A stretch of DNA of 64,000 nt from Verrucomicrobiota bacterium (lineage in GTDB: Bacteria > Verrucomicrobiota > Verrucomicrobiia > Chthoniobacterales > UBA6821): positions 3,576-67,575 of the forward strand of contig WBXH01000001.1 of assembly GCA_008933015.1 (NCBI GenBank), read 5' to 3'. The first letter of the stretch is position 1, and each line of letters opens with the position of its first letter. The position numbers were made by a program, and so were the translations under genes. Under the pieces are notes generated by a model that saw only the letters and a program-made list of their open reading frames with translations, made no database searches and was not told the DNA's origin. Below, one piece after another: positions 1 through 64,000 of this stretch.

Positions 1-89
1 CTGCCGGGATTACCTAATCCGGCCACAAGACGGATACCTGAGGATGAGGTATCCGGAGTCAAAAAAGGGGACTGGTTGAAATGCCTAGG

Positions 90-755
90 CTATTTCTTGG
101 CCTTGGAGGCATCAGCCCCCTCAACGGGCTTCTTCTCCTTGATCACCTCAGGGCCCTTGGAGGGCTCCGCTCCGGCGACCGGTGCCACCTCCACCTTGGA
201 CTCAGCCACAATGAAGACGGTAAGGTCAGCATCCGTGGTTGCGGAGACACCGGATGGAAGAACGATGTCACGGACATGGAGTGCCTGGTTGAGCCCCAAG
301 CTACTGACATCGACGCGGATGATCTCAGGAAGATCCTTGGGCAGACACTCGATGGCCAGCGAACGGAGGCTGTGTTCGAGAAGACCACCGAAGTTCTTGA
401 CCCCGTCCGCATCACCGAAGGCTTCAATGGGCACTTCTGTGTGAAGCATTTCATCCATGGCGACTTCAAGGAAGTCAACGTGGAGAATGTCGCCGCGCAC
501 GGGATGGTGCTGGACTTCCTGAATCAAGGAGAGCTTGGTGGCTGATCCGGCGATGTCGAGTTCCACAAGAATGTTCTCACCGATAGCATGCTTGAGGAGA
601 GCCGCGATCTCGCGGGTATTGATCTCAAGGTTGGCGGGCTGATCCTTGTGACCGTAGATCACGGCAGGAACGACACCGCGGCTGCGAAGGTGCTTGACGG
701 AGTTGCGGCCGACATCGGCGCGGGGCCGGGCGGAAAGTTTAACCTGTTTTGCCAT
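90..755 (-). CDS. rplY: 50S ribosomal protein L25 / general stress protein Ctc
   Basis: 221-aa ORF. The N-terminus (KLSARPR...GRNSVKHLRSRGVVPAVIYGH) is typical of the L25/Ctc family, with a long acidic/Lys-rich C-terminal tail. It sits next to prs, the conserved prs-ctc arrangement. Confidence 0.9.
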   Translation of the reverse strand: MAKQVKLSARPRADVGRNSVKHLRSRGVVPAVIYGHKDQPANLEINTREIAALLKHAIGENILVELDIAGSATKLSLIQEVQHHPVRGDILHVDFLEVAMDEMLHTEVPIEAFGDADGVKNFGGLLEHSLRSLAIECLPKDLPEIIRVDVSSLGLNQALHVRDIVLPSGVSATTDADLTVFIVAESKVEVAPVAGAEPSKGPEVIKEKKPVEGADASKAKK

Positions 756-793
756 AGATTTGGGAAGTTGGGACGATTGTTGCTGGAGTGCGG

Positions 794-1744
794 TTAGTGC
801 TTGAGCTGGAACAGCGAGCTGACCGACTCGCCTCCATGGATGCGGCGGATTCCCTCGCCGAGAAGTTCGGCTATGGAAAGAACCCGTACGCGATCACCCG
901 ATCCTTGTCGGACAGGGACGCTGTCGGTGGTGATGAGCTCCTTGATCTCGGAGCCCTCCAACCGCTGAACCGCTAAATCTGTCAGTACTGCGTGCGAGAC
1001 GCCAGCATAAATATCACCAACGCCCATGGTGCGAAGAATTTTTGCTGCGCTCGTCAGTGTTCCGGCCGTCTCGGTAATGTCGTCCAAGATCAGGACATTC
1101 TTTCCCTCGACCTCGCCGATGACATGGAGGGCGTCGACTTCGGTGGCATTGCGACGGCGCTTCACGACGATGGCTAGTCCTGCCCCAAGGGCCTCGGCGT
1201 AGGAACTTGCCATCTTGACTCCTCCGACGTCTGGGGAAACCACCACGAGATTTTCAATGTTCTTACGGCGAATGTAGTCGACCATCACGGGGAGGGCGTA
1301 GAGGTGGTCAACAGGAATGTCAAAGAATCCCTGCAACTGCTGGGCGTGCAGGTCCATGGTGAGCACCCGATTGACGCCAGCAGCGACCAGGATATTCGCC
1401 ACCAGTTTCGCGGTGATGGGCACCCGAGGCTGATCCTTGCGATCCTGTCTTGCGTAACCGAAGAAAGGGATAACCGCCGTGATCCTGTTGGCGCTGGCCC
1501 TGCGGGCGGCATCGACCATGATCAGGAGTTCCATGATGTTCTGGTTGCTCGGGGGGCAGGTAGGCTGAACAATAAAGACATCACGACCGCGGACATTGTC
1601 GTTGATTTTCACAAACGTCTCTCCGTCGGGGAACGAAGTCACAGTGGCATCTCCGAGGGGTTGCCCCAGGTAGTCTGCGATGTCTTGGGCAAGCTGACGG
1701 TGAGCTGATCCTGTAAAAATCCGAAGTTCGGGTGAGCCGTTCAT
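794..1744 (-). CDS. prs: ribose-phosphate pyrophosphokinase (PRPP synthetase)
   Basis: 316 aa. It has the motifs FPDGE, RQDRK, DLHA.Q.QGFF and a PRPP-binding loop (VLILDDITETAGTL). Confidence 0.95.
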   Translation of the reverse strand: MNGSPELRIFTGSAHRQLAQDIADYLGQPLGDATVTSFPDGETFVKINDNVRGRDVFIVQPTCPPSNQNIMELLIMVDAARRASANRITAVIPFFGYARQDRKDQPRVPITAKLVANILVAAGVNRVLTMDLHAQQLQGFFDIPVDHLYALPVMVDYIRRKNIENLVVVSPDVGGVKMASSYAEALGAGLAIVVKRRRNATEVDALHVIGEVEGKNVLILDDITETAGTLTSAAKILRTMGVGDIYAGVSHAVLTDLAVQRLEGSEIKELITTDSVPVRQGSGDRVRVLSIAELLGEGIRRIHGGESVSSLFQLKH

Positions 1745-1999
1745 GAAAGTTTTGATAGGTTACCTTCCAAAAGTCATCCCACGCACGCAGGAAATGGAAA
1801 ATCGACGTTTTTTATCGAAGTCATCCCCGAGTTATCCCGTTGAAAACTGTGTGTCAAAGAGATGACACTTGGGAACCGAAGCAAAGGAACGCTTCACTCC
1901 CGACGATTTCAAAATCGAGGAGGGGTTCTTTGGATCCGCCTAAATCTTTCAGCACCTCCTCTTGACGCAGAAGGAAGTTGAGCAATAAGAATAGGAGAC

Positions 2000-2626
2000 A
2001 TGGTTCATGCCTCACCAAGAGTGGTTTTAAACTTCCTCTCCTTCATTCTTTGCTCCTTCTTGCTTTCCGCATGCGCATCTTATGATGGTCGCTTAAATTC
2101 CAGCACCACTCAGTATCTCGGCACAGACGGCTCCATTGTTACCAGAACATCGACGTCATCTCTCTCCGAGCGTGCCTCCTATTGGGCCGGTGATTCGGTC
2201 AATGGCCCCGCAGCTATCGTGATCAAGCTGGGCGATCAAAAGCTTTACTATTACAAGTCGGGAAAACTCGTCGGAGTATCCGCCGTTTCCACGGGAAGGG
2301 AGGGGCATGATTCCCCAGTTGGTAAATTCAAGGTCCAACTGAAGGAAAAGGATCATGCCTCAAATCTCTACGGGGACTTCGTGGATGCCAACGGCAAGGT
2401 TATTGTCAAAAACGTCACTTACAAGGTCGACAAGGCCCCTCCTGGCACTCACTTCCAAGGCTCCTCAATGCCCTGGTTCATGCAGTTTGCACCAGGCGTG
2501 GGCATGCACACTGGGTTCCTACCCGGAGTGCCAGACTCCCATGGTTGCATTCGTCTGCCTGACAAGATGGCCAAAATCTTCTTCACGGTGACCCCGATCA
2601 AGACGCCCGTCACGGTAGAGAAGTAA
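2000..2626 (+). CDS. L,D-transpeptidase (YkuD domain) lipoprotein
   Basis: 208 aa. It has a signal peptide with a lipobox-like LLSAC, and the C-terminal catalytic motif SHGCIRLP of the YkuD family. Confidence 0.8.
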   Translation: MVHASPRVVLNFLSFILCSFLLSACASYDGRLNSSTTQYLGTDGSIVTRTSTSSLSERASYWAGDSVNGPAAIVIKLGDQKLYYYKSGKLVGVSAVSTGREGHDSPVGKFKVQLKEKDHASNLYGDFVDANGKVIVKNVTYKVDKAPPGTHFQGSSMPWFMQFAPGVGMHTGFLPGVPDSHGCIRLPDKMAKIFFTVTPIKTPVTVEK

Positions 2627-2713
2627 AATATTTCGGAGCCTACCTGCCAGCAAGTCGTAGATTGAGGCAAATGGGATTTCCCACGGGCTTTGGAATGAAT
2701 TAGAACTCCCGCC

Positions 2714-3814
2714 ATGAATTCCACGATCCCAGCGCCCCCAGAGATCCAAAAGGTTCGCGTTGCACTTGCCGCACGCCCCTATGAAGTTCTCATCAGCAAA
2801 GGGCTTCTCCCGATGGTCGGGGAATATTCCAGATACGTCATCAACCCATGCCACTGTGCCGTGATCACGGATGAAAACGTGGCGCCACTCCATTCCGGGG
2901 TAGTCATGGAGTCGCTCAAGAGCGCCGGCTTCGATCCTCATCTGGTTGTGATTCCTGCGGGAGAGCAATCAAAGTCGATGGTCTCCGCAACTGAACTCTG
3001 CGACCGGTTGATCGAATTGGGGCTCGATCGCGGGGGGGCTATCTTTGCCCTTGGAGGGGGTGTGATCGGGGATCTGGCGGGTTTTGTCGCCTCAATCTTC
3101 TACCGCGGCATTCCCGTGATTCAGATCCCCACCACGGTGATCTCCCAGATTGACAGCTCTGTAGGCGGAAAAACCGGTGTGAATAGTCACCTTGGCAAAA
3201 ATCTGATCGGCTCGTTCCACCAACCCCTCCTCGTGATTGCGGATACGGCGACACTTTCCTCCCTACCGGAGCGGATTTTCAGGGAGGGTCTTGCCGAGGC
3301 CATCAAACATGCGGTGATCGCCGATGCTTCACTTCTCTCAATCCTTCCTACGGATAGCACCAAGGATCTCACCCTGCTGATCGCGAGGAATGTAGCCATC
3401 AAGGCCTCCATTGTGGCAGCGGATGAGTTTGAGACCAAGGGCACGCGAGCCCTACTTAACTTCGGTCATACCATCGGACACGCCGTAGAGTCGGTAGCTG
3501 GTTACGGCGTTCTCTCCCACGGGGAGGCTGTTGCGATCGGCATGATCGCCGCCCTCGACCTCTCGGTCCGGTTGGCCGGGCTTCCCATTGCCCAGGCGGA
3601 GCAGGTTCTTGAAACCATCATGTCCTGCGGACTCCCTCACAAACTCCCATCGTCACTATCGACGGAGTTACTTCTAGCAGCCCTCCAACGTGACAAGAAA
3701 TTTGACCGGGGGGCCGTCCGCTTTGTGCTGACGTCTCAACTAGGATCGGCTCAGGTGAGTGACAAGGTGACGATTCAGGATCTCACGCAGTCCATCGATC
3801 GACTCCGCCCCTAG
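2714..3814 (+). CDS. aroB: 3-dehydroquinate synthase
   Basis: 366 aa. It has a GGGVIGDLAGF nucleotide-binding loop, IPTT...DSSVGGKTG, and FGHT.GHA metal ligands. Confidence 0.9.
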   Translation: MNSTIPAPPEIQKVRVALAARPYEVLISKGLLPMVGEYSRYVINPCHCAVITDENVAPLHSGVVMESLKSAGFDPHLVVIPAGEQSKSMVSATELCDRLIELGLDRGGAIFALGGGVIGDLAGFVASIFYRGIPVIQIPTTVISQIDSSVGGKTGVNSHLGKNLIGSFHQPLLVIADTATLSSLPERIFREGLAEAIKHAVIADASLLSILPTDSTKDLTLLIARNVAIKASIVAADEFETKGTRALLNFGHTIGHAVESVAGYGVLSHGEAVAIGMIAALDLSVRLAGLPIAQAEQVLETIMSCGLPHKLPSSLSTELLLAALQRDKKFDRGAVRFVLTSQLGSAQVSDKVTIQDLTQSIDRLRP

Positions 3815-3831
3815 TCACCAAGAGAAAGCTC

Positions 3832-5283
3832 TTAACCGGGGATGTTTTTCAGTAGTTCGGCGTTGGTCGGATAGCGCCGAATAAAGAAGAGGAGTCTCTC
3901 AATGGCCTCAATCGGCTTATGACCCGCCAGTCCCCGACGGATGACGTTGATCTTGTGCATTTCTTCCGGGGACAGGATGAGCTCCTCGCGCCGCGTGCCA
4001 GAAAGGAAAATATCGACAGCAGGGTAGATGCGCTGCTCGCTGATCTTCCGGTCCAGGACGAGCTCCATGTTGCCGGTTCCCTTGAATTCCTGGAAAATAA
4101 GATCGTCCATGCGACTGTTCGTCTCAATCAACGCCGTCGCCATGATCGTTAGAGAACCAGCTTCCTCGGTATTGCGTGCAGCGGCAAAAAGCTTACGGGG
4201 AATCTCCATTGCCCGGGAATCCATGCCACCGCTCATGGTGCGCCCGCCACCACCCATCGCATTGTTAAAGGCGCGGCCGATACGGGTAAGCGAGTCCATC
4301 AGGACAAAGACATCCTTACCCTGTTCGACAAGACGCTTGGCGCGGTCAACCGCGATCTGGGCAATGCGTGTGTGGCTCCGCAGGTCGCTGTCGTTCGAGC
4401 TCGCATAGAGTTCTGCCTGCGGGACCGTGCGACGGATCTCGGTCACCTCCTCCGGACGCTCGTCCACGAGCAGGATGATGAGCTTCACCTCAGGGTGATT
4501 CTTGACCACTGCATCGGCGATATGCTGAAGCAGGGTGGTCTTACCGGTGCGGGGGGGCGCCACAATAAGGCCCCTCTGACCCTTACCCACGGGAGTCATG
4601 AGGTCGATCACACGCGTGGTAAAACGTTCGGGCGTCGTCTCCAACCTGATGCGTTTGTTGGGACTGATGGTCGTGAGTTCCTCGAAGAGGGGGATATTCA
4701 CGTACTTTTCGGGATCGGCTCCTTCGATTTCAGTGGCACGGAACAACTGAATGCCGCGCGGGCCACGACGGGTCTCACCTTTGATGAGCACACCGTCGCG
4801 AAGGTTGTGCTGACGGATCACCTCGGGTGTGATGAAGATGTCATTCTGCGTGGCCGCGTAGGCACGTTTGGCCTCCCGAAGGAATCCGAATCCCTTTCCC
4901 GAGAGTTCTACAATACCCTCTGCAAAAGTCGGCTCTGGTGGCGGTCCATCCTGACGGACGGCATCGCCCTCCACGGGATTGGAGCCGGCAAAATCATCAC
5001 CCCCTGCCCCCTGATCAGCATGGGGAGCCTGATTTCTTCCCTCACCAGGACCGCGGTCATCCCCCCGATGGTTCCTGAACGGCCTGCGACCACGGGGGTT
5101 GCGACCACCTCCACGACGGGGTCGGTTAAATTGCCTTTCACCTTGGCCACCCTGGCCCTGCCCTCCGGAATCCCCGATGGGTTGGTCTGCAGATCCGGGA
5201 GCTGATGGAGTCGCGGGGCTTTCTTTCTGCGGGGATCCTGACTGGGGTGACTGTGAAGGTTGATTCTGTGGTTCGTCGCTCAT
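3832..5283 (-). CDS. rho: transcription termination factor Rho with an N-terminal disordered extension
   Basis: 483 aa. It has the CSD-like motif GKGFGFLRE, Walker A (PPRTGKTTLL), Walker B (LLVDERPEEV), and Q/R loops. The first ~118 aa are G/R/Q/P/D-rich low complexity. Confidence 0.95.
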   Translation of the reverse strand: MSDEPQNQPSQSPQSGSPQKESPATPSAPGSADQPIGDSGGQGQGGQGERQFNRPRRGGGRNPRGRRPFRNHRGDDRGPGEGRNQAPHADQGAGGDDFAGSNPVEGDAVRQDGPPPEPTFAEGIVELSGKGFGFLREAKRAYAATQNDIFITPEVIRQHNLRDGVLIKGETRRGPRGIQLFRATEIEGADPEKYVNIPLFEELTTISPNKRIRLETTPERFTTRVIDLMTPVGKGQRGLIVAPPRTGKTTLLQHIADAVVKNHPEVKLIILLVDERPEEVTEIRRTVPQAELYASSNDSDLRSHTRIAQIAVDRAKRLVEQGKDVFVLMDSLTRIGRAFNNAMGGGGRTMSGGMDSRAMEIPRKLFAAARNTEEAGSLTIMATALIETNSRMDDLIFQEFKGTGNMELVLDRKISEQRIYPAVDIFLSGTRREELILSPEEMHKINVIRRGLAGHKPIEAIERLLFFIRRYPTNAELLKNIPG

Positions 5284-5748
5284 GGGAAAAATTGGATTGG
5301 ATGCTTTATTAAAGTCTGACCTATCGATGAAGGGTGCTTGGTGGCTTGGGGACTGGATCTTTCGGGGAAATCTGAAAAGAAAACGGGGTTCCCATGGAGG
5401 AACGATTTCCTCGGAATTCCCGTTTACCGAATTTTTCTGGTGTCTTATGGATTGGATTCCCGAAAGGAATCCCTTCTCATGATCTGAGCTATCATTCCCT
5501 CGTAATGTCTAGTCGCCCGCAATCGGATTCACCCGTGTCTCAGCAACTCGCACTAAGCCGGTAACCTCCTGCGACAACGACCGAGCACGCCTTGGGGTTC
5601 TCTGCGTTGGATTGTGAAGATTTCGAAAAGCTTCTTTGGCAAATCATCTCACCCCGGACTTTGTTTGGGGAAAGGGCCTAGAAGACCGAAACTCTTCAAG
5701 AAGGGAAACAGATGACCGGCAGGTGTCAACGCTTTTTTCCAATCACCC

Positions 5749-6429
5749 CTAAAACTGCCATTCCTCACCGGGTTTGAGCAGATGCAAGCGGCGATTATTT
5801 TTAAGAAAGGCCTCTTTGGCCTCCTCATGATCAATGGCGATCAGCGGGAACGTATCGTAGTGGACGCCCAGAATGTCCTCACAAGCAAGCCATCCCGCCG
5901 CAACAACGGCCTCGGCCACACCCATCGTAAAATTCCCCCCCAAGCAAAGAGCGGCAAACTTCAGCGGGGAAGAGCTTTTGATCAACTTGATATCGTGATT
6001 CAGGGCCGTGTCGCCGCTGTAATAAAAGGATCCCTCCTGGGTCTCCAGGAGAAACCCTCCCGCCTGGCCTCCATAGGATCCGTCCGGCATGCTGCTGGAA
6101 TGGACGGACGTAGTAAAGGTGACCTTTCCGAAGTCAAAGTTCCAGGATCCGCCGGAGTTCATGGGATGAACTTTTTTTAACCCCTTGCTAGCAAACCAAT
6201 GGATCACCTCGTAATTGCCGATGAGGGTTGCTCCACTCGTCTGGGCGATCGTTTCAACATCAGCAACGTGGTCAAAATGCCCGTGCGTGAGGAGTATGTA
6301 ATCGGGGTGAAGTGACCCAATATCGATGTCGGAGGCCAGTGGATTCGGAGTAATAAAGGGATCAAAGAGCAGTGTCTTTCCACCCACGTTGACGGAAAAA
6401 CAGGCGTGGCCATAACTGGTGATCTTCAT
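5749..6429 (-). CDS. UPF0173-family metal-dependent hydrolase (metallo-beta-lactamase fold)
   Basis: 226 aa. The N-terminus is MKITSYGHACF and the motif LLTHGHFDHV (HxHxDH) is present. Confidence 0.75.
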   Translation of the reverse strand: MKITSYGHACFSVNVGGKTLLFDPFITPNPLASDIDIGSLHPDYILLTHGHFDHVADVETIAQTSGATLIGNYEVIHWFASKGLKKVHPMNSGGSWNFDFGKVTFTTSVHSSSMPDGSYGGQAGGFLLETQEGSFYYSGDTALNHDIKLIKSSSPLKFAALCLGGNFTMGVAEAVVAAGWLACEDILGVHYDTFPLIAIDHEEAKEAFLKNNRRLHLLKPGEEWQF

Positions 6430-6603
6430 ACCTGGATTCTGTCCCTAATCTTGCGGAAACGCCAAGAGCGAAGGAGAAACTTCTCTGCCGGGCAGAGAGC
6501 TATCGCTTGCACCAATGCCCCTTCAGACTCACTCTTGTCCGGACACAAAAGGAGGGGATCTCATGGATTTCTTGCCCTGTTCTGCTCCACTCCATTCAAA
6601 CCG

Positions 6604-8310
6604 ATGAACCTTGATCCGAATCAAAAGATTGCCGGCATCCTAATGCCACTGTTCGCGCTACGAGGCCGACATGACCTTGGCATCGGAGATACCGAAGCTC
6701 TCGGCGAGGCCATCACTTGGGCGGCTGAAAACAACTTCCGGGCGCTCCAGATTCTGCCGGTCAACGAGACGGGGGGGGATAACAGCCCCTATAATGTCCT
6801 GAGTGCTTTCGCCCTGGATCTCACAACCATCACCACTCACCCCTCCCGGCTTCCGGAACTGACTCCGGGCGACTACAGGACTATCGTGGAGCGTCATGAT
6901 CTTGAGGCCCTTCGCAAAGGGCCGGTCGATTATACTGCCGTCAAGGCTCTCAAGAGAGAACTCCTGGAAGCCGCATGGAAGCGCTTTAACAGAGGTGATG
7001 GGCGTAATGGACGGGGTAAACTTTTTTCGCACTTCCTCGAACAGCACTCCGGATGGCTACCTGATTACACGCTTTACCGCGTGCTGCTTGAAAGGAATGG
7101 AGGCATCGAGGATTTTACTTCATGGCCCCGCGGACAGCGGAGTGCCGAGGAGGCCAGGGTTTGGCTTTCCGGTCTCAATTCATCCGAGCGTCAGGCCTTT
7201 GAGGAAAGGCGTCTTTATTTTGCATTCATCCAGTGGATTGCTTTCTCACAATGGTCCATGATCGCGGATCTCGCCGACACTTTGGGCGTGGCCTTGATCG
7301 GGGATGTGCCAGTGGGGGTATCGGCGGGAGGTGCTGATGTCTTTGCCTCTCCGGGTCATTTCGATCTCACACGTTCCTGCGGAGCGCCTCCCGAGAAGGT
7401 CTTCAAGTCCGATCCCTTCACCGAGCAGTGGGGGCAGAACTGGGGATTCCCTCTTTACAGATGGGAAGTGATGGCGCACGGAAATTTCATTTGGTGGCGT
7501 AGGCGCCTGAGGCTTCTGCGCTCCATCTTCCACATGCTTCGAGTCGATCATGCGCTCGGTTTTTTCCGTATCTACAGCTTCCCCTGGCAACCTAGCCGCA
7601 ATTCTGAATTCACAGGACTTTCCGAGGAACAGGCCCGGGCACTTACTGGAGGGCCTCTTCCTGGATTCATCGATGTCGATGATGATACCACCGAGCATCG
7701 GGAGCATAACCGCTGCCATGGGGAGATCCTTCTCTCGATTCTGAACGAGGAAATAGGCAACCATAGGCTGATTGCCGAGGATCTTGGGGAGGTCGCTCCC
7801 TACGTTCGTCCCGTCATGAGTCAAATGGGGCTCCCTGGTTTCAAAATCCCGATGTGGGAACGCTTTGAAAGCGGTTTTATGATTCCGGCAAGCGCCTACG
7901 AGAGGATTTCCGTGGCAACCTATGCGACACACGATCATCCGCCACTGATCACTCTCTGGGAAGAATGGCAAAAGGGGGCGGTGAAGGAAGGGGACGAGGG
8001 CCTAGGTTGCCGGAAAATCCTGGATGAACTGCTGGATTTTGCGGGCCATCCTGAAATCGATAGGATGACCCCCTTTCCCGGGAAGGTTCACTTGGCGTTA
8101 TTGGAGGGCTTGCTCTCCTGTAACTCGTGGATCGTTATCCCCATGATCACGGATCTTTTTGCCTCCTCTTTAAGGTTCAATGTGCCGGGTGCCGTCGGTC
8201 TCGCAAATTGGACCGCACGACTTCCCGTACCGGTCTCAGATTGGAACCGACTCCAAGGAAGTCTTCTTTCAGACTGGCGTATGGCCGTCATCCGGCATGA
8301 CCGCCACTAG
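6604..8310 (+). CDS. malQ: 4-alpha-glucanotransferase (amylomaltase, GH77)
   Basis: GH77 motifs are present: GILMPLFALRG..GIGD, ILPVNE...SPY, LIGDVP.GV, RVDHALGF. I moved the start to the ATG at 6604 (MNLDPNQ). The tracked start at 6406 overlaps the upstream hydrolase and adds 66 non-homologous residues. Confidence 0.85.
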   Translation: MNLDPNQKIAGILMPLFALRGRHDLGIGDTEALGEAITWAAENNFRALQILPVNETGGDNSPYNVLSAFALDLTTITTHPSRLPELTPGDYRTIVERHDLEALRKGPVDYTAVKALKRELLEAAWKRFNRGDGRNGRGKLFSHFLEQHSGWLPDYTLYRVLLERNGGIEDFTSWPRGQRSAEEARVWLSGLNSSERQAFEERRLYFAFIQWIAFSQWSMIADLADTLGVALIGDVPVGVSAGGADVFASPGHFDLTRSCGAPPEKVFKSDPFTEQWGQNWGFPLYRWEVMAHGNFIWWRRRLRLLRSIFHMLRVDHALGFFRIYSFPWQPSRNSEFTGLSEEQARALTGGPLPGFIDVDDDTTEHREHNRCHGEILLSILNEEIGNHRLIAEDLGEVAPYVRPVMSQMGLPGFKIPMWERFESGFMIPASAYERISVATYATHDHPPLITLWEEWQKGAVKEGDEGLGCRKILDELLDFAGHPEIDRMTPFPGKVHLALLEGLLSCNSWIVIPMITDLFASSLRFNVPGAVGLANWTARLPVPVSDWNRLQGSLLSDWRMAVIRHDRH

Positions 8311-8434
8311 CAACTTCTTAGGGTTCTATTCATCCGTGCTTGCAATTCTCCCTTTCCGAGAGTAGGACATCCGATTCCTTTAATGCTCTCTAGCCTTCCA
8401 TTTCAGAGAAAAACCACTCCCACCTCCAATCATC

Positions 8435-8773
8435 ATGGCCAATCTAACCAAACGGGACCTCGTCGTCGCCATCAGCAATGAAACAGGTCTGATCCAGAGC
8501 GATGTCTTTAACGTGATCCAAAAGACCTTGGAACATATCACGGAAGCACTGGCCAAAGGTGACGGGGTCGAACTTCGTAATTTTGGGGTGTTTGAGGTGC
8601 GTTTGACCCGTTCCCGCATCGGTCGTAATCCCAATCTTCCAGATGTCGATGTCCCAATCCCCTCCAGGGCCACAGTCAAATTCAAGTCTGGAAAGATCAT
8701 GCGCCAACGCGTACTGCTCCGTACCGAAGAACTTAGAAATTCGACCGAGGTCAAATCAAGCGGCACAGAGTGA
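8435..8773 (+). CDS. HU/IHF-family DNA-binding protein
   Basis: 112 aa. The sequence TKRDLV..I......V..V......I...L..G..V.LRNFG.F.V........GRNP......IP....V.FK.GK fits the HU/IHF fold, and there is a short C-terminal extension. Confidence 0.8.
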   Translation: MANLTKRDLVVAISNETGLIQSDVFNVIQKTLEHITEALAKGDGVELRNFGVFEVRLTRSRIGRNPNLPDVDVPIPSRATVKFKSGKIMRQRVLLRTEELRNSTEVKSSGTE

Positions 8774-8810
8774 TCCCCCGGGATGATTCCTTCACTGTAG
8801 CAATCAACAG

Positions 8811-11800
8811 GTGCCCGAAACTCCCCGCATACGCCTTAAGGGCGTAACGCAGAACAATCTCAAAGGCATTGATCTGGACCTTCCCACAGGGTCCCTCATT
8901 GTGGTTACAGGCCCGAGCGGCTCCGGAAAATCAAGCCTCGCTTTCGACACCATCTATGCCGAGGGGCAAAGACGGTATGTGGAAACGTTCAGTCCCTACA
9001 CGCGGCAGTTTCTTGACCGAATGGACAAGCCTCGCGCGGATTCCATCGAGGGGATTCCGCCGGCCATTGCCATCGAGCAGAGCAACAGTGTCAAAACAAC
9101 GCGCTCCACGGTCGGAACGATCACGGAAATCAATGACTATCTGAAACTCCTGATGACCCGTGCTGCCTTGGCCTCGTGCCCCGGTTGTGGGAGGAGAGTA
9201 TCGCCCGAGTCCCCCGAATCAGTCACCGAAACCCTCCTCAAATCTCTTGAGGGGCGCAGGCTTCTCATCACCTTCCCGGTAACAACTCACTCCGAGGCCC
9301 GAGAGGGGGAGCAAGAGCCAAAAGCTCGAAAACCTGCTGATTTTTTCACATTTCTCCAAGAGCAGGGGTATCTCCGCGTCTGGATCGATGGGGCAATCCA
9401 CCGGACGGACGAGCCTCCCGCCATCAAGCGCCTGCCACCTATTGTCTCCGTCATCCAGGACCGGCTTGAAATTAGCCAAAAAGAGCGAGGCCGCCTCACG
9501 GAAGCCATCGAGACGGCTCTTCGGCTTGGTAAGGAGCGGGTCACTCTTCTCGACCCGGACACGGGAGAGACCTTCCCCCACTCCTCAGGGTGGCATTGCG
9601 CCCATTGCGACATTGATATCCGTCCCCCTTCCTCGGGCCTTTTCAGTTTCAACAATCCCCTTGGCGCCTGCCCCGACTGCCGCGGGTTTGGCAGAGTGAT
9701 CGGCCTGGATTATGACCGAATCATGCCTGACCGCTCGATGAGCATCGCCTCAGGTGTGGTCAAACCATTCCAGAGCGGTCAATCCCGGGATTGCCAACGG
9801 GATCTTCTGCGTGCCTGCGCCATGCGGGATGTGGACGTCCATCTTCCCTTTGAAGAGCTTCCGGAGGCCGACCAGCAATTCGTCATCGAAGGTGAACAGG
9901 ATGCGGATCTCTCATCGGAGGAACTTTGGGAAAACAAGCGCTGGTACGGGGTTCAAGGATTCTTCAAATGGATGGAGAAAAGGACCTACAAGATGCATAT
10001 CCGCGTCTTCCTGAGTCGCTACCGCAACTACACCCCATGCACATCGTGCAAGGGGGGACGCTTCCAACCGGAAACCTTGAACTATCGCCTCCCGGTTCCG
10101 GAGAGGCCCCTAACGCTTCCGGAGATCGCGGCAACTCCCGTTTCAAAACTCTCGGAACTCCTTCGCCATCTTCCCTTGCCAATCGGAGACTCGGGAACGG
10201 CCATGCTCCGCCAGCAGATCGTCTCAAGGCTTGGGTACTTGGAATCGGTGGGACTTGGATATCTCACCCTCGATCGCACAACCAAAACCCTCAGTGGTGG
10301 CGAGATCGAACGGGTAAACCTGACAACATGCCTCGGTGCTTCGTTGGTTAATACACTCTTTGTGATGGACGAGCCCAGCGTGGGACTACATCCGAGGGAT
10401 ATCGGCAAGTTACTTGGGATCATGAAAGCCCTGCGCGACAAGGGAAACACCATCCTTGTCGTGGAGCATGAGGAGTCCATCATCCGCTCGGCGGATCACA
10501 TCGTCGATCTGGGTCCAGGACGCGGTCAGAACGGGGGTGAGTTGATGTTCTCGGGCCCTTTGTCAGAACTTGCATCCTCCAAGGAATCACTCACCGCGGC
10601 CTACCTTCGGGGCGATAAAGCGATCGGCATCCCAAAAAAACGGCGCAAGCCCTCGGAGTGGATCGAGATTAAGGGAATCCGTCATCATAACCTGAACAAG
10701 ATCGATATCAGTTTCCCACTTGGGGTTTTCTGCTGTGTTACAGGCGTGTCTGGCTCTGGGAAAAGCTCGTTGGTGCGTGATGTTCTCTTTAGAAATCTCA
10801 CCTCCGCCGCCGCAGAGGAGGGTGAGGCCGCAGGCAGGTGCCGCTCCATCAAGGGTGGTGACGACCTCTCCGACGTGGTGATGGTCGACCAGTCTCCGCT
10901 CTCTCGGACTCCCCGTTCCACCCCCGCTCTCTACTTGGGAGTCTTTGATTCCATCCGGGAGCTTTTCGGAATGGAGGATGAAGCCATTAGGGCGGGAATG
11001 AGTCCCTCCGCCTTCTCTTTTAACTCGGGTCAGGGTCGGTGCGACCGTTGTTCGGGACTCGGTTTTGAAAAAGTTGAGATGCAGTTTTTGAGTGATCTCT
11101 TCATCCGCTGCCCCGAGTGCGAGGGACGCCGCTATCAGGAGAGGGTGCTCGCCATCCGTCATCGTGGAAAAACGATCCACGAAGTGCTTGAGATGACCGC
11201 CAGTGAAGCGATTGCCTTCTTCAAGAAGGGGCCCAAGGCCGAGGCCATCTGCGCCCCGCTTCAACTCCTTGCGGATGTGGGCCTTGATTATCTGAAACTT
11301 GGGCAACCCCTGAATGTCCTTAGCGGAGGAGAATCCCAGCGCCTTAAACTGGCAGCCCGTCTCGCCGGTCATGAACCGGGCGGCGCATTGCTCATCTTCG
11401 ACGAACCAACAACCGGTCTGCATATCGATGACATATCGATTCTGCTCAAAGCCTTTGAACGCCTCGTTGCGGAAGGGAACAGTGTTGTTGTCATTGAGCA
11501 TAACCTGGATGTGATTAAAACGGCAGATTGGGTCATTGATATCGGTCCGGAGGGGGGCGAAGGAGGAGGCAAACTAGTTGTAGCCGGGACTCCGGAAAAA
11601 GTTGCCGCTGAAAAAACATCCCACACGGGGCGCCATCTCATCGAAGTGCTGAAGGGGAGAGCTCCGATTCTTCTGGAGAAAGCGGAAGCTCCCCAAACAC
11701 CCCACGAGAGCATCGGAGCCATCCGGATCCGCGGAGCGCGTGAGCATAATCTCAAAAATTTTGACATCGATATCCCAAGGGGTGAGATGCTGGTGGTCAC

Positions 11801-14423
11801 CGGCTTGAGCGGAAGCGGCAAATCGACTCTGGCCTTTGATATCCTCTTCGCTGAGGGGCAAAGGCGCTTTCTTGACAGCATGTCACCCTACGCGAGGCAG
11901 TTCGTAGAGCAGTTGGAAAAACCCGACGTAGATTCGATCGAAGGACTGCCCCCCAGCGTGGCCATCGAGCAACGTATCACTCGCGGCGGTGGAAAATCCA
12001 CCGTGGCGACCGTCACGGAAATCCACCAGTTCCTGCGTCTTCTCTTCTCAAAACTGGGAGTGCAGCACTGTCCCGAATGCAGCACAGCCGTACAGAAAAG
12101 TTCGCTGACCGCCGTGGCCAAGGAAATCGAGACGATGAGTGCCGACTCTCCCGTCCAACTCTTCGCCCCAAGGGTTAGGGGCCGCAAAGGCTTCCACACC
12201 GATGTGGCGCGATGGGCCGAGGAGCATGGTTTTCAATCACTGCTTGTGGATGGTGAACTTATCGAGGTGTCGGACTTCAAACCCTTGGAACGCTTCAAGG
12301 AGCACACGATCGACGTGCTCGTTGGTACCATTGAGAAAGGTGAGACCAAGGGAGTTCTGGAGCTTGCCAAAAGGGCCTTGGAAATCGGAAATGGCACGGC
12401 AAAGGCAAGAACCTCAGCTCAAAAATCACCAGCGGCTCAAAAAATCAAAAAGGAATCAAGGTCCGTTAAGGGGAAAAAATTCTCCAAGACCGATAAGAGT
12501 GAAGCACTCCCCAACTCTGATTACGCCGACGGGGAGTTCAGGATTCTAAGCTCCGAAATGAACTGCGCTGACTGCGGTCGTTCCTTCGAGGAGTTGGATC
12601 CCCGGCTTTTCTCGTTTAACTCCCCTCATGGATGGTGCGAGCACTGTAGGGGGTTCGGAGAAGTATGGAGCGAAATTCCATCCGCAAAGGATTTTGACTC
12701 TCAATTGGAGGCAGATCTGGCCGCCGAAAAGTCCTTTGAAAACCGGGAGGAAGGGGAAACTCGTCCCTGTCCTGTCTGCCAAGGAAACCGGCTCAATCCC
12801 GTCGCTTGCGCTGTTCTTGTAGCGGGTGAAAGCATTGCCTCGTTCTCCTCACGACCGGCAAGTGATGCGCTGAGCCGAACCGCTGATTGGAAATTCAGTG
12901 GACGCGACGAGACCATCGCTCGGGATATCCTTCCGGAAATCAGGCAAAGACTCTCATTCCTCGCCCGCGTTGGCCTTGATTATCTTCAGCTTGACCGCTC
13001 CGCAAAGACACTCAGTGGAGGCGAATCTCAGCGTATCCGCTTGGCAGCGCAACTCGGCTCAAATCTCCGAGGCGTCCTCTATGTTCTCGATGAGCCGACA
13101 ATCGGGCTTCATCCACGGGATAACACCAGACTACTCGACGCTCTTGAGGAATTATCAGCACAGGGCAACTCACTTCTCATTGTGGAACATGACGAGGAGA
13201 CCATGCGTCGCGCCTCAAGAATCATCGATCTTGGACCAAAGGCAGGAAGTCATGGTGGCGAAATCATGGCCTTCGGAACTATGTCAGAAGTGATGGCCAA
13301 TCCCGGATCGCTTACTGGAAAGTTTCTGCGCGAGCCACCAGTTCACCCGCAAAAAGGCTCTCGTCGATCCATTACTGATGTCGCCAACTGGCTCGAATTG
13401 AAAGGCGCCAAGCGCCACAATCTCAATAATGTTGACGTAAAGTTCCCCCTGCAGCGCCTGACAGCCATCAGTGGCATCAGCGGATCCGGAAAAAGCACTC
13501 TCCTGCGCGGGGTTCTTCTTCCTGCCGTGGAGGAGTCACTGAAACGAACCCGCCTACGGAAAAAATCAGGACCTCAGTACTGGAAATCGGTCTCGGGAAC
13601 TCAGCATCTCTCGCAGGTCATCGAAGTGGACCAGTCGCCGATCGGCAAGACCTCTCGCTCCACTCCTGCAACCTACCTCAAAATCTTCGATGCGATCCGT
13701 ACCGTTTACGCAGGTCTTCCCGAGGCTCGTCTCCGAGGTTACACGGGAAGTCGTTTTTCTTTCAATAATCAGGAAGGCAGATGCCAGACCTGCGAGGGCC
13801 AGGGAGTCATCCGCCTAGAAATGAACTTCCTTCCCACCTCGTTCATGCCTTGCGAGGATTGCTCGGGAAGTCGATTCAACCGCCAGACTCTTGAGGTTAA
13901 ATATGATGGCAAGTCCATCGGTGATGTTCTGGATATGACCGTCGAGCAAGCCGCCGATTTTTTCTCCGCTCACCCAAAAATCAGAAAACCCCTCCATCTT
14001 CTCTTGGAAACAGGACTGGGCTACCTGCGCCTCGGACAACCGAGCCCCACACTGAGCGGTGGAGAGGCTCAACGTATCAAACTCGTCACCCAACTGGCTA
14101 GGGGTGGGACATCCGATCGCCCTAGAATGGGGAATCGTGGAGGAACTCTCTACATCCTTGAAGAACCGACCATCGGGCTTCATGCCGCCGATGTGGAACT
14201 CCTTCAGAGCGTGCTCCATCGCCTCGTTGACGAGGGTCATACAGTGATCGTTGTCGAGCATCATATGGATCTTATCGCGGAAGCCGATTACCTCGTGGAT
14301 GTTGGTCCGGAAGCAGGAAAGCGTGGTGGCGAGATCGTGGCCACAGGCACCCCTGAAGATGTCGCAAAGAGCAAGGTCAGTCGAACAGCGCCATTCCTCA
14401 GAGAGATCCTAGTTAGAAAATAG
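8811..14423 (+). CDS. uvrA: tandem-duplicated excinuclease ABC subunit A (two complete UvrA-like units in one 1870-aa chain)
   Basis: GTG start. There are four Walker A motifs (GPSGSGKSS, GVSGSGKSS, GLSGSGKST, GISGSGKST), four LSGGE signatures, and four Walker B motifs (FVMDEPSVGLH, LIFDEPTTGLH, YVLDEPTIGLH, YILEEPTIGLH). CxxC zinc modules occur in both halves. The second unit restarts near nt 11721 (IRIRGAREHNLKNFDIDIP). Confidence 0.85.
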   Translation: MPETPRIRLKGVTQNNLKGIDLDLPTGSLIVVTGPSGSGKSSLAFDTIYAEGQRRYVETFSPYTRQFLDRMDKPRADSIEGIPPAIAIEQSNSVKTTRSTVGTITEINDYLKLLMTRAALASCPGCGRRVSPESPESVTETLLKSLEGRRLLITFPVTTHSEAREGEQEPKARKPADFFTFLQEQGYLRVWIDGAIHRTDEPPAIKRLPPIVSVIQDRLEISQKERGRLTEAIETALRLGKERVTLLDPDTGETFPHSSGWHCAHCDIDIRPPSSGLFSFNNPLGACPDCRGFGRVIGLDYDRIMPDRSMSIASGVVKPFQSGQSRDCQRDLLRACAMRDVDVHLPFEELPEADQQFVIEGEQDADLSSEELWENKRWYGVQGFFKWMEKRTYKMHIRVFLSRYRNYTPCTSCKGGRFQPETLNYRLPVPERPLTLPEIAATPVSKLSELLRHLPLPIGDSGTAMLRQQIVSRLGYLESVGLGYLTLDRTTKTLSGGEIERVNLTTCLGASLVNTLFVMDEPSVGLHPRDIGKLLGIMKALRDKGNTILVVEHEESIIRSADHIVDLGPGRGQNGGELMFSGPLSELASSKESLTAAYLRGDKAIGIPKKRRKPSEWIEIKGIRHHNLNKIDISFPLGVFCCVTGVSGSGKSSLVRDVLFRNLTSAAAEEGEAAGRCRSIKGGDDLSDVVMVDQSPLSRTPRSTPALYLGVFDSIRELFGMEDEAIRAGMSPSAFSFNSGQGRCDRCSGLGFEKVEMQFLSDLFIRCPECEGRRYQERVLAIRHRGKTIHEVLEMTASEAIAFFKKGPKAEAICAPLQLLADVGLDYLKLGQPLNVLSGGESQRLKLAARLAGHEPGGALLIFDEPTTGLHIDDISILLKAFERLVAEGNSVVVIEHNLDVIKTADWVIDIGPEGGEGGGKLVVAGTPEKVAAEKTSHTGRHLIEVLKGRAPILLEKAEAPQTPHESIGAIRIRGAREHNLKNFDIDIPRGEMLVVTGLSGSGKSTLAFDILFAEGQRRFLDSMSPYARQFVEQLEKPDVDSIEGLPPSVAIEQRITRGGGKSTVATVTEIHQFLRLLFSKLGVQHCPECSTAVQKSSLTAVAKEIETMSADSPVQLFAPRVRGRKGFHTDVARWAEEHGFQSLLVDGELIEVSDFKPLERFKEHTIDVLVGTIEKGETKGVLELAKRALEIGNGTAKARTSAQKSPAAQKIKKESRSVKGKKFSKTDKSEALPNSDYADGEFRILSSEMNCADCGRSFEELDPRLFSFNSPHGWCEHCRGFGEVWSEIPSAKDFDSQLEADLAAEKSFENREEGETRPCPVCQGNRLNPVACAVLVAGESIASFSSRPASDALSRTADWKFSGRDETIARDILPEIRQRLSFLARVGLDYLQLDRSAKTLSGGESQRIRLAAQLGSNLRGVLYVLDEPTIGLHPRDNTRLLDALEELSAQGNSLLIVEHDEETMRRASRIIDLGPKAGSHGGEIMAFGTMSEVMANPGSLTGKFLREPPVHPQKGSRRSITDVANWLELKGAKRHNLNNVDVKFPLQRLTAISGISGSGKSTLLRGVLLPAVEESLKRTRLRKKSGPQYWKSVSGTQHLSQVIEVDQSPIGKTSRSTPATYLKIFDAIRTVYAGLPEARLRGYTGSRFSFNNQEGRCQTCEGQGVIRLEMNFLPTSFMPCEDCSGSRFNRQTLEVKYDGKSIGDVLDMTVEQAADFFSAHPKIRKPLHLLLETGLGYLRLGQPSPTLSGGEAQRIKLVTQLARGGTSDRPRMGNRGGTLYILEEPTIGLHAADVELLQSVLHRLVDEGHTVIVVEHHMDLIAEADYLVDVGPEAGKRGGEIVATGTPEDVAKSKVSRTAPFLREILVRK

Positions 14424-14480
14424 GAATCCTTGTAGAGCGGTAAGACGGAATCATTGGTCCATACCAAGGGTGTCAGGGCC

Positions 14481-14509
14481 TTGCATCATGACGTTTTTGC
14501 CTTTAACCT
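14481..14509 (+). promoter_or_regulatory. putative sigma70-type promoter of rnpB
   Basis: TTGCAT (14481-14486), a 17-nt spacer, then TAACCT (14504-14509). This ends 6-7 nt upstream of the inferred 5' end of the RNase P RNA P1 stem. Confidence 0.35.
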
Positions 14510-14515
14510 TTCAGA

Positions 14516-14946
14516 GTGATGGCGGATGGTCGCTGGGAGAGATCCTGGAGGAAAGTCCGGACACCATACGGCGGCATACCGTGTACAATACGCGGGAGGC
14601 AGGAATGAAAATTCCGGCCGACGGAAAGTGTCACAGAAAACAGACCACCTGCGCTCAATACTTCGCAAGAAATGTTGGCCGGAGGTAAGGGTGAAAAGGC
14701 GGGGTAAGAGCCCACCGCCCCGTGCGTGAGCACGGGGGCACGAAAAACCCTATGCGGTGCAAGACAGAACAGGGGAAGAGGCCGCCGGCTTCAATGATTG
14801 ACCAATGGTCAGTCGGGACCCCGGGTAACGTCGCACCCGTCGCAAGACGGGCGGAAAACTCCGGTTCGCCGGAGAGTTCTGAGAGAAATGACCATCCAAG
14901 CTGGAGTAATCCAGCCTGACAGAATCCGGCTTACAGCCGTCACACT
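14516..14946 (+). ncRNA. rnpB: RNase P RNA, bacterial type A
   Basis: Hallmark conserved blocks are present: GAGGAAAGTCCGGAC (P4 5' strand), GGTAAGGGTGAAAAGGCGGGGTAAGAGCCCACCG (J11/12-P12 region), and ACAGAATCCGGCTTA (P4 3' strand). The termini GTGATGGC and GCCGTCAC pair as P1. Only short overlapping ORFs on both strands occur here. Confidence 0.9.
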
Positions 14947-14948
14947 AT

Positions 14949-14990
14949 GCGGGGGTGGTTCCGGGAGGGATCGCCCCCGCTCCTTTTTTA
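14949..14990 (+). terminator. Rho-independent terminator after rnpB
   Basis: A 7-bp GC stem (GCGGGGG at 14949-14955 with CCCCCGC at 14974-14980) is followed by TCCTTTTTTA. Confidence 0.6.
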
Positions 14991-15077
14991 TCAAATGCAT
15001 TCTCTAAAACCTCTACATCCACTAAAAAAACAAAGGGTTATTTCCTACCTTCAATTGTTCATGCTACATCCAATCTC

Positions 15078-15488
15078 ATGGTAAAGATCACTTCAGTTTA
15101 TGATGGCGGCCTCAGATGCACAGCAACCCATACCCCATCGGGCATCCAACTTATCACGGATGCACCGATCGACAACCACGGCAAGGGAGAGAGCTTTTCA
15201 CCAACCGATCTGGTAGCCACCGCAGTGGCCAACTGCATGATGACGGTCATGGGGATTGCCGCGGCGCGACACGGAATCAACCTTGCGGGAACCTCGGTCA
15301 CCATTTCTAAGGTAATGAGTGGTGATCTGCCACGCCGGATCATTAGCCTGCGGTCCGAGATGTCGATTCCACTTCCCGCTGATCACCCGCAGCGTCCTCT
15401 CTTGGAGGGGTCAGCCAAAGCTTGCCCCGTAAAACAGAGTCTCTCACCTGACATTGATTCCACCGTTGATTTCAGGTGGGAGGGTTGA
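15078..15488 (+). CDS. OsmC/Ohr-family peroxiredoxin-like protein
   Basis: 136 aa from the ATG at 15078 (MVKITSVY...). It has OsmC-type motifs (GESFSPTDLVATAVANCMM and AKACPV), giving two conserved Cys. The tracked start at 14955 would overlap the rnpB terminator. Confidence 0.8.
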   Translation: MVKITSVYDGGLRCTATHTPSGIQLITDAPIDNHGKGESFSPTDLVATAVANCMMTVMGIAAARHGINLAGTSVTISKVMSGDLPRRIISLRSEMSIPLPADHPQRPLLEGSAKACPVKQSLSPDIDSTVDFRWEG

Positions 15489-15510
15489 GTCTTGGCCCCT
15501 TGAATTATCT

Positions 15511-15858
15511 TTACTGAATCCAAAGAAAGCTCACTCCTGGATTCGAACGCTCCAGATCACGATCGCTCCGGAGTTCAGGAGCAGCACTTATCATCTCGAG
15601 GGACATGGGGTGAAAAATGGAAAATTCCTCGCCTGAGGCGTAGCCAAGGAGATCACCATCACGCTGATACTCGGCGAAGATTTTTCTTAGTCCGGTCCTT
15701 AAGATTCCTCCCCTGCCGCCGGAACCATAGCCGTGGATGATCTTGAGTACGCTGACGCCCTCTCCATGGCATCTCCTCACCTCAAGGAAGAGCCTTCTCT
15801 TCGCCTCCTCCAGAGTCGGCAACCCCTCCTTGATCGTGATCTCACGGAGCAGTGACAT
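15511..15858 (-). CDS. Smr-domain-like small protein
   Basis: 115 aa. The Smr-like core (LEEAKRRL...GVSVLKIIHGYGSGG) is present, but the usual DLHG motif is not conserved. It lies 3 nt downstream of clpB. Confidence 0.5.
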   Translation of the reverse strand: MSLLREITIKEGLPTLEEAKRRLFLEVRRCHGEGVSVLKIIHGYGSGGRGGILRTGLRKIFAEYQRDGDLLGYASGEEFSIFHPMSLEMISAAPELRSDRDLERSNPGVSFLWIQ

Positions 15859-15861
15859 CCC

Positions 15862-18432
15862 TCACTTTGTCTTGAAGACTAGCTCACCACCAGAAACGTC
15901 GGCCTTGATCGTCTGGCCTTCATGAATCCTACCATCCAGAATCTCAAGGCTCAGCGGATCGAGGATCTTGTGCTGAATGACGCGCTTGAGAGGTCGAGCC
16001 CCATAGGCGGGGTCATAACCTTCCTTGGCGAGATATGCCCGGGCTTTGTCACTAAGCTCAAGGTTGAGCTTCTGTCCCTCAAGACGCCTCTGAAGTCTGG
16101 AGAGTTGGATATCCACGATTTTTCCGATCTCCTTATCGCTCAGGCGGTCGAAGATCACGATCTCATCGATTCTGTTGAGGAACTCGGGTCTGAAATGCCC
16201 TCGGAGTGCTTCAATCACCCGTTTATTCCGCTCCTCCACGGAAAGATCTTCCATGATGAACTGACTGCCTAAGTTGCTGGTCATAATGAGCACCGTGTTT
16301 TTAAAATCAATCGTCCTACCCTGTCCGTCAGTGATGCGACCATCATCAAGAACCTGTAGCAGCACGTTGAACACATCACCGTGCGCCTTTTCCACCTCGT
16401 CAAAAAGCACCACCGAGTAAGGTTTCCGACGGACGGCCTCGCTGAGTTGTCCCCCCTCCTCATAGCCTACGTATCCCGGAGGCGCCCCAATTAATCGAGC
16501 CACAGTGTGCTTCTCCATATACTCGGACATGTCGATCCTTATGATGGCGTTCTCATCATCAAAGAGAAATTCGGCTAGGGCTTTCGAAAGCTCCGTTTTT
16601 CCCACACCCGTTGGCCCCAGGAACATGAAGGATCCGATGGGACGATTCTCTTCCTGAAGGCCTGCACGGGCACGGCGAACCGCATTGGAGACGGCTTTGA
16701 TAGCCTGTCCCTGTCCGATAACCCGCTCAATCAGCCGTTCCTCCATCCTGACCAACTTCTGACGCTCCCCCTCCTGGAGATTGGAAACAGGAATACCAGT
16801 CCAAACCGAGACAACCTTGGCGATATCCTCCTCGGTGACCTCTTCCTGAAGGAGAGATGATTGGCCGCTTTCTGCCAACTTCGAGTTGTGGGCTTCAAGT
16901 TTTGCCGTTAGGTCGGGAATGCTACCATACTGAATCTCGCTGGCTTTGGCGAAATCACCGTGGCGCTGCGCGATCAGAAGTTCGTTTTTCAGCTGTTCGA
17001 TCTGCTCGTTTATTTTCTGGGATTTTCCGATTTCCTCTTTCTCCTTCTGCCAACGAGCCTTTAATCCTGCACCCGTCTCCTTGATGCCGGCCAGTTCCTT
17101 TTCCAGTTTCTCAAGTCGCTCTTTGCTGACTGAATCTTTTTCCTTCCGCAGAGCCTGACGCTCCATCTCAAGCATCATGATTTGCCTCTCCATCTGATCG
17201 ATTTCGGTCGGCATCGATTCAATTTCTATTTTGAGACGCGAGGCTGCTTCATCGATCAGATCAACAGCCTTATCGGGAAGAAAACGATCGGAAATATATC
17301 GGTTTGAAAGGATAGCTGCAGCCACAAGGGCAGCATCCTGAATGCGGACTCCATGGTGGACTTCGTAGCGTTCTTTGAGTCCGCGCAAAATGGCGATCGT
17401 GTCCTCGACACTTGGTTCGTTGACCATCACAGGCTGAAAGCGCCGTTCCAAGGCAGCATCCTTCTCGATGTACTTTCGGTACTCATCCAGCGTGGTTGCG
17501 CCGATCGTCCGCAGTTCACCCCGCGCAAGCTGGGGCTTGAGAAGATTGGAAGCATCCATTGATCCTTCCGCGGCACCTGCTCCGACAATGGTATGAAGTT
17601 CATCGATGAAGAGAATGATTTCACCTTCGGATGAGGTTACTTCCTTGAGGAAGGCTTTGAGGCGATCCTCAAACTCTCCCCGAAACTTGGCTCCTGCGAC
17701 CATGGATCCGATATCCATGGCAACAACCCTCTTGTTTTTGAGGGACTCGGGCACATCACCGCTAACGATACGTCGGGCTAATCCTTCCACGATTGCCGTT
17801 TTTCCAACACCCGGTTCCCCGATCAGAACGGGATTATTCTTGGTGCGGCGTGAGAGTACCTGCATCGTCCGCCTGATCTCCTCGTCACGGCCTATCACGG
17901 GGTCAATTTTTCCCTTCCGGGCGAGCTCGGTAATATCTCGACCGTATTTTTCAAGAGCCTGGTATTTACCCTCGGGGTTTTGATCAGTCACCCGCTGACT
18001 TCCTCGAACCTCGACAAGGGCCTTCATTAATCCTTGATGCGTCACGCCGTTCTCCTGAAGGAGTTTAGAAGAGGAATTTTTTTCCTGACTTAGGGCCAGC
18101 AGATAATGCTCCGCGGAGAGAAATTCGTCGCGCAGCTTTTTCATTTCCCGCTCCGCCCCTTCGATCGTAACGCGAAGTTCATTGCCAACAAAAGGCTGTG
18201 AACCCCCGTGTACTTTTGAAAGCCCTGCTACAAGCGATTCTAACTTAGTGATAAAGAGGGGGATGATAACCCCCATTTTCTCGAGAATTGGTCTTGTGAG
18301 CCCTTCGCTCTGCGCTAGCAGGGAGAGCATGAAGTGCTCATTGCCTAATTCCTGTTGCCCCAAACCAGAGGCGATACCGATCGCGCCATTAAAAGCTTCC
18401 TGCATCTTGGCCGTGAATTTATCGGGTCTCAT
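15862..18432 (-). CDS. clpB: ATP-dependent chaperone ClpB
   Basis: 856 aa from the ATG at 18432 ([14 protein letters not shown]...). It has two AAA+ modules ([15 protein letters not shown] and [15 protein letters not shown]), a long middle coiled coil, and sensor motifs. The tracked start at 18561 would overlap ftsZ. Confidence 0.95.
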
Positions 18433-18457
18433 GGGGTTTTTTATGGGTGAGGTGAAT

Positions 18458-19654
18458 TTATTTGGGTGGAGCAACAAGTTTGATCCCGCGGCGAAGGAAT
18501 GTCGGAACATCAAGATCTTCGCCTTCGAAAATCGTGGGCTCGCTCTTGTCAAAACGACCACGCTGGTAAGAGTTCAGTTCAAGCACCCCTTGTGTTTGGT
18601 TGGTGGCAGAGGTTGATTTGACAGCGGGAGTTGTCTGCTTGGCCTTGTTAGCAATTTCTCTTTTAGGACGCATTTGCGTCGAAGTCACCGGGGAATCTTT
18701 GAGCACGACTCCCGAAAAATTATTTTCCTGCTCTGAAACTTCTGATTCATCGGTCGTGACAATGATGAAAATCTCAAGTTCTGAAGTTGAAAACGAATTC
18801 GCATCGACCCCCACTTTTATTTGACATTTTTTTCCTGCAATTCGTTCGATTTCCTCCACGGCAACTTGCATTTCAGCGAATGAAAGATCTTTGGGGCCTT
18901 TTAATAACAGCAGAATCATCCCAGCCTCGCTAATCACGGGGAGGCCCTCTTTCTTTTTCATCAGAGGGGAACGAAGCGCACGCTCAAGGGCTTCATGAAG
19001 ACGGTTACCCCCCTCTGACCGGCCATGTCCGAAATGCATCGGACTGGCTTTCCCCAATGCAAGGGCGAGATCACCGCGGGTGATCTTCATCGGACCGGTC
19101 GTGATTAGCATTCCCTGCACCGCTCTCACGGAAGAGTAAAGCAGGTCGTCTGAAAGTTGAAAAGCCGATCCCACCGAGGTTTGAGTGGGATCGGTTCCCG
19201 TAAGCCGATCGTTCTCGATGACCGCGACGGCATCACAGACACCCTGAAGTTTTTTTAAGGCAGAATTTGCCAGCTCCCTTTTCTGCTTTCCCTCAAATCC
19301 GAATGGGATGCCGACGCAGGCCAACGTGACCAATCCCATGGTCTTAGCACGAGCAGCCAGTAGCGGAATCATCAACGAAGCTGTGTCCCCTCCTAGTCCG
19401 GCACAGAATAGCACTGATGCGGATCCCTCAATGGCCTTTACAAAGTCATCCTCAATTGAAAGAAAGCCTTCCCTTACATCGCCGGGTGGCAGCGTCATCT
19501 TTTTCGTGACAATGGAGGCACCGAGGGATTCGGGATCATTATTTATAATTAGGGTGCCTGTCACACCTGGGTTTTCAATGTTCAGGCGATCCAGAATTCC
19601 GACTCCGGCGTTACCAACACCAATCAACATGCGCTGGCGAAGCTGACTTGTCAT
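18458..19654 (-). CDS. ftsZ: cell division protein FtsZ (divergent nucleotide-binding motifs)
   Basis: It occupies the terminal position of the dcw cluster after ftsA. FtsZ-fold blocks are present: [19 protein letters not shown], and SPLM...[15 protein letters not shown]. The C-terminal peptide is [11 protein letters not shown]. The G-box reads GGDTASL instead of GGGTGTG. Confidence 0.85.
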
Positions 19655-20880
19655 CGGGACCTCCTGCGGAAAATACCCCCGATTCCCTTTGTTAATTTCT
19701 CAAAAACGCTCTCTTCTGGAATATTTTCGCTAACGGCCATCGCGTACTTTGTCAGTCCTATTGCGGTGGAGAACTGGGGGTTTTCAAAGGTCTGTGTGGC
19801 ACCGCCAACTTCCTTCGCTCTGGTCAGGTGGGCTGGAAGTTCAAAAACATCCTCCGCTACCGTAGCAATGCCCCGTAGACGTGAACTACCCCCCGTAATC
19901 ATCACTCCTGCACGCAGCATTCCGATCATTCCCTCATGCGATCCCTCGATGTCTTTTCTGACAAGTTCAAAGATTTCATGCACACGCTGATGAATGATGA
20001 TTTGTAGAGAAGTCTTGCTGATATCGCATCCAAGGAAGCCAAGATCATTTTTAAGTGTAATCGTGCCTAGGTCGGCACCTCCGGGATCGATTGCTGAACC
20101 CTCTTGGATTTTCAACAGTTCAGAGCGTTGCATGGGCAACCTCAGTCCGATGGAAATATCATTCGTGATGTGATCCCCTCCAAGGGGAAGAACTCCGGAA
20201 TGTCGGACCGATCCGTTGTAATAGACAAGAAAATCAGTCGTCCCCCCACCGATATCAATCACAAGAGCGCCTAGATCCTTCTGATGCTGCGTCACTGCTA
20301 CCTGGGAGCTGGCGAGAGAACTCAAAACCACATCCTCAATGCCAAGTTTCAGCGATTCGATGCACCGGAGAGTGTTGTGAATTCTTGTCTTGATCCCATG
20401 TACAATATGAAAATCAGCTTCCAAGGTCTGGCACTCCATGCTGATGGGATCAATGACATCCCTTCTGCCATCCACATGGTACCCTTGAAGGATCGTGTGA
20501 AGAAAAATGTTCTGCGCAGGCAGGGAGACTTCTTTGGCATTGGTTTCAACGGTCTTCAGATCTTCCTCGATGATGACATCGCGTTCTTCGGGGAGCATGA
20601 ATGCACCACGGTTATTGAAGCTTTTCAGATGGGATCCGGAAATCGCCACCCACACGTTGCGTATCTCTACGTTCGTCTTCTCCTCGGCATCTATAAGGGC
20701 CTCGTGAATGCATTCGCTGACCGTTGTGAGATCCACGATCTCTCCTTTGCGAACACCACGGGAGGGTGTTTCACCAACACCCAGGATGCTAATTGTGCCG
20801 TCAGACCTTCCTTCCGAGACAATAACGCAGATTTTCGTCGTTCCAATTTCAAGACCTACAAAGATTTGATCTGAAGGCAT
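19651..20880 (-). CDS. ftsA: cell division protein FtsA
   Basis: 409 aa with an actin-like ATPase fold (GLEIGTTKICV and VIDIGGGTTDF) and a C-terminal amphipathic helix (FEKLTKGIGGIFRR). Its stop forms an ATGA overlap with the ftsZ start. Confidence 0.9.
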   Translation of the reverse strand: MPSDQIFVGLEIGTTKICVIVSEGRSDGTISILGVGETPSRGVRKGEIVDLTTVSECIHEALIDAEEKTNVEIRNVWVAISGSHLKSFNNRGAFMLPEERDVIIEEDLKTVETNAKEVSLPAQNIFLHTILQGYHVDGRRDVIDPISMECQTLEADFHIVHGIKTRIHNTLRCIESLKLGIEDVVLSSLASSQVAVTQHQKDLGALVIDIGGGTTDFLVYYNGSVRHSGVLPLGGDHITNDISIGLRLPMQRSELLKIQEGSAIDPGGADLGTITLKNDLGFLGCDISKTSLQIIIHQRVHEIFELVRKDIEGSHEGMIGMLRAGVMITGGSSRLRGIATVAEDVFELPAHLTRAKEVGGATQTFENPQFSTAIGLTKYAMAVSENIPEESVFEKLTKGIGGIFRRRSR

Positions 20881-20892
20881 GGAAGTAGTTTT

Positions 20893-21846
20893 TTACTTTT
20901 GAGTTCCCTTTTTCCCAGAATTTAACGGCATAATCTTAGCGCTCGTCTTCTCAGGTGTGAGTACAAAGGTCACGGGAGTGTTCCGCGCGATCATCAGATT
21001 GGCAGTTTCTAGGTGCCTCCCTGTTTCCTGACAGTGCTCCAGTAATTTTCTCAAACGTTCAATCTGCGAAGGGATGTCCTTTCTTCCAAAGGTGAATCTC
21101 GCATTTGAAGCATCGGTAACCACGACGGAGTAGGGTTTGGAAGCATCTATCGTGCGGATCTTGAATGTATCCTCTGGAATTTCAGAGAGAGCTTTCTGAA
21201 GGTGCAGAGCAAAATGAACACGTTCATTCTCCATGCGCTTGCCGGATACCGTATCGGACATATCAATTCCCTGGAGCGTCGGAAGGTTCAAAAACTCGGG
21301 ATTCAATCTTGTGGGTACGAACAAATATCCGTTTTCATCGCAGAGGAAACTCTTCCCGGGAATATAAGTGTCACCCTCGGCGTCCTCATTGTTTACTAGA
21401 ATTAGGAAGACCGGATGGCGGCGCTCTAAGTCAACCTTGATGGTATCAGGAAGAATGCGTTCAAGGTTCACAGAGAGAACCTCCGGATGAGCAGTCAGTT
21501 TCTTATTGGCCTGATCCAGATCGAGGAGAAAGAGATTTTGACCGTTGGTGAATCCTGTTGCCTGCACAAACTCCTCCATGTTCATGATGCCGTCAAAGTG
21601 AGCTTCAATGTGCTTGAGCGAGTATTCGCTGTTTTTAAAAAAGAATTTTTGAGCGGCTAACCTTCCAGCTCCGGCCAAAAGACACAAAATGATCACAGTT
21701 GAAAAAACCTTCCAGAGCAGATTCCCTGCCTTCTGGCGTCTTTGTCGTTTAAGACTAGCCGTGCGGACATTGAGCTCCATGAGGTGCTGCCGTCCCGGGG
21801 ATCTCCCCACTTTTCTGCGATTCAATCCGGAACGTTTTGTGTTCAT
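20893..21846 (-). CDS. ftsQ: cell division protein FtsQ (POTRA domain, bitopic)
   Basis: It sits between ddl and ftsA. It has a basic N-terminus, a single TM segment (VFSTVIILCLLAGAG), and a POTRA-like region. I chose the start at 21846 (MNTKRSG) because it forms an ATGA overlap with the ddl stop. Confidence 0.7.
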   Translation of the reverse strand: MNTKRSGLNRRKVGRSPGRQHLMELNVRTASLKRQRRQKAGNLLWKVFSTVIILCLLAGAGRLAAQKFFFKNSEYSLKHIEAHFDGIMNMEEFVQATGFTNGQNLFLLDLDQANKKLTAHPEVLSVNLERILPDTIKVDLERRHPVFLILVNNEDAEGDTYIPGKSFLCDENGYLFVPTRLNPEFLNLPTLQGIDMSDTVSGKRMENERVHFALHLQKALSEIPEDTFKIRTIDASKPYSVVVTDASNARFTFGRKDIPSQIERLRKLLEHCQETGRHLETANLMIARNTPVTFVLTPEKTSAKIMPLNSGKKGTQK

Positions 21847-22757
21847 ACGGGTTTGGCAAGCGATAGTGCAGCTATTCTGCAGCAAAGTGAGATAAAATCC
21901 AGTCCGACGAAGGCCGCAGCCTTAGGAAGAAGGCTCGTCTCCGTCATTCCGGGAATCGTATTGATTTCAAGGACCGTGGGGCCCGATTCTGCGAGGAGAA
22001 CATCAACGCGACAATAGACCTTCAATCCCAGCGCTCTGGTAGCAGCTAGAGCGACCTCTTGCACGCAAGATGTCTCGGAAGTCGTCAAGGGAGCGGGCAC
22101 CAGATACTGAGTCGCTCCTTTGGTGTACTTGTTGGTGTAATCATAAAAACCTTCATGGGGTTTTATTTCAACAACCGGTAACGCTTCGGTCCCTAAAATA
22201 CCGACCGTTAGTTCTCTCCCGGACACGAGTTCTTCCACAAGAATCTCCTCTCCATAAAGGAAGCAATCAGACATTGCTGGAGCAATTTTTTCACCGCTGT
22301 GAATCAAGTGCACCCCAACACTCGATCCCTGCTTTGGAGCTTTGATGACAATCGGTAAGGACAAGGAGGGCATTTCTCCCTTTCTTAAGATTTCCCAACG
22401 GGGTGTTGGAACTCCGTACTTTTCGAGTGCTTTTTTTGTAAGGATTTTGTCGAAAGCCAGACGGCTTTCTGCCGCCCCCTCGCCCGTGTAGGCAATGCCC
22501 ATAACGTCCAGAATCTGCTGCAAAGCCCCGTCTTCCCCGAATGTTCCGTGAATGAGATTAAATACTAATTCCGTCCCTTCCGGGATCAAAACATCGCAAT
22601 TTTCCACCTTGATCTCCCTCACCCTAGCCCCGGAAGAACGCAGCGCTGCCGATACTGCCGCACCCGAACGCATGGATACCTCGGCCTCGGCTCCCGGCCC
22701 ACCCATCAGGACTGTCAGATTGCGGTCACACGGATCATATGGCGAGAGTTTGCTCAT
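21843..22757 (-). CDS. ddl: D-alanine--D-alanine ligase
   Basis: 304 aa with an ATP-grasp fold (HG.FGEDG, KP...GSS.G, and the C-terminal NT.PGMT..S). Confidence 0.9.
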   Translation of the reverse strand: MSKLSPYDPCDRNLTVLMGGPGAEAEVSMRSGAAVSAALRSSGARVREIKVENCDVLIPEGTELVFNLIHGTFGEDGALQQILDVMGIAYTGEGAAESRLAFDKILTKKALEKYGVPTPRWEILRKGEMPSLSLPIVIKAPKQGSSVGVHLIHSGEKIAPAMSDCFLYGEEILVEELVSGRELTVGILGTEALPVVEIKPHEGFYDYTNKYTKGATQYLVPAPLTTSETSCVQEVALAATRALGLKVYCRVDVLLAESGPTVLEINTIPGMTETSLLPKAAAFVGLDFISLCCRIAALSLAKPV

Positions 22758-22769
22758 TTCAGGGGCATC

Positions 22770-25103
22770 TTATTCTGTTTGATCCAATCCAATGATACTG
22801 ACTTCTGTTTCCAAAAGAACCCCCCTCTTTTCAAGGGCCGCATCCCTTACCTGTTGGATGAGTCCGAGAATCTCGGAGGCTGTTGCATTGCCATCGTTAA
22901 CAATGAAATTGGCATGGATATCGGAGACACGAGCTCCTCCAAGGGAGTGATTTTTCAGTCCAAGTTCGTCTATGAGTCGACCGGCCGAGATACCTGAGGG
23001 ATTTTTGAACACGCAACCGGAACTTGCCGCTACAGGCTGGCTTTCTTTGCGATGCCTGAGTGAGGTGGCAAGAAGGTCGTCTATTGTCTCAGTGCTTGCT
23101 GGCACCCCGATCAAGGTTGCTGAGAGTGCAAAGTGATCCTTAAGCAGAGGAATGTCACGATATCGGACTTCCATCTCGGCCGGAGTACGTGAAATGATAT
23201 TTCCGTCGCTGTCGGAGAAACGAATGCTCTCCACTTGTTCAAAAGTCTGGACTCCCATTGCCCCGGCATTCATACGGAGGGCACCACCAAGATTTCCGGG
23301 AATCCCATCCATCCATTCGAATCCGGTCAGACCGGCATTGCGCGCTGTGGCGGCCAGTTGCTTCAGTTTCACACCAACACCAACTGTGATTTTATTTCCT
23401 AGGACGCGGCATTCGGAAAAACAACCACGGGCCAAATGAGCCACAACCCCGGGAAATCCTCCATCTCTCACGATCAGGTTGGATCCCCTGCCCATGACCA
23501 TGAAGGGAATATTTTCATCATGGCAGAAACGAACCAGCTCGGAAAATCCCTCCTCGGTCTCCGGTTCAACCCAGAACCGGGCAGGCCCCCCCACCCTCAT
23601 GGTGGTGTGCTTTGAAAGCGGTTCGGAAAAACGCAGGGAGCCTGATCCGACAACTTCCCGTAGTCGTGCTCCCAACTGTAGTTCTTCAGCCAAGTAGGAG
23701 GCCGCTTCATGAATATTCCCCGCTCCAAGAGTAAGAAGTAAATCTCCCTCTTTCAGACAGGCCGCAACCGCATTGGCACCCTTCTTTAAGGAACCAACAG
23801 TGGCGATTGAAGGATGTCCATCCGCTTTCGCAGCCATGACGATCGACCCGGCATCAGCCCCCTCAATCGGGTTCTCTCCCGCTGAATAAACGGGCGTGAC
23901 AAACACAACGTCCGCATCCCGGAAGGCCTTTCCGAATTGCTCCCGTAAGGCTGCGGTCCGAGTGAATCGGTGCGGCTGAAATAGAACAACCAATCTACCT
24001 TTTCCAGTGAGGCCTTTGCGGGCTGTGGCAAGCGTGGCCTGGATTTCTGTCGGGTGATGTCCATAGTCATCAAAAATCCTGTTTGAAGGATCGTGATACT
24101 TCAGTTCAAACCGACGTTTTGCTCCACGAAAAGATTCAAGAGCTGTTGCAATTGTCTCAAATTGAATTCCGAGATCACAAGCCAGAGCGATGACGAGCAT
24201 TGCATTGCTGGCGTTATGAGCTCCCGAAATACCCAACAGAACGCTGCCGAGTAACTCCTCTCCTTTAAAAACAGCGAAGCGGGTCACAAATCCGTTCTCC
24301 TCTAGCCCCTCGATCCTGTAACGGCATTGCTTACTGGTTCCCACAGGAATAGAGCGCTCGTGAGAAGAACAGACCCGGGAGGCTCCCTCGTCATCAGCCC
24401 AATAATAAACATTTCCGGAGGTCTGGCTGAGAAGTTGACCAAAGACCCTGTTAATCGCCTCAATATCTTCGTAATGATCGAGGTGTTCCGGTTCAATATT
24501 GAGCAGAAGCGCATGACTTGGATGGTAATGCACCAACGTTCCGTCGCTTTCATCCCCCTCCGCCACAAAATATTTACCTTCGGAAACCCATCTCGCATTC
24601 GTACCCAGAATTGGAATTTCGGCTCCCACATAATGGGACGGTTTCAATCCCCCTGCTCGTAGAACGTGAGCGGCCATAGCTGATGTGGTTGTTTTCCCAT
24701 GCATCCCACAGACAACGATCCCTTCTTTTCCGGACATCACTGCAGCAAGAATCTCGGCGCGTCGGGCTAACTTTTTACCAAGAGATAATGCTGTATCCAG
24801 GGCAGGATTTCCGGGATGGATCGCGGAGGAATAAATCACCAATTCTGCTAGCTCGACAAGCTTGGTACCGTGCGGAGTTTCAAATTCCAGTCCTTTGCGC
24901 CTCAGACGATCAATCTCAAGCGTTTCGACCTTGTCGGATCCCGTGACATGATGACCAAGGGCCAACAAGAGTGCCGCAATACCGCTCATTCCAGAACCTG
25001 CAACCCCGATAAGATGGATACGCCGGGGTTCATGCCCAAGCAAAAAAGAAGCCAGAGCCTCAGGTTCAGTAACGGCAGCATGCGAACCCGTAACAAGGCT
25101 CAT
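22770..25103 (-). CDS. murC-murB: bifunctional MurC-MurB fusion: UDP-N-acetylmuramate--L-alanine ligase (N-terminal) and UDP-N-acetylenolpyruvoylglucosamine reductase (C-terminal)
   Basis: 777 aa. Residues 1-~475 are MurC (GVAGSGMSGIA, GMHGKTTTS, DDYGHHPTE). Residues ~489-777 are MurB (HTTMRVGGPA, GRGSNLIVRDGG, and the C-terminal SGCVFKNP). Confidence 0.9.
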   Translation of the reverse strand: MSLVTGSHAAVTEPEALASFLLGHEPRRIHLIGVAGSGMSGIAALLLALGHHVTGSDKVETLEIDRLRRKGLEFETPHGTKLVELAELVIYSSAIHPGNPALDTALSLGKKLARRAEILAAVMSGKEGIVVCGMHGKTTTSAMAAHVLRAGGLKPSHYVGAEIPILGTNARWVSEGKYFVAEGDESDGTLVHYHPSHALLLNIEPEHLDHYEDIEAINRVFGQLLSQTSGNVYYWADDEGASRVCSSHERSIPVGTSKQCRYRIEGLEENGFVTRFAVFKGEELLGSVLLGISGAHNASNAMLVIALACDLGIQFETIATALESFRGAKRRFELKYHDPSNRIFDDYGHHPTEIQATLATARKGLTGKGRLVVLFQPHRFTRTAALREQFGKAFRDADVVFVTPVYSAGENPIEGADAGSIVMAAKADGHPSIATVGSLKKGANAVAACLKEGDLLLTLGAGNIHEAASYLAEELQLGARLREVVGSGSLRFSEPLSKHTTMRVGGPARFWVEPETEEGFSELVRFCHDENIPFMVMGRGSNLIVRDGGFPGVVAHLARGCFSECRVLGNKITVGVGVKLKQLAATARNAGLTGFEWMDGIPGNLGGALRMNAGAMGVQTFEQVESIRFSDSDGNIISRTPAEMEVRYRDIPLLKDHFALSATLIGVPASTETIDDLLATSLRHRKESQPVAASSGCVFKNPSGISAGRLIDELGLKNHSLGGARVSDIHANFIVNDGNATASEILGLIQQVRDAALEKRGVLLETEVSIIGLDQTE

Positions 25104-26203
25104 CTTCCTGCCTCCTCAAGGACATCGGCAACGCGCTCCGCAGCTCCACGAGGCAATATTCCTTGCGCTGCCTCGGCCATTCGTGACCTTCGTCTCTCGT
25201 CGTTGAGAAGATTTCTAATTAGAAGGGCGACAGCCTCCGGTTCTGTCGACTTCTCCTCAAGTATCTCCGCAGCATGGCAATTACGGAAGGCTTCCGCATT
25301 CCGGTGCTGGTGCTGATCGGCTGCGAATGGGAAGGGAATAAGGATGGATGGCAGGCCAAATTGAGAAATCTCGCTCAAACTTGCGGCTCCGGCTCTGGAG
25401 ACAACAAGATCCGCGGCAGAATAGACTTCGGCCATCCGGTGATGAAAAGGTGAAACGTGGGCCCTGATACCCTCCCGCTGATAATTGATGGCAGCAAGGT
25501 TGTCATCCCTGTCGCCCGTAAGATGAATGATCTGGATCGGTTCTCCCTTCAAAAATACTGCTGCTCGGAAAAGCAGTTGATTAATCCCTGCAGCTCCCTG
25601 ACTGCCTCCCATCACCAGCAGTGTGGGAAGATTTGGATCCAAGCCAAATGCGGTACGGGCTTCGTATTTCGATAGGGGGATACCCAAGTCTTTACGAACG
25701 GGCGTTCCAGTAATAATGCACTCCCTGCCTTGAAAGGATGCCTCGCAGTCTTGCAACCCCAAGAGGACCTTGTTCGTCCATCGGGCGGCAAGCTTGTTGG
25801 CCCTACCAGGGATTGCATTGGACTCGTGAAGGAAACAGGGAATCTTTCTCAGGTGAGCTGCAAGCAGTGGTGCTGCCGATGTGAACCCACCCATACCAAG
25901 GACAGCAGAGGGAAGATAACGTGAGTAAAGATGACTGCAGGTGGAAAAACTTTCCCAACTTCTCTTGATGAATCTTGCGAATGCCGGGGAGAGAATCGAG
26001 GGCATTCCTATGGACGGAAGTTTTTCACGTCTGAATTCGGGATGATCCCTTAGTGCGGTTGCATCAATCTCCTTTTCGGATACGAGCAGCATCACTCCAT
26101 GACCGCGTCCGTGAAGCGTCTCCGCAACGGCCAGACCGGGGAAAAGATGTCCTCCAGTTCCGCCGCAAGCGATAATGAATTGTTTGGGAACACCCATTCT
26201 CAA
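25100..26203 (-). CDS. murG: undecaprenyl-PP-MurNAc-pentapeptide GlcNAc transferase MurG
   Basis: 367 aa with GGTGGHLFP at the N-terminus and a GT28 C-terminal domain. Its stop forms an ATGA overlap with the murC-murB start. Confidence 0.9.
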   Translation of the reverse strand: MRMGVPKQFIIACGGTGGHLFPGLAVAETLHGRGHGVMLLVSEKEIDATALRDHPEFRREKLPSIGMPSILSPAFARFIKRSWESFSTCSHLYSRYLPSAVLGMGGFTSAAPLLAAHLRKIPCFLHESNAIPGRANKLAARWTNKVLLGLQDCEASFQGRECIITGTPVRKDLGIPLSKYEARTAFGLDPNLPTLLVMGGSQGAAGINQLLFRAAVFLKGEPIQIIHLTGDRDDNLAAINYQREGIRAHVSPFHHRMAEVYSAADLVVSRAGAASLSEISQFGLPSILIPFPFAADQHQHRNAEAFRNCHAAEILEEKSTEPEAVALLIRNLLNDERRRSRMAEAAQGILPRGAAERVADVLEEAGR

Positions 26204-26207
26204 AAGA

Positions 26208-27353
26208 TTAGATTCTCGGAACTGAACGCGCAGCCAGCACGATGTGGCGCTCTGGGAGAGGGGCGATCGGTATTCCTATGCGGTGAATATTGACGAGGAT
26301 TCCTACCATGAAAAGACATACGGCAAGGTTGCTGCCGCCGTAACTGATAAACGGCAAAGGCATTCCCTTGTTCGGAAGCAGTGAAGTGGTCATCCCTATA
26401 TTGACCGCTGCCTGAAGCGAGATCAATAGGATGATTCCCAGGGCAAGTAGTTTTCCAAAACGATCCTTTGCATTCGCGGCAATAAGGCCGGCGCAAAGGA
26501 TGATAAGAATGAATCCGAGAACGACAAGCCAGGTGAAGAGAAGTCCTAGTTCCTCGCCGATCATGGGAAAGATGAAGTCTGTGTGGGCGTACGGTAGATA
26601 AAGCAGTTTTTGGCGACCATTCCCCAGACCAAGTCCCTCGAATCCTCCGGAACCAAAGGCGATGAGGGCCTGCCACTGTTGAAGCCCCTTGCCCAATCTG
26701 TCCGCCTCCGGATGCAAGAAACTCATCATGCGGGCGGCGCGCTCTGGGATAAACATGGCTACTGAAAGCAAACCTGCCAATCCGGTACCGAAAAAACCTG
26801 CAATCAAGATCCAATTAGCGCCCCCTATAAAGCACATGAAAAGGGTTGTGGCACCGATGAGTGCGGCAGTGCCAAGATCGACCTCTTTTGCGATCAGTCC
26901 TATCAGAATGGCAACGATTCCAAAGGGGATCAAAAATCCCTGAAGAAATTTACGGGGATCCGTCTCCTGGCGGGAAAACCACCAAGCGACAAAAAATACT
27001 GCCGCAATCTTTGCAAGTTCACTTGGCTGGAACGGCATGAACAATAGTTTAACCCAGCGGTGGGAGCCGTTGATCTTCATTCCGATATGAGGAACGAAGC
27101 ACAGAACCAAAAGCACGGCGGAGACCCCGAACCAGATTTTCCATGTGCGTTGCCACAAATGATAATCGGTCAGGGCTCCAAGAATGCACACTCCAATTCC
27201 TATGATCAGCCAGAAGACATCCTTTTTGATAAAATAGTACATGTCGCCATGTGCCTCTTGGGCGTAGGCGCTGGTACTGAAGAGCATCACCAACCCGAGC
27301 GCAACTAATCCCACCACTGAGATCAGTAGAAGGTAGATGCTACAACGTTGCAT
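26208..27353 (-). CDS. ftsW: SEDS-family lipid II polymerase/flippase FtsW
   Basis: 381 aa, polytopic. SEDS motifs are present (QPSELAK, HTDFIF...EELG, LPNKGMPLPFISYGGS). Confidence 0.9.
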   Translation of the reverse strand: MQRCSIYLLLISVVGLVALGLVMLFSTSAYAQEAHGDMYYFIKKDVFWLIIGIGVCILGALTDYHLWQRTWKIWFGVSAVLLVLCFVPHIGMKINGSHRWVKLLFMPFQPSELAKIAAVFFVAWWFSRQETDPRKFLQGFLIPFGIVAILIGLIAKEVDLGTAALIGATTLFMCFIGGANWILIAGFFGTGLAGLLSVAMFIPERAARMMSFLHPEADRLGKGLQQWQALIAFGSGGFEGLGLGNGRQKLLYLPYAHTDFIFPMIGEELGLLFTWLVVLGFILIILCAGLIAANAKDRFGKLLALGIILLISLQAAVNIGMTTSLLPNKGMPLPFISYGGSNLAVCLFMVGILVNIHRIGIPIAPLPERHIVLAARSVPRI

Positions 27354-27374
27354 AGGGTTTTCCCGTGTGAATTT

Positions 27375-28376
27375 TTATTTCCCTCCCTTCTTAGAGGAAG
27401 GGGGTATTTTCAGCTTCTGACCGATTTGGATTTTCTTTGGATCAGTGATACCGTTGGCTTTAACAAGCTCATCCGGGGTAATTCTGAATTTTTTGGCTAT
27501 CTTGTAAGGACTATCCCCCTTTACAACGATATATTCTTTATCAAAGCTTTTTGTATCGGCAGCCTCAGCTTTAGCTACCGGTGAGCCCCCCTCAAGCTGA
27601 GCCGCAGGGACCTGATTCACGGACTGACTGACAGCAGGCTCAACTGATTCGACAATTTTCCCGGGCAACTTGAGTGATTGCCCCACTCTTAATACAGAGC
27701 TTTCAGTAAGCCCGTTTGCCTTCTCTAGGTCGGGAATAGTTACTCCCAGTGAGGCGGCGATTCGCGTCATCGTATCGCCCGACTTTACCGTATAGGGTTT
27801 TGTTGTATTCGTTAAAGGTGTAGAAACCTGCACTGCGTAATTAGTGGTTTTAGTTTCTTCACTATTCCCAGCAATACTTCCCGAAACAGAATTCTGGCTT
27901 TCACTAACAACAGGCGTGGCGGCGTGTAAATTTCCGGTAACAACACAAATTCCGGTGAGTCGCTGCATAGCAGACCTCGCATTAGCAATCAATCCACGAG
28001 GCTTAGTTGCTTCCTGATTCATGTTTGCCTTGGGAGCCTCCAATGTTTTTGCAACAATGGGCGTCTGTTTAAGCCGAGGAGGCTCGTTATCTGAATTTCC
28101 CCGCTTTGGTTCATTCTGACTTTTTTCCGGTGAGGAGGTGTCTCCATTAACTCCCGTCTTGGAGACCTTCACTGGTGAGCTTTTCCCAGCTTTCATCGAA
28201 TTGAATGCATAGAGGCCACCGACCGCGATGACGTGCAATAAAAGGACAACCATGAAAGCGTGGGATAGCTTCATGTTGGGCTCTGGGCCGTACTCCTCGT
28301 AGTCGGCTTCGTGTTGATTCATGACAGCGGCTCGCGCGCGTAGGCGTCGTGTGCGTTTTGGGATTTTCGGCATCAT
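27375..28376 (-). CDS. bitopic membrane protein with two C-terminal LysM peptidoglycan-binding domains
   Basis: 333 aa. It has a basic N-terminus (PKRTRRLRARA), one TM segment (FMVVLLLHVIAVGGLYAF), and a ~130-aa S/T/N/P-rich linker. Two LysM repeats follow (YTVKSGDTMTRIAASLGV...GQSLKLP and YIVVKGDSPYKIAKKFRI...GQKLKIP). Confidence 0.75.
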   Translation of the reverse strand: MMPKIPKRTRRLRARAAVMNQHEADYEEYGPEPNMKLSHAFMVVLLLHVIAVGGLYAFNSMKAGKSSPVKVSKTGVNGDTSSPEKSQNEPKRGNSDNEPPRLKQTPIVAKTLEAPKANMNQEATKPRGLIANARSAMQRLTGICVVTGNLHAATPVVSESQNSVSGSIAGNSEETKTTNYAVQVSTPLTNTTKPYTVKSGDTMTRIAASLGVTIPDLEKANGLTESSVLRVGQSLKLPGKIVESVEPAVSQSVNQVPAAQLEGGSPVAKAEAADTKSFDKEYIVVKGDSPYKIAKKFRITPDELVKANGITDPKKIQIGQKLKIPPSSKKGGK

Positions 28377-28427
28377 GTGTTTTGGTGTCTTGTTGGTGAT
28401 GTAGCTGATTATTGGTGTGTTAAAATA

Positions 28428-29795
28428 CTAGTACTCACTCAATTCGGGAGTTGATGATAATCGGTTGACCAGTGCCCTGAATGCTTCACCGCGTTCGATA
28501 TAATCGCGGAACATATCAAACGAAGAAGTTCCCGGTGAGAGCAGCACCGAACTACCTGAATCCGGATCGGCGATCCGCGAAGCAAGGAGAACAGCTTCCT
28601 CCATCGAATCGACGGTAGCGGATGGAACGGATGCCCACTCCTCGGAAATACGGTCCCGGATCTCACCGATCAAAATGGCAAAAGTTACACGCTCTTGAAC
28701 TAGCGGAGCGATCGGCGCAAACCCAAATCCCTTGTCCTTGCCACCAGCAATAAGGATGAGTGGTCCCTGAACAGATCGAATTGCCTGCTCCATGGCATCC
28801 AGGTTTGTTGCCTTTGAATCATTGATCCAGCGCACACCACGGTGTTCAGCGATAAGCTCGCATCGGTGAGCCGGTGTCTTGTAATTCCTAAGAACGCCAG
28901 TCAAGGTTGGGATTGTTGGTGTGATGCCCATGGCTCCTGCAAAGGCTGCCATCACATTGGCCGCATTGTGAGCACCTTTCATATTTGTCTCTTTCAGGTC
29001 GAGGATCATTATCCCCTTGTACAGGATCTCGGTGCCACGGAGCGTCAGGTCTGCGGAGCTCTCCTTTGTACTAAACGAGATCCTGCTGGCTTTTACCGAA
29101 GAAAATTCTTGTCCATGGGGTAGCACTGCGACGTCATCATGATGCTGGTTCTCAAAAATTCTCAGTTTTGCATCACGGTACTCCTTTAATGAGGGGTAAC
29201 GGTCGAGGTGGTTTGGACTCAAATTCAACCAGACTGCAACCTTGGGTCGGAATGTCCGAATCGTCTCCAGTTGGAAGGAACTCGTCTCGACAACCAAAGC
29301 GTCCCATACGTCACCCTTCAACAAGAGTTCTGACATAGGAGTGCCGATGTTTCCGCACGAGGATACATTGAGTCCTGCGCTCTCGAGTATCAGTGTGGTC
29401 AGTTCGGTCGTCGTAGTTTTCCCGTTACTACCAGTGATGGCAACAATAGGACAACTGCAAAGCGTGTAAGCCAACTCGAGTTCACCGATCAGAGGTATTC
29501 CCTTTGCTTTAATGTTTAGTACAAGTGCTGATTCTTCCTCTATTCCCGGGCTAATGATTGCCAACTCGTAACAGGCGGAGTCCTTCTCTGCATCTGGGCC
29601 TATCATCACATGAATGCCCTCCCTGCGAAGCGTCTCAGCTCGTTCTAAAAGATGGGGGCTATTCGAGCTATCATACACTGTCACAACCGCTCCACATTTC
29701 ATGAGGAGTCGAGCAGCGGCCATGCCGCTTCTTCCAAGTCCAAGCACACAGACTTTTTTTCCAAAATAGAAGCTGTTGCTTACGATGGGTGCCAT
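28428..29795 (-). CDS. murD: UDP-N-acetylmuramoylalanine--D-glutamate ligase
   Basis: 455 aa from the ATG at 29795 (MAPIVSN...VCVLGLGRSGMAAA), with GSNGKTTTT also present. The tracked upstream start at 29885 would overlap mraY by 88 nt. Confidence 0.9.
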   Translation of the reverse strand: MAPIVSNSFYFGKKVCVLGLGRSGMAAARLLMKCGAVVTVYDSSNSPHLLERAETLRREGIHVMIGPDAEKDSACYELAIISPGIEEESALVLNIKAKGIPLIGELELAYTLCSCPIVAITGSNGKTTTTELTTLILESAGLNVSSCGNIGTPMSELLLKGDVWDALVVETSSFQLETIRTFRPKVAVWLNLSPNHLDRYPSLKEYRDAKLRIFENQHHDDVAVLPHGQEFSSVKASRISFSTKESSADLTLRGTEILYKGIMILDLKETNMKGAHNAANVMAAFAGAMGITPTIPTLTGVLRNYKTPAHRCELIAEHRGVRWINDSKATNLDAMEQAIRSVQGPLILIAGGKDKGFGFAPIAPLVQERVTFAILIGEIRDRISEEWASVPSATVDSMEEAVLLASRIADPDSGSSVLLSPGTSSFDMFRDYIERGEAFRALVNRLSSTPELSEY

Positions 29796-29797
29796 TT

Positions 29798-30913
29798 TTA
29801 ACGCAGTTTGAGTGTGGCAAGACCTATAAATCCCAAAATAATTCCCATGATCCAGAAGCGGACCGTCACAGTACTCTCTTTCCAACCTGACAATTCAAAG
29901 TGGTGATGAAGCGGTGACATTTTGAAAATCCTTTTTCCAGTTAGCTTGAAGCTAGCAACCTGAAGGATGACTGATAATGCCTCGGCGACAAAAACGCCTC
30001 CTACCACCGCTAGGAGAAGCTCCTGTTTGCAACAGATGGCCAATATTCCGAGAAGGCCTCCGATGGCTAACGAACCGGTGTCTCCCATAAAAACTTTCGC
30101 GGGATGGCAATTCCACCAGAGAAATCCAAGTGATGCCCCTGCCAAGGCGAGACTCACCACAGCGAGTTCCCCTGAAAAATAGTAGTAGGGTATCTGCAAG
30201 TAGGTAGCAGCTTTGTAATTTCCGGCAAGATATGTAAAAACACCGAAGCAGATCCCTGTCATCACGGTGCATCCGGCTGCCAACCCGTCGAGCCCATCCG
30301 TTAAGTTCACGGCATTAGAAGAACCAACGATAATCAGAAGGTAGAAAAGATATGTCCAGAGCCCAAGATTGAGAACTGGTCCCTTCATAAAGGGGAGATA
30401 AAGTTCCTGAGCCTGCTTGGTGAGTGAGGGAGTCAGAAGAAAATAAGCGGTGATGCCTGCAGCAAGAAGGCATTGAACAAGAAACTTCAATCGACTGCTG
30501 ATGCCTATGGAGTTTTTTTTTCTTATTTTCAGCCAGTCGTCATAAAACCCCAATCCACCCAAGACTACCATCGTGACAAGCGCCAGCCAGACGAAGGGAT
30601 TGTCTGGACGTGCCCACAAAAATACGGAAACAAGCACGGCTCCTATCAAGAGGATGCCACCCATGGTCGGAGTTCCTTTCTTACTACCGTGCAGCTCATT
30701 CAGTCGATGAACCTCTTCAGCACTTCGTATCGGTTGTCCCAATTTGAGACTTACAAGCCCTCTGATCACCATCTCCCCAAAAAAAACACAGACCAAAAAC
30801 GCTGTGAGTCCGGCACCGAGCGCCCTGAAGGATATATATTGGAAGACATTCAACACCCTCGCTCCTCGAAACCAACCAAGGCAGTCCACAAAATGTGTGA
30901 GATAATAAAGCAT
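29798..30913 (-). CDS. mraY: phospho-N-acetylmuramoyl-pentapeptide transferase
   Basis: 371 aa, polytopic. It has the motifs KKGTPTMGG, NAVNLTDGLDGLA, GDTGSLAIGG and HHHFE. Confidence 0.95.
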   Translation of the reverse strand: MLYYLTHFVDCLGWFRGARVLNVFQYISFRALGAGLTAFLVCVFFGEMVIRGLVSLKLGQPIRSAEEVHRLNELHGSKKGTPTMGGILLIGAVLVSVFLWARPDNPFVWLALVTMVVLGGLGFYDDWLKIRKKNSIGISSRLKFLVQCLLAAGITAYFLLTPSLTKQAQELYLPFMKGPVLNLGLWTYLFYLLIIVGSSNAVNLTDGLDGLAAGCTVMTGICFGVFTYLAGNYKAATYLQIPYYYFSGELAVVSLALAGASLGFLWWNCHPAKVFMGDTGSLAIGGLLGILAICCKQELLLAVVGGVFVAEALSVILQVASFKLTGKRIFKMSPLHHHFELSGWKESTVTVRFWIMGIILGFIGLATLKLR

Positions 30914-32274
30914 TAGGAAAAATGTTGGATGACTTCTTCGAGCCGGGCACTCCGGCTTCCCTTAAACAGAATCACATCCCCGGAGACAGCAAGAGACGAG
31001 ACCAGGCGGGCTGCATCTTTATTATCACTGACGATGTGGACATCGCTGAATCCTTTTTCGACGGCTGATTTTGCCATGCTAGAAGCCTCTTCACCGATGC
31101 AAACAAGGATATCGCACATTGATACAGCTGACCTGCCCACCCGTGTGTATCCCTCAGCGGCATGTTCACCTAGTTCACCCATCCTACCCAAAACCGCGAT
31201 TTTACGTCCCGAATACGGCAGCGATCGTAAAGTTTCAAGCGCGGCAACCATCGAATCGGGGTTTGCATTGTAAGTATCGTCTAACAGGCAAACATTCCTC
31301 CTCATCTGCCTGCTGAGCCTTCCCTGAGAAGGCTTGATCTCTCCGAGCGCCAGAGCGCAGTCATCAAGAGATACATCGCATAGAAGGCCGGTTGCCACTG
31401 CAAGGAGGGCATTCCTTACCATATGTTTTCCGGGCACTGGGAGATAAGCCTCGCAACGGCCAAATTCCCCGCTGATATCAAAACGACTCCCATTGCCTTC
31501 ACTGACTAGGTTCTCTGCACGAAGATCCCCCACCTCAATCCCCACTTCAAGGATCCTGGCAGCTGTTCGCGACCGCAACTCGGACCTGAAATCATCCTCG
31601 AAAGGGATGATGCCAACTCCAGATGCTGGTAATTTTTCAAGCAGATCTCCCTTCTCCCGAGCAATCTCTTTGCGGCTCCCAAGATGCTCGATATGTGCTG
31701 TTCCAATACCCGTGATGATGGCGATTTGTGGTTGCGCCAATCCGGCCAAAGGAGAGATTTCCCCAGGGTGGTTCATCCCTATTTCCCACACGGCCGCCTC
31801 GTCATCGCGCACTGCCGCGAGAACTGATAGAGGGAGTCCTATGTGATTATTAAGGTTTCCCACCGTTGCCGTAACTCTTAATTTTTTTCTTAGAACGGCT
31901 GCCGTGAAATCTTTCGTTGAGGTCTTGCCACTGCTCCCCGTTATGACGACCGACTTTAAGGCTAATTGAGACCGCCATGCAGAAGCCATTAATGTCAGCC
32001 CGCTTAACGAATCGGATATTGAAAGGACTCCGAATTCTTTCGGTAGAGCTACCGGAACTTCTACATCGCAGAGGGCTCCAACCGCACCCTTTGATGCCGC
32101 TTCTACAAGATAGCAATTGCCGTCATGACGTTCCCCCTTGAGGGCCACATAAAGATCGCCTGGAAGCAGGCTCCTTGTATCAGTGCTGATTCTAAGTGCA
32201 GTCGCCGCAGGGTCACCCGCCAATTGGATCGCACCACTCATTTCAGCTAGTTGAGAGAGAGGCAGAGGATTCAT
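30913..32274 (-). CDS. murF: UDP-MurNAc-tripeptide--D-alanyl-D-alanine ligase
   Basis: 453 aa Mur ligase (ITGSSGKTSTK and DDTYNANPDS). Its stop shares 1 nt with the mraY start (TAATG). Confidence 0.9.
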   Translation of the reverse strand: MNPLPLSQLAEMSGAIQLAGDPAATALRISTDTRSLLPGDLYVALKGERHDGNCYLVEAASKGAVGALCDVEVPVALPKEFGVLSISDSLSGLTLMASAWRSQLALKSVVITGSSGKTSTKDFTAAVLRKKLRVTATVGNLNNHIGLPLSVLAAVRDDEAAVWEIGMNHPGEISPLAGLAQPQIAIITGIGTAHIEHLGSRKEIAREKGDLLEKLPASGVGIIPFEDDFRSELRSRTAARILEVGIEVGDLRAENLVSEGNGSRFDISGEFGRCEAYLPVPGKHMVRNALLAVATGLLCDVSLDDCALALGEIKPSQGRLSRQMRRNVCLLDDTYNANPDSMVAALETLRSLPYSGRKIAVLGRMGELGEHAAEGYTRVGRSAVSMCDILVCIGEEASSMAKSAVEKGFSDVHIVSDNKDAARLVSSLAVSGDVILFKGSRSARLEEVIQHFS

Positions 32275-33779
32275 TTGCTGGTTCCCGCAAGTGGTTTTGT
32301 CGCCATAGCACTGGCGGCAATCGCGACATCACTGAAAGGTTGGCGCCCTAACGCCGTTTCTTGAAATTTCTCATGCCCCTTTCCAGCAATAAGAACAATA
32401 TCCCGGGGGCCGGCAAGTTCCACCGCACGCTTAATGGCACTCTCCCTATCGACAAAAGTCTCATGGGAGCTTCCGCTGAACCCTTTCTCCACTTCACGCA
32501 GAATATTCATTGGATCCTCATGACGCGGGTTGTCTGAAGTCACGATCACCTTGTCTGAAAGTCCCTCGGCTATCGCTGCCATCAGAGGACGCTTTGAGCG
32601 ATCCCGATCCCCCCCACATCCGAAAACAGTCACTACCCTTGCCGGTTCAAGTTGGCGAATGGTCTTAAGGACATTTTCCAGCGCATCGGGTGTGTGCGCA
32701 TAATCCACATAAACTTGGAAGTTTCTCCTACCTGGAACGCTTTCCAGGCGTCCTGGCACCTGGGGTATCGTTGCTGCAGCCGCCACAATCCTCCGAAGTT
32801 CCAGTCCCATTGAGGAACAGGCGGCAATAGCGGCAAGGGTATTATAAATATTGAACAGACCGATCAATGGTGTTCTTACCAAATAACTCCTTCCCTTGGC
32901 GTCGAGACAGAAAGTACTGCCCTCGGCGGTGTATTTGATATTGCTTGCACGAAAATGACAGTTGCTCCCCTGGCCATAGGTGAATACAGGTACGCGAGCC
33001 AGACGATCGATCAAACGGTGACCGTACCGGTCATCCGCATTAATAATCGCTCTTCCTTTCTTTTCTTTTTGCTCTCCTAGCCGTGTAAACAGTGAGACTT
33101 TAGCCTCAAAGTACTCTTCCATAGAATGATGAAAATCGAGATGATCCAAAGTCAGGTTTGTAAAAACCGCCACATCGAATTCAAGATTCCGGACGCGATT
33201 CTGAACCAACGCATGGCTTGAAACCTCCATGGCTGCGGCACGAAACCCACCATCCCTCATTTGAGCAAGCAAACCGTGGAGCTCGAGTGATTCCGGAGTT
33301 GTGCGAGGCGCATCCTTGACGATTCCAGGAAGGATGTATTCCAAAGTTCCGATTAACCCAGAGGGTCTTCCAACGGTATTACACAGATGACGAATGATCC
33401 AGGACGTCGTTGTCTTTCCGTTGGTGCCCGTCACACCTGCCATAGAAAGCGAAAGCGAAGGGTTGCCATAAAATACAGAGGCGATATCGGCTATTGTTTC
33501 ACGGACTGAGGAAACCCGGATCAGCGGAATGATCAATTCAGACAACTCCATTTCTGAAACCACGGCACAGGCCCCACGTAATGCTGCTTCCTTTGCATGT
33601 TTCGTGGCATCTTCGACATTTTTTGCGAGAGATACAAAGAGATCACCCGTTTCCGTTGTTCGGGAATCACTACTTATTTCTGTTACGAATCCTGCAGGCC
33701 TTCCCGTGATCGAAATGATTCTCGTCTTGACAATGAGCTCCTCAATTTTCCAAGGACTTGATGGAGGCAATTCCCTCAT
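32271..33779 (-). CDS. murE: UDP-MurNAc-L-Ala-D-Glu--2,6-diaminopimelate ligase
   Basis: 502 aa Mur ligase (VTGTNGKTTT, VDYAHTPDAL, and the DNPR motif in the form SDNPRHEDP, which is typical of meso-DAP-adding enzymes). Confidence 0.9.
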   Translation of the reverse strand: MRELPPSSPWKIEELIVKTRIISITGRPAGFVTEISSDSRTTETGDLFVSLAKNVEDATKHAKEAALRGACAVVSEMELSELIIPLIRVSSVRETIADIASVFYGNPSLSLSMAGVTGTNGKTTTSWIIRHLCNTVGRPSGLIGTLEYILPGIVKDAPRTTPESLELHGLLAQMRDGGFRAAAMEVSSHALVQNRVRNLEFDVAVFTNLTLDHLDFHHSMEEYFEAKVSLFTRLGEQKEKKGRAIINADDRYGHRLIDRLARVPVFTYGQGSNCHFRASNIKYTAEGSTFCLDAKGRSYLVRTPLIGLFNIYNTLAAIAACSSMGLELRRIVAAAATIPQVPGRLESVPGRRNFQVYVDYAHTPDALENVLKTIRQLEPARVVTVFGCGGDRDRSKRPLMAAIAEGLSDKVIVTSDNPRHEDPMNILREVEKGFSGSSHETFVDRESAIKRAVELAGPRDIVLIAGKGHEKFQETALGRQPFSDVAIAASAMATKPLAGTSK

Positions 33780-33784
33780 GCTTA

Positions 33785-35527
33785 TTATCGAAGGCTGGCG
33801 GATTTACTTCCAGAATTTGCCGACTGCATCAAAGCACTTCCAGCTTCGGGCTCCAAATCAAGGTGTCGTACTGCCTGCCCCGCAATCTGTGAAAAAACAG
33901 GGCCCGCAACAGCACCTCCATAGTTCATGGATTCGCTAAGAGGTGCATCGTCGACGATGACTAGTCCCATTAGGCGTGGGCTCTCCACTGGCAAATACCC
34001 GGCAAAAGAAACGATGTAGCGGTTCTCAAAATAGCCTCCATGGGGGCTTATTTTTTGTGCCGTCCCCGTTTTGCCAGCTGCCGTAAATCCGTTGACACGT
34101 GCCAGTGCTGCAGTGCCCTGATCGCTGAGGACTGTCACAAGTGCCTGGGAGATGAATGAGGATGTCTTTTTTGAAATCACTTCCCTGATCGTCTCAGGAG
34201 CCTCCATTTTATCACCCTCACCTTTGTTCATGACAAGGCGCGGCTTCATAAGACTCCCACCGTTGGCTATGGTCGACATCGCCATGACCATCTGGATGGG
34301 GGTTACACAAACAGACTGGCCGAAAGCCATCCGCGATTTTGTCAATTTGTCCCATCGGTTGGGTGGATTTACCAATCCTGAGATTTCGCCTGGAAGGGGA
34401 AGTCCCGTCTTCTGACCAAAGCCAAATCTTCTGACGTAGTCGTAATATTTGTCATCGCTCATCCGAAGGGCGATTTTGGCAGCTCCCACATTGGAGGATT
34501 TCATCAGAATTTCTGGAATGGTAAGGTCGCCGCTTCCGTGATGGTCCTTGATGGTTTTTCCACAGAAGGAAAACCTACCGTTTTCACAAAAAATACGGGT
34601 GTTTTGATTTACGATTCCCTCATTGAATGCAGCTGATGTCACCACAATCTTGAAGGTTGATCCAGGCTCGTACATGTCACTGATGGCCCTATTTCTAAGC
34701 TTTTCCGGCGTTGCATCACCAAAGTGATTGGGGTCGTAGTTGGGACGACTTGCCATCGCCAAAATCTCTCCTGTAATGGGATCGGCCAAGATGGCTGTAG
34801 CAGCCACAGGGTGGAGTTTCTTATAAGTTGCATCGACTTCTTTTTCGGCTATTGCCTGAAGCCCCATGTCGATTGTCAGTCGTATGTCAGTACCATTTTC
34901 GGGCAACTGTTCCTGCCCGCGATAAACGACTATTTCACGCCCCTTACGATCATGCTCAATCCACCTGAATCCATCCTGTCCAGTCAGTTCATGATTGAAC
35001 ATCTTCTCGATCCCGTCTGCTCCGTGACCCGAGTGATCCACATAGCCCAGCACATGGCAGAGCATGTCGCAATTCGGATAGCTCCTTACGGACCCCTCTT
35101 CAAGGTAAAGTCCGTGGAGATTGGCACGATCCAAGGCTCTGATCATGTCATGAGCTTTGTCGTCGTTCATCACCTTTCGGATCACTACATACTTACTTTT
35201 GGTCGAGAGTTTCTGGGTGAGTTCCTTCACAGGGATTTCAAGAAAAGGTGCTGACACACTTGCGACCGCCGTAGGATCATGGATATGCGAACCATCGGCA
35301 TAAACCAATTGAACCGGAATATTCACAGCAAGTTCCTCGCCGTTCCTATCGAGAATACGTCCACGACGAGCAGGGATTACTTTTCTTCTGTCATTTTTCT
35401 CTGCTGCTATTCCTGAATAATAATCGTGTTTAAGCACCTGCAGGTAAATCAACCGCCAGGCAAATAACGTAAAAATCAAAGCCAGTAAACCGCAGACAAT
35501 GCCTATCCTGCTTCTGATTCCTCTCAC
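33785..35527 (-). CDS. ftsI: penicillin-binding protein 3-type peptidoglycan D,D-transpeptidase FtsI
   Basis: 580 aa. It has an N-terminal TM anchor, a PBP dimerisation domain, and the transpeptidase motifs STFK, SSN and KTGT. Confidence 0.9.
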   Translation of the reverse strand: MRGIRSRIGIVCGLLALIFTLFAWRLIYLQVLKHDYYSGIAAEKNDRRKVIPARRGRILDRNGEELAVNIPVQLVYADGSHIHDPTAVASVSAPFLEIPVKELTQKLSTKSKYVVIRKVMNDDKAHDMIRALDRANLHGLYLEEGSVRSYPNCDMLCHVLGYVDHSGHGADGIEKMFNHELTGQDGFRWIEHDRKGREIVVYRGQEQLPENGTDIRLTIDMGLQAIAEKEVDATYKKLHPVAATAILADPITGEILAMASRPNYDPNHFGDATPEKLRNRAISDMYEPGSTFKIVVTSAAFNEGIVNQNTRIFCENGRFSFCGKTIKDHHGSGDLTIPEILMKSSNVGAAKIALRMSDDKYYDYVRRFGFGQKTGLPLPGEISGLVNPPNRWDKLTKSRMAFGQSVCVTPIQMVMAMSTIANGGSLMKPRLVMNKGEGDKMEAPETIREVISKKTSSFISQALVTVLSDQGTAALARVNGFTAAGKTGTAQKISPHGGYFENRYIVSFAGYLPVESPRLMGLVIVDDAPLSESMNYGGAVAGPVFSQIAGQAVRHLDLEPEAGSALMQSANSGSKSASLR

Positions 35528-35928
35528 CTGTTCATGGTACGCGGGGACGCTTCAGTATCGAACCGGCTATCCGGATCGTGGGAAGCGGTGCGCAAAACCC
35601 CATCAGGTTCCGCCGGTTGAGCCGGTGTGATTCGGGCGATTGCTGTATCTCTGATGCCCTCAAGTTTCAGATAACCTTCCTCCAGTCGTCGCTGAAGCGC
35701 ACCACGCGAAGTCATACCGGTAATTTTAGCATCAAGTGATGCATTTAAAGCTTCCGCCTCTCTGAGTTCGCTTTCAATCCCCCGAGTTTGATCACCGATC
35801 GAATGTTGCTGATTTTTGAGATAAACGAAAAACAGTCCTGCCAATCCAATCATGAAAACGAGTACAAGCCATCTCGCCAGAAAGTTAACCTCTATGGTGT
35901 TGCTTGGTCGCCGGCGGTTCTGATTCAT
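35524..35928 (-). CDS. FtsL-like bitopic cell division protein
   Basis: 134 aa in the canonical ftsL slot between rsmH and ftsI. It has a short basic N-terminus, one TM segment, and then a coiled-coil-like segment. The call rests on position and architecture only. Confidence 0.55.
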   Translation of the reverse strand: MNQNRRRPSNTIEVNFLARWLVLVFMIGLAGLFFVYLKNQQHSIGDQTRGIESELREAEALNASLDAKITGMTSRGALQRRLEEGYLKLEGIRDTAIARITPAQPAEPDGVLRTASHDPDSRFDTEASPRTMNR

Positions 35929-36866
35929 GCTGCCCCCTTTTTTTGTGGTGTCAACAGGCGCTCGACGACACGCAAGCGTGCGCTTCGTGAGCGGGGGTTC
36001 CGTTCAAGCTCAACCGGTGAAGCAGTGATCGATCTAGGAGTAAGGGTATCGAACAACAGATCTGGGTTCGGTCGGGCTGACGGCCATGTCGGATCATCAA
36101 TTTCAACAAGGGAGTGCCTCCGGAAAAAATGCTTCACAATCCTATCCTCAAGCGAATGAAACGTGATGACGGCCATTCTGCCACCCGGCGCCAGAAGGTT
36201 CCCAAAGGAAGGAAGAGCTCGCTCAAGGGATCCGATCTCATCGTTCACGGCGATCCTAAGAGCTTGGAAAACTCGTGTTGCCGGATGCCTTGGCCCCGAT
36301 CTTCCCGCTGCTATGAGTTCTGCAAGCTGCCTGGTGGAACTGATGGCCCCGTGTTGACGTGCGCGGACAATACGTGCTGCAAACTGTATGGCCCTTGGCT
36401 CATCACCATATTCACGGAATATCCGTGCTAGTTCGGAAGCCTCCAAGGTATTCACTATATCGGCTGCCGTCAGCCCACTCTTGGCCATTCGCATGTCCAA
36501 GGGGCCTTGACTTTGGAATGAGAATCCTCTCTCCGCTGTATCAAGCTGGTGCGAGGAGACTCCTAGATCGAGCAGGATCCCATCAAGTTTCTCTATTCCA
36601 AGAGTGGCCAGAATCCGCGGAGCCTCAGCAAAGTTTCCTTCAACGGCAGTGAAGAGATCTCCATAGGAGGTGAGCTTCTTCCGACTATAGTGGAGGGCAT
36701 CAGGATCGCGATCAAAACCAACAACTCTCGCCCCACCATGCAGTAGTAGTGAACTGTGCCCTCCTCCACCAAGAGTTCCATCTACAATGGTACGCCCCAT
36801 CGCAGGGCGAAGGAAATCAATCACCTCGGCCGATAAAACTGACTCGTGATGGAAGGAGGCGTTCAT
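35925..36866 (-). CDS. rsmH: 16S rRNA (cytosine1402-N4)-methyltransferase
   Basis: 313 aa from the ATG at 36866 (MNASFHHESVL...). It has the motifs DGTLGGGGHS, DLGVSS.QLD and SFHSLEDRIVK. Confidence 0.9.
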   Translation of the reverse strand: MNASFHHESVLSAEVIDFLRPAMGRTIVDGTLGGGGHSSLLLHGGARVVGFDRDPDALHYSRKKLTSYGDLFTAVEGNFAEAPRILATLGIEKLDGILLDLGVSSHQLDTAERGFSFQSQGPLDMRMAKSGLTAADIVNTLEASELARIFREYGDEPRAIQFAARIVRARQHGAISSTRQLAELIAAGRSGPRHPATRVFQALRIAVNDEIGSLERALPSFGNLLAPGGRMAVITFHSLEDRIVKHFFRRHSLVEIDDPTWPSARPNPDLLFDTLTPRSITASPVELERNPRSRSARLRVVERLLTPQKKGAA

Positions 36867-36973
36867 GGTTTTAGGAATCCGGGAATTGGTCGGTGAAGCC
36901 AGATCGTGGTGCGCTCTATGAAATCTGTTCCTAAGGAGATTGAATGGGAGTCGCGTCATCTGGTCACGGTGGT

Positions 36974-37426
36974 CTAAAGCCCTATTAATTCAGCCACCTG
37001 GCGGTAAGAGTTGGATTCCTCAGCAGAAACCGCAGCCCAGCGTTTGGTATTCCAGATTTCAAAACGGCTGCGACCACCCACGAGGACGACCTCCCCCTCA
37101 AGCATCAGCAAATTACACTGCTCTTCGGGAAGTAAGATCCGCCCGTTACTGTCAGCCGATACGGCTCGGGCCTGACTGTAGAATTGGCGGATCGCTTTTC
37201 GTTGAACATCATTGGGAAGTCCGCTTGCCCTAATGCGCTCTTCCCAAGCATCGAATTCAAGGGGAGGCATGATCATCAGATACTCGCCGGAAGGTGCAGG
37301 AATCGCGTGAAATCCGCTCACACCGCCATTCAGCCAGGCGGCAGGAATGGTCACCCTCTTCTTCGAGTCCATGGACCTCTCGAAGGTACCCGCATAACTG
37401 ATTGAATTTGGAAGTGTTGTGGGCAT
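36974..37426 (-). CDS. mraZ: transcriptional regulator MraZ
   Basis: It has two SpoVT/AbrB-like halves with the DxxxR motifs (MDSKKRVTIP and ADSNGRILLP). I chose the ATG at 37426. The tracked GTG at 37453 lies inside the upstream GTGGN repeat array. Confidence 0.85.
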   Translation of the reverse strand: MPTTLPNSISYAGTFERSMDSKKRVTIPAAWLNGGVSGFHAIPAPSGEYLMIMPPLEFDAWEERIRASGLPNDVQRKAIRQFYSQARAVSADSNGRILLPEEQCNLLMLEGEVVLVGGRSRFEIWNTKRWAAVSAEESNSYRQVAELIGL

Positions 37427-37448
37427 GTATGAAACAGAGGGTGAATAA

Positions 37449-37483
37449 TCCACTTTTCACCACTACACCCCACTTTTACCCAC
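37449..37483 (-). promoter_or_regulatory. putative MraZ operator: four direct GTGGN boxes with exact 10-bp phasing
   Basis: The minus strand reads GTGGG-TAAAA-GTGGG-GTGTA-GTGGT-GAAAA-GTGGA. On the plus strand the NCCAC boxes lie at 37449-53, 37459-63, 37469-73 and 37479-83. The array ends 23 nt upstream of the mraZ ATG. A TTGACG hexamer (plus strand 37497-37502) lies just upstream. Confidence 0.55.
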
Positions 37484-37824
37484 CATTCCGCATGCACGTC
37501 AATTCGATTCAGTGTAATTTCTTCATTTTTCAAGAAATACGACCTGCCTAGCCTCAAGAATCTTGATTGATAAATGGTGGGATCAACCTAAAATAGTGCA
37601 GTCGATTGATCCCAGTCCAACTTAAGCTACGCACTGATACCAGCGGCTAAAAATTCTTCTTACCAAAACATCTTATTCGAAAAAGGAACCGATTGAGGCC
37701 CTAAAGCATCATACTTTTGCTTTCACAACCCAAAAGCAATCATCACCTAGTTAAGGAAACTCTCTCATGCCTCTTGGGAGGCATGGTCTAATACCCTGCA
37801 CGCAACTTGCTTTCTGTTTCCGTC

Positions 37825-40410
37825 CTAGAGTGAATCAGCGGGTGCTACTTCGTCCTCTTTTTGAGATACCACTGGAGCAATACACTGCAACTTCTCTCCC
37901 TTGGGAAGATTGATAAGGCGTACTCCCATAGCATTCCGTCCCGTTTCACGGATTTTATCCACGGGAGTGCGTACCATCTGACCTCCTGAGGTAATAAGCA
38001 TGATCTCATCAGAATCAGTAACCGAGAGAGCACCCACCACGCAACCCACCTTGTCGCCGGTCTTCATGGTGATGATGCCTTTCCCACCTCGCGACTGTTT
38101 GCGGTACTCATCGAAAGAGGTGCGCTTGCCGATGCCGTTCTCTCCAGCAACAAGAAGCATACAGTCGTTGCGAACAAGGCTAACAGAGACAACCTCATCC
38201 CCTTCACTTGGTCGGATTCCCCAAACACCAACTGTTTTGCGGCCCTGATCACGTAGTTCCTCCTCACTGAAGCGGATACTCATTCCCTCTTTGGTCACAA
38301 GAACAACCTCATCATGACCATCGGTGATAGAGGCGGAGATGAGCACATCACCCTCCTCAATCTTGATTGCGATGATCCCCCCCTTACGAATATTGGAGAA
38401 GTCACCTAGATTGGATTTCTTAACGATGCCACTGCGGGTTGCGAAGAAGATGTGCTTGTCAGGATTCCACGTTGTCTCAATCCCGCCCGCACCCCCGCTC
38501 GTGGTCGACTCGATGCGGAGTGTGGCAGCTATCTGCTCACCTGATTGCAGGTTCAGGATGTTGGCGATTGATTTACCTTTGGCCGTACGACTCATCTCGG
38601 GAATCTCGTAGACCCGTTCGACATAGCAGCGTCCCGTCTTGGTAAAGAAGACAAGGTAATCGTGCGTGCTGGCAGTGAAGAGATGCTCCACGAAGTCATC
38701 GTCTTCGGTATCGTTCTGCGCCTCCTTGGTGGTCATGCCAATGACTCCCTTGCCACCTCGCTTCTGCGAGCGGTAGGCGCTGACGGCAGTACGCTTTATT
38801 AGTCCCTTGTGCGTGACGGTGATGATGCATCCTTCATTGGCGATCAGGTCCTCAATGGAGATCTCTCCCTCTTCGGGAACAAGTTCGGTGAGTCGCGGAC
38901 CAGCATGCTTCTCCCGGATTATCTTGAGCTCGGTCTTGATGATGGAGAGAACCCTCTCCTCGCTTCCAAGGATATCGACGAGATTGGCAATGGTCTTAAG
39001 AAGTTCCTGATACTCGTTATTAAGTTTGTCGCGCTCAAGACCCGTGAGTTGGTAGAGACGCAATTCGAGGATCGCATCGGTCTGCGTCTCACTGAAGCAG
39101 TACTGCCCCTTATCGTTGAGACGCGATTCGTGGCGGAGCAGGATGCCGAATTTCTCTACTTCTTTCTTCGAGAAATCAAGAGCCAGCAGGCGGGTGCGAG
39201 CCTCGTCGCGGTTCAAGGAGTCGCGGATAATCTTGATGAAGTTATCCAGGTTGGCGAGGGCGATAAGGTATCCCTCAAGTTTCTCAGCACGTGTTTCCGC
39301 TTCACGAAGGAGAAAGCGGGTACGGCGCAGAATGACCTCGCGACGATGCTCAATGAAGCAGGTGATGGCTTCCTTTAGTGATAGAAGCTTCGGACGGCCA
39401 CGGTCAATGGCGAGCATGGAAACCGAGAAAGAGGACTCCAGCGCGGTGTGCTTGTAGAGATTATTGATGACGACCTTGGGGATTGCATCCCGCTTGAGTT
39501 CGATCACCACTCTTGTGTTCTCATCCGACTCGTCGCGGATCGCACTGATGTCGGTAATGATTTTTTCATTTACTAGGCCTGCAATCCGCTCCACCAAGGT
39601 GGCACGGTTTACATTGTAGGGTATTTCCGTGATGACAATCTGCTCACGCCCTCCCTTGATCTCCTCGACCCCAGCCCTGCCCCGAACTTTCACCGATCCA
39701 CGACCAGTCTCAAAATATTGTCGAATGCCTCCAATACCACAGAGTTGGCAACCCGTTGGAAAATCAGGCCCTTTGATGTATTTCATCAACTCGTCGAGCG
39801 TGATGTCTGGATTGTCTACCTGGGCACAAACGGCATCGATGGTTTCTCCGAGATTATGGGGAGGAATATTGGTTGCCATACCGACGGCAATACCAGTGCC
39901 ACCGTTCACCAGAAGGTTTGGAATGGCTGCAGGAAAGACTGTAGGTTCTTCACGGGTATCGTCGTAGTTCGGAACGAAATTGACCGTGTCGTGATCCATG
40001 TCCTCCATCAGGACCGCTCCCAAGGGGCGCAACCTTGCCTCGGTATAACGCATGGAAGCCGGCGGATCTCCCTCGACGGATCCGAAATTACCCTGCCCCT
40101 CGATAAGTGTCTCCCTCATCGCCCATTTCTGAGCCATGTGAACAAGGGTCGGGTAGATGGCCTGATCTCCGTGGGGATGGTAGTTACCCATCGTCTCACC
40201 GACAATTTTAGCGCATTTGAGATGCTTGCGCGTCGGCATCACTCCAAGCTCGCTCATAGCGAAGAGGATGCGGCGCTGGGAGGGTTTGAGGCCGTCACGA
40301 GCATCAGGCAAAGCCCTTGAAATGATGACGGACATGGAATAATCGAGAAAGGATCTCGAGATTTCCTCGGCCACATCGATCGGTTCTACTTTTTCGTTCT
40401 GGTTATACAA
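37825..40410 (-). CDS. gyrA: DNA gyrase subunit A
   Basis: 861 aa. It has ALPDARDGLKP.QRRIL, the active-site region with MRYTEARL, and C-terminal beta-pinwheel repeats with a GyrA-box-like QSRGGKG. Confidence 0.95.
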   Translation of the reverse strand: MYNQNEKVEPIDVAEEISRSFLDYSMSVIISRALPDARDGLKPSQRRILFAMSELGVMPTRKHLKCAKIVGETMGNYHPHGDQAIYPTLVHMAQKWAMRETLIEGQGNFGSVEGDPPASMRYTEARLRPLGAVLMEDMDHDTVNFVPNYDDTREEPTVFPAAIPNLLVNGGTGIAVGMATNIPPHNLGETIDAVCAQVDNPDITLDELMKYIKGPDFPTGCQLCGIGGIRQYFETGRGSVKVRGRAGVEEIKGGREQIVITEIPYNVNRATLVERIAGLVNEKIITDISAIRDESDENTRVVIELKRDAIPKVVINNLYKHTALESSFSVSMLAIDRGRPKLLSLKEAITCFIEHRREVILRRTRFLLREAETRAEKLEGYLIALANLDNFIKIIRDSLNRDEARTRLLALDFSKKEVEKFGILLRHESRLNDKGQYCFSETQTDAILELRLYQLTGLERDKLNNEYQELLKTIANLVDILGSEERVLSIIKTELKIIREKHAGPRLTELVPEEGEISIEDLIANEGCIITVTHKGLIKRTAVSAYRSQKRGGKGVIGMTTKEAQNDTEDDDFVEHLFTASTHDYLVFFTKTGRCYVERVYEIPEMSRTAKGKSIANILNLQSGEQIAATLRIESTTSGGAGGIETTWNPDKHIFFATRSGIVKKSNLGDFSNIRKGGIIAIKIEEGDVLISASITDGHDEVVLVTKEGMSIRFSEEELRDQGRKTVGVWGIRPSEGDEVVSVSLVRNDCMLLVAGENGIGKRTSFDEYRKQSRGGKGIITMKTGDKVGCVVGALSVTDSDEIMLITSGGQMVRTPVDKIRETGRNAMGVRLINLPKGEKLQCIAPVVSQKEDEVAPADSL

Positions 40411-40552
40411 GGGATTGGGCCATTTCGGCGATTAAGGGTTTACTTCCCACAATATAGAGTACGGGCTGATCATGTGAAAAGTAAGAAAGTGGAAATTTTG
40501 ACGACGCTCTCGACCTCAGGACTTTTACCCAAAAATCGAAAAACCAACCGTC

Positions 40553-41569
40553 TCAATCTTTCTGTGTCTGCTTTTCCAACTCCTTGACCCTCTCGAAAAG
40601 TTTGTGAAGTTGCGAAATATAGAAATTCATTTCCTTCCACTCCTTCATCGGTTTGGCAGGAGCGCCGATCAACAAACTGCCGGCTGGCACATTTTTAGAA
40701 ACTCCTGCTTTGGCCCCCAAAATCGCGTTGTCACCGATCTCCAGGTGTCCGGCCAATCCCACTTGACCTGCCAGTGTGACATGCGACCCTGTTCTTGTAC
40801 TCCCAGAAATTCCTACTTGGGAGCAGATGATTGAGTGCGGGCCGATCTGCACATTGTGAGCAATCTGGACAAGGTTATCAATTTTACTCCCCTCTCCGAT
40901 CACCGTCCTGCCAAAACGCGCCCTGTCAACAGTCGTATTGGCTCCAATTTCGACATCATTCCCTATTTCGACAATTCCTGTCTGGGGAATTTTACGCTGC
41001 TTTCCCTCCACAAGTTCATACCCAAAACCACAAGAACCGATCACCGCACCAGGTTGGATAATCACCCTGTCTCCCAAGAGACAGCGCTCCCTGATGATCA
41101 CTCCCGGATAGAGCCTGCAACCCGATCCCAGACGCGTTTCAGGACCGATTAGACAACCTTCGCCAATAATCGAACCGGTGCCGATGACCACATTTTCACC
41201 GATGACTGCAAGGGCTCCTATCGATGACCCTTCTCCGATTTTCGCCGTGGCATCAACGATAGCCGAGGGGTGCACGCCCTGTTTGGGTATGATTTCATCA
41301 GGCACAAACATCCTGACAATCCGAGCAAAGGCTTCCGACGGGTTAGCTACACGCAATAGCAGAGCAGGGACCTCTTCTTTGAAATCCAGAGGAGCAATAA
41401 CTGCAGAAGCTTTACTGATACGGAGTTGGGAAAGATAGCGTGGATTTCCAAAAAAACTAACCTCTCCTGCGCGGGCTTCAAGCAGGGATGCTGGTCCGGT
41501 TATCTCGGCATCTGGAGTGTCACTTGGTAATTCCACTCCAATAAAAATGGCCAATTCACGCAACTTCAT
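40553..41569 (-). CDS. lpxD: UDP-3-O-acylglucosamine N-acyltransferase
   Basis: 338 aa with left-handed beta-helix hexapeptide repeats. It sits in the conserved bamA-skp-lpxD order. Confidence 0.9.
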   Translation of the reverse strand: MKLRELAIFIGVELPSDTPDAEITGPASLLEARAGEVSFFGNPRYLSQLRISKASAVIAPLDFKEEVPALLLRVANPSEAFARIVRMFVPDEIIPKQGVHPSAIVDATAKIGEGSSIGALAVIGENVVIGTGSIIGEGCLIGPETRLGSGCRLYPGVIIRERCLLGDRVIIQPGAVIGSCGFGYELVEGKQRKIPQTGIVEIGNDVEIGANTTVDRARFGRTVIGEGSKIDNLVQIAHNVQIGPHSIICSQVGISGSTRTGSHVTLAGQVGLAGHLEIGDNAILGAKAGVSKNVPAGSLLIGAPAKPMKEWKEMNFYISQLHKLFERVKELEKQTQKD

Positions 41570-41655
41570 CGGATTAGTTCAACTATTCCTTTAGCGAATG
41601 AAGACAGAAGAACCAAGAGACTTCCCTTGGTATCAGACACCTATCAATTTGGCCT

Positions 41656-42240
41656 TTATTTTGAGACAGGAGCGTTCTTGTTCAGGGCCGTGATCACGTC
41701 CTGACTGAAATCTAGATCATCACGGGAAAATAGGACTACGGGAACCGCACCGGCGCTGAGTCCTGATTTATCAAAGACAATATCGTAGCCCTTGGCTTTC
41801 ACGAGATCGTTCACCGTTTTCATGATGTCATCGACGATATCCTTGCGCATCCTGAGAAACTGATCCTGCAGGGTCTTCTGCTTGGCACTGCGGAAGTCAG
41901 CGATCTCACGGTCCATAGAGCGGGCGGCAGCCACTTTTGTCTGCTGATCCTTGAGTTTGGCATCACGAGCCTCCTTGGATAGATCCGTTTTTTCCAAATC
42001 AGAATTGATTGCACTGATCTCCTGCATGCTCTTCTTGAGAGTGTCGACCCGGCCATTGAGATCGTCATTCGCAGCTTTCTCGGCTTCAGCGTACTTGGCC
42101 TGTGCATTCTTGGTCTTGTAGTACTCACTAAAAACCCTGTTCATGTCGACAGTCCCGAATTTGACTTGGGCATTTGCGAGAGAACCCCCTCCCATTAGCA
42201 ATAGTGTGGCAAGAAGTGCGGTGCGGATGAATTTTTTCAT
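41656..42240 (-). CDS. skp: periplasmic chaperone Skp/OmpH
   Basis: 194 aa with a signal peptide and a long charged coiled-coil arm. It lies between bamA and lpxD. Confidence 0.8.
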   Translation of the reverse strand: MKKFIRTALLATLLLMGGGSLANAQVKFGTVDMNRVFSEYYKTKNAQAKYAEAEKAANDDLNGRVDTLKKSMQEISAINSDLEKTDLSKEARDAKLKDQQTKVAAARSMDREIADFRSAKQKTLQDQFLRMRKDIVDDIMKTVNDLVKAKGYDIVFDKSGLSAGAVPVVLFSRDDLDFSQDVITALNKNAPVSK

Positions 42241-42279
42241 GGAAATAGTAGATGATTCTTGGGGTTGTTTTAACCGATC

Positions 42280-44697
42280 TTAAAAAGTGTAGCCAACATT
42301 AAAGTTAAACTGCCCGTTGCTTTTGTTCCATTGGTCAGACATTACGGGATATCCCCAGTCGATGCGAATGGGGCCGATCGGGAGTTCGATACGGGCACCA
42401 ATTCCGACGTCGCCGTTGAGACCTCCAGAAGTAGAGCTTAATGAATAATTGTTTAGTGAATAGCCACTGGCAGTTGTCTTAGGAAGACCAGTCGTGACCT
42501 GAGTTGGATTAAAGTCAAACGTTCCCGCGTTGACAAATCCCCAATCCGAGAAGAATGCACCTCTGAGTCGCGGAATAATCGGAAAAGTGATTTCTGCCGT
42601 TCCATAGACGGAAGTGCTTCCCCCGATCGGGTTACCGAAGAAATCCTTGGGACCAACTTCCCGGAAGGCAAATCCTCTCATGTCATTGGCACCACCGAGG
42701 TAGAGTTCGTCAAAGATCGGCGGAGCATTGTTGATGGTTCCCTTTGTGCCGCTACCCCAAGGGTTCATGACTCCAACTGAACCCTTCGTCAGAAGAATCA
42801 TATCCCAAGGAAGTGGGAAGTATTTCTTGGCTTCCAGATTCAGTCCATAATCCTGCACGTTGCCCCCCAAGCCCCCACCCGCCACGACACCACTCAAGTT
42901 AATAGATTGACCTTTGTGGGTTAGGAAAAGACTGTCGCGATTATCGTAATCCAATCCAAGCAGGATGGCGCTTTTCGTGTAGGGAGAGTTGGCACCGGCT
43001 TGGTTGATTGCCTGTCCATAGTTGCCGGTCAGGTTGTATATTCTAATATCTTCAAGTCTGTATTCGCCGCGCAGGGCGGTGAAGGGAGTGATCGCCTTGC
43101 GGGCCTGAAGCGCCCCTCCGAGATTTGACTGGCTATAGACCGGACTCAGGAAGGTCGCTGCATGGTAGTAAAGCTCCTCACCCACGGAAACCTTGTACCC
43201 CATGAACCAAGGTTCCGTCAGAGACATCGTGAAATCCTGACGCTGAAGACCATACTGCACTCGAATCCTAAAACGTTCGCCCGCACCTGTAAAATAGGGC
43301 CAGTTGAAGAGATCGAAGTTCGACTGCTGGAGTTCGGCAAATCCAACAAGGCTGTCAATCGAGCTGAATCCTGCACCGAAATTGAAGGAACCGGTCTTCT
43401 TTTCGTCCACGATGACGTCGAGATTCTTTCGCCCGGGGACAAGTGTGTCCTGAGGAGCCATGTCGACCTTGGAGAAATAATTTAAATTCATCAGCCGCGT
43501 CTTGCTGAGATCGACAAGGGTAGTATCAAAAACTCCTCCGGGCTGCACCGCCAACTCCCTGCGAATCACGTTATCCTTTGTCTTGGTGTTGCCTTGAACA
43601 TTGATCAGGTTGACATAGGACTGAACCCCCTCGTCGATGCGATAGGTCAGGTCGATCTGCCCCTCTCCTGAGGGCGTGATCTGCGGCTGCGCCACCATGT
43701 CGACATATCCGCGGGAACCGTAAAAATCGCGAAGCTTTTTCATATCAGCCCCCATGCCGTCCGGCGTATAGAGCGATCCCGAATTCATCTTGAGTTGGCG
43801 CTCGAGGTCAGCGGAGGGGACGATGGAGGCCCCTTCAACAGCGAGCTTCTTCACACGGTACTGCGTTCCCTCGGAGATAGAGATCACCAGATCGATACCT
43901 TTCCCGTTAGGTAAGGGGGTCGTCTGCACATCGGTGACACGCATGTCCGCAAATCCGCGGTTCATGTAAAGCGTCCTGATCGCCTCCTTGTCCTCCTCCA
44001 TCTGGGCCGGTAGAAGCCTTCCCGCTTTTGTAAGGAAGGAAAGTAGATTTGCCGTTTTAGTTTTCATCACCTTGAGGAGATCCTTTGGAAACACGGAGTC
44101 ATTTCCGGTAAAACTGATGCGTCGAATCACAAGTTTAGGGCCCTCATTAACCGAAAAAACCACTCTGATTCTTTTATCTGGAAGTTCCGACGTCTTGGCT
44201 TCGACCTTCACATCAGTAAAGTTCCTGTCCTCGTAGAGCTTGATGATCTTTTGACGGTCATCGTTGAGTCGGTCGTCACTCATCGGTTCCCCGGGCTTGG
44301 TGGCAATTTCCTTGCGAATTTTAGCGGGCTTCACCGCTTCCGCACCCTCGATCTGAACCTCACCCACCGTCAACCTACCCTGCAATAGGACGGTGACTTT
44401 AAGGCCCCCTGTCACCGGTTCGGCGAACATGCGGGCATTAGAAACGTTGCCAGTGGCATAGAGGGCCTTGATATCCTCCTCAACAAGTCGATCATTGTAG
44501 GGAGCCCCAGGCTTGGTGGCCAGATTATCAAGAACCCTCTGCTTGCTAAGCGTGGTGGGGCCCAGAAAACGGACATCAATCTCCTGAACGATGGGAGCTT
44601 GCTGGGGAACCTGAGCCCAGGCATACGACATAAATGCCCCCACGAAGGCTGCAACCAGTGCGATCAGCAGGGCATTTAAATTTCGAGTGCGGATCAT
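42280..44697 (-). CDS. bamA: outer membrane protein assembly factor BamA
   Basis: It has a signal peptide (from MIRTRNLNALLIALVAAF...AWAQ at 44697), repeated POTRA units, and a C-terminal 16-strand barrel ending in an aromatic residue (...NVGYTF). The ORF extends upstream to 44733. Confidence 0.9.
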   Translation of the reverse strand: MIRTRNLNALLIALVAAFVGAFMSYAWAQVPQQAPIVQEIDVRFLGPTTLSKQRVLDNLATKPGAPYNDRLVEEDIKALYATGNVSNARMFAEPVTGGLKVTVLLQGRLTVGEVQIEGAEAVKPAKIRKEIATKPGEPMSDDRLNDDRQKIIKLYEDRNFTDVKVEAKTSELPDKRIRVVFSVNEGPKLVIRRISFTGNDSVFPKDLLKVMKTKTANLLSFLTKAGRLLPAQMEEDKEAIRTLYMNRGFADMRVTDVQTTPLPNGKGIDLVISISEGTQYRVKKLAVEGASIVPSADLERQLKMNSGSLYTPDGMGADMKKLRDFYGSRGYVDMVAQPQITPSGEGQIDLTYRIDEGVQSYVNLINVQGNTKTKDNVIRRELAVQPGGVFDTTLVDLSKTRLMNLNYFSKVDMAPQDTLVPGRKNLDVIVDEKKTGSFNFGAGFSSIDSLVGFAELQQSNFDLFNWPYFTGAGERFRIRVQYGLQRQDFTMSLTEPWFMGYKVSVGEELYYHAATFLSPVYSQSNLGGALQARKAITPFTALRGEYRLEDIRIYNLTGNYGQAINQAGANSPYTKSAILLGLDYDNRDSLFLTHKGQSINLSGVVAGGGLGGNVQDYGLNLEAKKYFPLPWDMILLTKGSVGVMNPWGSGTKGTINNAPPIFDELYLGGANDMRGFAFREVGPKDFFGNPIGGSTSVYGTAEITFPIIPRLRGAFFSDWGFVNAGTFDFNPTQVTTGLPKTTASGYSLNNYSLSSTSGGLNGDVGIGARIELPIGPIRIDWGYPVMSDQWNKSNGQFNFNVGYTF

Positions 44698-44773
44698 GTT
44701 GCGGAAGTTGTCGATTTCACCTGTCAAAAACAAACGTTATTTCATGGGTTGATTAGTGACTCTGGTCAAGCCG

Positions 44774-45607
44774 CTATTTCCCCTCGGAAGAGGCGTATTG
44801 TTCAAGAATTCCCGAAATCTCGCTCAAACTGGTGATCGTATGGTCAGCCGTGACATTCGCGTGCTCCTCGGATCCCGGAACCTTGATCCAAATGGAACGG
44901 ATTCCGGCATTTCTAGCCCCAGAAATGTCACGCTCTAGGCTGTTCCCCACCATCAGGGCCTCCTCTGGAGAAATATGCAACTCTGCCAGTAGTCGGTGAA
45001 AAATCTCCGGGTTAGGCTTTCCGATACCATATTCCCCAGAAATCGCGATGGCGTGAAACTGGTCTCCCAACCCCGAAGCCTCTATCTTTTCACGCTGTAG
45101 ATCGGGAGCGCCATTGGTCAGCAATGCGATCCGATAGGTCGGAGATAGCTTAGCAATGATTTCACGAGCTCCCGGCATGAGACGCTGACGGGAGCGGCGG
45201 GCGGCGGCAAACTCGACCGAGAGCAATTCCGCCGCCTCGGCAGGGAAATCCTCAAGTTGCTCCGTCAAAGTCCTTTGGAATACCTCCCTGCGATAAGTGC
45301 GGGACCAGTTACGAAGGGAGGTCAACTCATTTGACTCACCGTCAAACCCACCCCAGAGGCATTCAAACGCACTGATTCCGATTTCACGACAGAACGGGCG
45401 GCATTCCCCCGAAGCCCATAGTTCACGGGAGATGGACGTGGCATCATGGGTAAAAGCTATGGGATCAATCCCAAAGCGCGATTTTGCAAGGGCCGCCGTA
45501 TGGTCAAAAGATTCGTGGGAAACCGCCTCATCAACGGCAAGTGTATCATCAAGATCAAAGAGGATGGCACGGATCGGCATAGTAGAGAACTTTGCCTCAT
45601 CAAACAT
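44774..45607 (-). CDS. HAD-superfamily hydrolase
   Basis: It has HAD motif I (ILFDLDDTL), motif II (LTNG), and motifs III/IV (K...VGNS..RDI.GA). The start may instead be the internal ATG at 45580. Confidence 0.75.
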   Translation of the reverse strand: MFDEAKFSTMPIRAILFDLDDTLAVDEAVSHESFDHTAALAKSRFGIDPIAFTHDATSISRELWASGECRPFCREIGISAFECLWGGFDGESNELTSLRNWSRTYRREVFQRTLTEQLEDFPAEAAELLSVEFAAARRSRQRLMPGAREIIAKLSPTYRIALLTNGAPDLQREKIEASGLGDQFHAIAISGEYGIGKPNPEIFHRLLAELHISPEEALMVGNSLERDISGARNAGIRSIWIKVPGSEEHANVTADHTITSLSEISGILEQYASSEGK

Positions 45608-45750
45608 CCATCAACGAGATAAAATTCATGAAAAATTGTTTTAAAATCTCCACCCATGAAAGAAAAAGGCAACTTCCGCCCAAGCCGACGCAAGGACAAT
45701 GAGCTTTTCCTCTTGATAAGCGTACTACTCTGAGTGAGATTTTAATTTCT

Positions 45751-46122
45751 ATGAAGTTCATCACATCATCCCTCCTTACGGTTGCCCTCCTTGGTGCAGT
45801 CGTAAACACCTCCAAGGCGTCAGACGACGCCACAGCCGGTACTTTCCAGTGTATCTCCACTAAACTCACAATCGCCGACAAGCAGGTCGATTCAGTCGTG
45901 CAGTGGAACACGAAAACTGGCGAAGCCCGTCTTCTCAACGCGGCTTCCTTCGCTGACAAATCAACAGGACAACAGGGCAATCTGATCGGATGGGTTCCTC
46001 TCACCGATCTCCAACAGGCCGTTCAGAACCTAGCCTCGCAGATCCAGGCTCAGCAGGCAGCCAAGGGAACAAATGCAGTACCTGCATCGACCCCTATCAA
46101 GCCTAAGAAGTCTTCCAATTAA
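45751..46122 (+). CDS. small secreted hypothetical protein
   Basis: 123 aa with a clear signal peptide (MKFITSSLLTVALLGAVVNTSKA). I recognise no other motif. It is followed by a strong terminator. Confidence 0.5.
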   Translation: MKFITSSLLTVALLGAVVNTSKASDDATAGTFQCISTKLTIADKQVDSVVQWNTKTGEARLLNAASFADKSTGQQGNLIGWVPLTDLQQAVQNLASQIQAQQAAKGTNAVPASTPIKPKKSSN

Positions 46123-46142
46123 TCCGTAAGTTTCATTTCTTT

Positions 46143-46182
46143 AAAAGCCGGGGCATGCTTAGAAGCGGCTCCGGCTTTTTTG
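46143..46182 (+). terminator. Rho-independent terminator
   Basis: The sequence AAAAGCCGG...CCGGCTTTTTT forms a GC stem flanked by an A-tract and a T-tract, so it may act in both directions. Confidence 0.6.
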
Positions 46183-46346
46183 TGCCCTGATACTAATGAT
46201 CCCTTCCAAGTCGCCAAAATATCACCGCTTCCAAGGGGAGAAGCGAAAGAAAAGACATGTGAATGACGCCGAAAATTTTTTGCGTGCTAAATCCATCCCC
46301 TTACGGCGGGTCGAATGGACTACCTTGAAGAAAAACAGTAAAAATG

Positions 46347-47363
46347 TCAGGAGATGCAGCAGGCGCCATCGTGGTACCCGGGTTGAAGATGCATTGCGTA
46401 ATCAGCCCCGCCCCGCGCCTGTATGGAAACGATGAACTTCTGACGCTCTTCAGGGGTCATGGGATTGGCAACACGGGATGCAGCAACCGCCTGCTGAGCA
46501 AAAGTCATGGAATCGATCCCTACACACTGGGTCGTCACATTAGGATAGCTGAGTGCGTAGTTGATCACCTGATTGATGGTGACCAGACCATGCAGGTTCG
46601 CACGCTTGCTGCCGCCAAACCCTTTCATGCCGATGCAGGCGATCCCCTTCTCCTTGAGTAGAGGCATCACAACGGTATCAAATTCCTTCGCTTGAAGGGT
46701 GTTTCCAAGCACCGAGACTGGCATGAGTGAGGCATCGAAGGGAAAACCTCCCTCAATCATCTTCACATGAGCCTGTGGGCTGTCATGACCAGTAAAGCCG
46801 GTGTAGCGAACCATTCCTTTCTGCTGGGCTTCCACAAGGGCCTCAATGACTCCACCCTTTGCATATGCAGGCGCGACATCGACATCCTTGACTTCATGGA
46901 TCATCCAGAGATCAAGATGGTCTGTTTTAAGACGCTTTAGTTGCTCCTGAAGCATCTGAAGGGCAATTTCTTTATCAGTGCCTGTGTAGGGATGTTTGGA
47001 GGGTTTGCCTCGATGAATACATACCTTCGACATAATGTTGACCTTGTCGCGCCATCCTCCGGCAAGCGCCTGCCCCATCCAAACCTCGGCCCGTCCATCA
47101 TGGTACTCGTAGCAGTTATCAAAAAAGTTTACTCCCTGATCGATCGCGTAATGGGCAATGTTCGTGGCTTCCTCGACAGTGGGAGCCAAAGCAAGGGTGT
47201 GACCACCGAGCCCAATGATGCTGAACATCTCGTCGTGACGACCGAATTTCCTGCGCGGGATCGTTCCGGTAAGGGTTTCGGAACTTGTGGCCGGAACACC
47301 CAGCGCCTGAGCAGCGGGAAGAAGGCCGAGCATGCCAAGAAAGGAGCGACGTGTGAGGGACAT
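46347..47363 (-). CDS. aldo/keto reductase with twin-arginine (Tat) signal peptide
   Basis: 338 aa. The N-terminus MSLTRRSFLGMLGLLPAAQALG has a Tat-type RR motif. The body is an AKR TIM barrel (FDNCYEYHDG, IHE) with a C-terminal GACCIS. Confidence 0.8.
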   Translation of the reverse strand: MSLTRRSFLGMLGLLPAAQALGVPATSSETLTGTIPRRKFGRHDEMFSIIGLGGHTLALAPTVEEATNIAHYAIDQGVNFFDNCYEYHDGRAEVWMGQALAGGWRDKVNIMSKVCIHRGKPSKHPYTGTDKEIALQMLQEQLKRLKTDHLDLWMIHEVKDVDVAPAYAKGGVIEALVEAQQKGMVRYTGFTGHDSPQAHVKMIEGGFPFDASLMPVSVLGNTLQAKEFDTVVMPLLKEKGIACIGMKGFGGSKRANLHGLVTINQVINYALSYPNVTTQCVGIDSMTFAQQAVAASRVANPMTPEERQKFIVSIQARGGADYAMHLQPGYHDGACCIS

Positions 47364-47434
47364 GTATAGATGCTGATACCCAAAGCCTGAGTATGAAAAG
47401 CTGAATTTTGTCCTAATTTACGGAACTTGCCCAA

Positions 47435-48235
47435 TTAGCGTGAGTCTAGAGCATCATTCCCTGTTCTCACTTCGTGCTCGTAGCCTCGACTGTATCGCAC
47501 AAAGACTGAAAAAGCCGTGGCATAGGCGATCCAGAACCCCGGAAATCCATCCAAGAATCCAAGCCTCAAAATATAAGCGCGAATAAAACGCCATAACGGA
47601 CGTAACAAGTTGGCGGCAAGTGACCAACTTTTCCCCGCCCTTTGCTGACGCTCGAAAAAATCTCCTGCGAACGGACCAATCTTGTCGAGATAACTTTGGA
47701 TGGTTGGGTAAGAATCGTGGAGGAGATCACCCCTGAGGTGCTTCACGGAACCATCGACTTTTACAGTATCATGGGCCGCATTCCCCTCCATGCGGGCATT
47801 TTCTCGGCGAACAAGGCGGAGTTTCGTATCCGGATACCAGTCGCCGTGGTTGATCCAGCGACCGAGAAAAAAGACCTTGCGGTTAAAGCATGCACCTCGG
47901 AACCAGTCGGCATCACCGCTCTCAAAAAATCCGGAAATGGAGTTGTGGAGTTCTTCGGAGATCTCCTCATCGCAATCCAGAATCAGAACCCAGGGCTGGG
48001 TGCAGTGATCGAGCGCCACCTGTTTCTGGGCAGAATGCCCGAGCCATTCCTGCGCAATGACAATCGCTCCGGAGGCTTTGGCAAGGTCTACCGTCCCATC
48101 AGTCGATCCGCTGTCGATCACGATGATTTCACGGGTAAGTCCGGCAGCGCTAGCAAGACACTTTGCCAACCTCCTAACTTCATTGTAGGAGGTGATCGCG
48201 AGGGATACCGGAGGGGGTTCCTTGAGTAGATTCAT
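47435..48235 (-). CDS. family 2 glycosyltransferase (LPS-core type)
   Basis: It has a GT-A fold (ITSYNE, VIDSGSTDGT, and the DCDE DxD motif). The ATG at 48235 forms an ATGA overlap with the mazG stop. An alternative start lies at 48268. Confidence 0.75.
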   Translation of the reverse strand: MNLLKEPPPVSLAITSYNEVRRLAKCLASAAGLTREIIVIDSGSTDGTVDLAKASGAIVIAQEWLGHSAQKQVALDHCTQPWVLILDCDEEISEELHNSISGFFESGDADWFRGACFNRKVFFLGRWINHGDWYPDTKLRLVRRENARMEGNAAHDTVKVDGSVKHLRGDLLHDSYPTIQSYLDKIGPFAGDFFERQQRAGKSWSLAANLLRPLWRFIRAYILRLGFLDGFPGFWIAYATAFSVFVRYSRGYEHEVRTGNDALDSR

Positions 48236-49041
48236 GGAGTTTTCTCCAACGATTTGACTTTCTCCCATAGTGCGTTCATCTCCGCGAAGGAGAGTTTGGA
48301 AAACTCCATATCGCGCATGCCTTCAACATGCTGACGTTCCATCATCTCAAAGCGTCGGCAAAATTTCTCGGTGGCTGCGTGCAATCCGGACTCGGCATCT
48401 ATTGAAAGAGCCCTTGAGAGATTCACCACGGCAAAGAGGAGATCCCCCATCTCCTCAACCAATCGCTCACCGACGTTATTTGCGTTCATCTCTACCTCGA
48501 CTTCATGGATCTCCTCACGAATCTTTTCCAGCACATCCTTCGGATGCTCCCAGTCAAAACCTGCCTTGGCCGCTTTTTTTTGGATCCTCTGAGCTCTTAC
48601 AAGAGCAGGAAAGGCGCGAGCCACGCCAGCAAGTAAAGATTCTTTTCCATCCTGATTGAGTCCTTTTGATTTCCTTTCGGAGCGTTTGATCTCCTCCCAC
48701 TGAATAAGGACAGCATTGCTTGTTCCTACATTCGAATCGCCGAAAACATGGGGATGGCGACGCACAAGTTTCTCCGCAGCCTTGGAAGCGATCGAGTCAA
48801 TCGTGAAGGTTTGGTGCTCGGCGGCAATCTCCGCCTGCATGAGAATATTGATCAGAAGATCGCCCAACTCTTCCTCGAGATCGCCGGATTGGCCATGCTC
48901 GATGGCATCCACAACTTCGTAAGCTTCCTCGATCAGCGAGGGACAGAGGGAACGAGGCGTCTGCTCCTGATCCCAAGGACAGCCTCCAGGTGCACGCAGA
49001 CGCGCAACGACCTCCCGGAGATATTCCATGGAGGAGCTCAT
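48232..49041 (-). CDS. mazG: nucleoside triphosphate pyrophosphohydrolase MazG (tandem MazG domains)
   Basis: 269 aa. It has GCPWD.EQT, EE.YE..DAI, and a repeated EExGD motif in both halves. Confidence 0.85.
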   Translation of the reverse strand: MSSSMEYLREVVARLRAPGGCPWDQEQTPRSLCPSLIEEAYEVVDAIEHGQSGDLEEELGDLLINILMQAEIAAEHQTFTIDSIASKAAEKLVRRHPHVFGDSNVGTSNAVLIQWEEIKRSERKSKGLNQDGKESLLAGVARAFPALVRAQRIQKKAAKAGFDWEHPKDVLEKIREEIHEVEVEMNANNVGERLVEEMGDLLFAVVNLSRALSIDAESGLHAATEKFCRRFEMMERQHVEGMRDMEFSKLSFAEMNALWEKVKSLEKTP

Positions 49042-49059
49042 CTTTAATCGGCTCTCCGC

Positions 49060-49992
49060 TTATCGAGGAGTTCCACCAGTCCCTCGGGCAAGGATCGCCT
49101 GGCGGGCCTGCTCAAGCGAGGAGCGCTCCTCGGCGCTGAGACTCGTCATCCCCTTGTTACTAATTTTCTCTAGGAGGGAGTCCATTACCATCTCGGGATC
49201 AATGTGATCACCATTAATAGCCATAGACAACTTGCCTATTTTGCCCGCCTTGGCTTCATGGCCAGTAGTAGTAGTTTTTTGACTGGATGCGGCAAGCCCT
49301 CCATTCAGTACGGAAAACGAATCCTGACGCTGTTTAAAAGATGGCAAGGAGAGGCTGAATGACCAACCAAACAGGGGTTCCTCGAATCCGGAACGCCTCA
49401 CAAGCTGGATCGCGAGCACGCTGGAGCACACAAGCACGAGAACCCGGGTCGCCTGGTGATCGGCAAGCATCTGAAGTGAAGAGATGGCCAACAGTCCAAC
49501 GAACACCCACCGTGCCGCCAGGCCAAAGAAGAACTGTGCCCCAGGATGCATCGCCACAAAAGCGGCAAAGACAGCAAAATTCACCTCCTGGGCTCCCACA
49601 CTCGACTGAGGAATTCCCGCATAGGAAAATCCCTGAAGGAGCATAGGCCCTAACAGCAAGAGGCCCGCATAGAGAATCCCAAAACGACGCCATCCGAGTC
49701 CATTCTCCACCTCACGGCCAAAATAATAAAGCATCAGCATTTCAAAAAGAAACCAGATGGAGGGTGTGGCCACGAAGGCATAGGTCAGGAGGCGCCAGAC
49801 CTGACCATGAGCAACAGCGGAACTACTATAGGCCAGCGCGTCAATCTGGGCACCATGCCCTGCGGCAAGCAGGAGTGCAGCGGCAATCATGGTAGCACTA
49901 TGGAGCGCGACCAAGAGCGTGATGAGACGAACAGGAAACTCCCCGAGATAGAAAAGGGGGGCGTTCTCTCTGGGAAGAATGAAAGCTGACAT
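49060..49992 (-). CDS. rhomboid-like polytopic membrane protein, apparently lacking catalytic residues
   Basis: 310 aa. It has rhomboid-like WR..TY.F and G.E.E..LG..RF blocks. The positions aligned to GlpG H150/N154/S201 read W/E/Q (GAQE in place of GxSG). Confidence 0.5.
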   Translation of the reverse strand: MSAFILPRENAPLFYLGEFPVRLITLLVALHSATMIAAALLLAAGHGAQIDALAYSSSAVAHGQVWRLLTYAFVATPSIWFLFEMLMLYYFGREVENGLGWRRFGILYAGLLLLGPMLLQGFSYAGIPQSSVGAQEVNFAVFAAFVAMHPGAQFFFGLAARWVFVGLLAISSLQMLADHQATRVLVLVCSSVLAIQLVRRSGFEEPLFGWSFSLSLPSFKQRQDSFSVLNGGLAASSQKTTTTGHEAKAGKIGKLSMAINGDHIDPEMVMDSLLEKISNKGMTSLSAEERSSLEQARQAILARGTGGTPR

Positions 49993-50041
49993 GAATTGAA
50001 ATTAACCGGTTGGGGCTTCCAGACAAGGGGGAAGGAACAGC

Positions 50042-50515
50042 TTAGCGGATTTTAGCCTGATCAACTAACTTCAGATGTCGTGAAACCTCGATTTTAAGAG
50101 CTCTTAAGGAGAGAAAAATATCGGCCAACAGATAGCCCATTGCCCCCAAAAGGACAGCCATATTCATGGAAAAGATTCCAATTACTACCATATCGATCTG
50201 CATCTCCCAAAAACCTTTCAGAAAGAGAAATAGGATCATCAGGCAGGAGAAGAAGATGCTCATTACCAGGAGACAGACCGAGAGGCGCAAGAGGGAGGCT
50301 CTGCGAATGAGGATGTTCAACTGCGCCGTGCTATCCTCTCGGGCGACGAGTTCCTCGAGGTCTAGTTCCTTAACGATGCTTCGTGAGCGATCAATGGCAC
50401 GTCCCAGCCGGTTGGTCACTGAAAGAAGCAGGAGTCCCACCGCTGATATCAGCACGGTAGGGGAAATCGAGAGCTGCATCAGCTTCGAGAGCGACTCGAT
50501 ATTGAAATTTTCCAT
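50042..50515 (-). CDS. DUF2721-family membrane protein
   Basis: 157 aa with three TM segments and the N-terminal block ISPTVLISAVGLLLLSVTNRLGRAIDR, which is characteristic of DUF2721. This is recalled from memory, not searched. Confidence 0.55.
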   Translation of the reverse strand: MENFNIESLSKLMQLSISPTVLISAVGLLLLSVTNRLGRAIDRSRSIVKELDLEELVAREDSTAQLNILIRRASLLRLSVCLLVMSIFFSCLMILFLFLKGFWEMQIDMVVIGIFSMNMAVLLGAMGYLLADIFLSLRALKIEVSRHLKLVDQAKIR

Positions 50516-50666
50516 ATCAGAAATCTTGAGAGGTCGAGGTTTTGGTGAGATCCATGATCACACAAATCAACTATCGATCTTTCATTCCTAGGGGGCAAGA
50601 CTTGGTACATCGTGTTGTGGTTGCATGCCCCTTGCACTGCACGGGAAAATATCTCACAACAGAGCC

Positions 50667-52517
50667 ATGACCACTTCGACATTATCCTCTGAACTTGGAT
50701 CCAAAATCCCAAAGATTGCCAGTCTGACCGAATGGGTCAAAGAGGTTGCAGCCATCACTACACCGAAATCGATTTTTTGGTGCGACGGCTCGGAGGCAGA
50801 GGACAAACTGATGCGCGACCGAATCGTGGCCTCCGGATCAGGTCTCTGGCTGAATGCCGATAAACGCCCCAATTCTCTTTTGGTACGCAGTGATCCGCGA
50901 GATGTCGCTCGCGTGGAGGAGCGCACCTTTATCTGCTGTAAAGCCAAGAAAGACGCGGGACCCACCAATAATTGGCGCGACCCCTCCGTCATGAAGGCGA
51001 AGTTAAACGGACTCCTCAATGGATGCATGAAGGGTCGCACCCTGTACGTCATCCCATTCAGCATGGGGCCGATCGGATCCCCCATTGCTCAGTACGGCAT
51101 CGAGATCTCGGACAGCCCTTATGTCGTGGCCAACATGCGCACCATGACACGCATGGGATCCGCAGTTTATGAGCAGATCTCCAAAAGCGGGGATTTCGTA
51201 AAATGCCTGCATTCCGTCGGTTTCCCGGTGGAAAATGAAAAACAGGATGTCCCTTGGCCATGTGACCCAGAGAACACCTATGTCACCCACTTCCCTGAAG
51301 ACAGACTGATCATTAGCTTCGGCTCGGGATACGGTGGCAATGCTTTACTTGGCAAGAAATGCTTCGCCCTCCGCATCGCCTCCGCCATGGGCCGTGACGA
51401 GGGATGGATGGCTGAGCACATGCTTATCCTCGGGGTGAAGGATCCCGCCGGAGTGAAAACCTATGTCACCGCCGCTTTTCCGAGTGCCTGCGGCAAGACG
51501 AACTTTGCTATGATCATTCCCCCAAAACATCTTAAGGAAGAGGGCTGGGAAGTCTCCTGCGTCGGAGATGACATTGCCTGGATTAAGCCCGGTCCCGACG
51601 GGTGGCTGAGAGCGATCAATCCTGAAGCCGGATTTTTCGGCGTAGCCCCCGGCACATCCTACGAGAGCAACCCGATGGCGATGGATTCGATCAAAAAAGA
51701 CACCATCTTCACAAACGTCGCCCTCACTGACGATGGTGACGTCTGGTGGGAGGGAATGACTAAGGAATCTCCCGCCCATCTGATCGATTGGAAGGGCAAG
51801 GATTGGACTCCGGATAAAAGGGATGCGGATGGTAAGCCCATCCTCTCGAGTCATCCGAACAGCCGCTTCACAGCCCCAGCCGGCAACTGTCCCATCATCG
51901 ACCCTGACTGGGAGAATCCCGAGGGCGTCCGAATCAGTGCCATGATCTTCGGAGGCCGCAGGGCCACTACCATGCCTCTGATTTTTCAGGCTTTCAACTG
52001 GGTGCACGGCGTTTACCTAGGAGCCACGGTTGGCTCCGAGATGACAGCTGCTGCTGCCGGGACAATCGGCCAAGTCCGCCGTGATCCAATGGCGATGCTT
52101 CCCTTCTGCGGCTATAATATGGGCGACTATTTCGCCCACTGGCTCAAGATACGCCGTCTCGTGAAATATGTCCCTCGCATCTTTCACGTCAACTGGTTCC
52201 GCAAGAGCCCTGAAGGCAAATTCCTTTGGCCTGGATTCGGGGACAACATGCGTGTTCTCAAGTGGATTGTTCAGCGCTGTCAGCTTGGAGCTCATGCTCT
52301 TGAGACCTCAGTAGGATGGATCCCAGAATACAAAGATCTCGACATGAAAGGCCTCGAGGAAAAAATCACTCCCGAAGCCTTTGAGCAATTGCAGGCTATC
52401 GATCCTTCGGAATGGCACCGCGAGCTTCTTCTTCAGGACGAACTCTTCATGAAGCTCTATAGCCACCTTCCGAAGGAACTCATTTTCCAGCGCGAACTCC
52501 TGATCTCAAGGCTCTGA
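50667..52517 (+). CDS. pckG: phosphoenolpyruvate carboxykinase (GTP)
   Basis: 616 aa from the ATG at 50667. It has [18 protein letters not shown], the kinase-1a motif SACGKTN, and FGGRR. Confidence 0.95.
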
Positions 52518-52616
52518 AATTTGGGTGTTATGAAACGAGCAAGCAAAACAATCACGAAGGGATAAGCTGTGATGGTTTAGCCAACAGCATTATCAACCGA
52601 AAGAGGAAAAAGAAAG

Positions 52617-53396
52617 TCAGACTCCCTTAGATGAGGGTAGGAGTGGTGAGACCGTGTCAGAGTGTATCCACCCCGAGACGCCGGGGCCTACAGAAACACA
52701 CCACCAAGACCCATTGCGCGACACAATCCTGATCAGTGTTCCAGGAACTGCGGAACCCAAAGAAGCGGCGTTATCAGCGGGAGTGGATTTTAACTCCTGG
52801 GCCTCCTTGGCCGTGATAACGGCCTGTTTTGCGGCCACCAACCGGGGATCGATTAAAGTCCCCAACACGCAGACGCCATGTCCTGCACCCGCCAGAATGA
52901 TTGCTAAAAGAACAATTCTCTTCTTCCGAGGCCCCAACATCAAAAAAATTATCAGGGCAAAGATACCAATCCAACCGATTATGGAACCACCCAGAATCAG
53001 GAATTCTGGAGGAATCATTTCTGTCATGGCCTCTCGCCATCCAGAGGCAAGCGGAATGCCACGCCCACCCAACAGAACGCCCAATTGCCGGCGAGCTGGT
53101 GCAAATCCGGGATCAAGCAGGAGGGCCCGCCTTAAGGAGAGCGAGGCAGCGGGCGCATTACCATTTTTCTCCTCGGCAAGAGCACGATTGAACCAGAGTT
53201 CCGCCGAACTAGACTCTGACAGCTCGGGAGAAGAAAGGATCGCCTTGTAGGAATCAAGTGCCTCAATGGGATGTCCCCCGGCAAGTGAGGCGTTTGCTGA
53301 AGTAACCTGATCCACAAGCCCAGCACAGATCGGGTCTGTGGAACAGACAATGAACAGGCATCCAGCAATGATGGTTCGAGTCAGTTTTTTATTCAT
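52617..53396 (-). CDS. BatE-like TPR / transmembrane / SH3b protein
   Basis: 259 aa from the ATG at 53396 (MNKKLTRT...). It has a signal peptide, TPR-like repeats, two TM segments, and a C-terminal SH3b-like segment (GTLIRIVSRNGSWWCV...GWIH). It is the last gene of the Bat-type operon and overlaps the previous gene by 8 nt. Confidence 0.65.
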   Translation of the reverse strand: MNKKLTRTIIAGCLFIVCSTDPICAGLVDQVTSANASLAGGHPIEALDSYKAILSSPELSESSSAELWFNRALAEEKNGNAPAASLSLRRALLLDPGFAPARRQLGVLLGGRGIPLASGWREAMTEMIPPEFLILGGSIIGWIGIFALIIFLMLGPRKKRIVLLAIILAGAGHGVCVLGTLIDPRLVAAKQAVITAKEAQELKSTPADNAASLGSAVPGTLIRIVSRNGSWWCVSVGPGVSGWIHSDTVSPLLPSSKGV

Positions 53397-55188
53397 GTTT
53401 GGGAGTCGTGATGTAAAGACGAAGGTCGGAGAGCAGCTTTTCCCTATCGGCTTGATTGAGAGGGTATGTCCCTCCAGTTCCGTACTTGAGGTGATCCCGC
53501 TTGGCGTTGACGGAGGCAAGTATTGCATGGCATGAATCCCCCTGCGCAGTCATCTCCAGATATTCCACGGCCGCATCATACGTGGTAACGGCATCCATGG
53601 TCTCATCGGTAAGGTTTGCCCAAAGCGCCGAAAGACGGCGCTTGCGACGGGAGGTAGCTGTCCCCCCGCGGGCTTGGAGATCACGAAACCAGAGAACTCC
53701 GGCAAGAGCGCCTGTGGCAACGAGCATGGAGATCGAAGCGGTCAGGAACTCGGATCGCTGAACCGGCGTCTTCCAAGAATGAAGGGTCAATCCCGCGATC
53801 GGATCACCTTTCCTTGGGGTCAGGGAGGGCTTTGATCCTGGTGAAGGAGTGGGTTGGGATTGTTTCCCTGACAGGTTGTTTGCTGGGACAATAGCCGTAT
53901 TTTCGGGCGAGGCCTCCAACGGAAGAGGTTTTGTGATCAGGGTCTGATACTTTCCAGATTGAGGATCAAAGAATGAAAATTCTGCTCCCGGCGAGACATG
54001 GGTCGACTTTTGAGCAATCAGAGTGAAGTCGAATGACTTGACCCCTGTGTAGGAAAGTTCATCCGAGCTGTCGAACTTATCGGTAGGGGGATAGGTTCTC
54101 CAAACATCCGTAGCCGTTAGTACAGGCGGTCCCATCCCCTTGAAATTTCCCTTACCTCCGATTTTCACATTCAGCATGGCTGGGTCACCCGGAGAGGGGT
54201 GGTTATTGCTGACGATTGCATCGATATCAAACTGACCAACAGCCCCGGCAAATGAAGCCGGCCTTCCCTCCTTGGGAAGAGGCAGTACCTCCAAGTGGAG
54301 TGGAGCAGTCTTGACTGCAAGCTCACGGGTCTGACCAAAACGGGCCTGTCCGCCGAGCAGTTGCTGAAAGACTGGATCATCAAAGCCGGGCGGTAGTTCT
54401 CCCGGCAACTGGATCTGACAATCAAGTTTTGCCGGTGCAAGATCAATGGAGCCAGGTTTCACACCAGATAGGAGTGAATGAAAGGTAAGGACATTGTAGA
54501 GAACTCCATTGCGCTCCTCCCTTCCCTCCTTGGGATCGGGAAAACGCTCGACAAGAACACCCTCGCCTCCGAAATCAACCCTACCTCGAACCTGCGTTGC
54601 GTAGCGGGCATCAAAATAATACCTGATCTCAACGGGCACCATTTCTCCGGCGTAGAGAGTCTTTTTCGAACAATCGATCTCACCGAAGGCAACCCGTCCC
54701 ATATCAGGCTTTGGAGTGGCGGCACGGGGACGGGATTGGGAGAACCCAGGCATGCCGGGTGGTGATGAAGTTGCTGGCACCGAAGCGGCCGCAGTGGGAC
54801 CGGTGGCATCCAGAACAGAAAAGGAGAGGGACTGTGTTCGGAACTGGCGTCCGTCAGCACTCACGGTTACCGAGGGGATCAGGAATTTACCGGTGCGCAG
54901 GGGCATCACGATATAGCTGTACACGACTGAGGAAGTGACCTTGAAATTGACCATCTGCACTTGGGTGGACTGGCCGGTAAGGCGAATATTCAAGCCTTCG
55001 ACAGCAATCTGTTGCGGCACATCAGCCTGCTGGGCGCCTGAAACCTTAATCTGAAGTTCCGCCATATCCCCGGAGTTTACCTCTGGTCTCGAAATCCCAG
55101 CGTTCACCGAGATTCCATCGGCAAGAAGAGGGTTGATGCCTACTAAAAGAAGGAAAAGAGAAAAAAAGCTGGAAAATCGTATTTTCAT
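53389..55188 (-). CDS. BatD-like oxygen-tolerance protein
   Basis: 599 aa with a signal peptide, a large beta-rich ectodomain, a C-terminal TM segment (LTASISMLVATGALAGVLWF), and a cytoplasmic tail. The position and architecture match BatD. Confidence 0.65.
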   Translation of the reverse strand: MKIRFSSFFSLFLLLVGINPLLADGISVNAGISRPEVNSGDMAELQIKVSGAQQADVPQQIAVEGLNIRLTGQSTQVQMVNFKVTSSVVYSYIVMPLRTGKFLIPSVTVSADGRQFRTQSLSFSVLDATGPTAAASVPATSSPPGMPGFSQSRPRAATPKPDMGRVAFGEIDCSKKTLYAGEMVPVEIRYYFDARYATQVRGRVDFGGEGVLVERFPDPKEGREERNGVLYNVLTFHSLLSGVKPGSIDLAPAKLDCQIQLPGELPPGFDDPVFQQLLGGQARFGQTRELAVKTAPLHLEVLPLPKEGRPASFAGAVGQFDIDAIVSNNHPSPGDPAMLNVKIGGKGNFKGMGPPVLTATDVWRTYPPTDKFDSSDELSYTGVKSFDFTLIAQKSTHVSPGAEFSFFDPQSGKYQTLITKPLPLEASPENTAIVPANNLSGKQSQPTPSPGSKPSLTPRKGDPIAGLTLHSWKTPVQRSEFLTASISMLVATGALAGVLWFRDLQARGGTATSRRKRRLSALWANLTDETMDAVTTYDAAVEYLEMTAQGDSCHAILASVNAKRDHLKYGTGGTYPLNQADREKLLSDLRLYITTPKHE

Positions 55189-55201
55189 CTCGTGGAGACT
55201 A

Positions 55202-57355
55202 TTACCAGTCGCGAAGCGGTTGTTCCACCGCCCTGTTCTGCTGGTTATTCAACTGATGGGCTTCTTCATCCTGTACGGATCGCAAGAGGGACCTGGCCTG
55301 ATTGGGCGACATCTTCCCATCCTTTCCGTCGTCGGATTCAGCTACTTCGGCCTGCTGACCCTCCTTTTTTTCACCCTGCTGGCCTCCAGTGAGGTTTCCT
55401 TGTTTCTTATCACTCGGAGTCGGAGTGGGCTGAACGCCATGTCCGGCCTGTTGGTCAGCCTGTTGCTGCTTTTCTGACTGAGACTGACTTCCTTGTTGTG
55501 GAGATTCCGACTTCTCTTGAGATCCCCCACCACCTTGATCGGGAGTCGGTGTTGGGGAAGCCTGTTGCTGGCCTTGATTTCCTTGATCCTTTTTCTGATC
55601 AGATTGACCCTGCTTGGAATCCTGGGGCTTGTTTTCACCCTTATCCTTATCCTGATCCTTGCCGTTTTCCCCTTGGGACTGATCGTTTTTTTGCTGATCT
55701 TTCCCCTTATCCTTGGAGTCTTTCTGCCCCCCACCCCCACCTTGGGATTGGTCACTCTTGCTCTTGTCCTGATCCTTGTTTTTGTCTTTTTGATCTTTGT
55801 CGTTCTTTTTGTCCTGCTCCTGCTGCTTCTGGAGTTTCTCGATCAACTTCCGTACAATTTCCCGATTTTCCTTGGTCGGTTTGTCTTCAGGGTGATCCTT
55901 GAGGACTGTTTCGTAGTGTTGCAGCGCATTTTTCCAATCCGAGAGTTTAGCCTCCTTCTCTTGAGCCGACTCTCCAGAGCGGACCAGAGAATTGGCCAGA
56001 TTGTAGGTAGCCGCATCCCGGATCTTCGAATTCCGCGAAGTCATCGCCCCGGCGAAGTAGTCTGCCGCCTTCTTGTAATCACCCGCCTTGTAGGCGGCAG
56101 CACCGGCATCGAACCTGATTTCAGAGGCGTTGGCTCCCGACTCGATCCTGTGTTCAAAATCCTTGAGTGCAGCCTCATAGTCTCCCGACTGATATTCCTT
56201 GATGCCCGAAGTGGCTGCCTTAAGGGAACCCTGTGATCCATCTAAGGGGAAGAGCAGCATCGCCCAAAACAATGAAGAGACCATCCGTTTCCCCCACCAT
56301 CTTATTTTCCCCTCGCCCAGCACGGACCACAGAGTCAATACAAGAAGGACTGCACCCAGAGGCCACGCATAACGCTCGATTGGTTTGCGGGCACTCATGA
56401 CCCCCGTCTCCTCCTCTTCCATCGAAACAATCCCTTTTTCGTAGATAACCGCGGCATCATCCTGGCCATAGGGGAGATAAAACCCTCCCGTCTCCTTGGC
56501 GATCTGCGTGAGACGTGAGGCGTCAAGTTTGGAGTTCACCGACCGTCCGGACTCGTCCCTCACAAAGTCATTCCGCCCTTCCTCCGTCTTAATTGGTATC
56601 AGGGACCCCTCCGGGGATCCGAATCCAATAGTGTAGATTCTCACGCTGGAAGCCTGCGCCTCCTTGGCCGCCTCCAGACTATCCCCGTTGAGTTCCTCCC
56701 CATCAGTCATGAGTACTAACGCCCTGCTCATCGTCTCCCCCTTCCCAAAGGCTGCTATGGAGAGACGGATGGCCGAGGCGATATCAGTGCCCCCCTTGGG
56801 GATAGTATTGCTGTCGAGGTCGGTGATTGATGTAAGCACGGCCCCCTTATCGAGCGTCAACGGGGCTTGAAGGAAAGACGTTCCGGCAAACGCGATGAGA
56901 CCGACCCGGTCGCCCTTGAGAAGATTCAGGAGATCTTGTGAGATAAGTTTGGCTCGGCCAAGCCTGGTTGGTGCCGTGTCTGTCGAGAGCATGCTGCGTG
57001 AGGTGTCGATCGCTATGATCACATCACGCCCCTTCGACTTGACCTGCTGTTCGATGGATCCAAGACGTGGTTGGGCAAGGGCAAGAAAACTAAAGGCGAT
57101 TGCCGAAAGCAGCAGAGCTATCCTGAGATTTCTCATCAGGCCACTAACCTGACCGGCAAGCTGTTGCTGTAATCGGGGCGCCAGGATTCTTGAGAGCAAT
57201 GTTTCACGACGGCTTCCTGCATCAATAAAAAGCCAAAGCAATGGCAGCAGAAGAAAGAGTGCCCACAACCAGGCGGAATGACCGAAAGAAAGACCGTCAT
57301 CGAGGGAAATCAGGAGAATCGGTTTCATGGACAGGATCATGGGAGACGGCGCCAC
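55202..57355 (-). CDS. BatB/BatC-like fusion: membrane-anchored vWA domain, TPR repeats and a long K/D/Q/G-rich tail
   Basis: 717 aa. It has N-terminal TM segments, a vWA MIDAS motif (VIIAIDTSRSM), a further TM segment, and TPR repeats (YEAALKDFE... and YKKAADYF...). A ~180-aa low-complexity region follows (DKKNDKDQKDKNKDQDKSKSDQSQGGGGGQKD...). Confidence 0.75.
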   Translation of the reverse strand: MAPSPMILSMKPILLISLDDGLSFGHSAWLWALFLLLPLLWLFIDAGSRRETLLSRILAPRLQQQLAGQVSGLMRNLRIALLLSAIAFSFLALAQPRLGSIEQQVKSKGRDVIIAIDTSRSMLSTDTAPTRLGRAKLISQDLLNLLKGDRVGLIAFAGTSFLQAPLTLDKGAVLTSITDLDSNTIPKGGTDIASAIRLSIAAFGKGETMSRALVLMTDGEELNGDSLEAAKEAQASSVRIYTIGFGSPEGSLIPIKTEEGRNDFVRDESGRSVNSKLDASRLTQIAKETGGFYLPYGQDDAAVIYEKGIVSMEEEETGVMSARKPIERYAWPLGAVLLVLTLWSVLGEGKIRWWGKRMVSSLFWAMLLFPLDGSQGSLKAATSGIKEYQSGDYEAALKDFEHRIESGANASEIRFDAGAAAYKAGDYKKAADYFAGAMTSRNSKIRDAATYNLANSLVRSGESAQEKEAKLSDWKNALQHYETVLKDHPEDKPTKENREIVRKLIEKLQKQQEQDKKNDKDQKDKNKDQDKSKSDQSQGGGGGQKDSKDKGKDQQKNDQSQGENGKDQDKDKGENKPQDSKQGQSDQKKDQGNQGQQQASPTPTPDQGGGGSQEKSESPQQGSQSQSEKQQQADQQAGHGVQPTPTPSDKKQGNLTGGQQGEKKEGQQAEVAESDDGKDGKMSPNQARSLLRSVQDEEAHQLNNQQNRAVEQPLRDW

Positions 57356-58380
57356 AGGGTCTGCGAAAGGAGTGCTTCAGAAAGCAGCAGAAAAGTTCCC
57401 AGCAAGATGCAAAAGGGGAAGAGGTCTCGATAATCCGCACTCTTGTCGACTTGGATCTTGGTCTTCTCCAGTCGATCGATCTCGTGGAATGTATTACCCA
57501 TGGAGGCCGTGTCGGCAGCTCGGAAATATTTACCATCGGCAAGCTTGGCCACCTGATCGAGGAGTTTCTCGTCAAAATCAAAGACCATGTTCTGGTAGAC
57601 GGTTCGACCAAAAGGATCCTTCAGGGGGACGGGAACTGGGCCGTCACTCCCAGCTCCTATAGTATAGATCTTGATCCCCAGAGCATGTGCTGCCTCGGCA
57701 GCAGTCAAGGGAAGGACCTTGCCGGCATTATTCGCTCCATCGGTCAGAAGAACGATTATCTTGGTCTTTGAATCACGGTCCTTAAGGCGATTTGCGGCGG
57801 ATGCCAAAGCAGAACCGATCGCCGTGCTATCCTCAACCATGCCGATTTGAACGCGGTCCAGATTACTGATAAGCCAGTCGTGATCGAGCGTGAGTGGACT
57901 CACCAGATAAGGCCTTCCGGCAAAAGCGATGATGCCGATCCGGTCGTTGGGTCGTGCCTCAATGAACTGCTGGGTCACTCTCTTCACGGTATCAATCCTA
58001 TTTGCACGCTGACTCCCGATCACATAATCCTCAGCAGTCATCGAACCTGAAACATCCAGCACAAGCATGATATCCACCCCGCTAGCAGTGACATGTTCAA
58101 GCATCCTTCCGAGTTGGGGGCGCGCCAGAGCGATGACAAAAAGCGCCATCGCCACATAAACTAATGAGGCCAATACTGCTCCGGCTTTCGCGCGGCGTTT
58201 TTTCCCGACCGCAACAACGAGCTGGGTGGAGGAGAAGAGGATGCCGGGAGTTCCCCCTATCCTCCCTTTGAGCAACGCAAGGAGGGGAAGACCCATCAGG
58301 GCCAAAAGCATCCAAGGATGAAGGAAGGAAAAGAATATTCCGGAGGCAAGCATCACAGGAAGTTGGAAAATTCCACTCAT
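57337..58380 (-). CDS. BatA-like membrane-anchored vWA domain protein
   Basis: 347 aa. It has the N-terminal HPWMLLAL TM pair, a vWA MIDAS motif (VDIMLVLDVSGSM), and a C-terminal TM segment. Confidence 0.8.
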   Translation of the reverse strand: MSGIFQLPVMLASGIFFSFLHPWMLLALMGLPLLALLKGRIGGTPGILFSSTQLVVAVGKKRRAKAGAVLASLVYVAMALFVIALARPQLGRMLEHVTASGVDIMLVLDVSGSMTAEDYVIGSQRANRIDTVKRVTQQFIEARPNDRIGIIAFAGRPYLVSPLTLDHDWLISNLDRVQIGMVEDSTAIGSALASAANRLKDRDSKTKIIVLLTDGANNAGKVLPLTAAEAAHALGIKIYTIGAGSDGPVPVPLKDPFGRTVYQNMVFDFDEKLLDQVAKLADGKYFRAADTASMGNTFHEIDRLEKTKIQVDKSADYRDLFPFCILLGTFLLLSEALLSQTLWRRLP

Positions 58381-59030
58381 ACACCCTCCTTTTTGGAACT
58401 CTTTGAGAGAATCTCCTGCGGCAATGTTGGCGGGATGGATAAATTGGGTGATTGATCGGACTCAGCTTGGTAAGGTTCCAAAGCTTTCTCACGTCCACTG
58501 AGAACAAATGACTCAGCAGCTTCAATGAGCGCCAAACGTTGCTCCCTAGTCGCCTCCCCGCGGGCATATTTCAAATAATCGGCTTGCTGGAGGAATACGG
58601 AAAGCGCTTCCTGTTCGGCTGGCAGGAAGCGGAGTGATCCCTTCAGCGATGTCAGAAACTCCTCGGTGGTCTGTCTCGGTGCGGCAAGACCCAGAGCTTC
58701 TCCTAGGAATTTCCTCAGAACATCAGAGACTCCCACGCCGAAATCATGGTCGCCCCCCTCGGAAACTTTTTCCCGCAGCCGTAGCAGGGCAGCAAGCGCA
58801 GTCACATCAGGTGTCGGGGCCTTTGTTTTCTTCCTACCCAGGAACCACCAGAGTAGCACCCCTACAAAAGCCACTCCGAGAAAAACAGCGCCAATGATCC
58901 ATAAAGGCCCCGAAAAAAAGGGAAGAGGGCCAATAATGTCGTGGATCGGAGCCGGTGTCGGGGCGCCGATTGCAGTCGATGGAGCCCCTCCAGAGAGGGG
59001 AGCGAAGCTGACTCCGGGTTGCTGGTTCAT
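58377..59030 (-). CDS. DUF4381-like single-pass membrane protein of MoxR/vWA operons
   Basis: 217 aa with a P/A-rich N-terminus, one TM segment (WIIGAVFLGVAFVGVLLWWF), and a helical C-terminus with the D..KYAR motif. It sits in the conserved slot between DUF58 and BatA. Confidence 0.55.
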   Translation of the reverse strand: MNQQPGVSFAPLSGGAPSTAIGAPTPAPIHDIIGPLPFFSGPLWIIGAVFLGVAFVGVLLWWFLGRKKTKAPTPDVTALAALLRLREKVSEGGDHDFGVGVSDVLRKFLGEALGLAAPRQTTEEFLTSLKGSLRFLPAEQEALSVFLQQADYLKYARGEATREQRLALIEAAESFVLSGREKALEPYQAESDQSPNLSIPPTLPQEILSKSSKKEGV

Positions 59031-59911
59031 GATCCAATCCTCCTCCCTCGACGATCGAAGAAACTACGGAGCACAGGGAGGTAATCCTTATCGGTCCTCA
59101 AGGGAAGTGTGTCGATCCTGCGGGCTCCGAAGAGAGAAAACAGTTCCTTGGAGCGCTTTTCAGCCATCTCGGCATATCCTTTGGAAAGAACTCGGCGCGA
59201 GGTATCGACCTCGATCTGTTCACCCGTCTCCGGATCCTCCAACAGGATCACCCCCACGTCGGGTAGCATCTCCTCTGCGGGGTCAATGACCGGGATGGCT
59301 ACCATGTCATGGCGTTTTGCAGAGATGGTCAGGGGCTTGGAAAAATCACCCGTGAGAAAATCGGAGATGAGGAAAACCACGGCGCGCCGGGTAACCACTT
59401 TATTGAGGTATTCAAGGGTTCCCGAAAGATCTGTCCCCTTTCCTTTCGGGCGGAAAAAAAGCATCTCCCTGATCAGCCTTAGGATGTGGAGTCGCCCCTT
59501 CTTGGGAGGGATGAATAGTTCCACCCGGTCGCTGAAGAGAAGAAGGCCAACCTTGTCATTATTGGTGATGGCGCTGAAGGCCAGAATCGCCGCCACTTCG
59601 GCAGCCAGCTCCCTCTTACTCTCCTCCACGCTGCCGAAGTTTCCGGAGGCACTCACATCAAGCACGATCATCACCGTCATTTCACGCTCCTCCGTGAACT
59701 TCTTGATGTAGGGTTCCCCGGTTCTAGCGGTCACATTCCAGTCGATCGCCCTGATTTCATCGCCCGGACTGTAGGGACGGACCTCCTCGAAATTCATCCC
59801 CCTTCCCTTGAACACGCTCTGGTACTGACCGGCAAAGGATGAGGCAACAAGTCGCCGGGTGCGCAGCTCAAGGCGTCGAATCTTACGGAGAATCTCGCGA
59901 GTGTCGTTCAT
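59027..59911 (-). CDS. DUF58 domain protein (vWA-like, MoxR partner)
   Basis: 294 aa. It has G.Y.S.FKGRGM.FEEVR.Y.PGD..R.IDW..TAR followed by a degenerate vWA fold (VLDVSAS). Confidence 0.8.
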   Translation of the reverse strand: MNDTREILRKIRRLELRTRRLVASSFAGQYQSVFKGRGMNFEEVRPYSPGDEIRAIDWNVTARTGEPYIKKFTEEREMTVMIVLDVSASGNFGSVEESKRELAAEVAAILAFSAITNNDKVGLLLFSDRVELFIPPKKGRLHILRLIREMLFFRPKGKGTDLSGTLEYLNKVVTRRAVVFLISDFLTGDFSKPLTISAKRHDMVAIPVIDPAEEMLPDVGVILLEDPETGEQIEVDTSRRVLSKGYAEMAEKRSKELFSLFGARRIDTLPLRTDKDYLPVLRSFFDRRGRRIGS

Positions 59912-59987
59912 CAGTGGAATTGCATCATGCGGCTGCCCGGGATGAGAGGGCGCACACTTGCGTTCCTCTTACCGGAACTCACCTGAT

Positions 59988-60977
59988 TCAGGGAACTTGC
60001 AGCCCCTCAAAGACCCGCTTCACGATATCTTCTGGGGTGATTGATTCCGCCTCGGCTTCATAACTGACAGCGATACGATGGCGCATCACCTCAATACCAA
60101 CGGATTTTACATCGTGGGGGGTGACATAGCCACGACCATTCAGGAAGGCATGTGCTTTCGCGGCAAGTGTCAGATAGATCGTGGCACGGGGCGAAGCTCC
60201 GTAGCGGATCAGACCATCAAGTTTGAGATTGTAGTTGGATGGTTCGCGGGTAGCCCAGACAAGATCGACAATGTAGTCCTTCACCCTGTCATCGACATAG
60301 ATCTCGTTGACGACCTTACGGGCCTCTAGGATCTGCTCCGTGGTGACGAGAGGATCGACCGAAAGCCGGGGAGAGGAGGTCGCCATGGCGTCCAGAATCG
60401 AACGTTCCTCGGTTCGGCTGGGGTAACCGACCACAACCTTGAGCATGAAACGGTCCAACTGGGCCTCGGGAAGCGGATAGGTCCCCTCCTGTTCCAGGGG
60501 GTTTTGCGTTGCAAGTACGAGGAAGGGATCGGGCAGCTTGAACGTCTCGTCGCCGATCGTCACCTGCCGCTCCTGCATCGCTTCAAGGAGCGCGCTCTGA
60601 ACTTTGGCCGGAGCACGATTAATTTCATCAGCCAGGATCAGATTGGCGAAGATCGGCCCCTTCCGGGTCGTAAAGACACCCTCCCGAGGGTTGTAGATCA
60701 AAGTACCGACAAGATCGGCCGGAAGGAGATCAGGAGTGAACTGGATACGGGAAAAAGCTGCATGAATGCAGGAGGAAAGAGTGCGGACTGTCAGTGTCTT
60801 GGCTAGTCCCGGAACTCCCTCCAAGAGGACGTGTCCATTACCAAGGAGACCGATCATAAGACTGCGCACCAATCCCTGCTGCCCAATCACCACACGACTC
60901 ATTTCCTGAGAGAGAGGCTTGACCCAAGTGCTGGTTTCCTGGACGCGGCGGTCTAGTTCTTGAACGGTTGGATTCAT
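59988..60977 (-). CDS. MoxR-family AAA+ ATPase
   Basis: 329 aa. It has Walker A (EGVPGLAKT), Walker B (ILADEINRA), and a lid domain of the MoxR/RavA type. Confidence 0.9.
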   Translation of the reverse strand: MNPTVQELDRRVQETSTWVKPLSQEMSRVVIGQQGLVRSLMIGLLGNGHVLLEGVPGLAKTLTVRTLSSCIHAAFSRIQFTPDLLPADLVGTLIYNPREGVFTTRKGPIFANLILADEINRAPAKVQSALLEAMQERQVTIGDETFKLPDPFLVLATQNPLEQEGTYPLPEAQLDRFMLKVVVGYPSRTEERSILDAMATSSPRLSVDPLVTTEQILEARKVVNEIYVDDRVKDYIVDLVWATREPSNYNLKLDGLIRYGASPRATIYLTLAAKAHAFLNGRGYVTPHDVKSVGIEVMRHRIAVSYEAEAESITPEDIVKRVFEGLQVP

Positions 60978-61090
60978 GGGATGTGAGTCTGTTTGGTTAT
61001 GTTGAAAAAGTGATGACGTTGCTGATACGGGTCAGCGAAAACTGAGACAAGAGAGAATCCTCGTTGTTCAAAAAAAGTTTCAAGACCTGT

Positions 61091-62299
61091 TCAGGATTCG
61101 GAGTGACTCAGGAGAGTCCGAAGTCCGATTGCCCGATCCCGAACGGTCGCACCTTCCCCCAGAAGAGTAAAATGCCCCATTTTGCGCCCTGGCTTGGCCC
61201 CTTTCTTGCCATACAAATGGAGGAAAATACCGGATTCCCTCAGGAGTAACTTCCAATCGGGTTGCCCTGCTTTCCAGAGATCCCCCAGGAGATTAATCAT
61301 TACACCTGGGGAACGAAGCATGACAGGCCCCAAGGGGAGGCCGCAGACAGCCCTGATATGCTGCGCAAACTGGCTGGTCATCGTCGTCTCAAGGGTGTGA
61401 TGCCCTGAGTTATGGGGGCGTGGAGCTAGTTCATTCACGAGTAGACTTCCATCAGCCAAGACAAAGAACTCGACCGTGATAAGGCCTATCACCCCGAGTT
61501 TTTCCGCGATGTCAGAAGCAATCGCACGGGCCTTCGATGCCACCGATTCAGGAAGATTGGCTGGCACGGTGGTGACATCAAGGATGCCGTCGCGATGCAC
61601 ATTCGTCTGGACGGGAAAGCAGAGAGATTCTCCGCTGACTGAACGGGCACAGATCACAGAAGCCTCGGATTGAAAAGCAATCTTCTGCTCAAGCACCGCA
61701 AGCGGTGCGGAAAGTTGTTCCCAGGCTGCAGTGACATCATTGCCGGGTTTCAGACTGATCTGCCCCTTGCCATCGTATCCAAGAGCCGCCGTCTTCAGGA
61801 TCGAATCCCCCCCTAAGGCAGCCAGTGCCTTCTTGAGTTGCAATGCCGAGGTGATCGCTCGGAACGGAGCTACAGCGATTCCCACCGAGAGGAGGAACTC
61901 TTTTTCCCTGATCCGGTCCTGACAGATCAGCACAACCCGGGAGGAGGGCCTGACAGGTTTTCTTTTCTCAAGGAACTCCAGCACGGAAACAGGGATATTT
62001 TCAAATTCAACCGTCACCACGTCGACCTCGCTGGCAAAGCGGACCAGCGCCACCGGATCGTTAAAGGAAGCCGTGATAGCAAGGTCGGCACAGGAGACGG
62101 CAGGCCCCTCGGGCGTCTCATCATAGACCACCACCCGGTATCCAAGACTCTTGGCGGCCATCGCGGACATCCTCCCAAGTTGACCGCTACCGAGAATGCC
62201 CAGCGTTGCACCCGGTAAAAAAGCTCCTGTAATCGAAGGGGTTTTCTCTTTCGGAGTTACCCCCTGTCCGTTATCTATAATGGCTTCGCTTTTTCTCAT
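61091..62299 (-). CDS. purK: N5-carboxyaminoimidazole ribonucleotide synthase
   Basis: 402 aa with an ATP-grasp fold and GILGSGQLGRM near the N-terminus. About 27 extra N-terminal residues are present relative to the usual start. No other in-frame ATG, GTG or TTG start is available. Confidence 0.9.
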   Translation of the reverse strand: MRKSEAIIDNGQGVTPKEKTPSITGAFLPGATLGILGSGQLGRMSAMAAKSLGYRVVVYDETPEGPAVSCADLAITASFNDPVALVRFASEVDVVTVEFENIPVSVLEFLEKRKPVRPSSRVVLICQDRIREKEFLLSVGIAVAPFRAITSALQLKKALAALGGDSILKTAALGYDGKGQISLKPGNDVTAAWEQLSAPLAVLEQKIAFQSEASVICARSVSGESLCFPVQTNVHRDGILDVTTVPANLPESVASKARAIASDIAEKLGVIGLITVEFFVLADGSLLVNELAPRPHNSGHHTLETTMTSQFAQHIRAVCGLPLGPVMLRSPGVMINLLGDLWKAGQPDWKLLLRESGIFLHLYGKKGAKPGRKMGHFTLLGEGATVRDRAIGLRTLLSHSES

Positions 62300-64000
62300 G
62301 GATCGTCTCCTTTATCTGCTGGCACTGGGACTTGTCACACTCATCCGGATTCTTCCCATCACGGTTTGCTTCGTGGCGGGTCAATTCCTCGGACTCTTCA
62401 TATGGGTCATTCTGCCTAGCTACCGCCGTCTCTCCAAACAGAATCTCCGCATAGCTTTCGGTTCCTCAATGAGTGACAGGGAGACCTCCCTCATCACCCT
62501 AAAACATTTTGTGAATCTGGGAGCCAATATCGTCAGTTCCATCAAGATCCCTGCGCTGAGCGAGCAAGAACTACGCTCCCGCCTCGGTTTCGATCAGGAG
62601 CAGAACTGGATCGACTGGGTCGTCGGTGCCAAGGCAGGCGACCATGGCACCGTGGCTGCCCTCAGTCATTTCGGGAACTGGGAGATCAACGCCCAGATCG
62701 CGGAATTCGTGAAACCTCGACAGGCTGGATGTGTCTATCAGGCCCTGCGAAGCCCCCTCATGGATGACTTGGTGAACCGCGACCGCCGCAGCAGGGGGGT
62801 CCACACCTTCGACCGCAAGAAAGAAATGCAGGGAGCCGCTACCCTGCTGAAGGCCGGTGGTGTCGTTGGAGTCTTAACAGATCAGCATGCGGGAAATGCC
62901 GGAATATGGATGCCTCTTTTCGGAAAACTTGCCTCCACCTCCCCGCTCGCCGCAAGCCTTGCCCAGCGGACCGACTCCCTGCTTGTCCAGGTAAGCGTGC
63001 GTACCGTCGGCCTTGCCCGATGGGTTATCCACACCAGCAGTCCGGTACAGACCGAGGGTCGCGGGATTGAAGAGATCACCATGGATCTTAACCATCTTCT
63101 GGAACAAGAGGTCAGGCATTCTCCCTCCGATTGGTTCTGGGTTCACAACCGTTGGAAAACTCCCCATCCCAATTTTTTACTAAAAGAAGCCAAGCGGGGA
63201 GTTTATCTACCGCCAGGTACATCCTCCGGGGATCTCCAACCCTTCCGACTCCTTGTCCGCTCACCAAACTGGCTCGGTGATGCCTGCATGTCCGCACCAT
63301 CGATCCGCGCCTTAAAGGAAGGACGCCCCGACATGCATCTCACGATTCTTTCACCGGCAAAGTTAGCTTCACTCTGGCATGAGATTGCGGAGGTCGATGC
63401 GGTTCTCGAAATTCCGGCCAAGGCCTCACCATTGAGCGTTGCCAAGTTGATCAGGAAATCCGGGCGTTACGACGCAGCCTTCCTCTTACCTAACTCAATC
63501 CGTAGCGCCCTTGAGGTTTGCCTTGCAGGGATTCCCCGTCGAGTTGGCCGAATGATCCACCGAGGTGGCAAACTCATCAATCAGCGGATGACGGGCAAGC
63601 ATCAACGCCACCCCACAATTCATCAATCCGAGGACCTGCTTGCCATCGTCCGCCAGTTGGGGGGATCAGCACCAACACCACGGACAATCCGCTCCAGCGG
63701 TTCGGATTGTGTTAATAAAAAACACGTATCGAACATGACTCCCCGTATCGGACTCTGTCCAGGTGCCGAGTATGGATCAGCCAAGCGTTGGCCCTTGGAG
63801 CGCTACCGATCCGTCATTGAGGACATTTCAAAGGATCACGACATCACGTGGGTCATCGTGGGAACGATCAAAGACGAGCCATTTGGTGCAGAACTGGCAC
63901 GCAATTTCTCCGGCAAGGTGGAAAATCTCTGCGGCAAGACCACCCTTTCCGAACTCATCGTAGAGCTGAAAAAATTCCAACTCCTGCTGACCAACGATAC
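62298..64000 (+). CDS. fusion of a lipid A late acyltransferase (LpxL/HtrB family) with a GT9 ADP-heptose:LPS heptosyltransferase (WaaF/WaaC-like); 3' end truncated by the window edge
   Basis: This ORF is not in the supplied track because it has no stop before nt 64000. My hand translation of frame 62298 gives 567 codons without a stop. The N-terminal part has a TM anchor, the acyltransferase motif SHFGNWE, GVLTDQ, and SDWFWVHNRWK. From about nt 63244 it is GT9 (FRLLVRSPNWLGDACMSAPSIRAL, GLCPGAEYGSAKRWP, LLLTNDT). Confidence 0.8.
   Translation, partial: MDRLLYLLALGLVTLIRILPITVCFVAGQFLGLFIWVILPSYRRLSKQNLRIAFGSSMSDRETSLITLKHFVNLGANIVSSIKIPALSEQELRSRLGFDQEQNWIDWVVGAKAGDHGTVAALSHFGNWEINAQIAEFVKPRQAGCVYQALRSPLMDDLVNRDRRSRGVHTFDRKKEMQGAATLLKAGGVVGVLTDQHAGNAGIWMPLFGKLASTSPLAASLAQRTDSLLVQVSVRTVGLARWVIHTSSPVQTEGRGIEEITMDLNHLLEQEVRHSPSDWFWVHNRWKTPHPNFLLKEAKRGVYLPPGTSSGDLQPFRLLVRSPNWLGDACMSAPSIRALKEGRPDMHLTILSPAKLASLWHEIAEVDAVLEIPAKASPLSVAKLIRKSGRYDAAFLLPNSIRSALEVCLAGIPRRVGRMIHRGGKLINQRMTGKHQRHPTIHQSEDLLAIVRQLGGSAPTPRTIRSSGSDCVNKKHVSNMTPRIGLCPGAEYGSAKRWPLERYRSVIEDISKDHDITWVIVGTIKDEPFGAELARNFSGKVENLCGKTTLSELIVELKKFQLLLTND

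What the first reader, a model, noticed from the sequence alone, without database searches (positions are those of the whole stretch)
18458..19654. The dcw-cluster FtsZ has degenerate GTP-binding and T7 motifs but an intact FtsA-binding tail
I aligned the translation by eye to E. coli FtsZ.
- The T1 loop GVGGGGGNAV reads [10 protein letters not shown] (about nt 19598-19621).
- The T3 GLGAGANPEVG segment has no counterpart.
- The tubulin signature GGGTGTG reads GGDTASL (about nt 19376-19402).
- The T7 synergy loop N-x-D-x-x-D reads K-x-T-x-x-D.
- The fold blocks [16 protein letters not shown] and SPLM are conserved.
- The extreme C-terminus keeps the canonical FtsA/ZipA-binding peptide ([11 protein letters not shown]).
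- The neighbouring ftsA looks fully canonical.

The only FtsZ visible in a complete division cluster therefore appears unable to bind or hydrolyse GTP in the standard way. It may use altered nucleotide chemistry, act as a slow or non-treadmilling scaffold, or depend on a second canonical paralog elsewhere in the genome.
Basis: partly seen in the sequence, partly recalled or inferred. Interest (0 to 1): 0.65.

Follow-up and report, generated by a model that had tools for sequence, protein, structure and literature searches.

The report
FtsZ missing its GTP-hydrolysis loops
The cell-division gene ftsZ of this freshwater verrucomicrobium, and of its whole clade, has lost or replaced the loops that normally hold and split GTP's last phosphate, yet it stays under purifying selection, so it offers a natural test of whether FtsZ-based division needs standard GTP hydrolysis.

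Summary
ORF 18458-19654 (-) is the positional ortholog of ftsZ, the last gene of a complete mraZ-to-ftsZ dcw cluster. It is coupled to ftsA by an ATGA overlap.

It has the FtsZ fold (AlphaFold core pLDDT >90; Foldseek E 1e-28) and the FtsA-binding tail. Profile-profile alignment shows:
- T1 reads GVGNAGV.
- A 9-residue deletion removes the T3 loop.
- T4 reads GGDTASL.
- T7 reads K-I-T-R-G-D.

This is not an error or a pseudogene. The identical protein occurs in three independent samples, and dN/dS of the globular domains is 0.10-0.14.

The state is lineage-wide. The deletion-bearing clade is monophyletic in an NJ tree, lies in Chthoniobacterales ("Spartobacteria") and nests among Verrucomicrobiota FtsZs that still have the T3 loop.

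Within the clade, the base and ribose contacts are invariant (Ec N165, F182, E138; Sa D187). Gamma-phosphate and catalytic positions are lost or free to vary (T3, G107, T108, R142, D209). The K+-site pair N207/Q47 is always basic/acidic.

Best reading, inferred only: a guanine-nucleotide-binding, FtsA-tethered filament scaffold with a rebuilt subunit interface and little or no canonical GTPase.

A second, canonical FtsZ elsewhere in the genome could not be tested.

The parts
18458..19654 (-). ftsZ ortholog, 398 aa: globular core residues ~5-301, disordered linker, conserved tail
   Evidence: Pfam Tubulin 48.8 bits and FtsZ_C 35.4 bits, both above gathering. TIGR00065 scores 120 bits against a cutoff of 295. 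AlphaFold mean pLDDT 80.7, core mostly >90. Foldseek top hits are all FtsZ, E 1e-28.
19592..19621 (-). T1 loop variant [10 protein letters not shown] (canonical GVGGGGGNAV)
   Evidence: hhalign. In the clade G14 and G17 are invariant and N15 is 66/67, while the Ec N24 position is variable.
19478..19492 (-). Site of the T3-loop deletion (residues L55-D59, a tight S3-H3 turn replacing ~14 residues)
   Evidence: 9-column gap opposite SGITKGLGA in hhalign. Strand 52-54 and helix 60-75 in the model. The deletion is shared by all 30 clade sequences.
19373..19393 (-). T4 'tubulin signature' variant GGDTASL (canonical GGGTGTG)
   Evidence: G107 is kept in 188/188 T3-bearing relatives but replaced in 28/30 T3-deleted ones. 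The T108 position is variable in the clade.
19529..19543 (-). T2/H2 segment NNDPE: D40 (Sa D46) kept; Sa Q48 position is E42
   Evidence: Position 42 is always acidic in 67 non-redundant clade members, E 47 and D 20. The role of Sa Q48 in locking K+ is from PMC8936486.
19277..19306 (-). T5 block [10 protein letters not shown] (ribose contact E121 kept; Ec R142 position is K125)
   Evidence: P117, F118, F120, E121 and G122 are invariant. Position 125 is variable: K 38, R 12, A 12.
19145..19219 (-). T6 IENDRL and H7 AFQLSDD: base/ribose contacts N148, F165, D169 retained
   Evidence: All three are invariant in 67/67 non-redundant clade members.
19070..19087 (-). T7 loop variant K-I-T-R-G-D (canonical N-x-D-F-x-D)
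   Evidence: Position 190 is always K or R, R193 is invariant, position 192 is never acidic, and D195 is 57/67.
18599..18751 (-). Disordered C-terminal linker (residues ~302-352)
   Evidence: pLDDT <50. dN/dS 0.45 against 0.10-0.14 in the domains.
18461..18598 (-). Conserved tail: Q[40 protein letters not shown], including the FtsA-binding peptide (18485-18517)
   Evidence: Near-invariant in the family. dN/dS 0.08. The motifs GRFDKSEP and PTFLRKGIK retrieved 418 species loci.
19651..20880 (-). ftsA (canonical); its TGA stop overlaps the ftsZ ATG (ATGA), and AGGAGG lies at 19660-19665
   Evidence: TIGR01174 329.8 bits. Sequence read.
20893..37453 (-). Rest of the dcw cluster: ftsQ, ddl, murC-murB fusion, murG, ftsW, LysM protein, murD, mraY, murF, murE, ftsI, rsmH, mraZ
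   Evidence: Pfam scans.

Best explanation
**What it is.** This is the vertically inherited division FtsZ of a Chthoniobacterales ('Spartobacteria') lineage. It keeps the two-domain FtsZ fold, the head-to-tail interface elements, the nucleoside half of the nucleotide pocket and the FtsA-binding tail. The canonical gamma-phosphate-sensing and hydrolysis apparatus has been dismantled.

**What was lost or changed**
- The T3 loop is deleted.
- T4 G107 and T108 are no longer constrained.
- The Ec R142 position is K or variable.
- T7 D209 is T.
- The K+-coordinating N207 is K or R.

**What replaced it.** The clade fixed a basic T7 loop ([KR]-I-[TN]-R-x-[DH]) together with an acidic residue at the Q47 position of helix H2.

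**How it most likely works (inferred).** The protein still binds a guanine nucleotide as a structural cofactor. It polymerises through a remodelled longitudinal interface in which T7 Lys/Arg of the upper subunit stand in for the K+ ion and the missing T3 loop, pairing with acidic H1/H2 residues and/or the phosphates of the lower subunit. It hydrolyses GTP slowly or not at all. It would then act as a more static, FtsA-tethered scaffold for the divisome rather than a fast treadmilling GTPase.

**Shown:** the sequence states, fold, orthology, selection and phylogenetic distribution.

**Inferred:** nucleotide binding, polymerisation, loss of GTPase activity and the salt-bridge or Arg/Lys-finger role.
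For: **Fold and family**
- AlphaFold core pLDDT is mostly >90.
- The 50 Foldseek matches listed, of 976 at E<=0.001, are all FtsZ, with the best E about 1e-28.
- hhalign to canonical FtsZ gives probability 100%.

**Orthology**
- The order ddl-ftsQ-ftsA-ftsZ holds wherever the upstream flank is held, in about 70 of the 83 loci, T3-bearing and T3-deleted alike. Elsewhere the flank is cut by a contig end.
- ftsA and ftsZ overlap by ATGA, preceded by an AGGAGG Shine-Dalgarno sequence.

**Derived state**
- In the NJ tree the T3-deleted sequences form one clade nested among T3-bearing Verrucomicrobiota FtsZs.
- The changes appear stepwise: Methylacidiphilum-like NLDFND/GGGTGTG, then HLGFDD, then Terrimicrobiaceae GVGNAGVH/GGGTASG/PIGLAD, then the T3 deletion.

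**Selection**
- dN/dS against L004 is 0.10 (N-domain), 0.14 (C-domain), 0.08 (tail) and 0.45 (linker).
- Neighbours score FtsA 0.04, ClpB 0.03, Ddl 0.10 and FtsQ 0.16.

**Split pattern of constraint in 67 non-redundant clade members**
- Invariant: N148, F165, D169, E121, G14, G17, G88 and R193.
- Position 190 is always basic and position 42 always acidic.
- Positions 90, 91, 125 and 19 are variable.
- By contrast, 188/188 T3-bearing relatives keep G107 and 181/188 keep R142.

**Published roles of the changed residues (SaFtsZ, PMC8936486)**
- N208 coordinates K+.
- Q48 locks K+ in place.
- D210 positions the catalytic water.
- G72 in T3 shapes the attack site.
- T7 faces helices H1 and H2 of the subunit below.
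- Q48A and R143K each give stabilised polymers with about 6-fold lower GTPase activity.
Against: - No biochemical, structural-complex or expression data exist for any clade member.
- In SaFtsZ the single changes N208L and D210N abolish assembly altogether, so continued polymerisation requires compensation that is only hypothesised here.
- The co-occurrence of the T3 deletion, basic T7 and acidic position 47 is a single phylogenetic event, not independent coevolution.
- D195 (Ec D212) is kept in 57/67 members, so some hydrolysis chemistry may survive.
- The invariant pocket residues could be conserved for structural reasons rather than for ligand binding.
- No model coordinates were available, so no pocket or interface geometry was checked.
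- A canonical second FtsZ elsewhere in the genome is not excluded.
Confidence: 0.5

Rival explanations
1. **Rebuilt but active GTPase.** The clade swapped the K+/Asp-based catalytic centre for a Lys/Arg-finger type. Invariant R193 and K/R190 from T7 reach the phosphates of the subunit below, through the space vacated by T3. D195 still activates water, so GTP-driven dynamics persist by different chemistry.
For: - R193 is invariant, position 190 is always basic and D195 is kept in 57/67 members.
- The nucleoside contacts and the T1 and T4 glycines are invariant.
- In other GTPases, K+ and the arginine finger are interchangeable ways of supplying the activating charge, as discussed in PMC8936486.
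Against: - The residue that positions the catalytic water (Sa D210) is never acidic in the clade.
- The in-cis Arg (Sa R143) and T108 are released from constraint, and in the Chthoniobacter-like subclade D212 is H. This pattern looks like relaxation of phosphate chemistry rather than its redesign.
- The FtsZ core evolves about 3 times less constrained than FtsA.
Confidence: 0.2
2. **Non-catalytic partner of a second FtsZ.** The dcw copy is a specialised subunit (membrane tether, cap or co-polymer partner) that works with a canonical FtsZ or tubulin encoded elsewhere. The analogy is alpha/beta-tubulin or plant FtsZ1/FtsZ2.
For: - Whole genomes could not be searched, so a paralog is not excluded.
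- A T7 loop that cannot catalyse, paired with an intact nucleotide pocket, resembles beta-tubulin (own knowledge).
Against: - No second Tubulin/FtsZ domain was found in the window ORFs of >=150 aa that were scanned. The last, 61091-62299, was not scanned.
- Among the 80 species loci retrieved through the phylum-wide tail motif, no assembly contributes both a T3-deleted and a T3-bearing FtsZ.
- The gene sits at the ortholog's position and keeps the FtsA tail.
- Its own bottom face (T3, T4) is altered as well, not only T7.
Confidence: 0.12
3. **Relic on the way to loss.** Division in this clade has become largely FtsZ-independent, as in Planctomycetota and Chlamydiota. On this view the gene is a decaying or moonlighting remnant.
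For: - The PVC superphylum has lost FtsZ twice (PMC5147048, PMC12283558).
- Verrucomicrobiota FtsZs show graded motif erosion.
- FtsZ diverges faster than FtsA: 79% against 97% identity to L004.
Against: - dN/dS is 0.10-0.14 in both domains and 0.08 in the tail.
- Dozens of positions are invariant across sequences only 38-50% identical, including newly fixed residues (R193, N15).
- The FtsA-binding peptide, the translational coupling and the complete dcw cluster are all intact.
Confidence: 0.1
4. **Changed ligand.** The pocket now binds a different nucleotide or dinucleotide. T1 reads G-x-G-x-x-G, the Rossmann-type motif.
For: T1 GVGNAG matches GxGxxG, and the phosphate loops are altered.
Against: - The guanine-specific Asp (Sa D187 position), the stacking Phe and T6 Asn are invariant.
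- The same GNAG T1 occurs in Terrimicrobiaceae FtsZs that keep T3 and GGGTASG.
Confidence: 0.05

Closest known systems
Canonical bacterial FtsZ (E. coli, S. aureus, B. subtilis; TIGR00065)
   Same: - Same two-domain fold (Foldseek E 1e-28, TM to target 0.73-0.80).
- Same position after ftsA in the dcw cluster.
- Same C-terminal FtsA-binding peptide.
- Same T2 N-x-D, T5 PFxFEG, T6 N, and H7 F and D.
   Different: - The T3 loop is deleted.
- T4 reads GGDTASL.
- T1 reads GNAGV.
- T7 reads KITRGD.
- Q47 is E and R142 is K.
- It scores 120 bits against the TIGR00065 cutoff of 295.
- Only 28% identity to E. coli in the N-domain, against 46% for the Methylacidiphilum sp. MAG FtsZ L051.
Verrucomicrobium spinosum FtsZ (Yee et al. 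2007, PMC1845146; Henriques et al. 2025, PMC12283558)
   Same: - Same phylum.
- Located in the dcw cluster.
- Described as among the most divergent bacterial FtsZs.
- The murC-murB fusion is also present nearby.
   Different: - V. spinosum FtsZ keeps the tubulin signature GGGTGSG.
- It is experimentally essential.
- The window protein has lost the signature and the T3 loop.
- Neither paper describes motif loss in Spartobacteria.
Engineered interface and catalytic mutants of FtsZ (SaFtsZ Q48A, R143K, N208L, D210N in PMC8936486; E. coli ftsZ84 G105S, D212G, D209A from own knowledge)
   Same: - The same positions are altered.
- Q48A and R143K give stabilised, slowly hydrolysing polymers. That is the behaviour proposed here.
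   Different: - Here at least five such changes plus a loop deletion coexist naturally and are fixed under purifying selection.
- In SaFtsZ, N208L or D210N alone abolish assembly.
Beta-tubulin T7 (Lys254) and the non-hydrolysed N-site GTP of alpha-tubulin (own knowledge)
   Same: A tubulin-superfamily member whose T7 loop carries a basic residue instead of the catalytic acid, so the nucleotide at that interface is structural rather than hydrolysed.
   Different: - Tubulin does this in an obligate heterodimer with a catalytic partner.
- In tubulin the changed residue is the D212/E254 equivalent, which the window protein keeps.
- No partner is known here.
FtsZ-like families FtsZl-1 and FtsZl-2 (Makarova & Koonin 2010, PMC2875224)
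   Same: [quoted passage not shown]
   Different: - Those families were found through their intact GGGTG(S/T)G loop.
- From my own knowledge, they lie outside the dcw cluster.
- The window protein is the dcw ortholog and lacks that loop.

Membership tests
FtsZ (cell-division tubulin homolog) | Two-domain FtsZ fold: N-terminal Rossmann-like nucleotide-binding domain, helix H7, C-terminal domain | tested here: met
   AlphaFold2 core pLDDT mostly >90. The 50 Foldseek PDB matches listed (of 976 at E<=0.001) are all FtsZ, best E about 1e-28, TM to target 0.73-0.80.
FtsZ (cell-division tubulin homolog) | Pfam PF00091 (Tubulin/FtsZ GTPase) and PF12327 (FtsZ_C) above gathering score | tested here: met
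   48.8 bits against 33, and 35.4 bits against 27. The Tubulin match covers only HMM positions 93-186.
FtsZ (cell-division tubulin homolog) | NCBIfam TIGR00065 equivalog cutoff | tested here: not met
   120 bits against a cutoff of 295.2. All 9 NCBI-named clade members are labelled 'hypothetical protein'.
FtsZ (cell-division tubulin homolog) | Tubulin signature motif GGGTG[ST]G in T4 | tested here: not met
   GGDTASL. The clade consensus is GGETGSF.
FtsZ (cell-division tubulin homolog) | T3 loop (GLGAGxxP) contacting the gamma-phosphate | tested here: not met
   9-column deletion in the profile-profile alignment, shared by the whole clade.
FtsZ (cell-division tubulin homolog) | T7 synergy loop N-x-D-x-x-D | tested here: not met
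   K-I-T-R-G-D. Only the last Asp is kept.
FtsZ (cell-division tubulin homolog) | Gene located directly downstream of ftsA in the dcw cluster | tested here: met
   ftsQ-ftsA-ftsZ with an ATGA overlap. The same order holds in about 70 of the 83 loci, wherever the upstream flank is held.
FtsZ (cell-division tubulin homolog) | Conserved C-terminal peptide that binds FtsA/ZipA (D-[IL]-D-[IV]-P-x-F-L-R) | tested here: met
   [11 protein letters not shown] at residues 380-390, near-invariant in the family. Short helix 385-388 in the model.
FtsZ (cell-division tubulin homolog) | GTP binding, GTP-dependent polymerisation and GTPase activity | not testable with these tools
   Needs purified protein. 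Sequence suggests the nucleoside contacts are kept and the catalytic residues lost.
Pseudo-GTPase / non-catalytic tubulin-superfamily subunit (works-like comparison) | Fold retained while catalytic residues are substituted, under purifying selection | tested here: met
   Sa D210 equivalent is T, N208 is K, the T3 loop containing G72 is deleted, R143 is K (roles from PMC8936486). dN/dS 0.10-0.14.
Pseudo-GTPase / non-catalytic tubulin-superfamily subunit (works-like comparison) | Demonstrated absence of hydrolysis | not testable with these tools
   No biochemical data are available.
FtsZl-1 / FtsZl-2 (Makarova & Koonin 2010) | Intact GGGTG(S/T)G loop; the non-dcw genomic context of these families is from my own knowledge | tested here: not met
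   The signature is absent, and the gene is the dcw ortholog.

The most novel reading that the evidence does not exclude
An abundant free-living bacterial clade divides with an FtsZ that has abandoned the universal K+/Mg2+/Asp hydrolysis centre. Two readings are possible.
- The filament is held together by built-in T7 Lys/Arg to H1/H2 Asp/Glu contacts around a structural guanine nucleotide. That would be hydrolysis-independent and non-treadmilling, and would show that treadmilling is not universally required for FtsZ-based cytokinesis.
- T7 supplies a trans Arg/Lys finger. That would be a catalytic solution not yet described in the tubulin/FtsZ superfamily.

On either reading, the graded series across Verrucomicrobiota would record intermediate steps on the road to the FtsZ-less division of Planctomycetota and Chlamydiota.
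Probability: 0.3. Interest if true: 0.8.

Novelty: new variant of a known kind. Interest (0 to 1): 0.6.

Why it matters
**The open question.** FtsZ's GTPase-driven treadmilling is widely treated as the organising principle of bacterial cytokinesis, and its catalytic residues are described as conserved across species (PMC8936486).

**What this clade offers.** The orthologous, dcw-encoded, FtsA-coupled FtsZ has lost the T3 loop, the signature glycine, the water-positioning Asp and the K+ ligand. It remains under purifying selection. The clade is widespread in lakes and soils.

That makes a long-standing question directly testable with one recombinant protein: how much of FtsZ function needs hydrolysis, and how much needs only scaffolding?

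**Evolutionary context.** The clade lies in the PVC superphylum, where FtsZ was lost twice. The stepwise erosion seen across Verrucomicrobiota may therefore show how a lineage becomes independent of FtsZ dynamics.

**Practical consequence.** NCBI's pipeline labels these proteins 'hypothetical', so automated surveys could wrongly score these genomes as FtsZ-less.

Tried and rejected
**Artefact or misalignment: rejected.** phmmer to PDB chains, MAFFT and hhalign all agree. The identical protein occurs in three samples.

**Pseudogene: rejected.** The reading frame is intact, dN/dS is 0.10-0.14, and there are many invariant positions.

**G107 to D/E as a conserved 'phosphate mimic': rejected.** The position varies within the clade (E, D, G, A, T, R, S, V), so it is released from constraint rather than newly constrained.

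**T7 change alone as the unusual feature: rejected.** Most T3-bearing relatives in the set (Verrucomicrobiota loci plus unnamed cluster representatives) also lack N207 and D209, for example IRIGMDDL. The clade-specific novelties are the T3 deletion, loss of G107 and R142, and the basic T7 with acidic position 47.

**Prior description in the literature: not settled.**
- Pilhofer et al. 2008 (J Bacteriol 190:3192, PMC2347405) analysed verrucomicrobial FtsZ, including subdivision 2. It is not held in the library, so I could not check whether it already noted these substitutions.
- Six full-text searches found no motif-level description.

**Link to cultured Chthoniobacter flavus: not established.** A protein search with a 'Chthoniobacter sp.' MAG FtsZ returned no named C. 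flavus entry. Cluster look-up gave no useful names.

**Pocket superposition on GDP-bound FtsZ: not possible.** The structure tool returns no coordinates.
Full report
**1. What is at the coordinates**

ORF 18458-19654 on the minus strand encodes a 398-aa protein.
- It passes the Pfam gathering scores for Tubulin/FtsZ (48.8 bits) and FtsZ_C (35.4 bits). The Tubulin match covers only HMM positions 93-186.
- It scores 120 bits against NCBIfam TIGR00065, whose cutoff is 295.
- phmmer against PDB sequences finds only FtsZ chains, the best at E 1.5e-26.

The gene is the last member of a complete dcw cluster: mraZ, rsmH, ftsI, murE, murF, mraY, murD, a LysM protein, ftsW, murG, a murC-murB fusion, ddl, ftsQ, ftsA, ftsZ. 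Its ATG overlaps the ftsA stop codon (ATGA) and follows an AGGAGG Shine-Dalgarno sequence. The neighbouring ftsA is canonical, with TIGR01174 at 329.8 bits.

**2.

A profile-profile alignment of 119 family members against 13 canonical or near-canonical FtsZs gave probability 100% and E 8e-65. It pairs:

| Element | Query | E. coli |
|---|---|---|
| T1 | GVGNAGV | GVGGGGG |
| T3 | 9-column gap | SGITKGLGA |
| T4 | GGDTASL | GGGTGTG |
| T7 | KITRGD | NVDFAD |

The blocks [16 protein letters not shown] and SPLM, and the tail [11 protein letters not shown], are present. The refutation condition, motifs conserved at shifted positions, is not met.

The identical protein is encoded on contigs from three independent samples, so this is not an assembly error.

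**3. It is a folded FtsZ**

AlphaFold2 with the family alignment gives mean pLDDT 80.7. The core, residues 5-300, is mostly above 90, and residues 304-370 form a disordered linker. The connection between strand S3 (52-54) and helix H3 (60-75) is a 5-residue turn where canonical FtsZ has the T3 loop.

Foldseek against the PDB returns FtsZ in all 50 listed matches, from S. aureus, M. tuberculosis, E. coli and B. subtilis among others. The best E-values are about 1e-28, and TM-scores to the target are 0.73-0.80.

**4. It is lineage-wide and derived**

The protein search found hundreds of 46-80% identical relatives from Verrucomicrobiota/Chthoniobacterales metagenome bins. A scan of one genome per species retrieved 418 loci through the tail motifs GRFDKSEP and PTFLRKGIK, and 80 were kept.

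Tabulating the motifs and building an NJ tree shows a graded series:

| Group | T1 | T3 | T4 | T7 |
|---|---|---|---|---|
| Methylacidiphilum-like | GVGGAGCN | GLGAGGDP | GGGTGTG | NLDFND |
| A lichen-associated Chthoniobacterales group | not noted | present | not noted | HLGFDD |
| Terrimicrobiaceae | GVGNAGVH | present | GGGTASG | PIGLAD |
| T3-deleted clade | GVGNAGV | deleted | GG[EDx]TxS | [KR]-I-[TN]-R-x-[DH] |

The T3-deleted group is a single clade. It comprises 'Chthoniobacter sp.' MAGs and the freshwater 'Spartobacteria' group that contains the query.

Limisphaerales-type FtsZs are non-canonical in other ways: GGGAGSG, QIHFDD, and a T6 reading LPSQK.

The order ddl-ftsQ-ftsA-ftsZ holds wherever the upstream flank is held (about 70 of the 83 loci), so these are positional orthologs.

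An exhaustive HMMER search of 1.84 billion cluster representatives returned 9,424 hits at E<=0.001. Among the 150 best, only the clusters nearest the query carry the T3 deletion: P0060, P0121, P0122, P0123, P0145 and two C-terminal fragments. Lower-ranked hits were not inspected, so I do not claim that the deletion is unique worldwide.

**5. Selection**

Nei-Gojobori dN/dS against the 79%-identical ortholog L004:

| Region or gene | dN/dS |
|---|---|
| FtsZ N-domain | 0.10 |
| FtsZ H7 + C-domain | 0.14 |
| FtsZ tail | 0.08 |
| FtsZ linker | 0.45 |
| FtsA | 0.04 |
| ClpB | 0.03 |
| Ddl | 0.10 |
| FtsQ | 0.16 |

The gene is therefore under clear purifying selection and is not a pseudogene. It is about three times less constrained than FtsA. 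FtsZ diverges faster than FtsA throughout the clade, for example 79% against 97% identity, and about 50% against about 70%. From my own knowledge, this reverses the usual ranking.

The N-domain has lost its usual extra conservation. It is 28% identical to E. coli FtsZ, against 46% for the Methylacidiphilum sp. MAG FtsZ L051.

**6. A split pattern of constraint inside the clade**

I examined 67 members made non-redundant at 80% identity.

*Invariant or nearly so:*
- T1: G14, N15 (66/67), G17.
- T2: N38, D40 (66/67).
- T4: G88, G89 (66/67), S93 (64/67).
- T5: P117, F118, F120, E121 and G122.
- T6: N148 (Ec N165).
- H7: F165 (Ec F182) and D169 (the Sa D187 position).
- T7: G187 and R193 (the Ec F210 position).
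- Position 190 (Ec N207) is always K or R.
- Position 42 (Ec Q47) is always E or D.

*Variable:* positions 90 (G107), 91 (T108), 125 (R142) and 19 (N24).

By contrast, 188/188 T3-bearing relatives keep G107 and 181/188 keep R142.

From established structural knowledge, the retained residues contact the base and ribose. The lost residues handle the gamma-phosphate and catalysis.

**7. Published roles of the changed residues**

Ruiz et al. 2022 (PMC8936486) identify Sa D46, Q48, R143, N208, D210 and D213 as key.
- D210 swings to position the catalytic water.
- D213 and the T3 residue G72 shape the attack site.
- R143 supplies an activating charge.
- N208 coordinates a K+ ion in T7, and Q48 of the subunit below locks it in place.
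- T7 faces helices H1 and H2 of the subunit below.
- N208L and D210N abolish assembly.
- Q48A and R143K give stabilised filaments with about 6-fold lower GTPase activity.

The query has D40 (kept), E42, K125, K190, T192 and D195 (kept), and G72's loop is absent.

**8. Most likely mechanism (inference)**

The protein still binds a guanine nucleotide, because the nucleoside half of the pocket is invariant. It cannot run the canonical hydrolysis cycle.

The clade-wide pairing of a basic T7 with acidic H1/H2 residues suggests a remodelled longitudinal interface. The residues concerned are K/R190 and R193 in T7, and D22, D40 and E/D42 in H1/H2. The Lys/Arg side chains would take the place of the K+ ion and fill the space left by T3. 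The result would be a more static, FtsA-tethered scaffold. I give this about 0.5.

Rivals:
- A rebuilt, still-active site using a trans Arg/Lys finger with D195 (about 0.2).
- A non-catalytic partner of an undetected second FtsZ (about 0.12).
- A relic in a lineage becoming FtsZ-independent (about 0.1; contradicted by the selection data).
- A changed ligand (about 0.05; contradicted by the invariant guanine-specific Asp).

The co-occurring changes are a single phylogenetic event, so they are not statistical coevolution.

**9. Second paralog**
- No other Tubulin/FtsZ domain occurs in any of the window ORFs of >=150 aa that were scanned; the last, 61091-62299, was not scanned.
- Among the 80 loci, no assembly contributes both a T3-deleted and a T3-bearing FtsZ.
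- This is weak evidence. Whole genomes were not searchable.

**10. Comparison with the literature**
- V. spinosum FtsZ keeps GGGTGSG and was called canonical but divergent (PMC1845146). It is essential (PMC12283558).
- Verrucomicrobiota FtsZ is noted as among the most divergent in FtsZ phylogenies (PMC9871819).
- None of these papers, nor six full-text searches, describes loss of T3, the signature motif or the T7 acids in Spartobacteria.
- Pilhofer et al. 2008, which analysed subdivision-2 FtsZ, could not be read. Partial prior description is therefore possible.
- All nine NCBI-named clade members are labelled 'hypothetical protein', whereas JGI calls them FtsZ.

**11. Verdict**

It includes the changes at the K+ site, R142 and Q47, and it affects a whole clade. 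'Cannot hydrolyse GTP in the standard way' is well supported by inference. 'Cannot bind GTP' is not supported. This is a new variant of a known kind, of moderately high interest, and every functional statement awaits biochemistry.

Noticed in passing
window 8811-14423 (+): A 1870-aa UvrA-like ORF, about twice the length of normal UvrA. It has two UvrA interaction-domain hits and several ABC/AAA P-loop modules, which suggests a tandem-duplicated or fused UvrA (also called as one gene in L001).
   Followed up: no
window 22770-25103 (-): A murC-murB fusion gene of 777 aa (Mur ligase domains plus FAD_binding_4 and MurB_C) inside the dcw cluster. The same fusion is reported and essential in Verrucomicrobium spinosum (PMC12283558).
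   Followed up: partly
window 27375-28376 (-): A LysM-domain protein of 333 aa, with two LysM repeats at its C-terminus, is inserted between murD and ftsW in the dcw cluster.
   Followed up: no
window 18461-18598 (-); loci L004-L083: The FtsZ tail is conserved over about 45 residues, far more than the usual ~10-residue FtsA-binding peptide: Q[40 protein letters not shown]. The RFDKSEPT block recurs in all 83 loci and in the near-canonical representatives of alignment A3. It may be a second partner-binding site. Henriques et al. 2025 found the V. spinosum C-terminal extension essential.
   Followed up: partly
loci L061-L083 (Limisphaerales-type) and representatives P0124-P0269: Many other FtsZs among the relatives also depart from the textbook motifs.
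- T7 commonly reads x-I-G-[MFL]-D-D or Q-I-H-F-D-D, with no N207 or D209.
- The Limisphaerales type has T4 GGGAGSG (T108 to A) and T6 LPSQK.
- Several are 600-915 aa long.

Erosion of the catalytic motifs therefore extends well beyond the query clade.
   Followed up: partly
proteins P0040, P0050, P0094, P0114, P0284, P0291, P0292, P0293, P0305: NCBI annotation names every one of these dcw-cluster FtsZ orthologs 'hypothetical protein', while JGI names them FtsZ. Automated presence/absence surveys could mis-score these genomes as lacking FtsZ.
   Followed up: partly
window 15862-18561 (-) vs 18458-19654 (-): The mechanical ORF list extends clpB to a GTG at 18561, overlapping the ftsZ 3' end by about 100 nt. 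Gene calls on the source contigs start ClpB (856 aa) at window ~18432, 25 nt after the ftsZ stop, so there is no real overlap.
   Followed up: yes
window 53389-60977 (-): A Bat/MoxR-type operon: MoxR AAA+ ATPase, DUF58, two VWA proteins (one with TPR) and BatD. It is an ordinary housekeeping context, unrelated to the finding.
   Followed up: no
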